Shown here in pieces: positions 1-64,000 of a DNA stretch of 64,000 nucleotides. The stretch lies in the NCBI GenBank assembly GCA_020536535.1, contig JAHLWZ010000508.1:1-64000 (forward strand), read 5' to 3'. Under the pieces are notes generated by a model. It searched no databases and had not been told where the DNA came from. It worked only from the letters and a program-made list of their open reading frames with translations. Source of the stretch: Pelomyxa schiedti. Lineage: Eukaryota; Protista; Evosea. Numbering within the stretch: the first letter of the stretch is position 1; each line of letters starts with the position of its first letter. The position numbers and the translations under genes were made by a program.

Positions 1-412
1 ACGCGCCCCTGGCCAGGGCCACGCCGGCAACAGCGAAAGTGACAAGAACAGACACAGCCGCGGCGGCCAACGCGCTGCCGCCGCAGCCCCCGCCACGCGA
101 CCACCACCAACCAACCACCACCACGACGACTGCTGCGCCGCAAACAACACTGCCACGCGACGGCGGAGAGGCACCACCGCTCGCACTGCGAGGACGAGGA
201 AGTGGCGATGGTAGCGGCGGCGGAGATGTTTGTTGTTGTTGTTGTTGTTGTTGTGGATGAGGATGAGCTGGGCTGGCGGGGTCGTCGGCGGCGGTGCGGG
301 GGTGGTTGGCAGTTGTTGGGGGGGCAGTAGTTGTGGTGGAACTTGTGGGAGAATCATCAGGGGTGGTGGATCTGGTCGTCGGTGGCGACGGGGAGGTAGG
401 TGACGACGACAT
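1..412 (-). CDS. Partial 5' exon of a second copy (paralog or allele) of the FAAL-PKS megasynthase; runs off the window edge
   Basis: Near-identical to 41546-41942 (ATG at 412, MSSSPTSP...). The indels I counted against the other copy are multiples of 3, so the frame is kept. Confidence 0.7.
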   Translation of the reverse strand, partial: MSSSPTSPSPPTTRSTTPDDSPTSSTTTTAPPTTANHPRTAADDPASPAHPHPQQQQQQQQTSPPPLPSPLPRPRSASGGASPPSRGSVVCGAAVVVVVVGWWWSRGGGCGGSALAAAAVSVLVTFAVAGVALARGA

Positions 413-680
413 CGCGTGCGGCTCGTGCATCGCCTCGCGATCTATTTTTGTTCTTCTTCTTGGTTTGTTGTTTCTCTTGTTTTCCGTTCGTTCGAAAGTT
501 TGTTCACAAGAAAAATAGTTGTACTGGCACTGTTCTGCTCACAAGATGTGTGAGGACTTGTAAAGAACCTCAGGTACCGTTCAAACATAAACGTGGCATG
601 ATCCAGTCAGCATTTTTTCCAATCAGCAAACCGAAATCGTCGATTCAACTAACATCGGAATTTGAAACAATCAAGGAGGG

Positions 681-1088
681 ATGAGCGCTACTGGGGCAGT
701 GGACGTAAGCGTCAGCGGATCTGCGTCTGGATCTGGGGGTACCATCGTGGTGTGTGACGTGGACGGCACTTTGACCAAGCCCCGCAACGTACGTGTCCGC
801 CAATTGGGTTTCCCCCGTTCGAGCGAGATTGGGGAGAGTGTGAATGTACGTTTGACCTCGTTATACGCGAAAAAAAACAGGTCGCCACTCCTGAAATGAC
901 TGCTTTTTTGGCGCAAGTGAGGACCCACGCAAAGGTGGCCATTGTGGGTGGATCCGATTTCACTAAGATACAGGAGCAAATGGGGAAAGACAGTAAGTAC
1001 CACTAATTTATCTTGTTAATCTCGGTATATATAATGTATTGAACAGTTTTGAACCGCGTGGATTACTTATTTTCTGAGAATGGTCTCA
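681..1088 (+). CDS. PMM: Phosphomannomutase, partial second copy cut by the assembly gap
   Basis: Exons read MSATG...[15 protein letters not shown] / [35 protein letters not shown] / [14 protein letters not shown], with HAD motif I DxDGT. Confidence 0.9.
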
Positions 1089-1188
1089 NNNNNNNNNNNN
1101 NNNNNNNNNNNNNNNNNNNNNNNNNNNNNNNNNNNNNNNNNNNNNNNNNNNNNNNNNNNNNNNNNNNNNNNNNNNNNNNNNNNNNNNN
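1089..1188. other. Assembly gap (100 N, true size unknown)
   Basis: Run of exactly 100 N. Confidence 1.
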
Positions 1189-4100
1189 AAGCAACTTGGT
1201 GCTCCAGGCCAACCTCAAGCTCCTTCCCCTTCTTCCTCTACTGTCACTCCTCCACCGCAAAGCCGATCGGCTCCTCAGATTTCAGGAGTGGCGTACACAA
1301 TCCTAGACGGTATGTCTATTTTTACTAGTGTAACCAGAACTTACTTCCTTAATGCACACTCTAGAGAACCACCACGTGGTCCACAGTGGAAGTTTAGGTC
1401 AGGTACCACCGAACTCCATCCCTATGATTGAAAGTGCAATTGGAACAACTCCTATCGAAGCATCTGCGGAAGTCCCTCTCCCAGAAAATGGTGGAGACCT
1501 CGATATGGACGCACTAAGTTCAGTCATTAATCTTGTAAGTACTGCTGCAGCAGGTGATCCAGTATCCTCCACTGTTGGGCAATGTTTCTCCGTAATGAAA
1601 GAGCTGCTTCTTTTCGTATGCACTATGTTATCTCCACCAAATGTGATGCTTATGGCACAGGTGCCAGAAGTCGCCACTGAGTTGCGAAAAGACTATGAGT
1701 TGCTTCAGTTATTGTTTAATGTGATGCCTTGCAACTTGATGTTCACTGGCTGCGTGTCTTTAGCAGAGGAGTTACTTGCAGTGAAACCGGGAACTGTCTC
1801 ACTTTCAGACATGGGTATATGCACTAGGAGATAGATTTAATTTGAATTAATGCATTGCCCCAGGAAGTATTATGACAATGATGAGTAATTTTGATGTTCG
1901 TGAACTAAGTTTCTTTTGCAAAGTTCTCACCCATGTTCTCTTTGATCCTGATCGCCTCAAGCCATGTAAACTGTTCCGTTTCTTCTTTCAAACTAAAATA
2001 ACATTGTCCTAGCATCTGCTGATGAGCTTATTGAACAAACTGAATTGCTTGATTTTAAGAAGTCCATGACAATAGACAAAAACCATGGTATCTTTGTTAC
2101 CCTCCTTTGTTAGCATCTCACACAAGCACAGCGCTAGTTCTTGGAGTGCCAGGTCTTTTACACAAATTCGTGCGACTCTTGAAAGCTCAGCATGTTTTCG
2201 TCACAAGTAAGATTATTCACTCTCCTCTCGTTCTAAGAAAACCATTTCAGTGCAAGACCAATCAATGGTCCTTTTAGAAATCATGTTTCTTATTCTGGGA
2301 ACTAAAGGGAAAAATTACTTCAACTGGGGTAAACAATCACTAGAGGTGAATTTAACTTACAGTAAAGCAGACCAATTAGAAAGCTTTTCCAGAAAGGAAA
2401 ACACTGGGAATAATGATGCGTCGCACCCAGGAACTATCGGTGAGGACGATGCCTTCAATGCAATAGGTGCCCTTGGAACACTAATGAACTTTGGGCCGGA
2501 CAATAATGGCTTTATTTCTGACAACCTTTATAAGTATCTACGTCCCGCCTATCTGTTCACTTTGGCGTCTTGCCAGGTTATTTAGAAGTAGGCAACATAA
2601 ATGTAACAACATCCAACTAGGTTGAGTTATTATTCGTATTTAGTTCGCTACTCACTGGCAGGAGAAGATGTGAAGTGCAGGTTTATCCCTTTGGTTTTAT
2701 TTTATTTCGTAATTGTTATAAAGCATCAACTGGCACTCATGGAGTTTATCCCAGCACTCTCAGCATTTTTTGATAGAATCCCCTGGGATGTAAACTGCTC
2801 ACCATCAATGGTTTCTTTCTTTTTTTGTTTTTTTTTTCATCATCTTTCTCAATCCATCAAGGCCGAGCATGGGCCTCATGGTGAAGACTGTGAATGCAAC
2901 CCTGATACAACATTGAAGGTACTTGAAGGAAGGCAATGGTTGGAGATCTAAGAAACTGTTCAGGTCCAATACTTAAGGGTGATTATAGTGTGGTGTGAAC
3001 GAGATAACCCTTGGCGGAATTTATTAATGTCCGATCATGAACTTCTTGGCCTCGACAATGGTACCAAAACACGGAATTAGTGTTATTTTACACCCTTTCT
3101 TAGGCAGAACTCTCTCCGAAATGAAACGTCAGGTGCCTCTCGGAATTTGTTATTCCTCCCAGGGACTGATGTCAAAAATCATCAAGACTTTATATACCCT
3201 CCCTTCTGATTCGTTATACAAGTATTTACATCTTGGTATACTTTATCTTACAAGGTGCAGGTTTTGGATGACATCATGCATTGAAGCCTTCGCACGAAAC
3301 ACTTGCCCTTATATTCAGAGTTGGGTAGCCAAGTCCGGTGTTCTGCAGGTCCTTTTTTTTTATACCTTTGTGAACAATCTGACTTGACCTAGTTCATTGT
3401 TAATGAGCTCTCAACTGAGGGGACTCAGTGGCACCCAAATGTCTTACAGACCGATGTAAGAAAATATATTTTATAAATGTCAAATTCACCATAACAGTTC
3501 GATCTCCTTGGTGAAATAATAAAGTTCAACTTAGAGGTAGGTGCAATATATTTAATGAAATTCCTAATCCTGCAGACACTCCTTGAGCTTGATAAGATTC
3601 TCATGGCAACTAAATTCGACATATTTTACAGTACCTCCCCCAGATCCTCCATTCATTACCAAACCTCTTCTTCTTTCAAGGAGCAGTTGTCAACCACCTT
3701 GTGGACTCCAATGTGTTTGTGCGGTCTGTTTTCCTGACTCTGGGCAATCCATTTTTAATACCTGATTTTACTGAAGTGTGTCCTCTCATCTAGCCTTACA
3801 CTTCTCACTGTCAACCAGTCCAATAGAGAGTTACATGACAGATGCCTTGGCAGTCGGCTTTACACATCCCTTAAGGGTGACCACAATATAATTCTTCAGG
3901 GACTGATGGCGGCTCTTACTTTCAAAGATATCACGCAAGAAAGTGTGTTAAAGCCTTATTTCCCATCCATCTCACCCGTGAGTTCAAGATATTTGTTGCT
4001 TGAACACTACTGTTCTATTCTTCGTGTTTCTTAATGAAAGGCACCAAGTTGAGCCTTTCTTGGAGGTATCCATTGACCTTTCTCTTTCCAAGTTCTCACA

Positions 4101-4351
4101 TCGGCAAAGGAAATTGCCCTTGAAACGAAAGCAAAGTGCACTCTATTTAGGAACTTTTCCAATTTATTGTACTTCTGGAATTCGTATTACACCTCAAGAG
4201 CGTGGGAGAGACACAGTATTTCCTTGTCGTCTAGAATACCGGTATGCTCCATTACAAACATATAAAATACCAACAACGCTTTCAGTTTACGCAGTGGGCA
4301 AATACTCACGCCGTTGTATCTGAAGCAGTGTCTAAATTTTTGCATGAATAG
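1189..4351 (+). CDS. TRPC4AP: TRPC4AP/TRUSS-like protein (CRL4 substrate receptor family); multi-exon, 5' end lost in the gap
   Basis: Spliced segments GPHGEDCECNPDTTLK-VQYLRVI, GLMSKIIKTL, FWMTSCIEAFARNT, FDLLGEIIKFNLE, ITQESV-CLNTTVLFFVF and NLLYFWNSYY follow the order of motifs I recognise in TRPC4AP. Stop TAG at 4349-4351. Confidence 0.75.
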
Positions 4352-4405
4352 AATTTCTCTGAGGGAGGTTTGTCTTTTAACAACGTAATTTCTAGTGACA
4401 GTATT

Positions 4406-5253
4406 TTACAGGCTGGTGTTTGGTTCCCCAATCACTTGCTGGGCCAAATCGGCCAGATATTGCATTGCCTGATAAGAAGCCAAGCTGTTCACATTCACTT
4501 GACTGCCGTTCTTGAGTGTCACCAAGAATTCACTGACAGCTATGGTTTTTGGTTTTTTTTGGGTTAGGCACCTAAAAGAAAGAAAGTTCACAAAATCAAT
4601 AATGAACACCAAACAAAAAGCTTCAGCAATGAAAGGGAGTACCTTTTCCTGTGTTCATTGGTGTCGAGCCACGGTTGATTCCATTAGTTGGTGCACTTCT
4701 CATTTCAGCCTGTTTGAGTTGAAATGATTAAAATGTTAATCAAGCCGATAAAACAATACCAAAAATTTGTAGTACTCCTTCATTTTCATGGACTTGATAG
4801 AGGCCGGTATCTATCTTTGTTTTAGTGTGAATCCGAGAAACAAGGGGACACAAAAAAAAAAAAAATGAAAAGCAGAAACTCAACGTAGAATGGATGAAAT
4901 GGCTAACAGCATAAACAATAAGATAAGGTTACTACACAACTGATGATAGTTCCACAGCCAGCTGTAACCGCCTCTGTGACACCAGCCTATTGGCTTCATT
5001 TTCAATCATAGCACACCTCATTGCAACTGCAACAAACTGAAATAAGCAACTTCCCACAACAACAGTGGTGACACAACAAAACACCTTGTGAATCGTACAT
5101 GGATAACACGTCACTCACCATCGACTCAAATCTCGTCCCCTCGTCATCTTCGTCACCCCCACCCCCCATCCCATAATTCATCGGCATCGGCGGCCCGGGC
5201 GGCAACAACCCATCGTCACCTTCGTTCATTGAAATTTGGGGTGATGATTCCAT
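4406..5253 (-). CDS. Small spliced protein, possibly borealin/Nbl1-like (chromosomal passenger complex)
   Basis: Spliced reading YDSQ-VAMRCAMIENEANRLVSQRRLQLAVELSS-IPASIKSMKMKEYYKF resembles the borealin N-terminal helix pattern (D.EV..R...I...L...EL..LP..IR.M...EY). The start codon is uncertain. Confidence 0.4.
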
Positions 5254-5426
5254 TAATCACTGTGCAAGGAAGGACAGAGCCGTCAACCTTCACTTTTCAT
5301 TCTGAACCAGAAGGGTGAAAAGGATACTGAACAAGCTTTGATTGAGAGCCGACATTCCAAATGTGAAATGCCAAAGTTTGGTTGTTTCATTGGTTTGAGG
5401 GATTCTTGGTGATTGGGGGGGAATGG

Positions 5427-7883
5427 TCACGTATCCAGTGACACCAGCACCTCAATTAGGCCGGCGGATATGAGATCACAGTTGTGCAGGTTTCGTATGA
5501 GGGGGTGCTCGTTCTTGAGATACGCAATCGCAGAGTCCAGTCCCCGACGCACAAAAGCCCGGTCGCTGTATATCGCCGACGTGACTACTAAAACGGCCCC
5601 GGGGTCTGGCTCTGCGGTGGTGGTTATGGGAACCCATCAAGTCAATGTAAAAAATTACCGGAGGTACAATTGGAAGAGTCTGTTTTCACACAGCAAATTT
5701 TATCTGTTGCCAAGCTTAGGGGTTTAATTGATTCATATGGGATGTGTGACTTACCTGAGGATAATTTGTTGAATGCTAAACTAACGAATCCTGGTAAGCC
5801 CTTAAGCACTGGTAACCTTACAAAGTGTTAGGAGTTAATAATTTGGAAGAAAGAGAAACACACCCGTGATTATAAAGCTCAGTCAAACTGTCCATTGAGA
5901 GTTTCACTTGTGATAGCCTTACTGCAAAAGCAAATCCTGCATATAGTAAGACTGGGTATGCAAATTGTGAAATGTTAAACTTTGCACATCGCGAAGCATT
6001 GAAGGCTTCTGGTAAGCAACCATATCACCGGGATAGGGACTTGCTATGGGAGTGGAAGGAATGGATGGCATCGGTGTAGAGGGTGTTTGGGACAGAGATG
6101 CCATGTGGTTTAAGTATGACAAGTTCGGCGATGATGGTGTTTGAGGTGTCAGTGGTGAACGGCACTCAGGGGAGCAAGATGATGACGAGTCTTGTTCAGG
6201 GTGATCTCTTACTGGTTTGGATGTTCCTAATGAAATGAACAATCAAAGCAATGGACAGGGAGAGTTACCGAAGGCATGCCACTTAAGAGTCTCACCAGCT
6301 TTCGATTTACTGGAACCCATACCTCCTTTTAATGTATTAATAAATACATACGGAATTGCTAGGAAAATATACGTACCCCTCTTTCTATTTCGCGCACGTA
6401 ATACAAATGAAGGCGAGCAAACTTTGAAATTGCCCAATGTTACACAAAGATATAAGGATGACTTGAGGTGATCTCTGCACGATATTAGAATATCACTCAA
6501 GTGTGGAAAATAAAATGGACCCACCTAGACGAGGTGCATAGAGACTTCAATGAGAACGTGTAAACTTCCTCTGGCTCGCCGGTATTTGTGGAGAGGACGG
6601 GTTGGCCTTGGGGACTGCCTTTTATCATTATCACCTGCTCTACACTGCAATTCTTGCATTTCGCCAGCGCTTTTGCCGAGTTAAGAACCATAATAGTGGG
6701 TAGGATTTACTTTTATTTGTAGATAATAAACATTCCGCAGCGAGACAGGAGTTGAAAACCATCAAAGTGCTAAACCCTAATCGTTCCCTATGAGAGGACC
6801 GGATAGTGAAAAGCATCTGCAAGTTTGATTAATTTTCGGGAATTTTGGTTTTCGGGATAACAAGATGCATACTGTATGAGAATTCGAGTGCCGGAACAAC
6901 TTGTACTCTGTCAGAGATAATACGGCCGGTTCTGCATCAGAACACAGCTTTGGTGTTGGAGGTACAGAAGACTTCGAGTGAGGATGCCGCTTCTGAATAG
7001 GAGCAAGAGTATTCCCACAATTTGAATCCTCGGGGGACTGTGGTGAGCCACCCCCAATGACAACGCGCGGCTTCTTCTGTCCCGAGTATCCGCCCAAGGA
7101 ACCCAACGAAGGAGATGACAAAGAACCAGGTAGAAGCGGTGTCACCCGGTTGCTGCCGTGATTGCGAGAAAGTGGGGGTGGCATTCCGCCAGAACCAGTT
7201 CCAGTACTATTACTGATGCAATTTCCACAGTGACTGTCACAACCGCTTGACTGCTGGGAGGAATCTACTACGCCGCCGCCGGGGCTCGAACCCGCGCCCC
7301 TTGTGGTGTGTCGTTCCCTCTTTGGCGGGGCGGCCGTGTTTTGGTGGCAACGCTTCGGCGGGTTTGACGAACCGTTGCCGCTGCCGTCGTCGTTGTCCGA
7401 AGCGTTACTGTAATCGGCGTCGTCCTCGTCGTAGGCGTCGTCGCTGCCGCCGCCCCCGCCGCCGTCGGCGATTATGGGCGTGGAGGTCGCGGACGACGAC
7501 GACGACGGGAAGGGGGTGGGCGGGGGCAGCCGCAGGTTATTATGGGACAAGGCCGACAAGGGGGACGAGGCCGGCGGCATGCCCACCACGAGCGGCGACG
7601 CGCACTGCTGCAGCAGCAGGGACCACGGCGAGACGCCACCGAACGACGCAGGGAACGAGAGCAGCGACGACGCGGAGGGGAAGTGCTGCGGCAGCGGCTG
7701 CAAAATCGGAGGCAACGACGACGACGACGTGGACGACGTGGACGAGGAGGAGGAGGACGTGGCGGGGGCGTGAGGTGGCCCCCGCTTCAGGGGGAGCGAC
7801 GCCGATGTGGGCGAGGTGGTGGGGGTCGATGGCTGTGGTTGTTGTGGTTGTGGGGGTTGGGTGGTGCTGTTGCTGGTGGACAT
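5427..7883 (-). CDS. Putative transcription factor: long S/P/D low-complexity N-terminus, Cys-containing beta domain (CudA-like?), small C-terminal alpha/beta domain
   Basis: ORF 6777-7883 plus exons ...CKNCSVEQVIMIKG...YTFSLKSLCTSSR-DHLKSSLYLCVTLGNFKVCSPSFVLRARNRKR (basic NLS-like end), then LPVLKGLPGFVSLAFNKLSS and VVTSAIYSDRAFVRRGLDSAIAYL...LDT*. Confidence 0.45.
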
Positions 7884-8424
7884 TTGTGGGCACAGGGTAA
7901 AGTGTGGGAGTTATTTATAGTTGTGTGTGTGGGTGGTGTTGCAGGGAGTAGGGTGGTTGTTGGTGGTAGCGTTGCCTTTGTCCAACCAAAAAAACGTGGT
8001 TGTTTTGATTTTCCCTTGTTGTTTTCGGCGCTCGTCCATTTCCTAGCGAGGAAGTACGATGGTTCTGGGATCTTTTTTTTGGTGCGAAAGTGATTCAGTT
8101 TCATCCAGCAAACGCATCGGCCGTTGTTTTGTTGTTGGGGGATCACCACCAGGCACAACGGGGAGGGGTGTCATCTGATATCTGTAGTATCCCCTCAATC
8201 TCCCAATCCACGAAAAACGGTGTCAAAACTGAAAAGGCACCAAAACAAGAACGAAAAAACACAAAAATAAAAAAACCAAGCGACAGGTGCCAGGTAGCGA
8301 CCTGCGAAAAATTAACTCCAAAAACCGCCTCCTATAGTAATTGTTAAAACCCACATATTAAGCGGGGCGTATGTTAATTTGTTTTTGCGTTAAATAACAA
8401 ACAATAAAAAATTAGAAACCGAGT

Positions 8425-10831
8425 ATGGCCACAGACGCAACTAAGAGCGGAAAAACTCCTAAACCACGATTCGACGTGGAAGAGGATGGCCAAATTGATC
8501 AGTTTTTGGCTTATTTGAAAGAACAATTGCTAACAAACGACCTCACACTTAAAGGTTCATAGCCAGAAACACAACTCTACCCTGATTCTCACTTTTTATT
8601 TTTTATTACAGTCAATCTTCGTCCCAAGAAGGCATGCGCCAAGAACTGCAGAGTGAAGGGACCAGGTGCTTTGTTACTATGATACTGATATAGCTGGAGC
8701 TAATAATTGTTACCATAGGCTTGGATGGAGGAGAAGTTGATATTCCCGGCCAATTCGACATTGAAGCTCGAGACAATACCGACAAACCTCTGACACATGG
8801 TGACTCGCCATTCGAGGTTGCTGTTATTGCTCCAAGTGGATCCGTTGTTCCCCACAAACTCATTGACAACGGGAACGGCACTTATGCTGTTGCCTATACA
8901 CCAACTGAAGCTGGTTTATACCGGTTGCCTTCACGCAACACTTCTAATTCTATTAAGGTCCTCATTCTGTCGCGGTCAACTTGAATGGAGAGAAAGTTGG
9001 AAAGTCTCCATTTGCCGTTGCAATTGAACCACCAACACCCGATCCCACTAAGAGTGACGTAACGGGTCCAGGCATCGAAAATGCCACAGTAGCTGCACCT
9101 GCACCAGTAATTGTGCGTGCAAGAAATCGCGTCGGTGCTCCACTTAAGGTTTCTTTCTTTGTACTTTCTTCCAGGCTCTAATTTCGGCAGGTTGGCGGAC
9201 ATCCTTTCGTACTAAGTGTATCCGGGCCGCATGGAGATGCGCCAAGCAAACTCATAGATAATGGCGATGGTACTTACTCTGGCGTTTACACACCTCTGGA
9301 CCCCGGCAAGCACAAGGTGGCTGTAACATTAAACGGAACAGATATAGTGAACAGTCCCTCTACAGTAGAAGCAGCTAAATCACCACTTATGCCTGACGCC
9401 AGCAAATGTTTTGTTGTTGGAGATGGTGTTGGCGACAAGGTTATTGGTACTGGGGCAGGACCACAGACAGGCAAGCCAAAAGTACTGGGTCAAGGCCACG
9501 GTGAGGGTGAGGCTCCTACTTCTACAGAGGTCTCTCCTACCTCCACTGCAGCAGCTTCATCGCCAGATGTTGTTGAACCCGCTTCCGCATCATCAAAGGA
9601 CACACCCGCCAGTGATAGGAACAGACGCCAACCAGCCTCTCTTGGGGAGCCATCTCCTCACAAGGACCATGATGGAAGCGGCGGCAAAGCACCCGAATTT
9701 GAAGATCTTCCTCCTCCCCCTGGTGGTATACATGCTCCTGGACCAACAACTGCACGCCCTGCCCTCTTTACTGTGCAAGCTGTTGGACCGAATGGAGAAA
9801 AACTTCCTACTGGAGGAAGCCCATTTGAGGTTAGTTCTTGACTTCTTTTCGAATTCTAATTACTTTTAGGCCGAAGTCCGTGACCCAGACGGTGAGCCCG
9901 TGCCGTGCAACCTTGTTGACAACAATGACGGTACCTACAGTGGACAGTACCAACCCCTCAAGGCGGGACCTCACGGTTGCCATATTAACATTTTTGTTGA
10001 TCAATACTTACAGTTTTTCAGAGGTGGAAGTTGTTCTCAGACATCATGTCCATCCCTTGTTCTTTGAACATGTCAAGAACAGCCCATTTGTTGTGGATGT
10101 ACAAGCTGGTATCGATGCAACCAAGTGTGAGTGCTACGGGCCCGGCTTGGAAGATGGCGTAGTCGACACTGTACGTTTCCATCCAAACCTACCGCAAACT
10201 CATTCCCGATTGTGCAGCTTCCAACCCACTTCACAATCAAAGTAAAGAACATCAAAGGAGAGGACATTGCGGAGACTGGCCTTCCGTTTATTGTCACAGT
10301 AGCTGGGCCTACAGGAACCGGCGATGTACCCTGCACAGTTTCCGACAACGGTGACGGAACTTACCACGTTGCCTATGAGCCCCACGCTGCCGGCGAACAC
10401 ACCGTTCAGGTCTCCCTTAAAGATATTCCCGTCGGAAAGAGCCCATACCATGTGAGTGCCACCGAATTCCAACCTTCTTTATCTAACGGAACCATCAGGT
10501 CCAAGTCAAAAAGGGATGCGACTTCAACACAACATGCATATCCGGATTCACATTCTCCATTGATGCCAAGACCAAGGACGGCCAGCCACTCAAAGTAGGA
10601 GGCGAGGACTTTGTAGTCTCCATTTCCGGCAAGAAGAAGCCTGCATCAGCAGAATCAGCCGCCGCGGAGGAGATAGTACAAGTAGAGGGCATAGAGGTCA
10701 AGGACAACACCGACGGGTCATACCTGGTCTCATACCACCTTCCAGCCGTGGTTGTATCCAGCTATGATGTCAGTGTGATGCTCAATGGACACCACATCCA
10801 AGGCAGCCCTCTCAAGATGGTATTTGAGTAA
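8425..10831 (+). CDS. Filamin/ABP120-type Ig-repeat protein with about 5 repeats and no calponin-homology head
   Basis: Repeated filamin signatures (GPGL/GPGI, DNGNGTYAVAYTP, DNGDGTYSGVYTP, DNNDGTYSGQY, DNGDGTYHVAYEP, DNTDGSYLVSY, SPF). ATG at 8425 precedes the first repeat by only ~45 codons. Confidence 0.85.
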
Positions 10832-10999
10832 CTGCCCTGCCTGCAATTGTATGAGGAAGAAAAAAAAGGGTGTGTGCTTGCTACCACTAGAGTTTAAAAA
10901 AAAACCAGAGAGACAATCCTTTTTTCCAGGAACCAAAAACTTCGACCGAATAAAACGAAAAAAAAGGACCTGAGGTGTTAGTACTCTCAATAAAATTCC

Positions 11000-12517
11000 A
11001 TGCAGAGCGGGAGCGGGAGCGGGAGCAGGGAGGCGGTGGTCGCCGTCGGGGGCGCGGTGGGGGCTGGGGGCGTGGCGGGGGTGTGGGTGCACGCGTCGGG
11101 GAGCGCGAGGGCGCAGGCGGGGGCCCTGTGCGGGGCGTGCGTGGGCAGGTGCGGGGCGCGCTCGCCGGCGCAGGGCGTGGCGCAGTGCCCCGCGCTGATG
11201 AGGCGGATCTGCGGGCCATGGGTAATGGGTCTCGGCCCCTGCGATGATGACGACGACGACGACGACGACGATGATGATGATGATTATGGGACGGCGGTGG
11301 AGGGGGAGGGCACCAAGGGGAGGAGGAAAAATGGGAGGATGAGGAGGGGGAACTGCATGACGAGGAGGCTTTGGTTCAGGATAAGAACGGAGACGGACCT
11401 TGGGGGCGTTGTTTGTGATGACGGCGATGCAGTTGCATTCACGTTTTGCGTGTCACCAATTGGGAGCGTAGTAACATTGCCGGGCTGTGGTCCTGGAGCC
11501 TCGGCTGAGCCGGCTGTTGCGGCCATCATTGTGGGACGCGCGAACGATAGCCAATCTTGGGAGCTTGCCATTATGGGATTCCTTGATTGTGGGAATCACG
11601 TTGCCCTTGTGCAGAAGATAAAAGAAGCATCAAGAGGGCGTCAACGATCCAGGTCTCTCTGTACTGTGGACACCAGAAGAAAATCCTGGACCAGGTTTGA
11701 TTGTGGTGATTGGGGCTTCACGGTAGAACAAACTCGTGATTCTCGGATAGCCTGCAACAGCCAGTGGATTGTGGCTATTTATGGTTATTGGTTCCGGACG
11801 GAGCTAAGCATGCACATATGGAAAGTAGTTGATGCCATTCCACAGGAACCACACGTGACATTCCCCTTGCATGACTTTGACTCCTCGGCCATCTTCTTCT
11901 CTGGGTGCTTCCCTGGTGTGATTGACTCTGGGTGTGAGCTGGCATTTATGTCCACCTCCAACCTTAGTGTGTCATTTCTGGACATTTCCAGGTGTTTCCT
12001 GGAGTCACATTCAGCTGTGGTCAAAGTGATACAGTTCGGTGTACCTGTTGCTTGCTCCCTTTACTCTTATGTTCCAAGCATCTGCTGGTCACCAAAAACA
12101 GGCACTGTACTCACCCCAGTTACCAAGCACGTTCTACCTGCACCTTATTCCAACGCTACTTTCCTGCTATCATCATCAGGACCAGCACTGCAACTCCCTT
12201 CATCAGTTGCGGAATGCATGAGGGTAGTCAGCAACACACAACTGTTCTTGAGGGATGAAAGGGGCACATGCTATGTAATCAATGCTGATAGGCCTCAGCA
12301 GCACAGGAAGTTCTCAGTGACACGTGAAACTCACGTGAGTTACTCTGGTGAAGGATTGGTGTTGATTGCGTGGAAGGGTTCGAATGCCGTTGCAGTGTTT
12401 GATTCCGAGGACACAACCAAACCCCTGATTTCCATTTCTCTTCAAGCCCGGCGTTACACCTCTATCCAAGCTACTTTTTTCCCGATTTCAGAAATGACAA
12501 AACTTATTTGGTTTTGA
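11000..12517 (+). CDS. Intronless 505-aa orphan-family protein
   Basis: Long uninterrupted ORF. The N-terminal motif ARAQAGALCGACVGRCGARSPAQGV...ALMRRICGPWVM is shared with 14725-15461 and 58576-59802. Confidence 0.75.
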   Translation: MQSGSGSGSREAVVAVGGAVGAGGVAGVWVHASGSARAQAGALCGACVGRCGARSPAQGVAQCPALMRRICGPWVMGLGPCDDDDDDDDDDDDDDYGTAVEGEGTKGRRKNGRMRRGNCMTRRLWFRIRTETDLGGVVCDDGDAVAFTFCVSPIGSVVTLPGCGPGASAEPAVAAIIVGRANDSQSWELAIMGFLDCGNHVALVQKIKEASRGRQRSRSLCTVDTRRKSWTRFDCGDWGFTVEQTRDSRIACNSQWIVAIYGYWFRTELSMHIWKVVDAIPQEPHVTFPLHDFDSSAIFFSGCFPGVIDSGCELAFMSTSNLSVSFLDISRCFLESHSAVVKVIQFGVPVACSLYSYVPSICWSPKTGTVLTPVTKHVLPAPYSNATFLLSSSGPALQLPSSVAECMRVVSNTQLFLRDERGTCYVINADRPQQHRKFSVTRETHVSYSGEGLVLIAWKGSNAVAVFDSEDTTKPLISISLQARRYTSIQATFFPISEMTKLIWF

Positions 12518-12545
12518 AGTAATTTCCTTAATTTGTTCTGTTCCA

Positions 12546-13331
12546 TCAAGAGGAGCTGTTGACTTTTGGTGGTGTTGGTGTGTGATCAGAAAGAACCGCT
12601 GAGAGGTCATCAGGGAACTCATTGTCCAACACTGACATGCAGTGTGAGTCAAGATACCTGCCGTCCTTGAACACAGCATGTCTCTTGACACCCTCGTTCT
12701 TGAATCCACACCTCGTGTAGCATCCTGCGCCCCGTGTGTTTCCATCAAGCCATTCCAGTTCTACCCTGTGAAGGTTCAGAACCCTGAATGCGTATCTGCA
12801 TGCAAGCCAAACTGCCTCTGTTCCAAACTTCTTTCCCCATTGTAATTTCTCACCAATCATTATTCCAAGTGTGGTACTGCGGTTCTGTGCCAAAAAACAG
12901 TGAATTAGTACTCGAGAAGTGGGTAATCAGGAACAAGCATAACATGGATACCCTCCAATCAATGGAATGAAGACCGACGTTCCCAATGTGACACCATGAA
13001 ATTCCACAACTTGTGCTGTCCACACAAGATTGTTCGATTGCAAAAACAAAGTCAGAAGCTGCTGTGTTGAATGAAGCACTGCGGGCTCTGGTCCACTCCT
13101 CTTCTTGTGCCAATGAAACTGGCCCTGATATCAACAGGTACCTGTTGATATCATTAATATGAACGGTAGTATAGTGGTAAAGGAAATGTGAATGCTCTAA
13201 TCGACGATTTTCAAAAGCAAAACCATAAGTACGACACACCTTGTTACGTCAGGGTCATTTAACCACTGGAAACAGCGCTTTGCGTCGCTCGCCTCGATAC
13301 ACCTCAGCCTCAGTCTCTGCCCGCTGTACAT
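12546..13331 (-). CDS. RimJ/RimL-family GNAT N-acetyltransferase, copy 1 (3 exons)
   Basis: MYSGQRLRLRCIEASDAKRCFQWLNDPDVTR / YLLISGPVS...HIGNVGLHSIDWR / NRSTTLGIMIGEKLQWGKKFGTEA...LNLHRVELEW...CYTRCGFKNEG; the acetyl-CoA binding motif A is present. Confidence 0.9.
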
Positions 13332-13832
13332 CGTCAAAATTTTTTTTTTTGTTTCTGGTTTTCTGTGATCTCTCTCCAGAATTCTCAGTGGGTAAGACCC
13401 TTTTCTTCCCAGCCAGGGTGTGGAGGAATTGCACCAGGGTTTTTTTTTCATGCCACCTGAGGTGAGGAGAAAGGTGCATCCCTCTAGTTCTAATCACTGA
13501 CACCTAGTGACTGATTAAAGCAAAAGAAGGTACAGGGAGGTGCGCAATTGGGTTTGTGGTGGATGTTTGTTGCACAAAGACCTGTTGATGAGGTGTAAGT
13601 TTCATTGCTGTGCTGACAAGACCTGTTGTGAGATCCCAGCTCTCAGTGGTGCTATTTTCTTCCTGAGGAAAATTTTTTTCTGTTGGCCATTAGTGTGTTA
13701 TTTTTGTCTGTGGGGCACTATAGAGGCAATTCTGTCAAGAATAAACAAAAATAGGTTGCAAATTTGCAATTAGTGCCGTGATGTTGGTAACCATGTGTTG
13801 TGGGCAGTAGGTATTTTTCAAATTATGTTCCA

Positions 13833-14565
13833 TCAAGAGGAGGCAGAGTCTTTTGGTTTGTGATCAGAAAGAACTGCTGAGAGGTCATCAACGAATTCAT
13901 TGTCCAGCAGTGACATGAAATGTGCGTCAAGATACCTGCCATCCTTGAACACGGCATGTCTCTTGACACCCTCATCCTTGAATCCAATCCTCATGCAGCC
14001 CCCTTGACTCCGTGTGTTTGCCTCAGTCCACTCCACTTCTACCCTGTGGAGGTTCAGAACCTTGAATGCATATCTGCATGCCAGCCAAACTGCCTCCACC
14101 CCAAACTTATGTCCCCAGAGTGATTTCTCCCCTATAATAATGCCAAGTGTGGCACTGCGGTTCTGTTGAAAAAAAAAAATAAATGGGATTCGGCAATAGG
14201 AACAAGAATAACATGGATACCCTCCAATCTACGCAACGCAGACCCACGTTCCCAATGTGACGCCATGAAGTTCCACAGCATATTCTGTCCTCATAGCTTT
14301 GTTCAATTGCGAAACTATAGTCAGAAGCAGCAGGACCGAATGCATTACTGCGGGCTCTGGCCCACTCCTCCTGTTGTGCCATTGACACTGGCCCTGATAT
14401 CATCAGGTGCCTGTGTTAAAATTAACAACTGCTAAGTAAGTATTAAATATGACATCCTAAAAACGCACGCCACCTTGTGACATCTGGGTCGTTTAACCAC
14501 TGGAAACAGCGCTGTGCGTCGCTCGCCTCAATACACCTCAGCCTCAGTCTCTGCCCGCTGTACAT
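13833..14565 (-). CDS. RimJ/RimL-family GNAT N-acetyltransferase, copy 2 (3 exons)
   Basis: Close paralog of copy 1 with the same two intron positions; GEKSLWGHKFGVEAVWLACRYAFKVLNLHRVEVEW. Confidence 0.9.
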
Positions 14566-14724
14566 CGTCGACGATTCGCGTGTTGCGAAAAAAATATCTC
14601 TAGGAGGAAGCAGATCTCGTTTGAGCACCTGCCGTTGTAGTGGTGCATCGTGAACAGAGCAATTCGTGTGCGAACACCAGTTGTGGGAAACAGGTTCTGA
14701 TCCGAATGAAGATACCTTCACCTA

Positions 14725-15461
14725 ATGATGAACGCAGACGTCATGCTCATGAATGGGCATTTGCGCCCGGGATCACAGTTCATTGCGTTCTATTGTGGGA
14801 CGATGGGGTGGTGTGGGGCAACAAGTTGCGTGAGGAGACTGGCGGCCACCCCGAATTGGTCGTGACGCTTGGCCGGACGTGGGTTACGGCCCCATCGTCG
14901 GTGTCGATGTTCACGGTACGCCTGAGGAGTGCGGAATGTTCTCAAGGCACAGGGATGGCGAGTTTGTGATGATTATGTAGAGAAGGTTGCGTGGGTGGCT
15001 TGCTTAGTCGACTTGGAAGCCTGTTTCACCAGCCGGGAACTGGTTGTTGTTAGAAGTGTTGGTCTGTCGGTGGCACCATTTGATGCAGTGTGGTGTGGCG
15101 ACAGCCTATGCACACTGCACAACATAGATACTGGTAACTAGACCGGTCTGTGCCCGGGAAGTCAATTGTGGCTGTTTTTGGCCCAGAGCACTTTGGCGTG
15201 GTGACTGCTGACCTCCAAACACTTGTACACAGTGTGTACCACGCCGGTGATCTATCAAAAGCCAGTTGCACACATGGAAGCTTCTGGAACAAGTTCCAGG
15301 CTGAATTATTACTGCAGTCTGGAGTTGGCATTATCCCCATTTCGCTGGGTTCTGCCTATCAAAGAATTGCATTTTGTGATGCCACTGGCACCACCCTTGC
15401 CATTATGTCATTGCAAAGCGACCTCTACTTTACCAAAAGCCCCAAGAACGGTTCTGATTGA
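14725..15461 (+). pseudogene. Disrupted member of the orphan intronless family
   Basis: MMNADVMLMNGHLRPGSQFIAFYCGTMGWCGATSCVRRLAA continues only after a frameshift near 14850 (PELVVTLGRTWV). A further frame change near 14930-14970 and a stop at 15141 follow. Confidence 0.6.
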
Positions 15462-15569
15462 AGTATGTTGTGAATAAATAGTCAGCTAATGCAGATGTTT
15501 TTCAGGTGCATCAATAAAAAGCAAAGGGGTTTTTACATGTTGGTGCATACGTGTGTATGTGGATCACAT

Positions 15570-16287
15570 TCAAGAAATGAGGGCAGTGAGGTCACAAGGG
15601 AGTTCATCTTCCAGAATTGACATGAGGAGCGCATCAACATATCTCCCTTCTTTAAACGCATAGTGCCTCTTCACAGCCTCATTCTTGAATCCACATCTTG
15701 CATAGCACCTTGCACCCCTCGTGTTTTCAGCCTCGCAAATAAGTTCTACCCTGTGGAGGTTCAGAACCTTGAATGCATATCTGCACAACAGCCACACTGC
15801 CTCAGTCCCAATGTTCTTGCCCCAGAGTGATTTCTCACCAATGGTTATGCCAAGGGATGTATTCCGGCTCTGTTGAATTATCAATAGTAAGTAGACATGT
15901 CTGTTATAACCAGCATCGATAATTTGTTTATCACTCGAATTCGAATGATTGAAATGCCAACCTTCCAATCGACATTATAGAGCCCCCCATAACCAATAGA
16001 AACCCATTCACTGCCGCCACTGTTGTAATCAATTCCAAACACAAAGTCGGTCTGATGCATCACTCCCGATGTTGCCGCCGACGACGTCCGCCGCCTTACC
16101 CACTCCATTGACACCGTTGGGAAGAACATGTACCTTGATTATGGGTTGTTGAATTAGTTGCATTAGCACGTACACAACACACACGAAGCACAGACCTCGT
16201 TACGTCAGGATCGGTTAGCCACTTGTACCACAACTCTGTGTCAGTCTCCTCAATGCTCCTCAGTGTCACTCGAACGCCGACGTCCAT
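15570..16287 (-). CDS. RimJ/RimL-family GNAT N-acetyltransferase, copy 3 (3 exons, more diverged)
   Basis: MDVGVRVTLRSIEETDTELWYKWLTDPDVTR / YMFFPTVS...GYGGLYNVDWK / SRNTSLGITIGEKSLWGKNIGTEAVWLLCRYAFKVLNLHRVEL; same intron positions as copies 1 and 2. Confidence 0.9.
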
Positions 16288-16472
16288 CACGCTTCGCGAA
16301 TAGAATTCTATTAAGTACTCATAAAACAAGGGTGTGATGGCACTGGAAGGTGGTATCCATGTTGTTGTGGTTATTGCTGGGATTTTTCAAGAACCACCAG
16401 CCACCTGCACTGTGTTGATTTTTGGCACTGTTTGGTTCCACTAATCTTGCAAGGGAGCAGGGAACGGGACAA

Positions 16473-19327
16473 TCAACACAACCAACCCCCAGCCCTGGCC
16501 CTCTCCTGCAGTGTTGCTGCCTTGAATCTGTCCTTGCCAACACCCTCACCAAGATAATAACACCTACTAAGCCTGTTCATTGCCTCAGTATTACCAGAAC
16601 CAGCAGCCCTCTGCCACAGTTTCACTGCTTTGTTGATGTCCTGCCCAACACAATCATCACCCCATTCATAGAACACAGCAAGGTTGCACATTGCCTGTGC
16701 ATCACCAGCATCAACAGCCCTCTGGTACAGTGACACTGCCTTGTGATCATCCTTCTTGACACCGCCAATACCCATCTGATAGCAGAGGCCCAGAGATGTG
16801 AAAGAGGAAGCACTCCAGTTAATCTGACCCACAGAGCAAGTGATAGGTTTTTCACGTGATGGGGGCATCTCACTCATTTCAACAAAAAAATGTGCTGCTG
16901 ATGAATCTGGCTTGTCTGTGGATGAAGAGCAGAACATGCACCATGATGCCACAAAGTACATGCAAGACCAATGTTTGGATCTAAATGATGCTGTTGACAC
17001 AAGGTCCTTCCATTCAGAAACACCTTTTGTGTCCCTTAACACACTCATGCAATGTTTCCTCATGTCAGTTGCATGGGAGAGGGGGTGAGAGAAAGTAAGT
17101 GAAAGGCACGTTGGAATGTGCTGATGAAGTGAAACATGATCATTGATTACACAATGGACACAATACAGGAACAACAGAGCAGGGAGGTAATCACACTGAT
17201 GCGAGTCCCCTGAGTTGTGTAAGATGAAGAATAGAAATGAAAATACACACCAGTGGTAGGGATCACCTCACATTCAAAAAGGGAGAATGCGTTGGCAACA
17301 AAAGCAAGGGCAGAGTCAATGTCTCCATTTTCCAACTCCAAAAGTGCTTCCATCATCATCTCGTTTCGTGTGTAAATCAGACTCTTCAAAAAAATGGAGA
17401 CTGGTGGATGTTGTTGCTGAATTGCTGGGCTCTTTTTCAAAAGCAACAAGGTGGTGTTGAAAGTTTCGGAATCCTGTGAAATGTGCCTTGTCCAGAGTGC
17501 TGTCAAAACCAATTCAGGGAGTGTGGTTCTGTGTTTCTTGTTGATGATGGCTCTGGTGTATTCCACGTCTGTGGCTGTGAATGATGCTGTCTTGCCTATC
17601 AGTGATGCTTGAACTGCTTGTTGATGACGACTGTCAGTCTTCATCTGGCAAAGAGAGAGATAATGCAAAAGCAACAAAGCAGGTGAAAAGAAGGGTTCAA
17701 CATCAAGTGCTTTGTTGAGGGTGTCAACACAGTCTTCTGTGGAGGAACCACAAAGAATCTGACATGTTGCTTTGCTTGCCAGTGTTCCTGCATTGGGTGG
17801 GAATTGTGCGTCAGTGAAAAAAGGTGATTCCATTGCAACCTGCATCATTTGTCAGAGGCACAACACAAGAATAAAATGAGAGGAGTTCAGAAGGGCTTGG
17901 TGATTCAATGTTCAGTAGAACCTCAAAGGCACGCAAGAGAGGCATTCTGTTCTCTTGGTCATACTGAAGCAATGAACGAACGAGGTCACAGAACTCTTTT
18001 GGGAACTGTGGCGGTTTCATTGGGAACAGGTCCTCACTCTCAAATGTGAACGTGACCTTTCCACTTGGGCCATAACCACCAGGGTATCCTGGAAGTGGGT
18101 GCTTTCCACACATGGCAAGTTCAAACAGGATGCACCCAAGTTCAAATGATGGTTGCTGTGCAGATAATGAGGGCATGTGACCAACACAGTGGAGAGAAAG
18201 TTTCACTTGATTAAATAGAAAATACCTTTTCACAACACAACGTTGAAGAGTGATCAGGGTTCTGCCTGTATCGCGCAATTCCATTGATTATCTCAGGTGC
18301 TCTGTGACTTGTATTTCCTGTCACAGAAATGAGAGCCATTGTTTCTGTCTCAAATGGCCTTCTTGTTGTGCTGATTCTTGGAAACCTTGTGGCACATCCA
18401 AAGTCAATCAGAATCGCTTGTTCTTTGTTCTGTTGATTAGATTGTGTTTCAGTGAGTAATTAGAGGATGGATGGAGGGGGAACAACAAACTACCGAAGAG
18501 ACAACAATGTTGTCCAGTTTGATGTCAAAGTGAATTATTTGATTCACAAAAAGATGCACAAGAGCAGCACAGATATCCCTTGAATACTTGTGAACAATGG
18601 GCCACGGTGTTGTGTGGGGGCCAAGTTTGGGAGATATGGTGTTGATGTGCCTTGACAATTTTTCCAATGTCTCAGAGTGGTGCTCAAGGACAACCCACAC
18701 ACACGCATGCATCCTCTTATTTGCTGTGTCAAACGCCAGTTCCTTTGCCACAGGTGGGAGGTGGTTGTAATACTCTTGTGGGATTCGGTCTGTAAAGTGA
18801 CAGAAATACCGGTTGATGTTTGGGTGTGGAGCCAATGTGGAAGACACAATGTATTCATTCTGTGATATCAGTGAGAGAAGAGTACTAAAACCACAGGGGC
18901 ACAATACCTCAAAGGCATTCTGAACACTTGTTGTTGTGACACCATAATTGAAGGGAGCTTTTAGGACATAAGACTGGTCCCTGAATAACGCGGGGTGGCC
19001 CTCCCCAATGCACTTCACCTCATAAACAATCCCTGTGGTGTGCAGTAAACAAAAAGACAACTACAACAGCGTCGCTTCTTCGGCGTGTTTTTTTGGGGCT
19101 GTGCTGGATGGAGTGATATGTCAGTGACACACACCATTGCAACCGTGTGAGATGCATCTCACGAGCCTGAAGTTCGTGGCCACCACGATGCTCCCCGTTG
19201 AGTTCTGCACGTCGTTGATTGTGGTGGACGCACCCAGCCTCGTGAAGAACGCGTCGCGGTCACGGATGGATCTCTGAAACTCACCGTAACCAACGACACT
19301 CGGCGCAGTGCTTTGACTGTTGCCCAT
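16473..19327 (-). CDS. Protein kinase (PINK1-like subdomains) with C-terminal Sel1-like repeats and a predicted N-myristoylation site
   Basis: N-terminus MGNSQS. Kinase motifs YVLKAPFNY, HPNINRYFCHFTD, HFDIKLDN, LIDFG, HRAPE and FELGCILFEL. Sel1 repeats LGLCYQMGIGGVKKDDHKAVSLYQRAVDAGDAQAMCNLA and GNTEAMNRLSRCYYLGEGV. Confidence 0.85.
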
Positions 19328-19540
19328 TTTCTTCGTGGGTGTTCCGCGTGAGAGCTGCCACTACTAGGAGTAGAGATGGGTGCACCTTCGCACAAAAAAT
19401 TCTTCTTGGTGGGGAATTGGGGATGGAAAAGCTCCGTTTGACACAAGGATGATGAGGTAATGGCACTGGTGAGTAGAGGCTGTGTTCTGTGGAATACCCT
19501 AGTGAAATTGGACACAATTGGCCAATGGTGTTGCTGTGGT

Positions 19541-21269
19541 TTACTGCTGTACTTTTCGGTGGTTTTTCATAAGTTCATTGGCAAGTTCATCACGGAATAG
19601 AGGCTTAACAACAAAGGATATAAACGCGGTCTGGCTCTGTGAACATAAGGGAACTGCAAGTGGCCCACCAACATAGATACCTTGGGGATATTTGGAGCAT
19701 CTCGGTAAAGGGTGACTTGGGAAGGTTCCTTCAACTTTTCCTCTTGGTCACCTTGCCGGTAGTATTCCTCTGTTATGAGTTGTGTCCATCTTTCACTTGT
19801 GGGCCTGTGTGATGATGAGAGAGTTGTTCATTACACACGCTCGGTAGATACCTGGATCGAATCGGGTTACTGATATCGGCTAGTTTGATTAAAATAGATA
19901 GTACCAATATGAGGTCCTCCTGCAGCAACATTGAGTTAAAGGAAACAGCGTGGAAATGGACGCACTTCCTTATTAGATACCTGGATGACTGTAGTCATGT
20001 ATAATCCCCGCTGTTATTAAGCACATCTTGCAGTCCATCACTGGCTATCAGTTGGACAATTTTATCTAATGCTTGCTTATCTTTTTCGGAGAGTACTTTT
20101 GTTTTTTTGTTAGTTTCAAGGCAACACAGAGAGTAATTACTAGATTTTTTTCTGAATAGCAATATACCAAAATTTGGGAACAACGAGAGGTATCCAGATT
20201 TGGGAGCAGATATAATCAAGCATGTCTAGTAAGGAGCATAGCAAAGCCTAGTAGTTGTCGCCGTTAAACGGATTGGAAGTCATGTAATACGTACCACTAG
20301 GTGTTGATATCATATTCTTGAAGAGGAAAGATATTGCCTCGAGTTTCGTAGTAACAAAAACCGCTCCTAAAAATTCGTCGCCATCATAAATAGGACTGAG
20401 TGCTTGCACCATCATTTCTGAGGCGTTGGGTTATTCTGAAAGTTTATTGGATACATATTACAGTTAAAACCACACCATAGGCAGGGTAATAAGACCAATA
20501 TGTAAGCCGTTCAGGATTAACGTCGGGTGTAACTTTTTTCAGGAACGTTCTGGATAAGAAGAGGTTCCAACACATTCTAGCATTGTGACCTTGTAGAACA
20601 CCCATTCTGGCCAAGGTACAATGTACGTTCTACGAGGATGTTAAGTTTGTAAAAAAGACAATTTGAACTACCCAAAAAGCTCCGAGTTAACGAAAGCCCA
20701 CATTCGAGTTGTGTTTTCGTTTTAAGAAGCTATCTGCAAGTGAAGGAATGTACGATGATGCCGCTAATAAATGCGGTATGTTGCAGTAGCAATCGCAGGT
20801 AAGGCCAGACCCCATTCCAGTAACAGCATCCCTCACCATAAGTTTGTATATTCCACAACCTCCAGTATGGATTGCACCTACAAGGTGCCGAGAGATTGAC
20901 CGCACTAGGGGGATTAAAAACCTCAAACCTAATGTATGTCTTTGTAAATAAGAAAACCCGGTTAAGGGTGGGAGTTCAAAAAATAGTAAAGTATTTAACC
21001 TCAATGCTCCTATTTGGGTGTGTATCCCATCCCGCACCAGATAAATAATGAGGCGGCGGGCACACAGTGACATGTTCATACATGTATGACATCTGGTACT
21101 CCTCGTCAAAGTCGTTGTACCAATACTGCCATTCCGCAGCAAGTGCCTCTAACATCTTGAAAAAACCAAAAGATTCAGCATCGACGCTAAGTTGCAACAT
21201 CCCCTCCCGAGTGCACACTCCCCACCCATAATTTCCTCGCCCTGCGTCTCGCCCGAGGGCCAATGGCAT
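19541..21269 (-). pseudogene. Degraded class I cyclic-nucleotide phosphodiesterase; catalytic remnants at 19541-20044, upstream exons of uncertain connection
   Basis: CLITAGIIHDYSHPG (HD motif), ILIKLADISNPIR, ERWTQLITEEYYRQGDQE and IPK-SQTAFISFVVKPLF are present. HPG is followed directly by I** in frame, and only ~60 nt separate it from the LADISNP exon. Confidence 0.65.
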
Positions 21270-21466
21270 CTCACGGCTGATGAGTAGTCAGGCCTGCCGG
21301 CGCATTGAGACCCACTTGACACTGCGGCGCCTGTTGGAACGCCAGGTTGATCTTTCGGCTGGCGACCAAGCACTAACTAAAAAAGTAAGAAAAAAAAGAT
21401 TTCGATCGTAAACCCCCGAAGAATTGGGTGGGATGGTTTGTTGTCACAACGAGAATCACACGAAGA

Positions 21467-24400
21467 TCACGATGAGGACGAAGACGACATCTCTACAGTA
21501 GGCACGTTGGCGGTGTACGACGTCCACTCGTAGTTCCATCTGCGGCGTATGCACCCTTCCACAAGTAGGTCCCTCACAAAGGGGCCAGAGCCCCACAGGG
21601 GCAGGCACACCCTGGCCAGGCACGAGCGCGGGTGCGAGGCCCAGCGCTCGTGCGCCGCCGCCACGGCGTCCCACACCCACTCCATCTTGTTGCCAAAGGC
21701 GCCCGCCCCAACCGCCACCAGGAAAAGCTGCGTGCGCCGGTTCAGAATCGCGGAGGCGTACGCCCCGTCGAACGCCGCTTGGAGAATCAACCGGCACTGC
21801 CACATCCAATGTCAGTTTTTTTTTTGGGTATTGTGGGAATTTGCGCGCGCGTGCAATGGGGGCGTAAGGTTGTGGGATTTTGTTGTTTTTTTATGAGAGG
21901 GGAAAAGAAACCTTGTTCTCAATATTAGGAGACGCGGCATTTCCTTGGCCGGTAGGACCTTGTGCAATGTTTACGGCGGCACAGAAGACCTGTGCGGGGG
22001 GGTGAGAGCCGTCGGAATAGAGTTATGGGAATAGAATTCAGACCTGGTCCACGTGCTGAGCTGGGTCGCTAAGGGGATAGTCATAGCCAACAGAGGACGA
22101 GTACACGACTTGTACATCTTTGTGCGAGGCCACTTGTACTTTTCCGAGAATCGCGAGGTACTCGGGGCTGTCCTTTGGAGGCAATGCAACATTCGGAACT
22201 GTGCTTGGTATTATTACATAGCCATTCTTGACTGGCAGCTGCGAGGCTATATCGGGGTGGCAAAGTAAGTTGATCTGATGGGTATCTGTCTGTGCCCAAT
22301 CCGCCTGTGGAGTGGTAGGAGAAGCAAATGCTGCATAAACTCTCGCTATGGCAGCTATTGTAAAGTGAGGAATAGAGAATGGAATATGGTTACGAGAACC
22401 TGCTGCAGCACTTATAGAAGCTGCAGGGCCTTGCGTTTTGTCAAATATGTAGTCCTCTTGAGTAGTAGATGTTAGAAAAGGATTGAAATTGTAACAGTAC
22501 CAGTGAAATTTTCAGTAGTGGGAGACGACTCCTCGGAGATAGCTGAACTTCTTTAGCAACATCCAATAAAACTTTGAAGAAACCTTCTAGAACATTAAAA
22601 TTGGAGGCCACTTGAAAAACTGCGTTCTTATTTGCTGGATTTGCTTGAAGTGCAGCAATATCAACTTGCGGAACAGATTCCTGTACATATGTTATGATTT
22701 TGATGAACTGTAAAAATTGTTCACACCGCATCGGTCCTTGTAATAATTGAGAAAACCGGAGCAGTCTTGCCCGTTGGTGGGGAAGGTGCTGGCCAGCCTC
22801 CAAGTTTGTCAACAAGCTTGGAGAGGTATTCAACTTCTAGCTTCCCACAATCAAAGCTAACTGGGGTTTTTGGGTTTGTGATTGTGTCCCATGTTGTGAT
22901 TCCACTCGCAGCAGCAGCTTGAACACCACTGACGCGTAATGGAGACCCAGTAACCTTGCGTTGAAGAACGATATTGCCATCGTCTTTAAGGACGAAAGGA
23001 CAGGCTTCTTTGGGTGTTGCTGGGGATAGACAAGGCCGAAAACTGGTCTCTCCACATCCCGTAACAAATGAGAACCAAGCTTCAGCTGGTACAGTAGGGA
23101 CAAGGGACTTTGTCGAAGGGGCTGTGGTTGGAGTTGAAACACTTGGAGGAGAAGGAGATGGAGGCTTTACAGGAGCTGCCATATTTGTGTTGATTATGGG
23201 AGGTCCGCTTCTTCTGACAATATATTTGGGTTGGCTCACAGGTGCAGCGGGTGGGGAAGTTGGCTTTGGTGTTGGTGTTGGTGTTGGTGTTGGTGTTGGT
23301 GTTGGTGTTGGTGTTGGTGTTTGTGTTTGTGTTTGTGATGGTGTTGGCGTTGCGTTTGGGATTGCAACTACAGCTGGAGCTGGAGTCGGTACTAAAACCG
23401 CTGGAGTGGGTGTTGCTGGTAAAGATTGGGGCAGTGTGGGAATGTCAGCAGTATTTGTTGTTGAGATTGCATTAGTTTCAGTTCCTTCTTTTTTTGTGTG
23501 GTGGTGATGGTGGTGGTGTTTCTTCTCTTTTTTTGGTTCAGTGTCTGTATTTGGGGGAGTTGGTGTCAAAGTGGCAGTTGCGGTGGGAATTGGCGTTGGA
23601 ACGGATGACGGAGTAGGGGTCACAGTAGGTACTTCATCTATGGGTGCTGAACGGTTTAACTTGCTTGACTTGTGCCCCTTGGATTTAGAGGGTACAACAT
23701 CTGAAGTTCCTTCTACTGCAGATGAAGAGAGTCGGTCCAGTTCCTCCCAACTGGTGGGAAGAGGCGGGGGTGGCATAGTTGGAGTTTGTGACTCCCAACC
23801 AGTGGGTGCAGAAGGTGCTGGCGGATAGAAGGGTGGAGGCAGTGGTAAGTTTGGCTGGGATGAAGGATATGAAGTTGCATCGAAGTGGAGAACGGGTGGT
23901 GCTGGTGTGTGATAGAGGACAGGTGGGAACTGATTTGTTGGCGTTGTGGTTGATTTTTGCTTTGAGGTGGGTGGAACAAAGGAGACGGGTGCACTGCTGC
24001 GGTAAGGTTTACCGGTTACTCTTCTCACATTAATAGTAAATGGAGTGTCATAGACAGCATCCGGAGTTACGCTCCAGTTGACTCCGGAACTATCGAAATA
24101 AACCTGTTTGTCACCTTCATCCACCATTCCCCTGGTAAACAGCCTCTTTACCCTTACAGGGGGTTGGGGTACAGTGACAGTTACAGAGCGTTCGGCTGGG
24201 ATGAAGTGAATATTTGTAGGCTGCTCATTGAAAGAGTTTTTGCCCAAGTCATAGTAGACAGTCTTGCGTACACTTTTCGTTTTTGGTGGCCTTGTCTCTT
24301 CAACCTCGACTTCAACAAGGTCATCATCAACTTCTTTGATTTTGGATGCCCGCGGTACTTTTGGGAGAGTTTTCTTCACTGAAGTGTACACTGTGTAGTT

Positions 24401-25282
24401 CATTGTGCCTGTATCGCAGTCACCAACAAGAAACAAAAGAAAAAGAATGCCAACCTGGGATGAAATGTGTAGTAGTTGGAGAATCACTGTGGGACTTTTT
24501 GTCAATGTCCCAAAACACAGACTTGGTCTTGACAGTCGCTACCTTGTCCCCGTCGTTTTCCTCCGGGGTCAGGTTTTCGCTGTTATCTGGAGCTGTGTCT
24601 CCCTTTCCTTTGCGCCTAGACCCGCCAGTGGGTGATGGTGATGCGCCTTTTCCGGACTTCTTTCCCCTGCGCCCAGAAGCTGGTTGGCCATCACTCCCTA
24701 CACCACACCCAAAAATTAAGAAGAGTTAGAACACACCCCAATGTCACACAAGCAAACAAACAAAAAACAAAACAAAACAAAATAAAACAAAACAAACAAA
24801 CAAACAAACAATCAAGCAGTTACTACACAACATTATAGTACAGTCACTTCCTCAACCCACACACCCCCACCCACCCACCCACCGTCATCATCAGCAGCAG
24901 CATCATCACCATTAGCACCATCATTGAGGCCAAATGGATCATCGCTATCATCCGCGAACGGGTCCTCGCCGTCGCTGTCGCTGAGTGCGAATGGGTTCTC
25001 GTCGTCGTCATCATCACCACCACCACGACCATTGCCATCGCCGTCGCCGTCGGCGGGGACGGTGATTGTGACGGGGATGTAGAACTGCGCGGTGCGGGTG
25101 TCGCTGAACCCAACCTTGTTCTTGTCATAGTACACAACCTTGCTCACCATCCTCGGCGGTGCGTCGCCATCGCCGTCGCCCCCCGCCGCTCCTCCGCCGT
25201 CCTCGGCATCCCGGCGGCCGCGCCGTCGCCGCCGCGACGGTTTGGCGGCTGGGGGCTGCTGCTGCTGCCTGTTCCTTCTCAT
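21467..25282 (-). CDS. Large protein with acidic and Pro/Thr-rich N-terminus and C-terminal macrodomain-like (PARG/DUF2263-related) domain
   Basis: Exons give AVFQVASNFNVLE, DYIFDKTQGPAASI, VDQVFCAAVN and LILQAAFDGAY...LVAVGAGAFGNKMEWVWDAV (GxGAFGN loop). The upstream link to the 24833-25282 exon is inferred from splice sites. Confidence 0.65.
23267..23338. repeat. (GGTGTT)n hexamer microsatellite encoding a Pro-Thr run on the minus strand
   Basis: Tandem ggtgtt units inside ORF 22721-24505 (PTPTPTPT). Confidence 0.9.
24750..24812. repeat. A-rich (CAAA/CAAAA) simple repeat, probably intronic
   Basis: agcaaacaaacaaaaaacaaaacaaaacaa... seen directly. Confidence 0.8.
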
Positions 25283-25461
25283 GTTGTTGTTGTTGGTTTT
25301 TCGTTGCTTTTGTGTTGTGCCGGCTGCTATCGTAGGTTTCCGGTGCTGGTTTTTTTGGGGGGAACCGTTTTCGTCGCTGAACAGGATGTTTTTTTTTGTT
25401 GTTGTTTGAATTTCAACAAACAGGGGGATGTGTGGATAGGCTAGGCTAGGGTGTGTTGCAA

Positions 25462-28400
25462 TTAATTGTTGTTGTTGGTTGGTGTTGGAGAAAAAAGGGA
25501 AGTGAAGAGGGAGGAGTGAGGCGGGCGCAGGATGGTAAGGTGTGACGCTGGTGTGTGCAGTACCTCCAGGCAGGGAGCTGCTGCCGGCGGTGGCGTGGAT
25601 GATTGTGCGGCGGTTGTGTTTGCGTTCGCGGTGATGGAATGCATTAGGTGTGACCAGTGCTGCTCGGCGTTGTTGAGGGATAGCATTTGTATCACTATCT
25701 CGGGATTGCCATCCCCAAGTACCAAAATTGCGTGGAGTGGAGGTTGGTGCTGTTGCTGGGATGTGGAAGTGTTGTTGTCAGCGGTGGTGACAGTGTCCGC
25801 GGGTGTGGAATTGCTGTTGGTTGGGGTTGTAGTTGAGGGTGATTGTGCGGGTGATGATGTCTGGGGTTCCAGCGTTGTTGCAGGTGATGATTCCATCACT
25901 GCAGTGTTGGTAGGTAGTGTAGTAGTGGGTGCGGTGGATTCCGTGGTTGTTGTAGTGGATGGCGGAGTGGACCGCCATGTGCTTAGTAGCTGTACATGCT
26001 TGCGAACTATGGAGAAGTTGTGCTCGCATTGGGGGCGAGGTACGTGAATATGTGTTTGGAATACTTGCCATACGGACTCTATTGTCTGTGCCTCAGCAAG
26101 TCCATGTGCGAGGGTGTCAAGAGTGTTTCCCTTGATGAGCGTTTCGACACTTACATTGGCTGCTGTCACAGGTAGTATGACCTTGAGAAAAGAAAAAGGT
26201 TAGTTCGGCTGGGTGAAAGTACAGGGAGAATGCCTTTGCTATGTTCAATTCGGTCTGTTCCAGGGCCAGTGTGTGCGGCGGTGAATCGACAAGTACTAAT
26301 TTCTCAATCCACCATGTTTTTTGTTCTCTCTTCGTTACTTGCTCAGCAATACATGCTGCCAGTGCACCCCCAAGGGACATACCACCCATGTGAATGGGAC
26401 CCTCGGGGCATACCGCAGTTATGCTTGAAATACATGCTTCTGCCCAGTCAACAAGCGTGTTAAATGTTGCGGTTCCCTTTTAATTTTATGTATTAGAAGT
26501 TATCAAAGGAATTGACAAGAAACCTTTTGTTCAAGGAGTACAGCAGGGTCATGGAGAGCATAAATTGATCTCCCTGGTAAAGCGTTGCACACATGTTCCC
26601 AGCTTACCGGGGGAGCCCCAGCGCCACATACAAGAAATACGGGTGGGCTACAAGCATGATCTTTCTTTCCAACCCGGAGAGGTGTCAGAACATGTGAAGA
26701 ATTCTGTCGATGTTCGGAGCTGGATGGAATTTCTGTGGAATCAGCACCTTCTCTGAGGGGTTGCAATAGTGATTCAATAAACTTTCCCAAAGAAACTGTC
26801 ATTGCTGTTATGGACCATCCTTGTAAGAATACAGCCATGGGAACGGGCGTTCCAACAACTGCCTCTATTTTACCCTTTAACTCAGCTGCAATGAGGCTAT
26901 CGACACCCTAAAATATGAATTGAGTGTAAGAAAAGGAAGGAAGTATTGCCTACCAACTGGGCAAGAGTAGCTTCTGTGTCAAGTTGCTTCAAAGATACTT
27001 TCAGAACATCAACAATCGATTGCTTTATTGTGGTTGTTATAAGTTGAGCACGATCCTCCTGACTGCTTAGTTGGGAGTACTTGTGGAGGAATGGGGATAA
27101 TGTGGTGCTTGTTTGAAGAGTCGTACTCAGATGTTCTTTGAGCAGACTTAACCACCGGGTATTGTGGCGAAGTTGTGGGAAGGAAGAAAAGAACTCTGGA
27201 AGAGACAAGTCAGAAAGACAGACAACTGGGTGATATGACAGCGGAAGAGGGTCCCGAGAAAGGAGAGCTGTAATAGCAGTTATTGCATCCAAAATTGGTA
27301 TCGGAATGATGCCCTGAAGCTCAGCTTGAAGTTGAGCTTCGCTGCTTAGCCTTGCAAACATACCAGCACCACCACTAATTGGACCTAGATTGATTGTTGT
27401 ACAGGGTAAGCCATGTGCATGTCTAAACTGTGACAGAATATCAAGGAATGTGTTTGCGGCCGCGTAATTTGTTTGGCCAGCTGTACCAGTAAGGGAAGAC
27501 AGTGAAGATGTAAGAATCAGGTTGCGAATAGGAGTGGATAGTGAAGAACAATGGAGATTCCAAGCACCAAATACTTTGGGCAACATCACAGAGAGCATGG
27601 AAGTCTGAGTTTGACGAGGGATAGCCGCATCACAAAGGACACCGGCGCAGTGAACAACAGATACGTCACTGCCAGCATGACGAGTAAACAATTTGCCCAC
27701 AAATACGGAGTCAGAGATGTCACCTTGTTCATAAACAATACGGGTGTTATGTGTGGAGGAAACATGCTGGAGAAATTCAACTTGAGAAGGAGGAATACTA
27801 TTCCGCGAGACGAGCGTGATTGAAGAAGCACCACAGGTTGCCAGAAAACAGGCTAACTGATGTCCAATCCCACCGCTAGCCCCAGTGATGATGAATTTTC
27901 CTCCCACGATGTTGTGTGTAGTAGATGAAAAGTCTCCCTTGAGATCCACAGGGGTAAAATCTAAGACTACCTTCCCTATGTGCCTACATACAGAAGTTAG
28001 AGGAGACAGGAAAGAAATGTGCATACTTGGCTTGTGCCATATAGCGGAAGGCAGAGGCCGCTTCATCGGCTCGGAACGGAGTGAAAGGAAGTGGTTTGTA
28101 TTCTCCTTTTTGAAATTTATCCATAACATCATTCAATAACTTCAGGCCACACTGTGGGTTGGTGGCAAAAAGAGCATCAATGGCAACGATATGGAAGCTG
28201 CAATTATCAGCAAGCTTTCTCATTCCAATTTGAGAGTTTTCATATACATCCCGCTTTCCTATTTCTATGAAGCGCCCGGATGGCTTGAGGAGTGACAAGG
28301 AAGCATCTAAAAGATCTCCAGAAAGTGAATTCAATACAACATCAACACCGGCACCATTTGTTGCTTTTTTCACTTCCTCTACAAAAGAGGCTGAACGAGA

Positions 28401-31400
28401 ATCAAATACATACTTGACTCCAAGTTCTTCCATCAAAAACGTTCTTTTCTCTGTTGTACCAACTGTGGTGATAACGGAGCAGCCACAATTCTGTGCAACT
28501 TGTATTGCTGCAAGTCCAACCCCTCCAGCGCCCGCATGTATTAGGATAGTATCATCTCTCCTTATTCGCGCAATGTCCACTAGAGCATAATGTGCTGTAG
28601 TAAATACCCCAAGTATACTGGCAGCTTGTGGTCCAGAAAGAGTTTTTTCGGGTATCCGAACAACAGCCTGAGCTGGTAATGTCAAGTGTGAAGCAAAGCA
28701 CCCCACATACATTGCTGCAACTGGATCACCAACACACAGTCCAGTTACACTGCTTCCACATCTTTGGACCACCCCTGCACACTCGCCTCCAATAACTGAT
28801 GTTGCGTTCTCCACTGGATACATCCCCAAGGCGATCATCACGTCACGGAAATTGAGTGCAGCGTGAGTAACATGGATCTCTACCTCGTTGTGTGCAGGTG
28901 CTTTCCGTGCAATGTCATTTGTCAACACAAGGCTGTCCAAATTACCCGGATTTCTAAGGCTCAGATGGCACATAGTGCTATTCCCAGTTGTTGGGCTTGT
29001 CAAATTGTTGAAATTCATATCCTCATGATTGATATCCAGGAAGTATTGTTCCTTGCTTCTGAGTACGATATCACTTGAAAGATTTCCAAGTGGCTCTGAT
29101 GCCATATTTGTTCCTTTGTATTGACAACGAATTGTCTGTATCAATGAAGATTCATTCCCTGGAAGGAAATCTACTACAACTGGGCTTAATTGACTTGCCT
29201 CCTGAACTACAACACTGGATACTCCCCGGAGAGCACCTTGTATCAAGGCGTTTGTTGTTCCAGCTTCTCCGGGCATAACAGCTCCATTTGTGGTAACTAT
29301 CCACAACTTCCACTTGACAGAGTCTTCTTTAACAGTTTGCAGAGTTTCAAGGATTATCTGAATAAGGGCTAGTAGAGCGGTAGAACTTTTCACTACTTCT
29401 TGAGGAACGGAGGAAATAGCAGGAGCATCTCGATATTTATCTGCGAATCGGCAATCAACAATATTAACTACAAAGTTTGACATGTTTGCTGAAGGGAGCG
29501 ATTCTGTCTTGAATGTATTTACAGCAACTTCTTTAGGAAATTGAAAGTCAAGATCAGTGGCAATAGTAGCTGCTGGTTGCAATTGCGCCATCAACAAAGT
29601 AGATAAAAACCCAGATTTCTCGCCAACAATAATGAACTTATTCAAGTTTTGAGGAGTATCAGGTTGTTCAAGAATCTTAACCCATGCTGGAATTAAGACT
29701 TTCTGTGTGGCCTTGGGTTTTGGCACACGTTTGCTGACGAAATTGACAATAGAAAGAACTTCTTCATTCCCATGAAAAGTATGCACATTGCCAGAAAGTG
29801 CACCCCCTTCAATTTTGATTGACGTAATGCAAACTGTTATCTTTTCCCCTTCTTTTAATTCCCTCACAGCTGAAGAAAAGGAAACTTTTCCATATGATGA
29901 AGGCAAATAAGCGCATCTTGCACCACTTCCCTCAATAAGAGCACCGGCAATGACTTGGCACACAATATCCAAAAAAGCGGGATGCCCGACACAGAATGGT
30001 GTGTTCGGGGTAGGAGAACTCAATTCGGGAATAACAATATCAGCCCGCACCTCTCTTTCTCCCGTTGAACTATCGGCTTCGACTTGGAGTCCGGATACAC
30101 CCTGGAACAGAGGACCATAACTCAATCCATAGCGTTTCATGAGTGAATAAAACTGCAGTTGGGTTACAGTTTGTAGTGCTGAACTCGGAGGACTAAAAGT
30201 AATGCCGGAAAATTTATTTGTGGGAATTGAGCAGCACCTTGCTACGGATATCCAGTCTCTGTTGCTTCCCCCTCGCATGTGAATAAAAACATCCAGCCTA
30301 CTCCTTCCTCTGGGGTGTGCTACAGTAACTTGAAGAACTACTTGTTCTTCTCCCACAAGAGGAACCATGTGCAATAACTCAATGTCTTGAAGCTCAAAAG
30401 AGACAGGTCCTTTCTCGGAATTTTTTCTCCCGATACCGCAGAAGACTCGTTGTGAAGCTTCTGCTAGAATCTCAATGAATAGTGTGCCGGGTAAAACAAT
30501 GCCACCACTAATAACGTGATCCTTCAGGAAGGGATGGCGGCACAAATCAATCTCCACCAGAAAAATGGAGGAACCTGCTGTAGTTGTGCAGGATGTGAGA
30601 AAAGGTGCTTCTAACCTTTCTGCATCACCGATAGCACCAATTTTGGGTTTCTCTGGGCAACTCTCTTCAGCACCAGTCACCCAGCAGTGCACACGATTCC
30701 AAGCATAACGGGGAGGTGAGATAAAGCGATACAGACTAGAATTCGGTACAAATCTCCCGAGGTCAACAGCGCACCCAAGAGTATGCAGAGTTGCCCCGAC
30801 CTGCGAAATAAGCCATGGGTGACATACATTCCGCTTCAGAGTTGGTATACAGGAGGGTCGTGGGTCTAGTTTTCGCACATATCCACATAGAAGGGGATGC
30901 ATGCCAATATCAACAAATACACCCGAACTTCCAAACTCATTGCCAAGATATTGTAATGCAGACCAGAACTTCACAGGTTGCCGAATTTGGTCTGCCCAAT
31001 AGCTGCTATCTACTTGCTCATTTATAGGCATTCCAGTGAGTGTACTCACCCATAATATTTGGGATTTTTGTGGATGAAGTTGGAGATGGTTGAGGGTATC
31101 AAACAGTTGCTGTTTTGCTTTATCCATGTGGTGGCTATGGTATGCGTAATCAACAGGTAAAACCTTGCAATTAACTTCACCAACCTCTTCATGCAAACGT
31201 GCAAGGAAAAGATCCACTGCTTCCGGATCACCGCTAACAACAGAAGAGGAAGGGGAGTTATCAGAAGCAATACTAACTTGCTTTTCCAATCCCCACTTGT
31301 TAATTCGCTCACCAACGTCTGAAGCTTTCATTTCCAAGTGGGCCATCTTCCCTTTGCCACCAAGTGAGCTGGCAGCTTTTCCACGCTCAACAACAAGTGC

Positions 31401-34400
31401 AACACTTTCACTGAGACTTAGGCATCCACTCATATGAGCAGCACAAACTTCTCCAGTGCTATGACCAATAAATGCTGAGACAGACACCCCAGTTATGTCA
31501 AGAATAGACTTGGCAATTGCATATTGCAGACAAAATAGTATTGGTTGTGCGTACTCGGCGTTTATCACCTCAGCCTTTGTAGAATCGTTAGTAAGGACCT
31601 CTTTGACACTCCAGCCAGTGTTTTGTTTCACTAAGCCATCAACCTCCGCGAAATGAGTTGCAAAACTTCCCAGATTTAGTCCCACAAGTTCATTGACAAG
31701 ACTTCCTATTCCTTCCCACCAACCTCCTTGGCCTGAAAACATGAATACCACCTTGGGTGATCTCAAGGCCTTGTTTTCCACTGCGAAAGCGGTTGGAGAG
31801 GAAGCGGTTGAAGCCTGAGTTCCACGCAAAATTGATGCAAGTGCCGAAGCACTTTCAGCAACAGCAACGTATCGCTTTGCATGTTGTGCGCGGCGAAGAG
31901 ATGCTGATACACATATGTCATGTACACATTCTGGGGATTTTTGTATGGCATCGGCATAGAGAAGTTGCATGGCGTGCAATGACTTAGATGACTTGGATGA
32001 GAGGACCAAAACAGAGTAACTGTCTGATACATGTTCAGAAGAGTGATTTGCGGGCGGAATATATTCACGCATGCACACATGGCAATTTGCACCCCCAAAT
32101 CCATAGCTACTTACACCACAGTATAAAGGTGATTTCGCACGAAGAGGGGTAAGTGAGGTTACAACTTTCAGATTGGCTGCCTCAAAGTCAATATTAGGGT
32201 TTGGGGTTTTGTAGTTAATGGACGGCGGCAGCAAGCGGTTGTGTAAACATAGTGCCAGCTTTATTACACCGGCTATTCCACTTCCGCATTCAAGATGCCC
32301 TATATTCGTTTTTACACTGCCAATATAGCAGCAGTCACCTTCCCTCTTTCCTTTGCCCCCCACTACATTGCCCAGAGCCCGCACCTCAATTGGGTCACCC
32401 AAATTTGTTCCGGTTCCATGTGCCTCAACGTAGGAAACAACGGTAGGATCGATTCCCGCCTGAGCATATCTTAAAAGTTTTAAGCTCATTAATTAGTAAG
32501 AAAATTGTAGGTTACGCTTCACGGAGACAAGCTTCTTGTGCAACTCCACTTGGTGCAGTCATTCCATTACTTCTTCCACAATGATTTACAGCAGAGCCTG
32601 CAATCACCGAATATATTTTGGTGCCTTGTCTTTGTGCATCTTGTAGAGGTAAAAGTATTACGACACCACATCCCTCTCCTCTGACATATCCATCAGCTGC
32701 AGCATCGAATGTTTTGCATCTTCCGTCATGGGACAGCATGCCAGCTTTGCTGAACGTAATACTTATTGCTGGATTGATTAGCGCATTTACACCTCCGACA
32801 ATGGCGGCAGTACAGCCACCAAAGCGCATAGCCTTGCATGCAGAATCCAAAGCAATAAGAGATGAACTACAGGCTGTATCCACAGAAACACTTGGCCCTT
32901 TAGAGGATGGTGAGATGTAACCCAATAGTGCGTTTTGTTACCTTTCAGGTCAAACCAATAAGAGATTCTGTTGGCCGCAATACTCAACGCATTACCTGGA
33001 CCCCCATATGCATCAATAATACGGAAGTTGTTATTGCTGCGGTAAGCATAGTCATTTGTTCCGATTCCCACAAAAACTGCTGTCCTTGAAGAAGAAAGAG
33101 TGGAAGGAAGGATTCCAGCATCTTCCAGTGCTTCGTAAGTACACTCCAATAGCATGCGTTGCTGTAGGGAATTAGGGCTCAAAAAAAATTTCACTCTGAA
33201 ACCTGTGGGTCCATGTGGGTTGCCTCTCTATAAGAGATTCCGAAAAACTTGTGGTCAAACATAGAAATGTCATCCACAAAGCAACCCCATTTGGTGTGAA
33301 GCTTTCCAGGTTCATTAGTATTCGCACTATAGAGCAAGTTATTGTCCCAGCGGAGAGTTGGAGTTTCGGATGCAGCACAGATGCCGGAGCATATAAGGTC
33401 CCAGAAGGCATCAGGTGTGGGACTTTTTGGGTATCGGCAGGCCATCCCAACCAGTGCAAATTCGTTTTTGGGAACATCAGCACCACTTAGAATTGTTCGA
33501 GAGATTGGGATTGGTAACTCATTTAAAACTGGTGCCCCAAGGTGTGTAGACAGTTTATCAATAGTTGGGTAGTCAAACAGGTTAATAGGGTTCACCCTGG
33601 TTCCCAAAAAGTCACCGAGCTTATTACTAATATTAATGGCTGCCATGCTGTCAAAATTAAACTCTTGGAAAGGTGCGGAGCTATCAATTAATGTCGCAGG
33701 TGTATGGGAATGCTGTGATACAGCATCAATTAAGAAGGCTTTTATCTGTTCAACAGTCTTATGAACTCTTTGAACTTTTTCCTTTGTTTCTGTGGTTTTT
33801 GAGTCCTGGTACTGTTTTGATGGGAGAAGAGGTGAAACAACAGGTTGTGGTTCAAAAAATGACCAGTTGATGTGTGCAGCCATTAGTTGACCACAGACAG
33901 GAGACGAAATACAATAATGGAATAGATTGGAAAAGTCCGCATAAGAAAGAGGTAAAATTCCCCTGGATTCAAGAAGTTCTTGAGCAATCTCACCTACACG
34001 GGAAAACATCCCTCCTCCTAGAACTGGACCAAGGTTAAGGGCTAGTGCTGGCAACCCCTTCCGCACTCGGCATAGGACTAATTCATCAACAAACGCATTT
34101 GCGGAAGCATAATTACATTGTCCGAGGTTGCCCAAGACTGAAGCCATGGAGGACAGAACGATAAAGAAGTCCAGTTTCTTTTTTTCTGTTGCCTTGTGAA
34201 GGTTCCACGCGCCAAGCATTTTTGGACTTGTAACTGGAGTAAAGTGTGTTTCAAAGTTTGAGATGTCTCTTATGAGCTTATCATTGACAACTCCAGCAGC
34301 ATGCACAACTCCGCACAAGACCTTGTGTCTCACATTTTCACAGTCGTCAACAACCCGTGAGATGAAAAGGGGATCAGCAACATCTCCAGTCTCAATGACA

Positions 34401-37400
34401 ATTTCTACATCTCTTTTCCGGAGATCATCAATAAGCTGTCGAATCTCCGGCTTGGGTTCATGCTTTCCTAGACACACAATGTTCCTTGCACCACTTTCCA
34501 CAAGAATCTTCACAATTTCGGACCCAAGTGCTCCAAAGGCACCTGTGACCATGTAACATCCTGATTCTGGTATAGTCGGTTGCTTTATTCCAAGGGGAGA
34601 GGCTCTTTGTAATTGGAATTGCCAGACTTTTTCGCAGTTTAAGGCGAACTCGGATCCATGTTCGGCATGCAACAAAAGGGACAATACCTGAATAAATTCT
34701 TGTTGGGTGGGATTTGATGCCGATATATCAACGTGAAGAAGTACACAATTTTCAGAATACTCTTGGGATGCGCACCTCAGCATACCACAGGCAGAATTTT
34801 GAGTGCAAAGAAGGGAAACATCTTCCTCAGAAAGAGTAGTATTATCCGGGATTGTATTAGAGCATATACCTTTGGTAAGAACAACCAAACGGGTTTTCTT
34901 TTTGGGAAGAGACTGTAGGATGTGAAGTAAACCAGCAAGACACCCATCAATAAGGTCTAGAGTCCATGCAAACACAATGTAGTCTGGATTTACTTCACTG
35001 ACAACTCGAGAAACGGAATTGTCATCAAAAGGGTTTATTTCATTACCCCTGATCTCATTCAGAGGCAGTGTTGTATTGGCAAGGATACAATGTGTTTGAA
35101 TGCCAAAGGAGTTACTTAGTTGGGCGATACTATTGCCAGCTCCGCTCTTATCACTCAAAATCAACATAATTCCTTCAGTTGCAGTGAAGCTGGAATGAAC
35201 TTTTTCCACGGGGAGCCACGTCGGTGTGTAAAGCATTGATTCAACAGAAACGCTTTCACTGAATTTCTGCCATTCCATACCAGATATTTGGGCTACAATG
35301 CTCTCTGGACCATCTTTGTCATGAAGGGAAATTATAATGTCTCCACATATACTACTTGGAGTGGTGGATGTGATTTTTGAGTGTGAAATCAGAGTACCTC
35401 CAGTGTATTTATTTCTCAAATGGAAGCACCGTACTTTCGATGGGAGATAAATACCCCGACTTCCAATGGTAGGGTTATTTGAGAGTACTGCTGATACTCC
35501 CAGTCCTTGTATGCATGCATCCAGAATTGCCGGATGAAAATTGTAAGACTCAATCTCACCTTGGGATATGGATGAAGGCGGGAGGACAAGGCTAACAGCC
35601 TCATCCTTTCCAATCCACAATTCCCCAAGACCAGAAAAACTGGTACCCAGCACTAACCCACCTCTAACAGCAATCTTTCTGCGAATCGTATTGCCTTTAA
35701 TGCTCTCTGGTCTACATCTGCTCTTGATATCTGCAAAAGATTCCCAAGAATGGATTGTTGATACAGAGGTATCCTGAGCCTGTACCACAGCACTGCAGTG
35801 ATGAGTATCAACATCATTCACTTTGACGTGACTGGTGAATTTGACTCCAACTCGATGTTGGCTCATATCTCCGTCAAAAGAGACCTTCATCACACGCTGC
35901 TCGGAACTGGAGAAAAATAATCCTCTTACAAATGCTACATCAAACACCACAATTGGGGATACTGAGGGGAAAACTGCTTTTGCGCATGCTAGAGCGCATT
36001 CCAGATACAGTACACCCGGGACAAGGGTCATATCTTGGAAGGCATGGTGCTTCACATAGGACAGCTCTGGGGAAGAGAAGTCTATTTCGCACTCTTTTGA
36101 GGCTTCTAGTAGTAGTCCAGAGAGCGGGTTGGACTGTGCTAATTCCGGCTTGCTTATCCAGCAACGAGTTGGAAGGAAGGGATAGTGTGGAAGATCATGG
36201 GAAGAGGCAGCAGGTGTATTGCCGCACAGTTTTTCTATGTTAACATCAACTCCGCTGGAATATAGCGCAGCTACACAGCGGAACATAGACCTCACAACAT
36301 TTCTAGGTTCTCGCTCCACAATAGGGAAGCAAACTGAATCGCTTTCTACAGTCATAGGAATGTGGTTGACCAAGATGGGAACTGGAGAAACCTCTAGGAA
36401 CACATTACAACCATAGTTACTTTGAGCAAGCTTAACAGCCTGATAGAAACGGACAGGAGCAGTTATCTGTTTTACCCAGTAGTCGATATCCACGCCCTCC
36501 TTACCCATAGTAGTTACGTCAGCTGTTGATATCCACACAACATCAGTAGTTGGCGGAGTTCTAAGTAAACCCTGCGCCATAAGAGTGTTCTTGAAGGTAG
36601 CTTGAATAGGTTTCATGTGGTGGCTATGGTATGCATACTTTAAAGAAAGTATTCTCACACCACTTGAGGGAACTATCTTTTCAGAAACAAGTGATTCACA
36701 TAATAAGTTGACTTTATCACGATCTCCAGAGATGACACAGGAATTTGGACTATTCTCTACTGCCACAGATACAGTCTCACCGATAGCATGATCGGAAATG
36801 TATTTTCTTACAGTGTCACCAGAAACTCCACGGAGACTTGCCATTGACCCATCATCATGAACTTGATTCATATTCTCACCTCGGGCCAGAATGAGCATTA
36901 CTGCATCTCTCAAGGATAGATACCCGCTGACCCAGGCAGCAACTACTTCTCCAGTACTGTGGCCAATTACAACTTGGGGGTGGTTGACACCCAGTTTCCA
37001 TAAAGCTTCACATAACGCAACCTGAATAGAAAACAACGCCGGCTGTGCATATTTGGTTTGCTCCAGTACACTCGCCTGTCCGCTTCTTGCATCCTTCAAA
37101 ACCTCAATCACACTCCAGCCTACTTGTTCCCTTATAAGGGAGTCAACGTTCACTAAAGCCTCTGAGAATGGAGGGAAATCAGCTTGTAGTAGTTGCTGGG
37201 CCACAGACCACCACTCACTGCCTTGGCCACAGAAAACCAGGCACAGGTGGGTACCCGAACTTGGCAGAGAGCCGTGCAGAGGGCCCGAGGTCTTGGAATG
37301 TGGAGAAATATCAGAGAGTTGCTGAAGGCAATCCTCAAGACTGTCACACACAACCGCCAAACGGTATTTCAGATGGGCTCTCTTCTTGATTGTGGCAGCA

Positions 37401-40400
37401 CAAACACGAGGCAGGGGAACGCTAGTGCATTTCAAGAACTCCAAATAACGAGAGGCCAATGCAGGTATTGCGTCGGAACTGGCTGCTGACAGTGCAAGCA
37501 AACAGTATGGCAAACAGACTTTGGCCTGGTCATCCTTTGAGGGGAGAGCAGTGATAGGAGGGCACTTCAGCACTACATGGCAGTTCGTGCCACCAAAACC
37601 AAAGCTACTTACTCCTGCACATACTGGCCCTGTTGTGCTGCACAGGCTGTGTATAGATTCCACCTCAGTCTGTACACTAACACCCAACCTTTCGAAGGGA
37701 ATGTGAGGATTTGGCACAGTAAAATGCAAGGAAGGCAAGAGCGTCCTATTGTGCAGAATGAGTGCTGTTTTGATGATTCCCGCAATTCCTGCGGCACTCT
37801 CCAAGTGTCCAATATTTGTCTTCACACTGCCGACTCTCCAACAACAGCTTCCATCAGTTTTGGGCATTCCACCAGCACCACTTCCCCTGAGAGCCCTGCT
37901 GAGAGCAGAGGCCTCGATGGGGTCACCTAAAGCCGTCCCAGTGCCATGGGCCTCAATGAATGCGATAAGTGGTTTTTGTTCCTCGGAATCGCTTCCAGTT
38001 AGCCCTGCATTGTGAAAAGCCATTGCAATGCACTCCTCTTGAGCAGCTCCATTGGGTGCTGTTAATCCATTGGACTTCCCAACATGGTTTATGGAGTGAC
38101 CAAGAATGAGGGCATAGATATCGTCTCCATCACTCAGGGCCCTGTCCAATGTTTTCAGCAGCACAGCACCACATCCTTCTCCCCGGACATAGCCGTCAGC
38201 ACTTGCATCAAAAGTGTGGCAGCGTGATCTTGGGGATAGGAAGCCACCACTTTCAAGAACTCGATCAATCTCGGGAGACAGAAGGATGTTTACACCACAT
38301 GCCAGAGCCGCATCACAGGAACCCTCTCGCAGGGAAACACAGGCATGGGAAACAGCAACAAGAGATGAACTACATGCAGTATCAATAGAAATACTTGGTG
38401 CCCTGGAGTTAAGAAAGTAGCTGACTCTATTGGAAGCAACAGCGAGGGAACAACCTGTTGCTGCATAGATACTGACGGATTCACCTTTCGTTCCTCCATA
38501 AAATAGCATGTGACTGTACTCAGAGAAAGAAATGCCCAAAAAGACACCGCACTTTGACAGTAATTGAGTATTTCCAGTTGCTCCAGCATCTTCCAGTGTT
38601 TCCCACGCTGTCTCCAGTATAAGCCTTTGCTGAGGATCCATTGAACAAGCCTCAGCATGAGAAATAGAGAAGAAATTATGGTCGAACTCATCAACTGCTG
38701 AAAGATAGCCAGCTTGCCTTTCATTCCCCAGGTTTGGGAGGCCACGGCGACGGGAAGAACAAGGGAGTCCTATTGCATCCTGCTTTTCACATAAAAGTCT
38801 GTAAAAATCTCGAGGTCCATGTGAGTTTCCAGGGAAGCGGCACCCTATCCCAACAATGGCAATTTGCTGAGACTGAGAGTGGAGCTGTGGAGTTATATGG
38901 AAAGTGGGGCTTGTTGTTAGGAAGTGAGAAAGAAGAGCAATAGTTGGGTGGTCATAAAGCTCTGTGGGAGAAATTGAACGATGCATCCACTTCTGCAGCT
39001 CTGAAGAGAGTTCCACCATGTGAGTAGATGTGAGTCCAAATTGTGTGAATGGTTGATTAATATCGACATTTTGTGGCTGTGTTTGAAGAAGCCGTGCGAT
39101 ATGAGTTTGCAACCATAACAGTACTTCTCTCTCATCTGGTTCTTTCACCTCATTTTGCGGTGGTGCGTAAAGTTGGGGTTCCACAGAAGAGGTTGCTGTG
39201 CATGATGTATGGGAGTAAACAGCCTTAAGCCTGTTATTCAAGAAGGCTGTCTTGGTTGCCGATCGTTGTATTTTACCACTGGTCGTCTTCAAAGCAGATC
39301 GTGGAGAGATCAACACAATGTGAGAAGGGGAGACAGTATGTTCTTCAAAAAGTTTTCTGCAAAATCATTTGAGTCACAAGCCGGACAGGATAGAAACACA
39401 CTGTTGTATTGCAAGGCAGATTTCTTTGGCTTCCTTGGGGCTTAACTTTGGTGAGGCCACTTCTGATGTTACAACAAGGGCTTCCTGAGAGGTTTTAGGG
39501 TTACCAACATAAATAGGCTAGGCCACTAACCATTTCATTTTCATCTATCGAGAAAGCAGCTGAACAGCCAGGTCTTATTGCTGGGCTACTTTGTTCTGCT
39601 GAAAGCTCAATATCTTGAGGGTATATCTAGAAACAAACTTTGAGGGTTATGAGTCCGCAGGAAGTACTTGGTACATTTCGGCCATTAATGATAATCAAAT
39701 CTTTAATTCTGCCTGTAATGAACAGTTCTCCACGCCGGATAAAACCAGCATCACCAGTACGCAAAAATTTATCAGTGCCTTCACTTAAAGTTGCATAGAA
39801 CACTTCTTTGGAAAGGTCGGGCCTATTCCAGTAGCCAATACTTACACACTTGCTGCTTACCCATATCTCTCCAACCTCCCCTTCTGGCTTTTCAGTCCGG
39901 GCTTGTGGGTCTACAATTAGCAATTTCACAGGGCACCACCCATGTCCAACAATGGTGTGTGCTGAGGGAGAGGTCCTTTCATCTACTTCAACGGCAACAC
40001 CAGATTCCAGCTTTTTGGCATCAACGTAAAGGATGGTAGGGTGTTTATCCTTGTTGGCAATACCCTTTCCACAAAGGTACACCATGTCTAGAATGGAAAT
40101 CAATTTTGGAGATTAAGAGAATAAAGTAAAGTATTACTCACGCTCAGCAAGGCCATAATGTGGGTACCACATCTCGAATTTAAATCCGCAGGAGGAAAAT
40201 CTGTCATGAAACTTTACCAGAGTGGGGAATCTGACAGGTTCAGCTCCATTTATCGCAAAGACGAGGGATGATAAATCAAAGAGCTTTATCTCCGCATCAG
40301 TGCATTTCTTAGCACATACTTCATAGGCAAAATTAGGGGCCGCTGTGTGCGTGGCTCTGTATGCAGTGCAAACTGCAGGCCACAGCTGAGGCTCCCCAAT

Positions 40401-41942
40401 AAATTTTACAGGTGAGAACATAACACATGCTGACGGGACAAAGGCAGCATGGAAAACACCTGCAATAAGTCCCATATCATGGAAAACTGGAACCCAAGCA
40501 ACCATAACACTTGAAGGTGCTGTTCCACTGTGTTTTGACATCACACGTAGGTTGTGCAGGAGAGTCTGGTGTGTGAGGATAACTCCTTTTGGTTGTGATG
40601 TGGATCCTGAAGTATATTGCAAGGCAATCATATCTGTTGGTTCCGGCCAGTAGGGAGGCTGAAATTTGATGGTAGGGGATTTTGATGAAGTTATGGTGGA
40701 GGAAGTGCGTGGTGCTGGTGGAGACACCCATTTGATTCCTCCTCGTGACCACAAACCACCAAACACACTGCTGCCTATCCCCCCAAACACACTCTTTAGT
40801 GTGTAGTATCGTAGCATAGATTGCGGCATAAATCCCACTTTTGCCCCACAGTCTCTGGCTATAGCGCCAATATGGTCAAATCCCTTTTTCAGTTGGGCTG
40901 GAGATGGAGGAGGCACAGGAACAGCAATAACGCCAGCCAAGACACAACCAAATAAGGCGCTGACAAAATCAAGTCCTGTTACATATGCCAGAAGAACTCT
41001 TTCCCCCTATCACCGGTAAGAGCACAAGAAATTTCATCTTTTTTTGACACCTTGGCCAACTGAAGGTCATGCAGAATGAAGTCTGAGACGGAAGCAGCAT
41101 TTTTGTAGAGCATGCTATAGGTAATGGATTCCTCAGTTCCGTTATCGTTTAAAAAAACGTAGATTGTGAGGTCTGGGAAGTATTGCAAGTTGTGCTGGAA
41201 CGCTTCAGTTATAGTCTTGGCCTCTATATCGAGAAGTGAAATCATGATTAGTACGGCAGATAGATACCTAAGCACAACGGGATGTCATTATTGTAGTAGT
41301 ACGAGTTGGCACTCTGAAGATTAAGAAAGGGTTTCCTGGCTATGACTTTGGCCACAGAAGGGTTAACAGTCAATCCAACACCACTTGAAGAAGTAGTCCC
41401 TACAAACGCATGAACCGTTTAAAAAAGAAAAGAGGAGTGTTTTTCCAAGTTCGTTGCAAGCTAAAAAAAAAAAAAAAAAACCCAACAAATGGGGTCAGCT
41501 CCCCATAATGGCATCTCATACCCTTTCTTCTCTTTCTCCTAACGAACGCGCCCCTGGCCAGGGCCACGCCGGCAACAGCGAAAGTGACAAGAACAGACAC
41601 AGCCGCGGCGGCCAACGCGCTGCCGCCGCAGCCCCCGCCACGCGACCACCACCAACCAACCACCACGACGACTGCTGCGCCGCAAACAACACTGCCACGC
41701 GACGGCGGAGAGGCACCACCACTCGCACTACGAGGAGGAAGTGGCGATGGTAGTGGCGGCGGAGATGTAGTTTGTTGCTGTTGTTGTTGATGAGGATGAG
41801 TTGGGCTGGCGGGGTCGTCGGCGGCGGTGCGGGGGTGGTTGGTAGTTGTTGGGGTAGTGGTTGTGGTGGAACTTGTGGGAGAATCATAAGGGGCGGTGGA
41901 TCTGGTCGTCGGTGGCGACGGGGAGGTAGGTGACGACGACAT
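25462..41942 (-). CDS. Bimodular type I PKS/FAS megasynthase: N-terminal hydrophobic segments-FAAL-ACP-KS-AT-DH-KR-ACP-KS-AT-DH-ER-KR-ACP-TE (~5000 aa, roughly 14 introns)
   Basis: FAAL: LQYTSGSTSQPKGV, WVPVFHDMGLI, NGAEPV, YGLAE, RTGDAG, KTTSGKIQR. ACPs: GLTS, NFDS, GVDS. KS (x2): DTACSSS, HGTGT, NIGHLE. AT (x2): GHSTG. DH: HAFQDMTLVP and HVISGGIVLP. ER: LNFRD, HAGAGGVG. KR: TGAFGALG/YASAN and TGASGGIG/YAAAN. TE: GMSLG, VDS, ASHL. Confidence 0.95.
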
Positions 41943-42219
41943 CGCGTGCGGCTCGTGCATCGCCTCGCGATCTATTTTTTTTTTCTTCTTCTTAGTTTGT
42001 TGTTCTCTGGTTTTGCTTTTTCGGTTCCTTCGACAGTTTGTTCAAAAAAGAAAAATAGTTTTGATGCGACAGTCTTCTGCTGTGTGTATGTATGAGGACT
42101 TGAAAAAGAACCTCAGGTGCCCTGCAACCAAAACGTGGCATTTTCCAGTCAGCATTTTTTCCAATCAGCAACCGAAATCGTCGATTCATCGGAATTTGAA
42201 ACAATCAAAAGGAGGAGGG

Positions 42220-43450
42220 ATGAGCGCTACTGGGGCAGTGGACGTAAGCGTCAGCGGATCTGCGTCTGGATCTGGGGGTACCATCGTGGTGTGTGACGTG
42301 GACGGCACTTTGACCAAGCCCCGCAATGTATGTGTCCGCCAATTGGGTTTCCCCCGTTCGAGCGAGATTGGGGAGAGTCTGAATGTGCGTTTGACCCCAT
42401 TATGCGAAAAAAAACAGGTCGCCACTCCCGAAATGACTGCTTTTTTGGCGCAAGTGAGGACCCACGCAAAGGTGGCCATTGTGGGTGGATCCGATTTCAC
42501 CAAAATACAGGAGCAAATGGGGAAAGACAGTAAGTACCACTAATTTATCTTGTTAATCTCGGTATATATAATGTATTGAACAGTTTTGAACCGCGTGGAT
42601 TACTTATTTTCTGAGAATGGTCTCATGGCTTACAAAAACAGCGAACTTATAGCTCAACAAGTAACGAAGTTACCATCTTTATTGCATCCCAAAACCATGA
42701 CTAGAGCATCAAGAATTTCTTGGGAGAGGACAAATTGAAGCAGTTTATCAATTTCTCCCTCCACTACATCGCCGACTTAGACATCCCCATAAAAAGGTCA
42801 CTTTCATGTTTTAACATCCTCTCCCTACACCTCCTAATATTAATTCCAGAGGAACATTCATAGAATTCCGGAACGGAATGCTCAATGTATCACCCATTGG
42901 TCGCAACTGCACACAACAAGAAAGAGACGACTTCTTTGCATATGATAAGGTAACTCCAAACACAAAAAACAAATCCTCAAAATCACCGGCACCATCCTCA
43001 CAAAAGTGACAGATTCACCACGTACGCGAGAAAATGGTGCAAGAGTGCAGAACTCGCTTTGGATCCTTTGGGCTTCAGTTTTCCATCGGCGGGCAGATTA
43101 GCTTTGACGTATTCCCTACTGGCTGGGACAAGACGTACTGCCTTCAATTCCTTGAGGGAAAATATGACAGGATTCTGTTCTTTGGAGACCGGACAGAACC
43201 GGTATCACATACACAAGCACTTGCAAATATCTATGATAGCTGTTAGTAACATTCCCAATCAACACTCACCAAAAAACAAACAAACACAGGGCGGCAATGA
43301 TCATGAAATCGCTGTATCACCCAAAGTGTGTATTACCACCCGCTTTAACAACCAATCCATAACACATACACACAGGTGCACCAGTCATTCACAGTCACTG
43401 GGCCAGATCACACCATCACCATAATGAAGGAACTCTTTCACCTTGCTTGA
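42220..43450 (+). CDS. PMM: Phosphomannomutase (eukaryotic HAD-IIB), complete, multi-exon
   Basis: [80 protein letters not shown]. Confidence 0.97.
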
Positions 43451-43812
43451 GCTTGGCAATCGGGGCCAAACAAGAACACACCTGTACCAACATTAAACAC
43501 ATGAAAAAAAGAAAACAAATGTGAGGAGGTGAATGTGCACGACCCACATGAAAACCTCTCCCACAACAACCCTTCTTATCTTGTTGCGAATTTTATGACA
43601 ATGTTCTGGCCATAGTGTGAGTTCTTGGGCACAAATTGCCCAAGAGCATGGCACTATCGAAGTCAAACATTGCCCGCTTCTGAGCCAGTTTCGAATGAAG
43701 GAAATGATTTCTTCTACGGTTCCGGCTTATAAGCTTCAGAAGCAGGGGTTTACAGCCATACCCGTTATCATTTCTGGTTGGGAAAAGCAAAAAAAAAGCG
43801 CAGGGGGGAGTG

Positions 43813-46209
43813 ATGAGCACGGCGACACCAACAACAACAACGGGGAGGGACGCGGGTGGGGGCGGGGGTGGTGAGGGGCACGAGCCCCCCCACCCAGAGG
43901 AGCACGACGTGGTGGTGCCAAACACGACGACGACGACGACTACCGGCGGTGGTGGTGGTGGTGGTGCAAACAACTGTTGTTGTTGTTGTACAACAAGCAG
44001 TGCAAGTGGTAGTGGTGGTAGCGGTAGCAGCAGCAGTAGTTGTGGAAGTGGATGGGAGCGTCGGGTCGAGAGGGACAACGAGGCGTACGGCGTGTGGGAG
44101 AAAATGGGGTCGCCGGGGGCGGTGCTCGCTCCCATGGTATGTCACACCCCTCCCTTGGTTTTCGATTCAACAATAATATATATATACAATGGGATAGTGG
44201 CGCGGCGGGATGGGATTGGCTGGGATTGGCTCATAAACGCACAGGTAGAGGGGAGTGTGCTGCCGCTCAGGATGCTGTGCAGGAAGTACGGTGTCACCCT
44301 GGCTTACACCCCAATGATTCACAGGTTGGTCTGCCTGTCATTCGATTTTACCATATTCATGTAACAAATTCCGCTTGTTGTTGTTGCAGCCTGAATTTCT
44401 TGAAAGACCTGACATACCGCAGCAAGGTATTTGCTACTTGTCCTGGCGATACTCCACTGGTGGCTCAGGTGCGGAGTTTGGCATTCCTTAATCTTCTACT
44501 CTGACTTGCAAAGTACAGTTTTGCGGAAATGATCCAAACATTATGGCGTCTGCTGCTTCCCTTCTGATCAGTGGCGTTGGTGTTACTGGCAATCGGGGCA
44601 GCACCCCCGGAATTGTTGAGGCCGTGGATATAAACATTGGATGTCCTCAAAAAATTGCCAAGCGGGGTGGATATGGAGCATTTATCATGCACCAGCCAGA
44701 CCTCGTGCGTGAAATAGGTTTAAAAAGAAGTTCTCACACAACAAAGAAACTAACGTAACACAGTTGAGACAATGTCTAAAAGGCTGAAAGTACCAGTATT
44801 TTGCAAAATGAGGCTCTTCCCAACACTTGAGGAGTCAATCAATTTTGCCAAAATGCTGGAGGCTGCCGGGTGCAAGGTAAAGTCCATATCATTGCTGTCT
44901 TCAGCTAACTTACTGAATCGCTTCAGTTACTTGCAGTTCATGGCAGACAGAAGAGCGACCTCAGGCCAGATACACCTCCTGACTGGCCGGCCATTGGAAA
45001 AATTGTGTATGATAACCTCCTTTCCCTGGGTTTCATTCTCATGTTCCACAGAGAGCAAATGAAAATTCCCGTCATTGCTAACGGAGGAGTAAAAACACTT
45101 GAAGATGCAATTACCTGCAAGCAAGTAACCAAGGCTGATGGTGTTATGGTCGGATGTATGCCTCTTGTATCTTTATATTCGGTTCCAGTCCAATTCAATA
45201 TATTTAGTAGGACTCTTACGCAATCCTGCACTTTTCAGCCCAGTGCCTGTGCCAGATTATGTTGTGGCCAGAGACTTTGTGTCATTGTGCAGACAGCTCT
45301 CTGTTCCAGCATACACAGTGCGAGGATTGCTTATTAAGATGTGTCTCACCAAGTAGACTCCCATTCACCTCCTGGGTCTTCCACTAACATTAAAACAGTT
45401 TGGGCAAATTTACTCACTTGCGAGATGAGCTCCCTCAAATTGATATCTGGGAGCAGGCAGATGAAATTCTAAACCAGCTGGAGAAATGTGAAAAGGTAAT
45501 GCCATTCTCCAGGTTGACATTATTCACTAAGTGATTAATTATCCAGGGTGAGGCTACAACACCCAGCAAAGAATGTGTTGTTCAACAACAAACCGAGGCT
45601 GGTTCTTCATCCCCGAAATCAATTTCCATCATGATAACAAGAACACCCACCATTCCAATCACCCACAGGTCATCAACAACCACTGGTTCATCAACTACTC
45701 CAACAGACATAAACACTACCACCACAACAACCTCATCACCACCCACAGAAGCACTCCCAACAACATTGCACATCAAGAAAGGGGTGATTACCAAGCACAC
45801 AAGAAACAACAACAGTGGCCCAGTGAGGACAGGAGTTCCATGGAGGGTCCTCAAGGTTAGGGCGCAACAGCCACCCCTTTCAGCAGACAACAGTGGCAAG
45901 AGGAAGAAGGATTCCACAGAGAGGAAGTGGCTTCAGGTGTTTGGGGTTGGTGTTGGGTCCCTCACAAACACACCAAGGCACATACTGGAGCAACTTGCAC
46001 AGGACATTGGTTCACAGAAACAGGTGGACCAGCTGTCCAGTGTGTTCTTTGATGTAAGGGAGGATGATGTGTTCAATGCACTGTGTGAGTCGCAGCAGCT
46101 GGAACTACATGATGATACTAGTGAGGACATCACTGAAGTGTTGCACACTACATCAATCACAGCACCAACAACCCCAGCACCCACAATCCCAGGCTCCAAC
46201 AATGTTTAA
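43813..46209 (+). CDS. DUS1: tRNA-dihydrouridine synthase, DUS1-like
   Basis: VLAPM, YTPMIH, PLVAQFCGND, VDINIGCPQKIAKRGGYGAF, VFCKMR, LAVHGR, IPVIANGG, ADGVM, LLRNPALF. Confidence 0.9.
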
Positions 46210-46661
46210 ACAAAATAACAACACTGTGAGGGGAAGTGCCTTCGTCGTGCCTGCCGACTCGGAAAGACAGCAAGTGCCAAGACGCACTAAGAATGGTAAT
46301 GGGTGGGAAAAAATAATCAACAGACCTGAACGCTGTTGAATTCGTTATCGTCGCGCAGGTGGTATGATGGGTTTTTTATTACACCAAGATATAACTAAGT
46401 TCAGATCCAGGCATGTGCGCATGAGGGACGGGGAGTTGATACTCACAGGATGTGATTGCTTCCCCACCATAGTTATTTCAAGATTGCACAAAGGAGTTGG
46501 TCCTGGTATCACATCACACACAACCAAGCTTAGAACATAAAACCTAGGGTACGATCCTGTGGTTGTGGTGCGATGTGTAGTGGTAACCACCCAAAAATTT
46601 GTGAACGAAGTGAACCATTTTTGGGTGGGTAGAAACACATTCTTAGCCAAGGTTCCTATTG

Positions 46662-46720
46662 ATGATGTGGTTTTGCAGGTAGGAGGAGAGTATTCATGAT
46701 GTGGTTTTGCAGGTAGGAGG
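46662..46720. repeat. Perfect 25-bp direct repeat (atgatgtggttttgcaggtaggagg) at 46662-46686 and 46696-46720
   Basis: Seen directly; 9-bp spacer. Confidence 0.9.
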
Positions 46721-46972
46721 GGAAAAAAAAAATTGGTTGTTTTATGTCTTACTTGCGACTTTTCATGATGCCCCGTCGTTTTGTGTATTCGGCACGTTAC
46801 GGGCTCCCGATTGGCGGCACCACTGCCGGAAACACGACAACCCACTGGTTTTTTTTACTTGTGTTTTTCCCGCTCTTTTTTTTTTAAAAGAAAAAAATAC
46901 CAGATTCAGTTGCATACCAGATATGCAGTTGGGTTGGATAGAAACAGCTTGGTTCGATTCTAAAACATGGTT

Positions 46973-49046
46973 CTAGTAGAACGAGGCACCCCTCCTGTTG
47001 GACGACAGGGGAACCACGAAAGACTGGGCCAGGTCCGGTGCGGCATTACTATCGGCTGCTACCGGGTTGTCCGTCAACATGGCTGATTGTTGTGTCTTGT
47101 CGGTAAAGTCCGGCTTGGGCTGTATGTATGTATTGTTGTAAGAACACATGGGAGTACTGTGGGTGGCGTGTGGGTAGACGTTACCGGTTTGCTGGGTCTT
47201 CTCTGCAGATTCGCGGGAATGGCTATGGGAAGTGAGGAACCATAAACATGCTCTGGGACTTGATTTTGCCCCTGCCGACGGGCCATTTCTTTGGCTCTTC
47301 TGGCCTTCTCAACTGCCTAAAAAACACAGTAAGTGCTGAGGTCTAAGGAAAAGTTGCGCACTGGGTCTGGCGGTGGTAGAGTGGCCGCTAAAGCCCGTCT
47401 AGCTTCTTCTCTTTTCCGCAAATCTTCATCCAACTCAAAGACACTGTTGGTCTCTGGTGAATGTAAGCAACATGATGCGGTTCCGTTAAATTAATTGTTT
47501 ATACCTGATGGTGATGCGGCGGAAGTATCAGCGGCTATGCGATGTTGTGCAGGAGGAGAGGTTAAAGGCGGCGATGTTGTTGATGTGGGGACAACTGGAG
47601 TGGCTACTGCTGACTTTGGATGTGTTAGAATGAAGGTATACAAAGGGGTTGAGAATCAACTTGTAATGCATGTTTGGAAAGTGTTTCAAGTTGGCTAATA
47701 AGACTTTGCATGTCTTTGTCTGCAACCATTTTTGTTCTCTCCAATAACTCAAGTTGATCGCGTTTATAAGCCCTGTTGTAACAGTACATTAAATCAAGAA
47801 GTTATTAGGTCATCGAGACCTTATTTTCTGCTTCACTATAGCTCTTTCTTCTTCAATGTAGTCCTCAAGGCGTTTGTTCAATTTTTCATGGAGATCCTTC
47901 ATTGTCAGTGACGGGGCAATGGGGTTAAGACTTGTGAATATTGAAGGTTCCTCTAAAGTGTGTCAAAAGTACACCAAAAATTTAGAAGGAATTACGCACT
48001 TGGGATGTTAGTGTACCCCGAGAGGTCGTTTACCAGTAACTTGAATGCATTTGAGAAATGCTTGCCGTCTGGTACAGAGGACTTTCCTTTCTACGAAACG
48101 TCAAAGTCAAATTAAACAAAAAAGACTTACACACCAACATTGCGGAAGTGTTGACAATCACAAGCGAGTCTGCTTTTGGGATTGAAGAGCGAGGAGTGGG
48201 TGGGTGGGGTGATGTTAGCAGCACCGGGTGAACAGCTGGCACTTGTGTGGCATATGAACCCCACCCAGCGGAGGAACCACTGATGACCCCTTGGCACACA
48301 ACACAGTGATGGATTCTCCAACCTTGCACGACTTTACTGTAAACGAGTGACTCTTGTTGCTGTTTGTTGTTTTTTTTTCATATCTGTTACTTCTTATTAT
48401 TCTTTGTTTGTTGTCAAGACAGTAAGCTTGGTTCACATACCGTAGTAGAAGATGCCAGAGCGAAAACGGTAGGCTCTTTCCAGCCAAGGATACTTATCAT
48501 TTTACTGACATCAGCCACATCCGCAGTAGCAGTAGCGCTAGCAGTTGCAGCTGACGGTTTAGCCACGTCACCAATCGCCGTTGACGACGTAGAAGCCGGC
48601 GCGGCACTCACATTTGGTTGTTGTGGTTGTGGTTGTGATGGTAGTGGTTGTATTTGTAATGGTGTTGTTGTTGTTGCTGTTGCTGTTGATGAAGATGTGG
48701 AGTTGCTGCTGCTACTAGTACTACTAGTCGCTGGCCTCACGAAAATTGATACATTTCGGCACGAGCACGTGAACATCACCTTGTCGTCGCTTTGTGTCGA
48801 CGAAGCAGGCGACGACGACGACGAGGACGACGTTGCGGGGGGTTGCGTCGCTTCGGCCGCCAACGTGGGCGTCGTCGGGGCCGGCGTCGTCGGCGCCGAC
48901 GTGAAAGATGGTATCGAGGGCGAAGGCGGTGGCGGTGGCGGCGGTAGCGCGGCTGTAGTTGTCGGAGGTTGTTGTTGTTGTTGTTGCTGATCGGATCTCG
49001 CGTCGCTCGGCCGCCGCGCGCCGCTGTCGCTGCCAGTGCTCATCAT
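46973..49046 (-). CDS. PRAS40/AKT1S1 (Lobe)-like protein, candidate TORC1 regulator
   Basis: N-terminal FTCSCRNVSI and WRIHHCVVC; coiled coil KLNKRLEDYIEEERAIVKQKI; TOS-like SVFELDED; VYGSSLPIAIP (cf. PRAS40 YAKSLPVSVP); C-terminal PDLAQSF. Confidence 0.55.
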
Positions 49047-49197
49047 CAAAGGGGGAAAAAGAAAGGTGTAATCAAGGAATAACGTTCTGTTTTTCGGTAC
49101 GTTACGCGACGGGTGATGGTTGTGTTGTGGTTTGTTTGGGGGGAGATCTCAGAGACTGGGGAGACTAGACAGGATTTAGTCTAGTGGTGGTAGCCAC

Positions 49198-50360
49198 TCA
49201 CAGCTCCTGCTGTTGGTGCTGAGTTGTTGTGTCTGGTTGTTGTCGTTTGTGTTTGTCTCGTGGTTGGGTATTTGTTGTGTCTTGTTGTTGTTGTGGGGGT
49301 GCGAGATCTTTGAGAGCAATTGGATGGGATGACCACAGGTAGGGGTTGGTGGGATAGAACGCGGTCATGTCGTCGAATAGAACAAGCGCGGGCTTGTGCA
49401 GGGCTATCTGTCTATCCGGGCCCAGCACCGTTTGGGTGAAAATATGCCGCAGTTGCTCCAGTGCCTTCTTGAATTCATCTGTGGCTCCTTTGGGAAGGTT
49501 TTTGTATCTGTAGGCAAGTGTGATGTGGAACCGGTATTCTGCTGGAGTTTAGAGAGATATAAGGGACAGATTGGGTCAATTGAAAGACCTGGATAGTAGT
49601 CCAGTCCTGCTTCTCTGGCAACTTGTTTCCTTAGTTTCTGTATGAGAGAATTTTCGAAATCGCGTGGCTCTAGACTTGTAATTATTAGTGGACTGGATAT
49701 AAGTAAGAGGTAATGTTACCTCACCGCAATTATCATGTTGCCGATTGATACATCCTTATATGTCGGAAGTAATTTGATTCTCCACTCACCGAGAGAATCC
49801 TGTATTTTTTCGAGGCCAGGTTTCAAGGTCATTAAATGATCAGCCATCTTTTTTGGGTTCCCACCAGCCGGCGAGTCATATTGAGTCTGCATTGGGAATA
49901 TCTAGAAATATGTAAGTAAACTAACATCCAATGTTAGACGACACACACGGTCATGTGATAGGAACTGATAGGCAGAGGTGTGTAATATGACCTAATGTGG
50001 GGGTTGTTTTCAATGAAATCGTAGATAGGCTGCCATTTTTCTGGATCCATAATCTATTGAAATGGTCCCAACCGTTGGGCAACTAGTTACTTCCCAGAGT
50101 TTGCGTCATCCCACCCTTGTATTTTAAATATAGCCCACATCACACACTAAAATACATCACATTGGACAACCAACAACAGTGATCCACCTATACAATACAT
50201 GTGATATGAGAGTTATTCCATAAATAGGGACATAGGCCCCTGTGTCGTCCACTTTGTGCCACAAAGTGTCCGCGGAAACTACACCGCCCCATCCCATAAT
50301 CGCCATCACCGTGGCGGCACCCACAATCGCGATGAGCCCAAGTCCGCGGCCCCTCCTCAT
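49198..50360 (-). CDS. Hypothetical multi-exon protein with N-terminal signal peptide
   Basis: MRRGRGLGLIAIVGAATVMAIMGWGGVVSA/DTLW has signal-peptide form. Later exon-like segments include MDPEKWQPIYDFIENNP and DYYPGLSIDPICP. No family recognised. Confidence 0.5.
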
Positions 50361-50434
50361 AGTCGCTACCAAAGCAACGAATTGTGTGTATCTACTATGT
50401 TTCGAAATAAATTTTTCTGGCTGAGGTTTTGTGA

Positions 50435-53400
50435 TTAGGGTCTCAGCTTGCAATAGGTGGTAAAATCACCCCAATAAGCAGTGTACCCAGAGTCCTGGAA
50501 TATGACCCTCCAGTGTCGCCTGTTGTCATTGCTGTCTACCTCTGTCCTTACTGGTACCAGTGTTGTTCCAGCCAGTGTTCTCGTTGTTGGACATCTCTGA
50601 ACAACAGCGAATTGCCAGTGGAAGCTGATTCCAACCTTGAGGCCCAGTGTCACTGTCCACCACCATCCATCGCCATCTATTGTTGTTCTGGTCATAGTGG
50701 CTCCTTTGGAGAAGTCCAGGGCCCCCAGCTCCGGAATATCGCCGCATATGGACAGAACTTGGTCCGCGTGGTGGGTTATGTAGTGGATGTTGAACTGAAG
50801 CAGGGCCGGGATTCTGCCACAGGGGTCGACGAGGTCGAATGTGAGTTTGTATATGTTGGGTCCCTGGCACAGACAGCAGAAGCTGTAGCCGCAGGAGCAG
50901 GAGACAAGGTTGCAGCCACCTACGTCGTATTGGATTGGCCGGTTGCACCTGGGGCAACCCCGCGTGTTGTTGGCAATCCACTGTTGAAATGTTAGAATAT
51001 TGAAACCGGAACATTGAATTGCCATCTACCTGTGCGGATAGAGCGTCTTCTTCCAAAACTCTTTTCTGTTTCTTTGCTTCTGGCTCGTGCACAAATAGCT
51101 TCTTGGAAATGTCCTCACACCTGCTCAGATATTACTTTCTGAGACATATATACAGTTGGGAAAAAAGTAAAAATACACACCGGGAACCCGGGTGATACTG
51201 GAGGGAGCACCTCGCACAAAAGTGAAATCCACACTCCCCACATATTGCCTCATCGCAGACAACAAGACCTCCATAACTACATCTGGGGCACCGAACGAAA
51301 TCCGACATAATGCTTAACGTTTCCTGGAGCAGTCTTTCTTCAAAAGCGGCTTTGTTCCGAACGGAAGCCCTGAATGAGATTAATGGGAGTAATAATGTGG
51401 AAATACTGACAATATATCGTAATAAGAGGCTAAAGAGAGACATCCACGCCTTGGACAGCGGGGATGTGTTGACATGTTGTTTTTGAACCATTGATCCAAG
51501 CAATTCAAACAGAATCTGAGGTGCATTAAAAAGATATGTTAAGGTAATAGAGGTTTCAACGCACGCATGCGAACAACGACTCAAAGAAAGAAGGAGGCCC
51601 TCTTCCAGACAGATCCCACACAACCCCTTTGTTGGAGGTAATGGGGTCGGCTCTGACAGTTCATTGAAAATCTGCACCTGAGACTCTTTTGGATATTGCA
51701 TAAGACACTGGGAGGAACAGTGTGTGCCAAGGGGAAGTGCTTTAATGGGAGGATGGTCTGTAAATAGTATACATGCGGAGTTCATTAGGAACTGTACCAG
51801 CTGGGGATTGGAGTTCTTTATGGCATAGTCAATTGGGGTCATTTCCGGGAGGTCGTCATGTGCCTTGCAGTGGATCCTGCAATCAGCTCCAGATTCAACA
51901 AGCAGTTTGCATATTTCTGGAAAATTTCCAGCAGCTGCAGCATGCAAAGGAGTTTCGCCATATGGTGGGACAACTACTTGCGCTTTCACCCCACGCTTAA
52001 GAAGAGTGAGTACACCTTCAATGCATCCATGTTCACAGAGAAGATAGAGAACACTTGGAGGAATGGCAAGGAAACTCGTGGTGGGTACAAAGCCAGCAGG
52101 AGGTGTACGAAATTGTGAAGGATCGATATCACATAGTGGCGCAGCCCGTGCAAAGCGAGTGAACTGCACAGAATCCAATCCCCCACTGGCAAGACAGAGG
52201 GCCGCATAGTCCAGACAAGAGGGTTTAGTCTTCCACGTCACAGGGTGTGCGGATTCATTGCGCATGCATCCCCAGCGCTCCTTGAAATCTCGTGCACAGA
52301 GTCCTTCCAAGGCATCATCAGTTGTATTGTCAAGAAGCAGGTGAAGCAGGGGAACTGCGGAATGTTTTGTAGGAGCATCACTGAGAGCACGAACCAAAGC
52401 TGGTGAGAGTTGCCGACAGAATGAGAACTGGGAATAGGGAGAGCCCATGCACCTCTTGGGGGCCAGGACAGAGGAAGCCCCGAATCGCAGCAGTAGTTCG
52501 ACTGCCTGAGGGTAATGATCCACTGCCGAAGCAAGTGCCCGGCAGTCGTTTGGATTAACTCCGGAGAGGAGAAGTAGCTCAGCAGGCTCAACTCCCCATT
52601 CCAGAGCGCATAGAAGTAGCGATTTCTTTCCAAAGAGTTTTGGGAGAACTATACCTCGCAGGTCGAGAGGTAGAACTATTGGCTCAGTATCAGCAGGACG
52701 AGTTGTAACTTTAGTGGAGCAGTTCGATAACCCAGGTAGGGTTGTATGGCTCCGGATTTCCCGGTCTGTTTGAGTGACAAGTGCCTTCAATAGGGCGATA
52801 TTTCGGCGCACCAAAGAAGCTTCTAGAGCTACTAATTGGGTGCATCCATTACTTATTGATAAAGCACTGCGGGGCATGCGACCGGAATTTCGAATTTCAT
52901 TCAGAATTCCATCGATGAAGTTCCAGGTCGTATAACGAAAAATCATTGTGATCTGTTCCTGAGGAACAGTTTGGCGTGCAACTTTTGGGTTTTTTATTTG
53001 CCATTCATAAGGCACATCAGCCGGAATAAGAATTGGTGGCTGACGGAGTGGTAGTGGGTCCCCATAATCGTCCGATATTTCTTTCACATCCAGTAATTTA
53101 TAAGGTGATAACATACTTGGTATGGTCAGCAAACATGAAAGGGAAAAGAAACAGACACCTTTTATCAGGTACGGCGTGAAAGAGCCTTCCTAAATCGGAC
53201 ACAACCAAAGTACCATTTGTGTAACACTGTATCCCTAATTCTAGGCATGACACAGGGCACACCCAGCGAGAAACGTTATCTAATTGCATAAAGCGCTGCA
53301 GGTCCTTCATGCTTGTGCGGGAAATAATCCACTTTAAAATAAGAGTAACCTGAGTGTGAGACTGCGCAGAAGGCAGCGAATCCGCGGCAATCTTCAATGC

Positions 53401-54090
53401 CCTGTGCAAGGCAGGCGATTTGTTTTCCAAAGCTGGGCACTCATTGACAGTACTCGCACCAGCATGCAACAGAGATAGCACGGAATCAGTGTCAGTCCCA
53501 TCCACAGCCAGTGCCAAAGCGCACCCATCATCCGGGTCCGCTCCTGCCTGCAACAACAACTCCAAAGCCCTGTTGCACCACATCATAGCAGCAACAACAG
53601 GTCTCTGTCCCCTGCCTACATCCGGCATATTAATTCCCCTCAGGCTCACAGGCAGGCTCACACCCACAACGCCGGTCGGCCCCCGAACCGGCACATCAAC
53701 CGCAACCGCCCAGGCGGCCGATGCGTTCGAACGGGAATTCCCCACATTTTCCCCACTCCCATTAGCCGAACCGCCCTCGGTGCGCGTGGCCAGCATGGCC
53801 TCGAGGCACCTCGTGGCCCGCTTCTCGAGGCTGAGGGTCACGCAGGCCCACAGGGGGCTCCCGCGCCACCGGGAGTAGCGCTCCGAGTACGCGTCCACCT
53901 CCCAGTCCCAGTCCCAGTCCACGCACGAATTGTGGGTGCAGTCCGAGGCGGCGGGCGGCGCGACGCCGGGCAGGTTGGCGGGGTCCCACGAGGGGTCGCA
54001 GCCGAGGGACCGAGCCACCGTGTGCACGAGGCCCCTGTGGTCGTCCGCCGACACGAGCCCCACGAGGCGCCGCAACGTGCGCGGCCGCAT
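50435..54090 (-). CDS. Ankyrin-repeat RBR (RING-IBR-RING) E3 ubiquitin ligase with C-terminal CBM20-like domain
   Basis: Ankyrin: GETPLHAAAAGNFPEICKLLVESGAD. RING1: CGICLE...CSH. IBR: CPRCSYGG...CGECGFHFCARCSLQYHPGSRC. RING2: CPRCNRPIQYDVGGCNLVSCSCGYSFCCLC. CBM20-like: FNIHYITHHADQVLSICGDIPELGALDFSKGATM...WWWTVTL...FHWQFAV. Confidence 0.85.
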
Positions 54091-54284
54091 TGCTCCGAGA
54101 AAAAAAACAAATAGTCGGTTCGGACTTCGGAAGGGAATTGGGCGAATTGGAGTGGGAACCAATTGGCGGTGGAGTGGAAATGTGGTGCCACCAACAAAAA
54201 CGAAATTGATTTGCCTGCTCGTTCAACTGTTGTTTGATGGGCTGAAGATTGATCATTTTATCAAAACAAACAACGACGGTACAC

Positions 54285-56715
54285 ATGTCTGCAACGACTG
54301 CGTCGGGAACAAGTGGGAGTGCGGTTGGTGTGGGTGTGACGGGTATAGCGGCGACGGTCAAGATCGTCACTGCTTCCGGGACAAAGCAGGTGACCGTCCA
54401 GGCTGACTCGTCGTGGCTCGGCAGCCAGCTCATCAATGCCGTCGATCCCTTGGGCAAAATCGTGCGCGCCCAACGTCGCTCACATTTCGCGCATTTGATT
54501 TTAGTTTTTGTTGTTGGTATTGGATTTGCTGATGTTTGTCTCACACACAACAGAAACTACTGTGGGGTGGAAAGTTTATCAAGCCAGATGTCACTCTTGG
54601 TGAACAGGCACTCCCACCTGTAGTGAGAATCATCGCTCTGGCGGAAACTTCCCACGTTGTTGCCGCTGCAACCGGCTCTCCCTTGCCCTCGCTTGTGCGG
54701 ACCCCTCCTTCCAATTCTCCAACACAAGCACCAACCGATGCGACTGCTTCTGCTCCCACTCTTACTACGCCGGAAGGTCCCCTGCCCATCGATGTCAAAG
54801 CGCTCGCTTCGGCGGCCTCCAATTTGGTACGAGACACGTTCACTGTGGGAGACAACTAAGGTAATCCCTAGGCTTCTCGAACGGATGGGGGTACGCACCA
54901 TGATGAAGATTACTTCTTCGAAATTGAAGACCAATCTGGTAGACGCGTTCCCTTACCAGATAAGGACCGGCAAGCTTTGATAAAAGGACTAACCCTCCAA
55001 TCCAAAGGTGAGAGTTTTCCCCTTCCTTTTATCTCACTGTCCTTCAGGAGAGAAATTGTTAAGGGAAGGAGATTTTAGTACCTCTCTGCAAGTTTTTCTT
55101 GAAGCTGACGAATCTTTTTCTCAATGGTTTCCATTCCACCAATTAATACGAAGTTTAACCAACATAGTGACGACAAAATACTTTCTGCTGTGGACAATTA
55201 TGCCATACTGTGTTTAGATGTTGCTTGGTGTTACTTGAAACAAAAGTGCGCCGCCTTCATGGGTGATGCAGGGTGGAGGATAAGTAGAGCAGAAACATAC
55301 TTGAGTCAATCTCATGGAGCTGATGGTCATCGCCTTAAAATTCTGCGGGTTTGTCCACTTCACACGTATCCTCAGTTTACATCCCCTAGAATGGAGCTGA
55401 CAATGCTGAGAACGTACTCTATGTCCGCCTTAAAATTCTTAAAGCAGTACTTTCCTACTACACTGGAGGTGTGTGATTTTTTTTGGTTATGTGTGCTTTT
55501 AAGATTCCCTAGACCTCACTAATGCTAAAAAATTTATTGTCGAGGCCGGTGACAAGCTCCAAGGTATGATTTCTTTTTCATTTCTTTTCCTTACAACAAA
55601 AGCGCTCAGTGTTGACGATCTCGACCTTGCACAAGTAATGTCCATGGGTTTCACGGACAATGAATCCCGTCACGCATTACGCTCGTTCCCGCCAAAAGAA
55701 GTAAAGCTCCTTGATCATAACACAAGAGCACTAAAAAACAACAGTTTGGGATTCAGAGGGCAATTGACTTTCTTATTCAAGCTCGTGAAGAGAAACTTGC
55801 TAAACGCACCGAAGAATTGCTGTACTTTAAGAATTAGAAAAATTCTTTATGAACTCTCTCCAGGAGAGCAGCCGAAGAGCTGAGGAGAAGGACATTTGGC
55901 AGAACTGCAAACGGGTATGTATCTACATTCCTATTCGCTCTTTTCACAGACTTTAGAAATTGGATTGACATGTCTCTGCTGAAAGGTACAATTTAGGGTA
56001 CTATAAATTATTCTAAGGAACATAGAGCTGATGGCAAGCGGGTTCTTGGAGAAATTCGTTGTTGAAGGTAACTGGATTCCGCAAGTAGCTTACCTTAACG
56101 CTTTCACAGCTCTGAGGCAAACCAATAACAACCGAGATGAAGCCGTCAAATTACTCCTCTTGCATGGTGATTTGCTTGAACCGGCACCACCACCCGTTCC
56201 CAAAGAACCCGAACTCTCTGACGACGACAGTGAAAAGATTGCCCACCTCGTGTCTCTGGGATATTCCATCTCGAAGTCCAAAAGTATCTCCCCATTAATT
56301 CCCCAACTTCTCCTAATTCACCCACAGAAGCATTGAAAACATGTAATGGTGACTTGGCACTTGCATCTGACCTCCTCATTGCATCAGCGGCCAACGATCC
56401 CCCAAACTCGGACACAGCCACCTCCGCGGAGATGGGCGATGACGAGGAGGCAGAAGCCGATGCCGATGCCGATCCCGAAGCGGACGCCGGAGCAGAAGCT
56501 CCAGTTAATCTAATCACTCCAGAAGAAGAGCAGAGACGGGTAATCCCTTTCCACACCATTAAACTATCAACTAAACGTTACACAAAACAACTCCACAGGC
56601 GGCAGAGAAGGACCTCGTGCACAACGCTGACACTGACCCCAACTCGTACCTAGGGTGCTCCCTAGACGATGAGCAGTCAGTCTACAACGAGTACTCTGCC
56701 CTCATATTCCAATAG
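54285..56715 (+). CDS. NUB1: NUB1-like protein (UBL domain, NUB1 core, UBA repeats)
   Basis: UBL-like KLLWGGKFIKPDVTLGEQ; core ILSAVDNYAILCLDVAWCYL...AETYLSQSHGADGHRL; UBA-like QVMSMGFTDNESRHALR, ALRQTNNNRDEAVKLL and LVSLGYS...ALKTCNGDLALASDLL. Confidence 0.9.
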
Positions 56716-57062
56716 TACCCCCCCCCCGTCTCACACACAGTCGCACTGTATGCATAACAGACAAAACAATTTCGTTTTTGTATGTTTCTTGAACACGGGA
56801 TTCTAAGGTTTCTCACCCACAATTAAAGCCATCACTTCAAGGAACAAAAACCAAAAGAAACATGGCAACAACAAGCACCACGTCGAGCGCGGCGAGACGC
56901 GTTGAGACCCTCACGTCTCATTTGTTGTCCGGTAACTGCCGCCAAACGAACAAAGCGCGTCCAAAATAAAATGCAAAAACCGGATTATTTAATTGGCACA
57001 CTACTCTTACTCTTTTTTTGTTTTTTGTTGCTTTATGGTGGTTTTTAATATAACAAGGTGGG

Positions 57063-58483
57063 ATGCCAAATGGACCGATTAGGGTTGTTCAAATTGGACT
57101 TGGGCCTATTGGCCAACGTATGGTCAGGTGTGCACTATGAAACTTCTATTAATGAGTTAATACTATGTCCATTTGAGGTTTGCTTATGTATTATCCTTGA
57201 TAGGGATATTGCTGCCCGAAAGAACCTCGTTTTGGTAGCAGCAATTGATGCCAACCCCGCTATATTGGGCCGCAATGTGTATGACCTGTGCAGTGTGACA
57301 GGTTCCACAACAACTGTCACTGTGTCACCACCTTCCGCGATCGGAACTGTTCCGGCTCACGTTGCTGTTGTGACAACTGTATCTGAGCTCGTGAGGCTAT
57401 TCCCTCTTCTCAAACAGTGCATCAAAGCCAAGTTGAACGTTGTATCTACATGGTCCGTTTGTCTATTTCCTTTTGTTTCAATATATACGGAAAGAATACT
57501 TACTATAACTCTACAGTGAGGAGTTATCTTTCCCGTTTCACAGCCACCCTGAGCTGGCACGCCAAATTGATGCTTTGGCAAAGGCCAACAACGTGTCTGT
57601 TTTGGTAAGTTTTTTTGTTATCCTCTTGGTGTTTTATTGACACCAACATAAGGGAACTGGAATCAATCCTGGATTCCTTATGGACGCACTCCCTGTCTTC
57701 ATGTCTACCCTGTGCCGCAGTGTGAGGTCTATCAATGTTCAAAGACACCAAGACTCGAGGATTCGCAGATTGCCTTGTATGTACTAATATTTTCATTACC
57801 GTCTTAATATTACTGTAGTCCAGAAAAAAATTGGGTGCGGTCTTACACTTCCCGAATGGATGAAACTGCGTGATGCAGGAAAGATCAAGCATGTTGGTTT
57901 TGCTCAATCACTGAATCTCATTGCCTCTGCTTTTGGTTGGGAGGTATAATGCATGACTGTTACAGATCAGTAACGCTTTGCAGTTGGATAAAATTGAAGA
58001 CATTGTTGAACCTGTGATTGCTGAAAAAGATGTTTCCAGCCCTCTGCTTAAAGTTCCAGCTGGAACCTGCTGCGGAGTCAGACAATGTAATTTTTAGTTA
58101 TTTATTTCTGTATATTATATAATAGTCTACACAATCCTCCCAGATAATATTGGACACTTCCGCATTGAAATTAACTATCTAAATAGACGGCTATGGCTAC
58201 ATAAAAGGGGAACGCCGCATCGTCCTTGAAATGCACGCATACAATGGACACCCCAATCCCTGTGACACAGTGAATATCACTGGTGATCCTGGTACCAGAA
58301 TTCCCACATATTTTATCAACATTCACTCACATTCGCACAGATGTTACATCCACAATCATTGGAGGAGTTAACGGGGACATCTCCACATGTGCCATTATAT
58401 GTAACACACTGTCCAGTGTTGTTGCATCACACCCAGGCCTCAGGACCATGGTTGATATTTCTCTTCCTCACTGGAACCACTGA
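57063..58483 (+). CDS. Bacterial-type NAD(P)-dependent amine dehydrogenase / 2,4-diaminopentanoate dehydrogenase (DapB-N Rossmann family), multi-exon
   Basis: MPNGPIRVVQIGLGPIGQRMV (GxGxxG), VAAIDANP, NVVSTC-EELSFP...[53 protein letters not shown]. Confidence 0.85.
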
Positions 58484-58575
58484 TTCCCCTCGATACTACC
58501 AAAAACAAAAAAACCTGGTTGAAATAGGTGAAGAAAAATTGTTTTTTTGGCTGCTATTCAGGAAGGGATCAAGAG

Positions 58576-59802
58576 TCACAAAACATCGGTCACTGCATAG
58601 GGCTTGAATGAGATTCTGCAGATGACAAAGCCAGAGAGAGCATCCCTAACCTCAATGTCATTTGTTTGGTAAGAGTAAGCACCAGTATCCTTGACAACCA
58701 GCTCCTTCCCAAAATTCAGGCTGGAACCACCTGGTTCCATGTACACACAGCACTCCCTGGTTGGATCCACAACACTGAACACTCTGACAACACTTGTGAT
58801 ACCCCTCCCACCTTCCCCTTCAGGTGCTGGGCACCTGACTTCAAAGTATGGCCCACCAATTGGCCACAGTTCTCCTTCCGGAAGTGGTGTCCTCCTGCCG
58901 GTGTTCAGGCACACAATCCCGCCGTTGTTTCTAAGCAGTGCATAGGTCATTCCATTCCAGCACAGAAGGCTTCTAATGCAAGAGGAGGAATCGCGGATAT
59001 CACCACCACCACCAGCAGGAACTTCCAGTGGCCTCGCCACCACCCTGTTCTGCTCCAGGGTATCTTGCAGCTGAATGACCATGAATCCTCCACCATCCCT
59101 CCTTAGAACCACCAGAGAATCATCGCCATCGAATTCAGCAACACCGTGGACATCCCAGTCCATGGTGACCCAGTCACTCTGAGTTAAATTGCCATTCTCT
59201 ATGTCATCAAAGTTCCACAGGGCCATTGTGCCGCCCCCATAATCGATAATCACGGCCCACCTCCTGTTGGCCCAGGTGTCACAGTCCGCGAGGTCGGGCA
59301 AGGTCTCGGGAGCGAAGTACCGTTTCCTTGTGGTGTCGACCAGCTGCATCTCCCTTTTGGAAAATTTAGAGTCGGCGGCGATCAGGGCAAACCTGTCGCC
59401 GACGGCGGGGCTGGGCGGCGGCCGGGGCCCGACCATTCCCACCACCTCGTAGGTGTGGGCGCCGAGGCGCTCGAACCGCAGCATTGTGGGAGGGTGCACG
59501 ACGCCGAGGGTGGGAGACACGCTGAGCCTGACCCACTCGCAGTCGCCCAGGGCGCAGTCGCAGTCGGCGAGCTGCAGCACGACGAGCCGGGCGGGCACGA
59601 CGACCCACTCGCGGCCGATGGCGGACAGCGCGGCGGGGGTGAGGGCCCTCGCTGGGCTGCGCCGCCCGCACCACCCCCCGCCGCCCGGCGGCCGCGAGGA
59701 GGAGATGGCTCCCAGGCCAAGCGCGACGAACTGGTCGCGGGCGAGGGTGTGGTCGCGGATGGGCAGGAGGTCGTCACCACCACTGCCCTTGCCGTAGCTC
59801 AT
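58576..59802 (-). CDS. Intronless 408-aa orphan-family protein
   Basis: Long ORF; the N-terminal ARDQFVALG...WCGRRSPARALTPAALSAIGREWVV matches the motif at 11000 and 14725. Confidence 0.75.
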   Translation of the reverse strand: MSYGKGSGGDDLLPIRDHTLARDQFVALGLGAISSSRPPGGGGWCGRRSPARALTPAALSAIGREWVVVPARLVVLQLADCDCALGDCEWVRLSVSPTLGVVHPPTMLRFERLGAHTYEVVGMVGPRPPPSPAVGDRFALIAADSKFSKREMQLVDTTRKRYFAPETLPDLADCDTWANRRWAVIIDYGGGTMALWNFDDIENGNLTQSDWVTMDWDVHGVAEFDGDDSLVVLRRDGGGFMVIQLQDTLEQNRVVARPLEVPAGGGGDIRDSSSCIRSLLCWNGMTYALLRNNGGIVCLNTGRRTPLPEGELWPIGGPYFEVRCPAPEGEGGRGITSVVRVFSVVDPTRECCVYMEPGGSSLNFGKELVVKDTGAYSYQTNDIEVRDALSGFVICRISFKPYAVTDVL

Positions 59803-60182
59803 CGTTTTGTTGAGAGGACGCGGTTTTTTTTTAAGTTAGATCCTTGGGAGGATATAGACTGAGGGAGATGCCTTGCACTGGGGGAAATGAAGAGACAGAT
59901 TGTACGGGAGTAGGTGTGGGAGATAGAATGGGCTCGAGTGGCTCCCCCCAACACCCCATCACAAATCACGCCCAACTCAAGATCTTGAAAACAGAAAAGA
60001 ACTTGTGTTTGGGCGCGTGAGGTACGTACGTTAGCGTGGGTGTGCATTTCGTCGCTTGTTATTGTGACGTGTGTGCCTTCGTCGTCTTTGTTGTTGTTTA
60101 CTTCTTGGTTCTTTTTTTTTACCTTTGTTTTTTTTTTTTTCCCCCACTCACGGGTTTGGGAATTAGGGGAGATATATAAGTG

Positions 60183-61140
60183 ATGCCGATCATATACGGG
60201 GTTGTGGCGAGAGGGAACTCCGTTCTTGCGGAGTTCACCCCAAACACAGGTAACTTTGCTGGCGTGTCAAGGCGCATTCTGGAAAAAATTCCACAGACTG
60301 ACTGCAAAATGACCTACACATACGACAAGTATGTGACTGTTATCCTTTTTCTGAAAACGGAATGAAAAATGAAACTTCGCCACGAATGCGATGCACCCTC
60401 TCACGATGAAAATGCACCAAACTGACCAAAAGCGCTGTGCTTTCAATTGTAGTTACAACTTCCATTATGAAGTGGATGACTCGTTGACATACTTGTGCAT
60501 GTGTGAAAAGGACTTCTCTGTGAGGTCTTTTTTCAAATTACTTTGGATTCTCTTGTGATAATTGCGCAGGAAAGCATTTGGATTTCTCGATGATATCAAA
60601 AATAGGTTCAAGGCTACATATGGTGACAGGGGCAAGGTTGTACCTGCAGGTTCTATGAACTCGGAGTTTTCTCGTGTGCTGGCAAAGCAAATGGTTGAAA
60701 CTTCCTTACCATTACACTCCATTTATTGCATGTAGGACTATTTTTCCAACGACCCCGGCGCTGACAAAATAAGCAAAGTCCGAGCCGATGTTGCAGAAGT
60801 CCAGAAAGTTATGACGGAAAACATTGGTACCAAACTTCGTCCATATTATTTTTGTTTACTTGCCTTTAGAGCGCGTGCTTGACCGTGGGGAACGCATTGA
60901 ACTTCTTGTGGACAAGACAGAGCACCTCCAAACAACAGCTCTTGGGTTCAAGAAGTCCTCCACACAACTCAAAAACAAAATGTGGTGGTTGAATGCCAAA
61001 TTGATTGCTATCGGCGTAGCCATACTCCTCGTAAGTCCCCTTCTCCCGTAGTACTAGCCTCAAGCTTACCCAAACACAAGGTTTTGATTTTGATTATCAT
61101 CCTTGGAATTTGTGGAATAACTTTCTCCCGTTGTACTTAA
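60183..61140 (+). CDS. VAMP7: VAMP7-like longin R-SNARE
   Basis: Longin domain IIYGVVARGNSVLAE...YNFHY...TYLCM; R-SNARE motif VMTENIERVLDRGERIELLVDKT; KNKMWWLN followed by a C-terminal TM helix. Confidence 0.95.
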
Positions 61141-61336
61141 AATAAGACCTCATTTAACTCTATTGACTTTATGCCTTCCCTACAATTTACTTTCTTTACC
61201 GAGAGACAAGTTTTTACTGTCACCTCCAAGGTTTGTATACAAACCAAGGAGGTAGTAATAAGTTAAGTTTGTTTTTTAAGTTAGAAATATAAGGGGTAAG
61301 TGTGATAGGTGTTAGTGTGTGAGTGACGTGGTGTTG

Positions 61337-63409
61337 TTACTCTTGTGACTTTTGTCTGATTGGAGGGAAGCATTCCCGGCTGTGCGTGAGCGGTGCTAGT
61401 GTTGTGGAGTACCTCAGTGTGTTGCTGGTAGGTGGTGATGAATAAAGTGATGGGAGTGCCGGAGATGTGGACCTCATTATGCCTGTTGATGGTGACAGGC
61501 ACGGTGATAGCACCTTTCCATTGGAATGTGGTGACAGGGTCGGTGACAGAGGCGTGGGCTTCTGGATGTAGGTGGGTGCGGGGAACAGTGACAGTGTGGC
61601 TGAGGTACTGAGGGAGGAAGCCGGTGGTTGTGGGGTGAGTTTGGGTGAGGCATGTGGCTTGTGGATGTGGTGCGGGAGTGGCTTTTCTGGTACCGGGGTC
61701 TGGATAGGTGCCTCTTCAAAGCGAGGGGAGAACGGTAACGGGGGTGATGATGGCCTGGAGATAGTTGGGGAAGCCGGTCTGTCGCCGCCGGAGGCGTAGA
61801 AGAATGGCTTGGGGTTTGGTGTAGAAATGGTGTGAGCAATGTGAAGTAGTGTGGGGCTGAGCACAACGCTGGAGTCCGATTTCGTGTCTGGGGAGCAAAG
61901 GTAGGAGCCGTCGTAAAACGGAGGTGGTGGTGGAGGGGGAGGGGTTCCAGGCAAAGTAGCGGAGCCAGCTGGTGTGTAGACTGCTTTTGAGCTCTCCGCA
62001 AAAGCTTTGGCATGTATTTTAGGAGTACCAGCCTTGGTTGGGTTATGGATGTTGACAGAGACATTTCCTGATGGACCAAAAACTGGTTCAACATCCTGAG
62101 AGTTGTTTCGAAACAGTGTTGCCTAATTTCAGTTATTAAATCTGGATTGCATGCTTCTCTAAAGTACCTCATCATCAGATAGACGGGACCTCAGCTTGTT
62201 TATTACTTCTTCTGCTCTTTTGAGTTTCAGAAGTGCATCATCTCTTTCTAGTTGCACTACTATGAGCTCTAGAACGAAGTTTAATACAAAAAGCACAGGA
62301 ACTTGGAGAGAACCTTCTCTATACGTCTGTAGAGTGCGCTCAAGGTTATCTATTGTTGAAGCCATCCTTTTTATTTTCTAAGGGTGGACTTAAAAAATCT
62401 CATACAGATAGAAGAACCTACTTCCGAGTCTGCCTTCAGAAGTAATCGAGTCGAATGCTTGTCCGCGGCTTTTTCGTTTGTCCGTAAGTCTGGGGGGAGT
62501 GGAGGACTAGGACTGGGAGAGGGTGAAAGGAATTTTGAGGGTGCGGGCGGGAGATTCAAGTCATTAATAGACTTGCTCTTAGTCCGCGACTGGAGGGGTT
62601 GGTGAGATTGTGAGGCAACTGGTGGTGCTGAAGAAGTGGAATGGTCATCAGGATCCAGAAAAAGGAGGTCAGGATCAAGGGGCGATAGTGTTGTTCCCAT
62701 TCTGCCGCTGACGCCTGACATCTCGGCGCAGGCTTTTCCTATAACACAGCCAAGGTTATTAGTGCCGCCCTGAGCGCTATTACCGCTCCGACTTTTCCTT
62801 ATCGAGAAAGGATCCTCCTCCTCATCTCTCTGAAAATATGTGAGTTAATCTTGCCAAAAAAAGAAAAGAGCTACATACAGAGCCAGAGACAGGAGTTACT
62901 CCACCGAGTCCCCCAAGTGCCGTTGCAAAGCAGGCCCGCAGGCCCAGAGCAGTGTTACTGGTTGCAGCACGCGGGGATGCAATCGGAGGAGGATACACAG
63001 GGCCCTTTGACGGCTCGAATGTGGGCGACAGAAAGTTGCCGTGGGTCGCGATGCTGGTGCTATTATTGCTGTTGTTATTGTTGTTGGAATGCCTCGACAC
63101 GAACGGCGGCGACATAGACGACGCCGGCGACGCGGAGGGCGACGAGCTCGCGAGGGCGGGGCGCAGCGTGCACGGCGGCGACTCCACGAAGGCCTGGATG
63201 TTACTGTCGATGCTGCTGTTTTCGCGACGGCTCGCGGGCGAGAAGTCGCCGCACGCCGGAGCGTCGGCGCCAAAAAACGACGGCGCGATGACAGGGGAGC
63301 CGGTCGGCGACGACGAAGGGCTGCTTGAGTGCGCTCTTTTGTGCTGTCGCGGAACGACCATAACGCTCGTCGTAGACGGATGCTTGCATCCCACGCTCGT
63401 CTTCAGCAT
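61337..63409 (-). CDS. Hypothetical Ser/Pro-rich protein with a central coiled coil, multi-exon; 3' end uncertain
   Basis: Same-strand ORFs 62822-63409, 62371-62721, 62159-62365 (LERDDALLKLKRAEEVINKLRSRL) and 61337-61954 are separated by short GT-AG gaps. No family recognised. Confidence 0.5.
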
Positions 63410-64000
63410 TTTTATTTATTTCTTCTGTTGGTAGGTTGTTGGTTGACACAGAAGATCTCCGCACGCACAGCCACACGCTCTTGGTTTAAAATGCAGTTAA
63501 TGAGTTGTCAATATTGACACCTGCGTTTGGGTTGGTCTAAACTCCAACACTCGAATTCGTGTTTTTCTGGTCTCGTTCAATGGGGTCAATCTTACATTCA
63601 AAGGGAAAATTTCAAGGGAATTCGCTTGTATCAAATCAACGAGTTTCGGGTTTGTCGGTTCCGTGTCCGGCAGGTAACCTTTCATAACCTCCTTCAAAGG
63701 GCGGCTGTTACCCCTTGTGCTTTTTTTGTTCCTTTGATTTTCCTTTAGTCGTTTTGTCACAGGGACTTCCCCCCTTTGTTCGATCACCACAAGTGGTCGC
63801 AGACGGTAATCCTCTGGACCAACCCAAACAGCACACCACAACATTGTGCCACAGTAGAAAGCAAGGAACTGTGTCAGAAAAGTCAGCACAACAGTACTTT
63901 CTGTTCTTGGAGAGTGAAAAGTGGCTTGGGATCACAGTTTTGGTATGGCGAGGTGACCGATCACGACGCCCGTAATTGCCTCGTGGAGAGCAAACTTATT

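Follow-up and report, generated by a model that had tools for sequence, protein, structure and literature searches.

Several assembly lines have been described in which a fatty acyl chain is handed by a ligase to an ACP. CpFAS1 and CpPKS1 of Cryptosporidium parvum are eukaryotic single polypeptides composed of an N-terminal fatty acyl ligase, an ACP and bacterial-type KS-AT-DH-(ER)-KR-ACP modules; elongation of pre-formed fatty acids is the role proposed for CpFAS1 (PMC2995488, PMC6568194). In Ols of Picosynechococcus sp. PCC 7002 and related lines, the loading unit FAAL-ACP (FAAL, fatty-acyl-AMP ligase) is directly followed by KS-AT; Ols has one module with KR only, then a sulfotransferase and a TE, and its product is a terminal alkene. 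In the mycobacterial systems FadD32/Pks13 and FadD26/Pps, the FAAL also passes a long-chain acyl group to the ACP of a polyketide synthase (PKS), but it is a separate protein, and Pks13 joins two long chains in one Claisen condensation and performs no reduction. Dictyostelid PKSs (Pks16, Steely) are likewise type I enzymes of Amoebozoa, but they are single-module and iterative and have no FAAL. To our knowledge, Archamoebae are not known as polyketide producers. A 2026 survey catalogues FAAL-PKS fusions in some eukaryotes, Preaxostyla included (PMC12820801).

The gene analysed here lies in a stretch of 64,000 nucleotides (the window) that had been attributed from its letters to an amoeba-like eukaryote, which agrees with its origin, a contig of Pelomyxa schiedti (Archamoebae). 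With a probability of about three in four for the reading as a whole (mechanism, product, anchor and origin included), it is a functional nuclear gene encoding a bacterial-type cis-AT modular type I PKS with a fatty-acid starter. The spliced minus-strand gene (41960..25462) consists of 15 exons and 14 introns, and its 15,777-nt CDS encodes 5258 aa plus the stop. The translation of the rebuilt gene is exactly the deposited 5258-aa protein P0001 (NCBI nr), every tblastn piece of which matches the window with about 93-100% identity. As for the ends given in the preliminary description, the lower one (25462) was exact, while the upper one (41942) falls on the second ATG (Met7); the start of the deposited model is 41960. 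The introns are 41-54 nt each with one exception of 122 nt; 13 of the 14 have GT-AG splice sites and the last one has GC-AG. A start at the ATG of "MISLLD" (about 41246) was rejected, since the model that yields P0001 has this ATG within intron 2, and the hydrophobic helix upstream of it exists in Mastigella too. The contig carrying P0001 is 91,024 bp long.

Features of the P. schiedti synthase gene (positions in the window; aa numbering of P0001)
Feature	Position	Strand	Evidence
Whole synthase gene	25462..41960	-	Spliced translation identical to P0001
Exon 1 (aa 1-146), Ser/Thr/Pro/Gln-rich, then hydrophobic helix aa 116-134	41522..41960	-	Kyte-Doolittle
FAAL domain, exons 2-7 and start of exon 8 (aa ~147-780), 6 introns	39270..41399	-	Pfam, NCBIfam, PDB, motifs
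ACP0 (aa ~815-880), Ser844 in GLTS	38915..39115	-	Pfam PP-binding, motif alignment
Module 1, in exon 8, and start of KS2	33203..38870	-	Pfam on 2057-aa open stretch, motifs
Parts of module 1: KS1 aa 897-1335, AT1 ~1440-1750, DH1 ~1825-2100, KR1 ~2335-2515, ACP1 Ser2637			
Module 2, exons 9-12: KS2, AT2, DH2, ER, KR2	26954..33161	-	Pfam, motifs
Parts of module 2: KS2 aa 2698-3126 (3 introns inside), ER ~4170-4465, KR2 ~4495-4680			
ACP2 (aa ~4785-4840), Ser4814 in GVDSL, intron 26953-26908 inside	26524..26990	-	Pfam PP-binding (search run on P0001:4700-5258), exon map
Thioesterase (aa ~4895-5258), S4972/D5002/H5233	25465..26650	-	Pfam, alignment A1, AF2, Foldseek

The order of the protein is a Ser/Thr/Pro-rich N-terminus, a hydrophobic helix and then FAAL-ACP-KS-AT-DH-KR-ACP-KS-AT-DH-ER-KR-ACP-TE; the minus-strand stop-free pieces at 25465-41284 give 14 Pfam matches, from AMP-binding through thioesterase, in this assembly-line order. 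By Pfam, no ER domain was found in module 1, no NAD-binding reductase domain after ACP2, where the C-terminus is a thioesterase, and no sulfotransferase anywhere in the protein. The earlier proposal that the FAAL, two modules and TE form a single polypeptide is borne out by the large exons that cross module boundaries. Exon 8 (aa 734-2785) is one uninterrupted stretch that links the FAAL C-terminal subdomain with ACP0, module 1 and KS2. Exon 11 (aa 2986-4466) is continuous from KS2 to ER, exon 12 joins ER/KR2 to ACP2, and exon 13 joins ACP2 to TE. One polypeptide is further supported by a transcript of Mastigella eilhardi, whose single 5063-aa ORF contains the same 14 domains in the same Pfam order, is colinear with the Pelomyxa protein (40% identical over aa 193-5088) and conserves the catalytic motifs. 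Compared with CpFAS1 and CpPKS1, the Pelomyxa synthase has two modules rather than three or seven (those of CpFAS1 being all fully reducing) and a TE in place of the reductase end; the apicomplexan enzymes are intronless, and no N-terminal hydrophobic anchor has been reported for them. That is to say, judged by architecture, it works similarly to apicomplexan FAS1/PKS1 but is no member of that family. It also differs from Ols in having two reducing modules and in lacking the sulfotransferase-TE off-loading pair.

The loading domain comprises a Pfam AMP-binding match at aa 199-623 (E 2.5e-50) and a C-terminal subdomain at aa 666-779, and the motifs YTSGSTSQPKG, YGLAE, TGD, GRIKDLIIINGRN and TSGKIQR were found in it. 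The ANL core motifs A3, A5, A7, A8 and the A10 Lys (aa 378-389, 531-537, 645-652, 662-674 and 759-765) are all present and are kept in two orthologs. That this domain is a FAAL and not a CoA ligase is upheld by profile and structure comparisons. FAAL families lead its NCBIfam matches and are alone in covering the FAAL-specific insertion region: on the exon 5 piece, the alignment of FAAL profiles begins at residue 20-26, that of CoA-ligase profiles only at 44-64. Among solved structures, the top match is the PKS FAAL of Picosynechococcus PCC 7002 (7r7e/f/g; 7r7f E 6.5e-111), the alignment to which has gaps of 1-3 residues only and retains the insertion segment. The FAAL-specific insertion in the N-terminal domain thus appears to be present, as judged indirectly from profiles and structure alignment. 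The NCBIfam models FadD21, FadD28 and FadD32 match this FAAL, but their scores are far under the FadD family cut-offs, so it is not an ortholog. ACP0 (Ser844) directly follows in the same exon. Among large proteins, the top-scoring FAAL-ACP relatives (704-756 bits) are the bacterial P0383 (MAG GCA_003565555.1) and P0259 (metagenome), of the order FAAL-FAAL-ACP-KS-AT-DH-KR-ACP; they share the domain set of module 1 but differ in their tandem FAAL and in having one module only. At the P0383 locus, TE, PPTase and MBOAT follow as separate downstream genes, and at the P0259 locus more PKS genes follow. Among the FAAL matches is also P0372, a related protein of the bacterium Symploca with sulfotransferase and hydrolase domains.

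Every catalytic residue listed for KS, AT, DH, KR, the three ACPs and TE in the preliminary description was recovered by motif check or alignment. The KS triads are C1062/H1204/H1251 in KS1 and C2868/H3003/H3044 in KS2, and both domains carry DTACSSS, EAHGTGT and NIGHLE. Both AT domains carry GHSTG (GHSTGE; Pfam Acyl_transf_1, E about 4e-46 each), the catalytic pairs of the DH domains are H1838 and D2013 (DH1) and H3637 and D3820 (DH2), the KR Tyr lies within NYA(S/A)AN in both modules, and the ER motif of module 2 is LIHAGAGGVGLAA. Each extension module has its own ACP, the ACP serines being S844, S2637 and S4814. With the KS triad, an integrated AT and one ACP per module, the sequence has the hallmarks expected of a modular cis-AT type I PKS. 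The textbook AT motifs are HAFH for malonyl and YASH for methylmalonyl; here the motif is YAYH, which matches neither, so the extender unit is not certain. YAQPALF and GHSTGE are also seen and there is no methyltransferase domain, from which malonyl is the probable extender by established PKS rules.

By the same rules, a B-type KR would give a trans double bond, and the architecture suggests a colinear, non-iterative use of the modules, although PKS modules can iterate or be skipped. In the proposed mechanism, the FAAL would adenylate a free fatty acid and load it onto ACP0 without a CoA intermediate, and KS1/AT1 would extend it by one malonyl unit. Since there is no ER in module 1, KR1 (B-type) and DH1 would then leave a trans-2-enoyl chain. 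Module 2 would add a second malonyl unit and reduce it fully, and the TE would release the chain as a free acid by hydrolysis or transfer it to an acceptor. The predicted product is a (4E)-alk-4-enoic acid, that is, the starter plus four carbons.

The TE triad S4972 (in GMSLG), D5002 and H5233 lines up with bacterial TE residues; in alignment A1 of TEs the Ser and His are invariant and the Asp is nearly so. The AF2 model of the TE, which contains a disordered Thr/Ser/Pro-rich insert (aa ~5094-5157), has a pLDDT of 73.5 and a pTM of 0.74, and all its top Foldseek matches are TE domains of PKS, NRPS or FAS (prob 1.00). The model is thus predicted to have the fold of a PKS/NRPS thioesterase, an alpha/beta-hydrolase with Ser-Asp-His. 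No aligned TE is more than 30% identical to this one, a divergence so strong that the release chemistry is not readable from its sequence. At the other end of the protein, the helix at aa 116-134 has a Kyte-Doolittle 19-mer score of 2.42, the maximum of the entire protein, and the basic RRKRRK after it runs into exon 2; the Mastigella counterpart has a helix at aa 18-36 (2.38) followed by RAARGR. On hydropathy, helix and basic patch are probably a membrane anchor, which would tether the enzyme to a membrane with its catalytic domains in the cytosol.

A KS phylogeny had been called for, and it places KS1 and KS2 inside a supported (96) bacterial KS group, mostly of KSs directly after FAAL-ACP, each pairing with its respective Mastigella counterpart (SH-aLRT 99). 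The eukaryotic clades form a polytomy with cyanobacterial, myxobacterial and Chloroflexota-like sequences, and no bacterial donor lineage is singled out. The tree contained no eukaryotic iterative KS, and the bacterial-modular grouping comes mainly from score ranking: against PDB, KS1-AT1 scores 522 bits with CurL, 420-457 with DEBS and up to 565 with bacterial modular PKSs, vs 384 with Dictyostelium Pks16, 368 with LovB and ~300 with animal FAS. In sequence, then, KS and FAAL appear to resemble bacterial FAAL-primed modular PKSs more closely than the dictyostelid, fungal and animal enzymes. A Paratrimastix pyriformis protein has the same domain order, and AU tests of a module-by-module grouping with it gave p 0.49 and 0.56, by which a shared origin is neither proved nor rejected. 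As regards the searches, the full-length word-indexed one returned only giant bacterial PKSs and Paratrimastix and missed the Mastigella ortholog, which was recovered by a search limited to the FAAL-ACP region; the exhaustive representative search ranks by summed score, which favours many-module bacterial proteins and is a poor guide to the nearest relatives.

The assembly of P. schiedti derives from single-cell amplification of an amoeba that is packed with prokaryotic symbionts (PMC8887013, PMC10579272), from which mis-assembled bacterial or endosymbiont DNA, or several genes fused by the annotator, might be suspected. Local assembly problems do exist, since window 1-1088, which adjoins an N gap, repeats 41546-42625 at 92% and so holds a duplicate of the first exon. 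Such an artefact is nevertheless effectively refuted, as the 14 canonical short introns, many of them within domains, restore the frame, the giant exons cross module boundaries and the Mastigella transcript holds this architecture in one ORF. The base composition is host-like (GC3 0.39 vs 0.36-0.46 in several neighbouring ORFs), and eukaryotic genes flank the synthase on both sides, the neighbours being PMM, Dus-like, GNAT, Sel1, filamin and Ank-IBR. Two GC-rich unannotated ORFs nearby have GC3 of 0.58 and 0.68. No PPTase or lipid gene was found near the synthase within the 64-kb window. With base composition and introns both like those of the host, the gene probably came from bacteria by an old transfer, most likely before the Pelomyxa/Mastigella split, and would have gained host introns and base composition since.

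Two other readings concern the product and its use. If DH1 were inactive, a 5-hydroxy fatty acid would be formed, which the TE would cyclise to a delta-lactone or pass to an acceptor like the Pks13 TE, itself among the fold and profile matches. DH1 does carry HxxxDxxxxP in place of HxxxGxxxxP and a weak GYxYGPxF motif (GLVLGTSF), and in Paratrimastix DH1 is degenerate, with its His and Asp both lost. We nevertheless regard an inactive DH1 as quite improbable, because the catalytic His1838 and Asp2013 (DxxxQ) are retained in Pelomyxa, the Mastigella ortholog has the full canonical motif including the Gly, and Pfam finds both DH1 halves. The other reading sees a primary-metabolism elongase of scavenged fatty acids, which would supply membrane or cyst lipids with O2-free unsaturation and not a secondary metabolite; it differs from the modular, fatty-acid-primed PKS proposed above in biological role only, the chemistry being the same. 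P. schiedti is an anaerobe without beta-oxidation (PMC8887013), CpFAS1, described as an elongase (PMC2995488), follows an equal logic (acyl ligase-ACP loading and reducing modules), the gene is kept in two Pelomyxidae and possibly in one anaerobic flagellate, and the putative anchor would fit lipid supply. A trans-4 double bond, however, is not usual in membrane lipids, and the degenerate DH1 of Paratrimastix implies that the product is not conserved, so that we hold this role to be possible but doubtful.

The preliminary description had called the architecture uncharacterised, and a full-text literature search indeed found no paper on the gene, while the published work it found on Pelomyxa and Mastigamoeba makes no mention of it. 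Its novelty was nevertheless overrated, as the gene is publicly annotated, eukaryotic FAAL-PKS fusions are catalogued and the modules are an ordinary bacterial mix. The type of enzyme is well known, and its eukaryotic version is unstudied as far as the literature search reaches. What the fatty-acid-primed modular PKS of P. schiedti represents is a bacterial assembly line that anaerobic amoebae have retained whole and domesticated by introns, and that is a single expressed ORF in at least one relative. If the predicted product is true, it would be an unexplored lipid in organisms barred from oxygen-dependent desaturases. With only two modules and a TE, the synthase would also be a compact eukaryotic model for the FAAL-to-PKS hand-over, and its N-terminal anchor, if genuine, would be unusual for a megasynthase. 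A further, rather unlikely reading is that of a membrane-anchored, O2-independent line that extends scavenged fatty acids to longer chains, unsaturated or hydroxylated, for membrane or cyst wall, acquired once from bacteria and passed between Archamoebae and Preaxostyla; it draws support from the anchor common to Pelomyxa and Mastigella and from the AU tests, which do not reject the Paratrimastix grouping. If this reading were true, the lipid pathway would be a new one, and the enzyme would be the first polyketide synthase to carry a transmembrane anchor of its own.

Tracing the deposited 5258-aa protein of the Pelomyxa schiedti synthase (P0001) along the window DNA gave a minus-strand gene of 15 exons and 14 introns (41960..25462), whose spliced CDS of 15,777 nt translates identically to P0001. 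This protein, deposited in NCBI nr, had been recovered by exhaustive protein search; it matches the window piecewise at ~93–100% identity and is the single member of its 90% cluster. Pfam likewise reads an unbroken order on the minus-strand open stretches at 25.4–42.0 kb: AMP-binding, PP-binding, KS, AT, DH, KR, PP-binding, KS, AT, DH, ER, KR, PP-binding and thioesterase. Of the span 25462–41942 in the preliminary description, the lower end holds, while the upper end is the second Met, the deposited model starting at 41960. The introns measure 41–54 nt except the first (122 nt), and 13 of 14 have GT-AG boundaries, the last being GC-AG (window 26182–26233), a class that makes up 1.59% of P. schiedti introns (PMC8887013).

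That the enzyme is a single polypeptide, as first described, is supported by exons 8, 11, 12 and 13, which bridge domains, and by a transcript of Mastigella eilhardi, also of the Pelomyxidae. Its 5063-aa ORF in the EukProt transcriptome (P0378) is colinear with P0001 aa 193–5088 (40% identity), its Pfam domains coming in the same order; in this relative, then, a single expressed ORF carries the architecture. The other introns lie within the FAAL, KS2, ACP2 and TE domains. In base composition the CDS (GC 0.46, GC3 0.39) stands beside several neighbouring ORFs with GC3 of 0.36–0.46 and two GC-rich ones at 0.58–0.68. Given the module-spanning exons, intra-domain introns, composition and colinear Mastigella ORF, it is very unlikely that the gene stems from wrongly fused annotation or from a contaminating symbiont.

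Coordinates of exons, neighbouring genes and a bacterial relative
Feature	Position	Strand	Description
Exon 8	window 33203–39356	-	6154 nt, aa 734–2785; FAAL C-terminal subdomain through ACP0 and whole module 1 into KS2
Exon 11	window 28027–32469	-	4443 nt, aa 2986–4466; KS2 to ER
Exons 12, 13		-	exon 12 joins ER/KR2 to ACP2; exon 13 joins ACP2 to TE
Ankyrin-repeat + IBR (RBR-type) ubiquitin ligase	window 51135–54222	-	91% identity to hypothetical protein Pelo_6410
Two adjoining ORFs, GNAT acetyltransferase C-terminal halves	window 13836–14228, 15573–15974	-	E 2.5e-10, 1.2e-12
Sel1-repeat ORF	window 16476–17267
Phosphomannomutase gene	window 41890–43421	+	divergent from synthase; start regions a few hundred bases apart
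P0383, bacterial MAG GCA_003565555.1	L001 8001–21271, PXBH01000059.1		tandem FAAL-FAAL, then ACP-KS-AT-DH-KR-ACP, single module

The flanking genes are eukaryotic (phosphomannomutase start, Dus-like exon, filamin, Sel1, GNAT and ankyrin-IBR ubiquitin ligase), and the "amoeba-like" host was correctly recognised, the last of these matching Pelo_6410 of P. schiedti. A paralog of Pelo_6410, 62% identical and annotated RNF14, lies on another contig of the species. No evident link to the synthase was seen for the GNAT and Sel1-repeat ORFs. The phosphomannomutase and synthase may have a common promoter region, since their starts are so close. Window 1–1088 is a direct copy, 92% identical, of 41546–42625 (exon 1 and the sequence upstream of it, where the phosphomannomutase gene starts); the copied exon 1 is 86% identical in translation, and a 100-N gap follows directly (1089–1188). 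This copy may belong to the start of another synthase gene situated left of the window, or it may be an artefact of assembling amplified single-cell DNA.

On the loading domain, the best-scoring NCBIfam models are the fatty-acid-AMP ligase families PRK05850, FadD21, FadD28 and FadD32, which cover the FAAL-specific insertion region that CoA-ligase profiles skip. Among solved structures, the domain matches 7r7e/f/g best (E 6.5e-111), which a review (PMC11837247) assigns to the FAAL domain of the PKS from Picosynechococcus sp. PCC 7002. In a three-way alignment of the Pelomyxa, Mastigella and Paratrimastix proteins, all catalytic motifs are intact in the first two: KS Cys/His/His, AT GHSTGE, DH His and DxxxQ Asp, KR Tyr, ER GGVG and three ACP Ser. 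In DH1, the motif Gly is replaced by Asp in Pelomyxa, and both His and Asp are gone in Paratrimastix. The AT motifs YAQPALF, GHSTGE and YAYH, though not textbook, lean towards malonyl, and with the LDD-position Asp retained in both KRs (VND, LCD), these are read as B-type. Pfam found no ER in module 1. The TE is divergent, and alignment with bacterial TEs shows Ser4972 and His5233 invariant and Asp5002 nearly so. The AF2 model of the TE (pLDDT 73.5, pTM 0.74) includes a Thr/Ser/Pro insert that is disordered, and its best Foldseek matches, each with probability 1.00, are without exception thioesterases of PKS, NRPS or FAS. All the catalytic residues listed at first sight are present.

By standard colinearity rules, the FAAL would pass a fatty acid to ACP0, and module 1 would add C2 and halt at the trans-2-enoyl stage; module 2 would then add C2 with full reduction, which would place the double bond at C4. 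The acid finally freed by the TE is predicted to be a (4E)-alk-4-enoic acid that exceeds the starter by four carbons.

In addition to these domains, exon 1 encodes ~110 Ser/Thr/Pro/Gln-rich residues followed by LAAAAVSVLVTFAVAGVAL (aa 116–134), the most hydrophobic 19-mer of the whole protein, with RRKRRK directly after it. The Mastigella counterpart lies at aa 18–36 before RAARGR, and the Paratrimastix protein has no equivalent N-terminal helix. From hydropathy and conservation in two species, the helix is read as a putative signal-anchor, by which the synthase would be held to a membrane on its cytosolic side.

As for origin, the nearest FAAL-ACP regions among large proteins belong to bacterial FAAL-PKS proteins and Mastigella. 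In the KS tree, each Pelomyxa KS has its Mastigella counterpart as partner, KS1 with KS1 and KS2 with KS2 (SH-aLRT 99 each), so the two-module layout is older than the split of the two genera. Both pairs are nested in a supported (96) bacterial group, mostly KSs directly after FAAL-ACP, within which the deeper branching order collapses. Compared with solved structures, KS1-AT1 finds its best scores among bacterial modular PKSs, with 565 bits at most and 522 for CurL; the eukaryotic scores are 384 for Dictyostelium Pks16, 368 for LovB and ~300 for animal FAS. The simplest reading is an old bacterial origin without a nameable donor. The exon layout fits a transferred, formerly intronless gene slowly acquiring introns. 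Introns cluster at the CDS ends, with 7/14 in the first 2.2 kb and 4/14 in the last 2.4 kb, and the giant exons (6154 and 4443 nt) contrast with the genome mean of 7.43 introns per gene, reported for this free-living anaerobic archamoeba from a draft of seven cells and 5337 scaffolds (PMC8887013).

Among the bacterial relatives, P0383 belongs to a compact lipid-modifying cluster, with separate genes for a thioesterase, a PPTase and an MBOAT acyltransferase behind it, and this cluster may serve as a model of the state before fusion; the locus of P0259 has more PKS genes downstream. Paratrimastix pyriformis KAJ4461522.1 (P0254, 6229 aa) has the domain order of the Pelomyxa synthase plus a C-terminal NADAR region, and AU tests did not reject grouping its modules with those of Pelomyxa and Mastigella (p 0.49 and 0.56). 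It extends ~1300 residues past the TE (aa ~4930–6229), with NADAR at the end, and its KS1 holds a ~100-residue insert; rather than being real, the former may come from a gene-model fusion and the latter from an unspliced intron.

Of the characterised eukaryotic enzymes, the closest analogue, similar in working, is Cryptosporidium CpFAS1. In this protein, a loading unit of acyl ligase and ACP precedes three modules, all fully reducing, and a reductase at the end; it is regarded as a fatty-acid elongase (PMC2995488; PMC6568194). However, the Pelomyxa synthase lacks the terminal reductase that defines that family and, compared with olefin synthase, the sulfotransferase. A full-text literature search found no paper connecting Pelomyxa, Mastigamoeba, Protostelium or Paratrimastix with this synthase, and a 2026 survey catalogues fusions of FAAL and PKS in eukaryotes, among them diatoms and Preaxostyla, without functional work (PMC12820801). 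The proposed novelty thus stands as to characterisation but not as to kind: the gene is real, intact and uncharacterised, its enzyme kind being well known and its host unusual. Its potential interest lies in a putative membrane anchor and a possible oxygen-independent lipid product.

Follow-up and report, generated by a model that had tools for sequence, protein, structure and literature searches.

Pelo_6410 of Pelomyxa schiedti: an expressed ankyrin-RBR protein with a C-terminal CBM20 fold and a substituted canonical glucan-binding site

The window analyzed was a 64,000-nucleotide stretch of P. schiedti contig JAHLWZ010000508.1 (positions 1 to 64,000, forward strand; assembly GCA_020536535.1). 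Its minus strand carries a gene whose spliced translation was identical, in a protein database comparison, to the GenBank P. schiedti protein Pelo_6410, annotated as "hypothetical protein". Paralogue P0001 aligns with it from residue 3 of P0001, at 54090. The encoded protein consists, in order, of degenerate N-terminal repeats, ankyrin repeats, RING1, IBR, RING2 (GGCN) and a CBM20 fold. The features were located as follows.

50435..54090, minus strand: coding region of Pelo_6410, 1137 amino acids (ATG at 54090, stop codon at 50437-50435)
53116..53158, minus strand: intron 1, 43 nt, GT..AG (RNA contig joint; intron position shared with the paralogues)
51774..52046, minus strand: ankyrin repeats, residues 668-758 (Pfam Ank_2 59.5 bits, Ank 46.3 bits)
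51708..51772, minus strand: 65-nt segment, kept in the GenBank model as 22 in-frame codons without a stop, spliced out in one RNA contig
51440..51620, minus strand: RING1, C3HC4, residues 810-853, split by an intron (Pfam zf-C3HC4 22.0 bits, cut-off 21)
51516..51564, minus strand: intron inside RING1, 49 nt, GT..AG (RNA contig joint)
51370..51410, minus strand: intron, 41 nt (joint in two RNA runs; GT..AG after a +1 shift)
51117..51344, minus strand: IBR, residues 872-927 (Pfam IBR 43.3 bits)
51121..51180, minus strand: intron inside IBR, 60 nt, GT..AG (RNA contig joint, +5 ambiguity)
50981..51029, minus strand: last intron, 49 nt, GT..AG, directly before RING2 (joint in two RNA runs)
50819..50980, minus strand: RING2, residues 957-1010, with the codon of catalytic Cys979 at 50912-50914 (Pfam IBR_1 36.7 bits)
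50438..50803, minus strand: CBM20-fold domain, residues 1016-1137 (Pfam CBM_20; AlphaFold2 model and Foldseek; alignments to STBD1, glucoamylase and other CBM20s)

Six GT..AG introns were supported by single-cell RNA contigs. A spliced contig of 1016 nt runs continuously from RING1 through IBR, RING2 and CBM20 to the stop codon, so the fusion of RING2 to CBM20 does not depend on the gene model. Both domains lie in the same exon and the same spliced contig, and the last open reading frame (50438-51025) carries an IBR-type RING2 together with a Pfam CBM_20 match. The ankyrin-RBR-CBM20 chain exists and is transcribed, and the RBR-CBM20 fusion that a sequence-only reading had placed at 50435-54090 was confirmed in coordinates, strand, motifs and RNA.

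The 65-nt segment at 51708-51772 lies upstream of RING1. It is spliced out of the sole RNA contig that crosses it (depth 2.4), and the resulting frameshift would bring a stop about 15 codons downstream, truncating the protein before RING1. As the splice breaks the frame, a full-length Pelo_6410 protein needs the segment to be retained. When all six RNA-supported joints were removed from the model the frame was broken, and when 51708-51772 was kept an intact open reading frame equal to the GenBank protein resulted. The only alternative in-frame intron at this site, of 33 nt, is shorter than all introns of the gene and lacks RNA support, and was rejected. In both paralogues a true phase-2 intron, 50 and 45 nt long, occupies this position, and the ancestral acceptor AG, present in KAH3766962.1, is mutated in Pelo_6410.

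All eight zinc ligands of RING1 are readable in the spliced sequence (CGIC...CSHAFC..NC...CPRRGC). The GGC of RING2 aligns on the GGC of ARIH1 RING2 and is invariant across the three P. schiedti paralogues, in agreement with the intact catalytic Cys (GGCN) noted from sequence alone. Two positions after this Cys, Leu is present in Pelo_6410 and KAH3766962.1 and His in Pelo_8059, so that the Cys-His-Glu/Gln triad is incomplete in the first two. The Leu could suggest an inactive ligase, but this reading was dropped, since GGCNL occurs in about half of the Ariadne-like matches, so that His at Cys+2 is not universal, and since HOIL-1, which like Pelo_6410 lacks this His, has Trp in place of the Leu and His is not universally required (PMC9834252). 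RING2 of Pelo_6410 departs uniquely from 27 aligned relatives in two respects, an extra Val before GGC and a Cys replacing the conserved Trp in FCWLC. Pelo_6410 is a predicted RBR ubiquitin ligase. Pfam gave no match to the Ariadne domain (PF19422) in Pelo_6410, and CBM20 fills that position.

The Pfam CBM_20 profile (PF00686; curated cut-off 23.3 bits) scored 29.2 bits with the last open reading frame, 25.8 bits with the full protein and 30.8 bits with the isolated domain. An AlphaFold2 model of the C-terminal 124 amino acids, built from an alignment that included genuine CBM20 sequences, had a pLDDT of 83 and a pTM of 0.74. In a Foldseek search of solved structures, all 50 matches listed were CBM20 domains or enzymes bearing one. 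The best matches were GDE5 (2z0b) and STBD1 (8x8k), with TM scores of 0.74-0.87 and E values of about 5e-6; other top matches were the CBM20s of glucoamylase, beta-amylase and CGTase. Of the nearest ESM Atlas clusters listed, every one carries CBM_20. The motifs GGCN, ICGDIPELGAL, WWW-TVTL and FHWQF are present, and the domain begins six residues beyond the last RING2 cysteine. In an AlphaFold2 model of RING2 plus CBM20 the linker had a pLDDT of 54-63, too low for a fixed geometry to be claimed.

Binding-site residues were read from alignments, with canonical site 1 defined as STBD1 W293/K322/W334/N339 (residue definitions from PMC11406230). The corresponding residues of Pelo_6410 are L/Q/T/N, with codons checked for L1044 (50717-50719), Q1079 (50612-50614) and T1102 (50543-50545), and Asn alone is kept. 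The sequence-only reading had recognized the replacement of the two Trp by Leu and Thr; the site-1 Lys is in addition replaced by Gln. At the second site, STBD1 H271, Y272, V273, R333 and W355 correspond to H1022, Y1023, I1024, R1101 and W1126 of Pelo_6410; site 2 of Aspergillus niger glucoamylase is built differently from that of STBD1. Mutation of W293 alone abolishes amylose binding by STBD1 (PMC4076837), and oligosaccharide binding is greatly lowered by N339A or by R333A, each a single substitution in one of the two sites (PMC11406230, PMC4076837). Because three of the four site-1 contacts are replaced and the STBD1 W293 mutant does not bind amylose, a self-contained glycogen-targeted Pelo_6410 ligase is doubtful. 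The proposal of such a ligase is supported only in part for this member: the transcribed ankyrin-RBR-CBM20 chain stands.

Among 1.84 billion representative proteins, the combination of this RING2 and CBM20 was found in only two proteins besides Pelo_6410, both of them P. schiedti paralogues: Pelo_8059, encoded on another contig, and KAH3766962.1. The ankyrin-RBR-CBM20 architecture was found only in these three proteins. Pelo_8059 has W/K/W/N at site 1 and keeps every site-1 and site-2 residue; its CBM20 matches STBD1 (E 4e-8) and the starch-binding domain of A. niger glucoamylase (E 4e-7) with W/K/W/N aligned. At the W/K/W positions KAH3766962.1 has W/L/T and Pelo_6410 L/Q/T. The three proteins share the linker motif D.VDPC.RIPA.LQ between RING2 and CBM20 and the motif RHWRVIFQD at the C terminus, both invariant. 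Between Pelo_6410 and KAH3766962.1, dN/dS was 0.25 in CBM20, 0.17-0.25 over the RBR-CBM20 part and 0.36 over the whole gene, at dS values of 0.5-0.8, short of saturation; these pairwise values average two lineages, and the constraint could sit mostly in KAH3766962.1. On this estimate from coding sequence, the CBM20 domain of Pelo_6410 is under purifying selection. The name RNF14 assigned to KAH3766962.1 looks like a best-hit transfer, as no N-terminal RWD match was obtained with P0001 or Pelo_6410.

The closest RBR relatives outside Pelomyxa are ankyrin-RBR proteins whose chain stops immediately beyond this DPCG motif and lacks a CBM20. The members of 784-785 amino acids in the nearest ankyrin-RBR cluster were checked for a hidden CBM20, which was absent. 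JGI metagenome contigs, scanned for patterns of the aligned RING2-CBM20 region, yielded no relative, a word search with the Pelo_8059 C terminus gave no match beyond Pelo_8059 itself, and nothing usable came from a feature search of the ESM Atlas. An ESM Atlas fold search returned many CBM20 fusions (amylases, GH15, laccase, LPMO, GDPD, RNase E/G, trehalose-P synthase), and IBR was absent from all of the CBM20 fusions that it found.

Several known systems share parts of this arrangement. HOIL-1 (RBCK1), an RBR ligase which ubiquitylates glycogen and maltoheptaose, shares with Pelo_6410 the RBR module and the catalytic Cys of RING2, and was the top solved-structure match to the RBR module of Pelo_8059 (E 3.6e-12), with ARIH1 and ARIH2 matching about equally. 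Unlike Pelo_6410, HOIL-1 has no carbohydrate-binding module, and its activity on sugars involves a Zn2/Cys6 extension of RING2 and the C-terminal His510 (PMC9834252). That extension is absent from Pelo_6410, in which a single Cys (in DPC) lies between the core RING2 and CBM20. For RING2 of Pelo_6410, the best solved matches were ARIH1 and ARIH2 (E 8e-6), which share the motif WIA.NT..CP.C....GGCN; in Pfam, Pelo_6410 has neither an Ariadne nor a UBA-like domain, but CBM20 instead, and its N-terminal ankyrin repeats resemble those of ANKIB1-type RBRs. ARIH1 together with the sugar-binding F-box protein FBS2 ubiquitylates a GlcNAc hydroxyl (PMC12203941), a precedent for combining a lectin with an Ariadne RING2.

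The CBM20 of STBD1, a glycophagy receptor, is the closest solved CBM20 by sequence to that of Pelo_8059 and among the top structural matches of the Pelo_6410 domain, but STBD1 keeps W293, K322 and W334 where Pelo_6410 has L, Q and T, and has no ligase module. Laforin, through its CBM20, brings the RING E3 ligase malin to glycogen, and glycogen-associated proteins are ubiquitylated. This system (Gentry 2005, as cited in PMC2714694) consists of two proteins, with malin a RING-NHL rather than an RBR ligase and the laforin CBM20 fused to a phosphatase; Pfam found neither DSP nor NHL domains in Pelo_6410. The earlier statement that links between ubiquitin and glucans use separate proteins needs amendment, as RNF213, an E3 ligase with the non-protein substrate LPS, has CBM20 in the same polypeptide (PMC11549300), as does Pelo_6410. 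RNF213 differs in being a giant AAA+/RING/RZ-finger animal protein rather than an RBR, with an N-terminal CBM20 whose ligand is unproven. In human cells, an engineered chemical dimeriser of FKBP-GFP-CBM20 and FRB-HOIL-1L (Nature 2026) suffices for ubiquitination of glycogen, which is thereby sent to lysosomes (PMC13345935). In the Pelomyxa proteins this design occurs naturally and in cis; the dimeriser is artificial and chemically induced, and RING2 of HOIL-1L is specialised for hydroxyl acceptors.

On balance, we favor the view that Pelo_6410 is an expressed, diverged paralogue in a family of ankyrin-RBR-CBM20 ligases, with glucan binding weakened or changed. The family, with its three paralogues, probably originated as a glycogen-tethered RBR ligase and most likely arose by addition of CBM20 to an ankyrin-RBR ligase, so that the CBM20 beta-sandwich would stand in place of the usual C-terminal accessory domain. 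By transthiolation, RING1 would dock E2~Ub and ubiquitin would pass to Cys979 in RING2 and then to substrate, while CBM20 would hold the enzyme on glycogen, or on some other alpha-glucan, and allow ubiquitylation of whatever sits on the particle. Such a ligase would follow the logic of malin and laforin within a single polypeptide, with substrates more likely to be glycogen-bound proteins than glucan hydroxyls. Pelo_6410 and KAH3766962.1 would form a sub-lineage with a decayed canonical site 1, whose common ancestor would have lost the Lys and the second Trp, with the first Trp lost additionally in Pelo_6410. Purifying selection would have conserved in this sub-lineage the fold, the second site of STBD1 type and the junction between RING2 and CBM20, and the CBM20 of Pelo_6410 might bind glucan weakly through the second site, or dock another ligand or a protein. 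We infer glucan binding by the family, its loss or weakening in Pelo_6410, and the nature of the substrates. A glycogen-directed ligase fits Pelo_8059 much better than Pelo_6410, as judged by its full predicted binding apparatus.

Against this view, Pelo_6410 itself could be a competent self-contained glycogen-targeted ligase, held on glycogen by its Trp triplet together with the second site of STBD1 type, and acting on this glycogen or on proteins bound to it. The CBM20 fold and Pfam match, the retention of H-Y-I, R and W at site 2 and of Asn at site 1, the purifying selection on the domain and the expression of the gene are all consistent with such a ligase, as is the glycogen-rich nature of Pelomyxa (PMC10579272 cites an association of nucleus and glycogen in a Pelomyxa species). 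The replaced site-1 contacts and the behavior of the STBD1 mutants (W293, N339A and R333A) nevertheless make it unlikely. A more elaborate version, in which Pelo_6410 sits on glycogen through the STBD1-like second site, ubiquitylates glucose hydroxyls, marks glycogen bodies for lysosomal breakdown and constitutes with its two paralogues a native one-chain system of graded affinity, is a long shot; if true, glycogen ubiquitylation would be native outside animals.

A decaying duplicate, in which loss of the intron-2 acceptor and a cryptic splice bring a frameshift and early stop so that RBR-CBM20 is no longer made as part of a full-length protein, would account for the frame-breaking splice in the sole RNA contig at 51708-51772, the mutated acceptor, the site-1 losses and the unique substitutions in RING2. 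We regard it as quite improbable: elsewhere the 3.4 kb of coding sequence are free of stops and frameshifts, the five other RNA-supported introns preserve the open frame, and the retained segment is in-frame and stop-free, for which a rough estimate of the chance is about 1 in 8 if unselected. Low dN/dS over RBR-CBM20 also argues against decay, and the splice was seen in one contig only, at low depth. CBM20 might instead serve as a regulatory lid in the role of the Ariadne domain, masking RING2 until a partner or a ligand (glucan in Pelo_8059, something else in Pelo_6410) releases it. Its location directly after RING2, where Ariadne-family relatives have the Ariadne domain, and the invariant junction agree with a lid, but the two-domain model, with its low-confidence linker, gave no sign of a packed interface and the closest ankyrin-RBR relatives have no C-terminal domain at all; we give this idea very little credence.

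Ubiquitylation of glycogen in cells is a recent finding, and the engineered pairing of CBM20 with HOIL-1L was needed for efficiency (PMC13345935). A natural RBR ligase with CBM20 joined to RING2 would offer a simple recombinant system for asking whether tethering alone is enough for an ordinary Ariadne-like RING2 to modify glucans, or only glycogen-bound proteins. Pelo_6410, the most degenerate member, is of lower value for this purpose than Pelo_8059, the better candidate. With W/K/W, W/L/T and L/Q/T at the binding site, the three paralogues amount to a series of natural mutants that would help to link binding to activity.

On the minus strand of the window (eukaryotic, G+C ~47%, introns short), three long ORFs within 54162-50435 encoded ankyrin repeats, an IBR and a RING2 that scored as a second IBR-type domain, with Pfam CBM_20 directly after it. 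Both RING2 and CBM20 were held by a single unbroken ORF, and the fusion is therefore independent of splice prediction. Four public sequencing runs of one study matched the stretch: a DNA run, probably the source of the assembly, and three libraries of single-cell RNA. Their contigs gave six canonical GT..AG joints:

53116-53158, minus strand, intron joint, RNA contig
51708-51772, minus strand, 65-nt joint, RNA contig, phase-inconsistent
51516-51564, minus strand, intron joint, RNA contig
51370-51410, minus strand, intron joint, RNA contig
51121-51180, minus strand, intron joint, RNA contig
50981-51029, minus strand, intron joint, RNA contig

A 1016-nt RNA contig (depth 12.5), which spans 51637-50423 and lacks four introns, encoded RING1, IBR, RING2, CBM20 and the stop, all in frame. 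Splicing at all six joints breaks the frame, because the 65-nt joint is phase-inconsistent: its removal causes a shift and a stop ~15 codons on, ahead of RING1. This splice was seen in a single RNA contig, at depth 2.4; the cell may mostly keep the segment, which would be productive, or mostly splice it. When 51708-51772 was kept as coding (22 in-frame codons, as in the GenBank model), the ORF was intact over 1137 codons and identical in every letter to GenBank 'hypothetical protein Pelo_6410 [Pelomyxa schiedti]'. The P. schiedti paralogues KAH3766962.1 and Pelo_8059 contain a true phase-2 intron at the matching spot (50 and 45 nt). In Pelo_6410 the ancestral acceptor AG is mutated, and the acceptor in the RNA contig is a downstream AG that lies within coding sequence in the paralogue. 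Immediately past this cryptic acceptor is an in-frame ATG (Met in LMQYPKE), in principle a possible start of an RBR-CBM20-only product. The downstream neighbour (48414-49049, minus strand) is a low-complexity ORF rich in Ser/Thr/Pro/Gln.

The 1137-residue protein has the following layout:

residues 138-308 (53167-53679, minus strand), degenerate ankyrin-like module, first copy
residues 451-637 (52230-52790, minus strand), degenerate ankyrin-like module, second copy
residues 668-758, minus strand, ankyrin repeats (Pfam)
residues 810-853, RING1
residues 872-927, IBR
residues 957-1010, RING2, with Cys979 within GGCN
residues 1016-1137, CBM20

The N-terminal 640 residues had no Pfam match and include the internal duplication of this ~190-aa module (copies 30% identical, E 3e-12).

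The sequence-only reading had placed a CBM20-like domain directly behind an intact RING2, and this was confirmed. Against a curated cut-off of 23.3 bits, Pfam CBM_20 scored 29.2 within the last ORF and 30.8 on the isolated domain. An AlphaFold2 model covering the C-terminal 124 residues (pLDDT 83, pTM 0.74) has the CBM20 fold; its input was an eight-sequence alignment including genuine CBM20s, of which the Pfam match is independent. All 50 Foldseek matches listed among solved structures were CBM20 domains or enzymes carrying one, with TM 0.74-0.87, the top matches being the CBM20s of GDE5 (2z0b) and of STBD1 with maltotetraose (8x8k), and the nearest ESM Atlas clusters among those listed all had CBM_20. 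The C-terminus of Pelo_6410 is a CBM20 at fold and family level. In a two-domain AlphaFold2 model (RING2 and CBM20) the domains were confident and the linker had pLDDT 54-63, so no fixed orientation is claimed.

The best alignment partner of the RING2 was ARIH1. At Cys+2 the Pelo_6410 RING2 has Leu instead of His; in a 28-sequence alignment, GGCNL was likewise the reading in roughly half of the Ariadne-like relatives, and His at this position is neither conserved nor required in every RBR, HOIL-1 having Trp (PMC9834252). Confined to Pelo_6410 in that alignment were an extra Val ahead of GGC and Cys replacing Trp of FCWLC; Pelo_8059 (locus DNA, L002:3001-6955) retains this Trp and the Cys+2 His (GGCSHM). 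Positions 50883-50884 are C and T in the window but T and A in each of the four runs, that of DNA as well. The run reading changes Ser1004 to Tyr (CGYS to CGYY), as in KAH3766962.1; this is either an assembly/consensus difference or an allele. Variants in some runs only were at 50716 (Asp1045 to Asn, one RNA run), 51297 (two RNA runs), 52250 (one RNA run) and 50916 (DNA run only).

A phmmer search of 1.84 billion representative proteins with the 181-aa RING2-CBM20 unit returned 51 matches at E <= 0.001. Two covered both halves, KAH3766962.1 (1108 aa) and Pelo_8059 (1212 aa), which share the Ank-RBR-CBM20 layout and six intron positions with Pelo_6410; local HMMs for each half found both in no further match. 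The query was a single sequence with a degenerate CBM20, and the size of the library puts most RBRs outside the E-value threshold; a distant RBR subfamily fused to CBM20 could therefore have escaped the search. A word search with KAH3766962.1 found IBR and CBM_20 together in the three paralogues only. Its GenBank name, 'RNF14', has no RWD domain to support it. The closest RBR relatives outside P. schiedti were Ank-RBR proteins in ENA assemblies that end directly after the same DPCG motif, and no RING2-CBM20 relatives were found in metagenome contigs. Ank-RBR-CBM20 is a genuine architecture, lineage-restricted and new among RBR ligases.

In STBD1, glucan site 1 consists of W293, K322, W334 and N339 and site 2 of H271, Y272, V273, R333 and W355; either N339A or R333A causes a large drop in oligosaccharide binding, and the two sites are both regarded as essential if glycogen is to be bound effectively (PMC11406230). 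Amylose binding is lost in a W293 mutant (PMC4076837). Counterparts were assigned by alignment:

Pelo_6410: site 1, L1044, Q1079, T1102, Asn kept; site 2, H1022, Y1023, I1024, R1101, W1126
KAH3766962.1: site 1, W, L, T; site 2, H-Y-E in place of H271-Y272-V273, with R and W retained
Pelo_8059: site 1, W, K, W, N; site 2, counterparts present (H-Y-F, R, W)

The earlier caveat that both site-1 Trp look replaced holds for Pelo_6410 (L1044 and T1102), whose canonical sugar site is the most degenerate among the three paralogues. In KAH3766962.1 a ~20-residue loop insertion at the expected Asn position (locus DNA, L001:5997-6599) indicates that site 1 is disturbed too. The Pelo_8059 CBM20 matched STBD1 (E 4e-8) and the SBD of A. 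niger glucoamylase (E 4e-7). Together, the residue states suggest that the ancestral CBM20 was a canonical glucan binder, that it had already lost Lys and the second Trp when Pelo_6410 and KAH3766962.1 diverged, and that only the Pelo_6410 lineage went on to lose the first Trp.

No account of an RBR-CBM20 protein or of the Pelomyxa paralogues was found in the literature searched. HOIL-1 ubiquitylates glycogen and maltoheptaose via a specialised RING2 (PMC9834252), and GlcNAc is ubiquitylated by ARIH1 acting together with FBS2, a lectin F-box protein (PMC12203941). The premise that ubiquitin-glucan links use separate proteins overlooked RNF213, with CBM20 and E3 module on one chain (PMC11549300). 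The malin-laforin pair is a functional analogue as regards ubiquitylating glycogen-bound proteins. The architecture is a timely find. In human cells, chemically induced CBM20/HOIL-1L proximity suffices for glycogen ubiquitination, which sends glycogen to lysosomes (PMC13345935). The proposed self-contained glycogen-targeted ligase is plausible for the family, best for Pelo_8059 (W/K/W/N), the genome's best candidate for a glycogen-bound RBR ligase, whereas it is doubtful for Pelo_6410 (L/Q/T).

Between Pelo_6410 and KAH3766962.1, the CBM20 had dS 0.76, dN 0.19 and dN/dS 0.25 (0.36 gene-wide, 0.48 in the N-terminus), which suggests that the Pelo_6410 CBM20 is not drifting freely. The linker motif D.VDPC.RIPA.LQ and C-terminal RHWRVIFQD were invariant in all three paralogues. 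In the same pair (L001:3001-6602) dS was uneven: 0.36-0.44 across the three quarters at the 5′ end, but 0.76-1.2 in the IBR and beyond. Gene conversion of the 5′ part might account for this, as might differing mutation and selection regimes.
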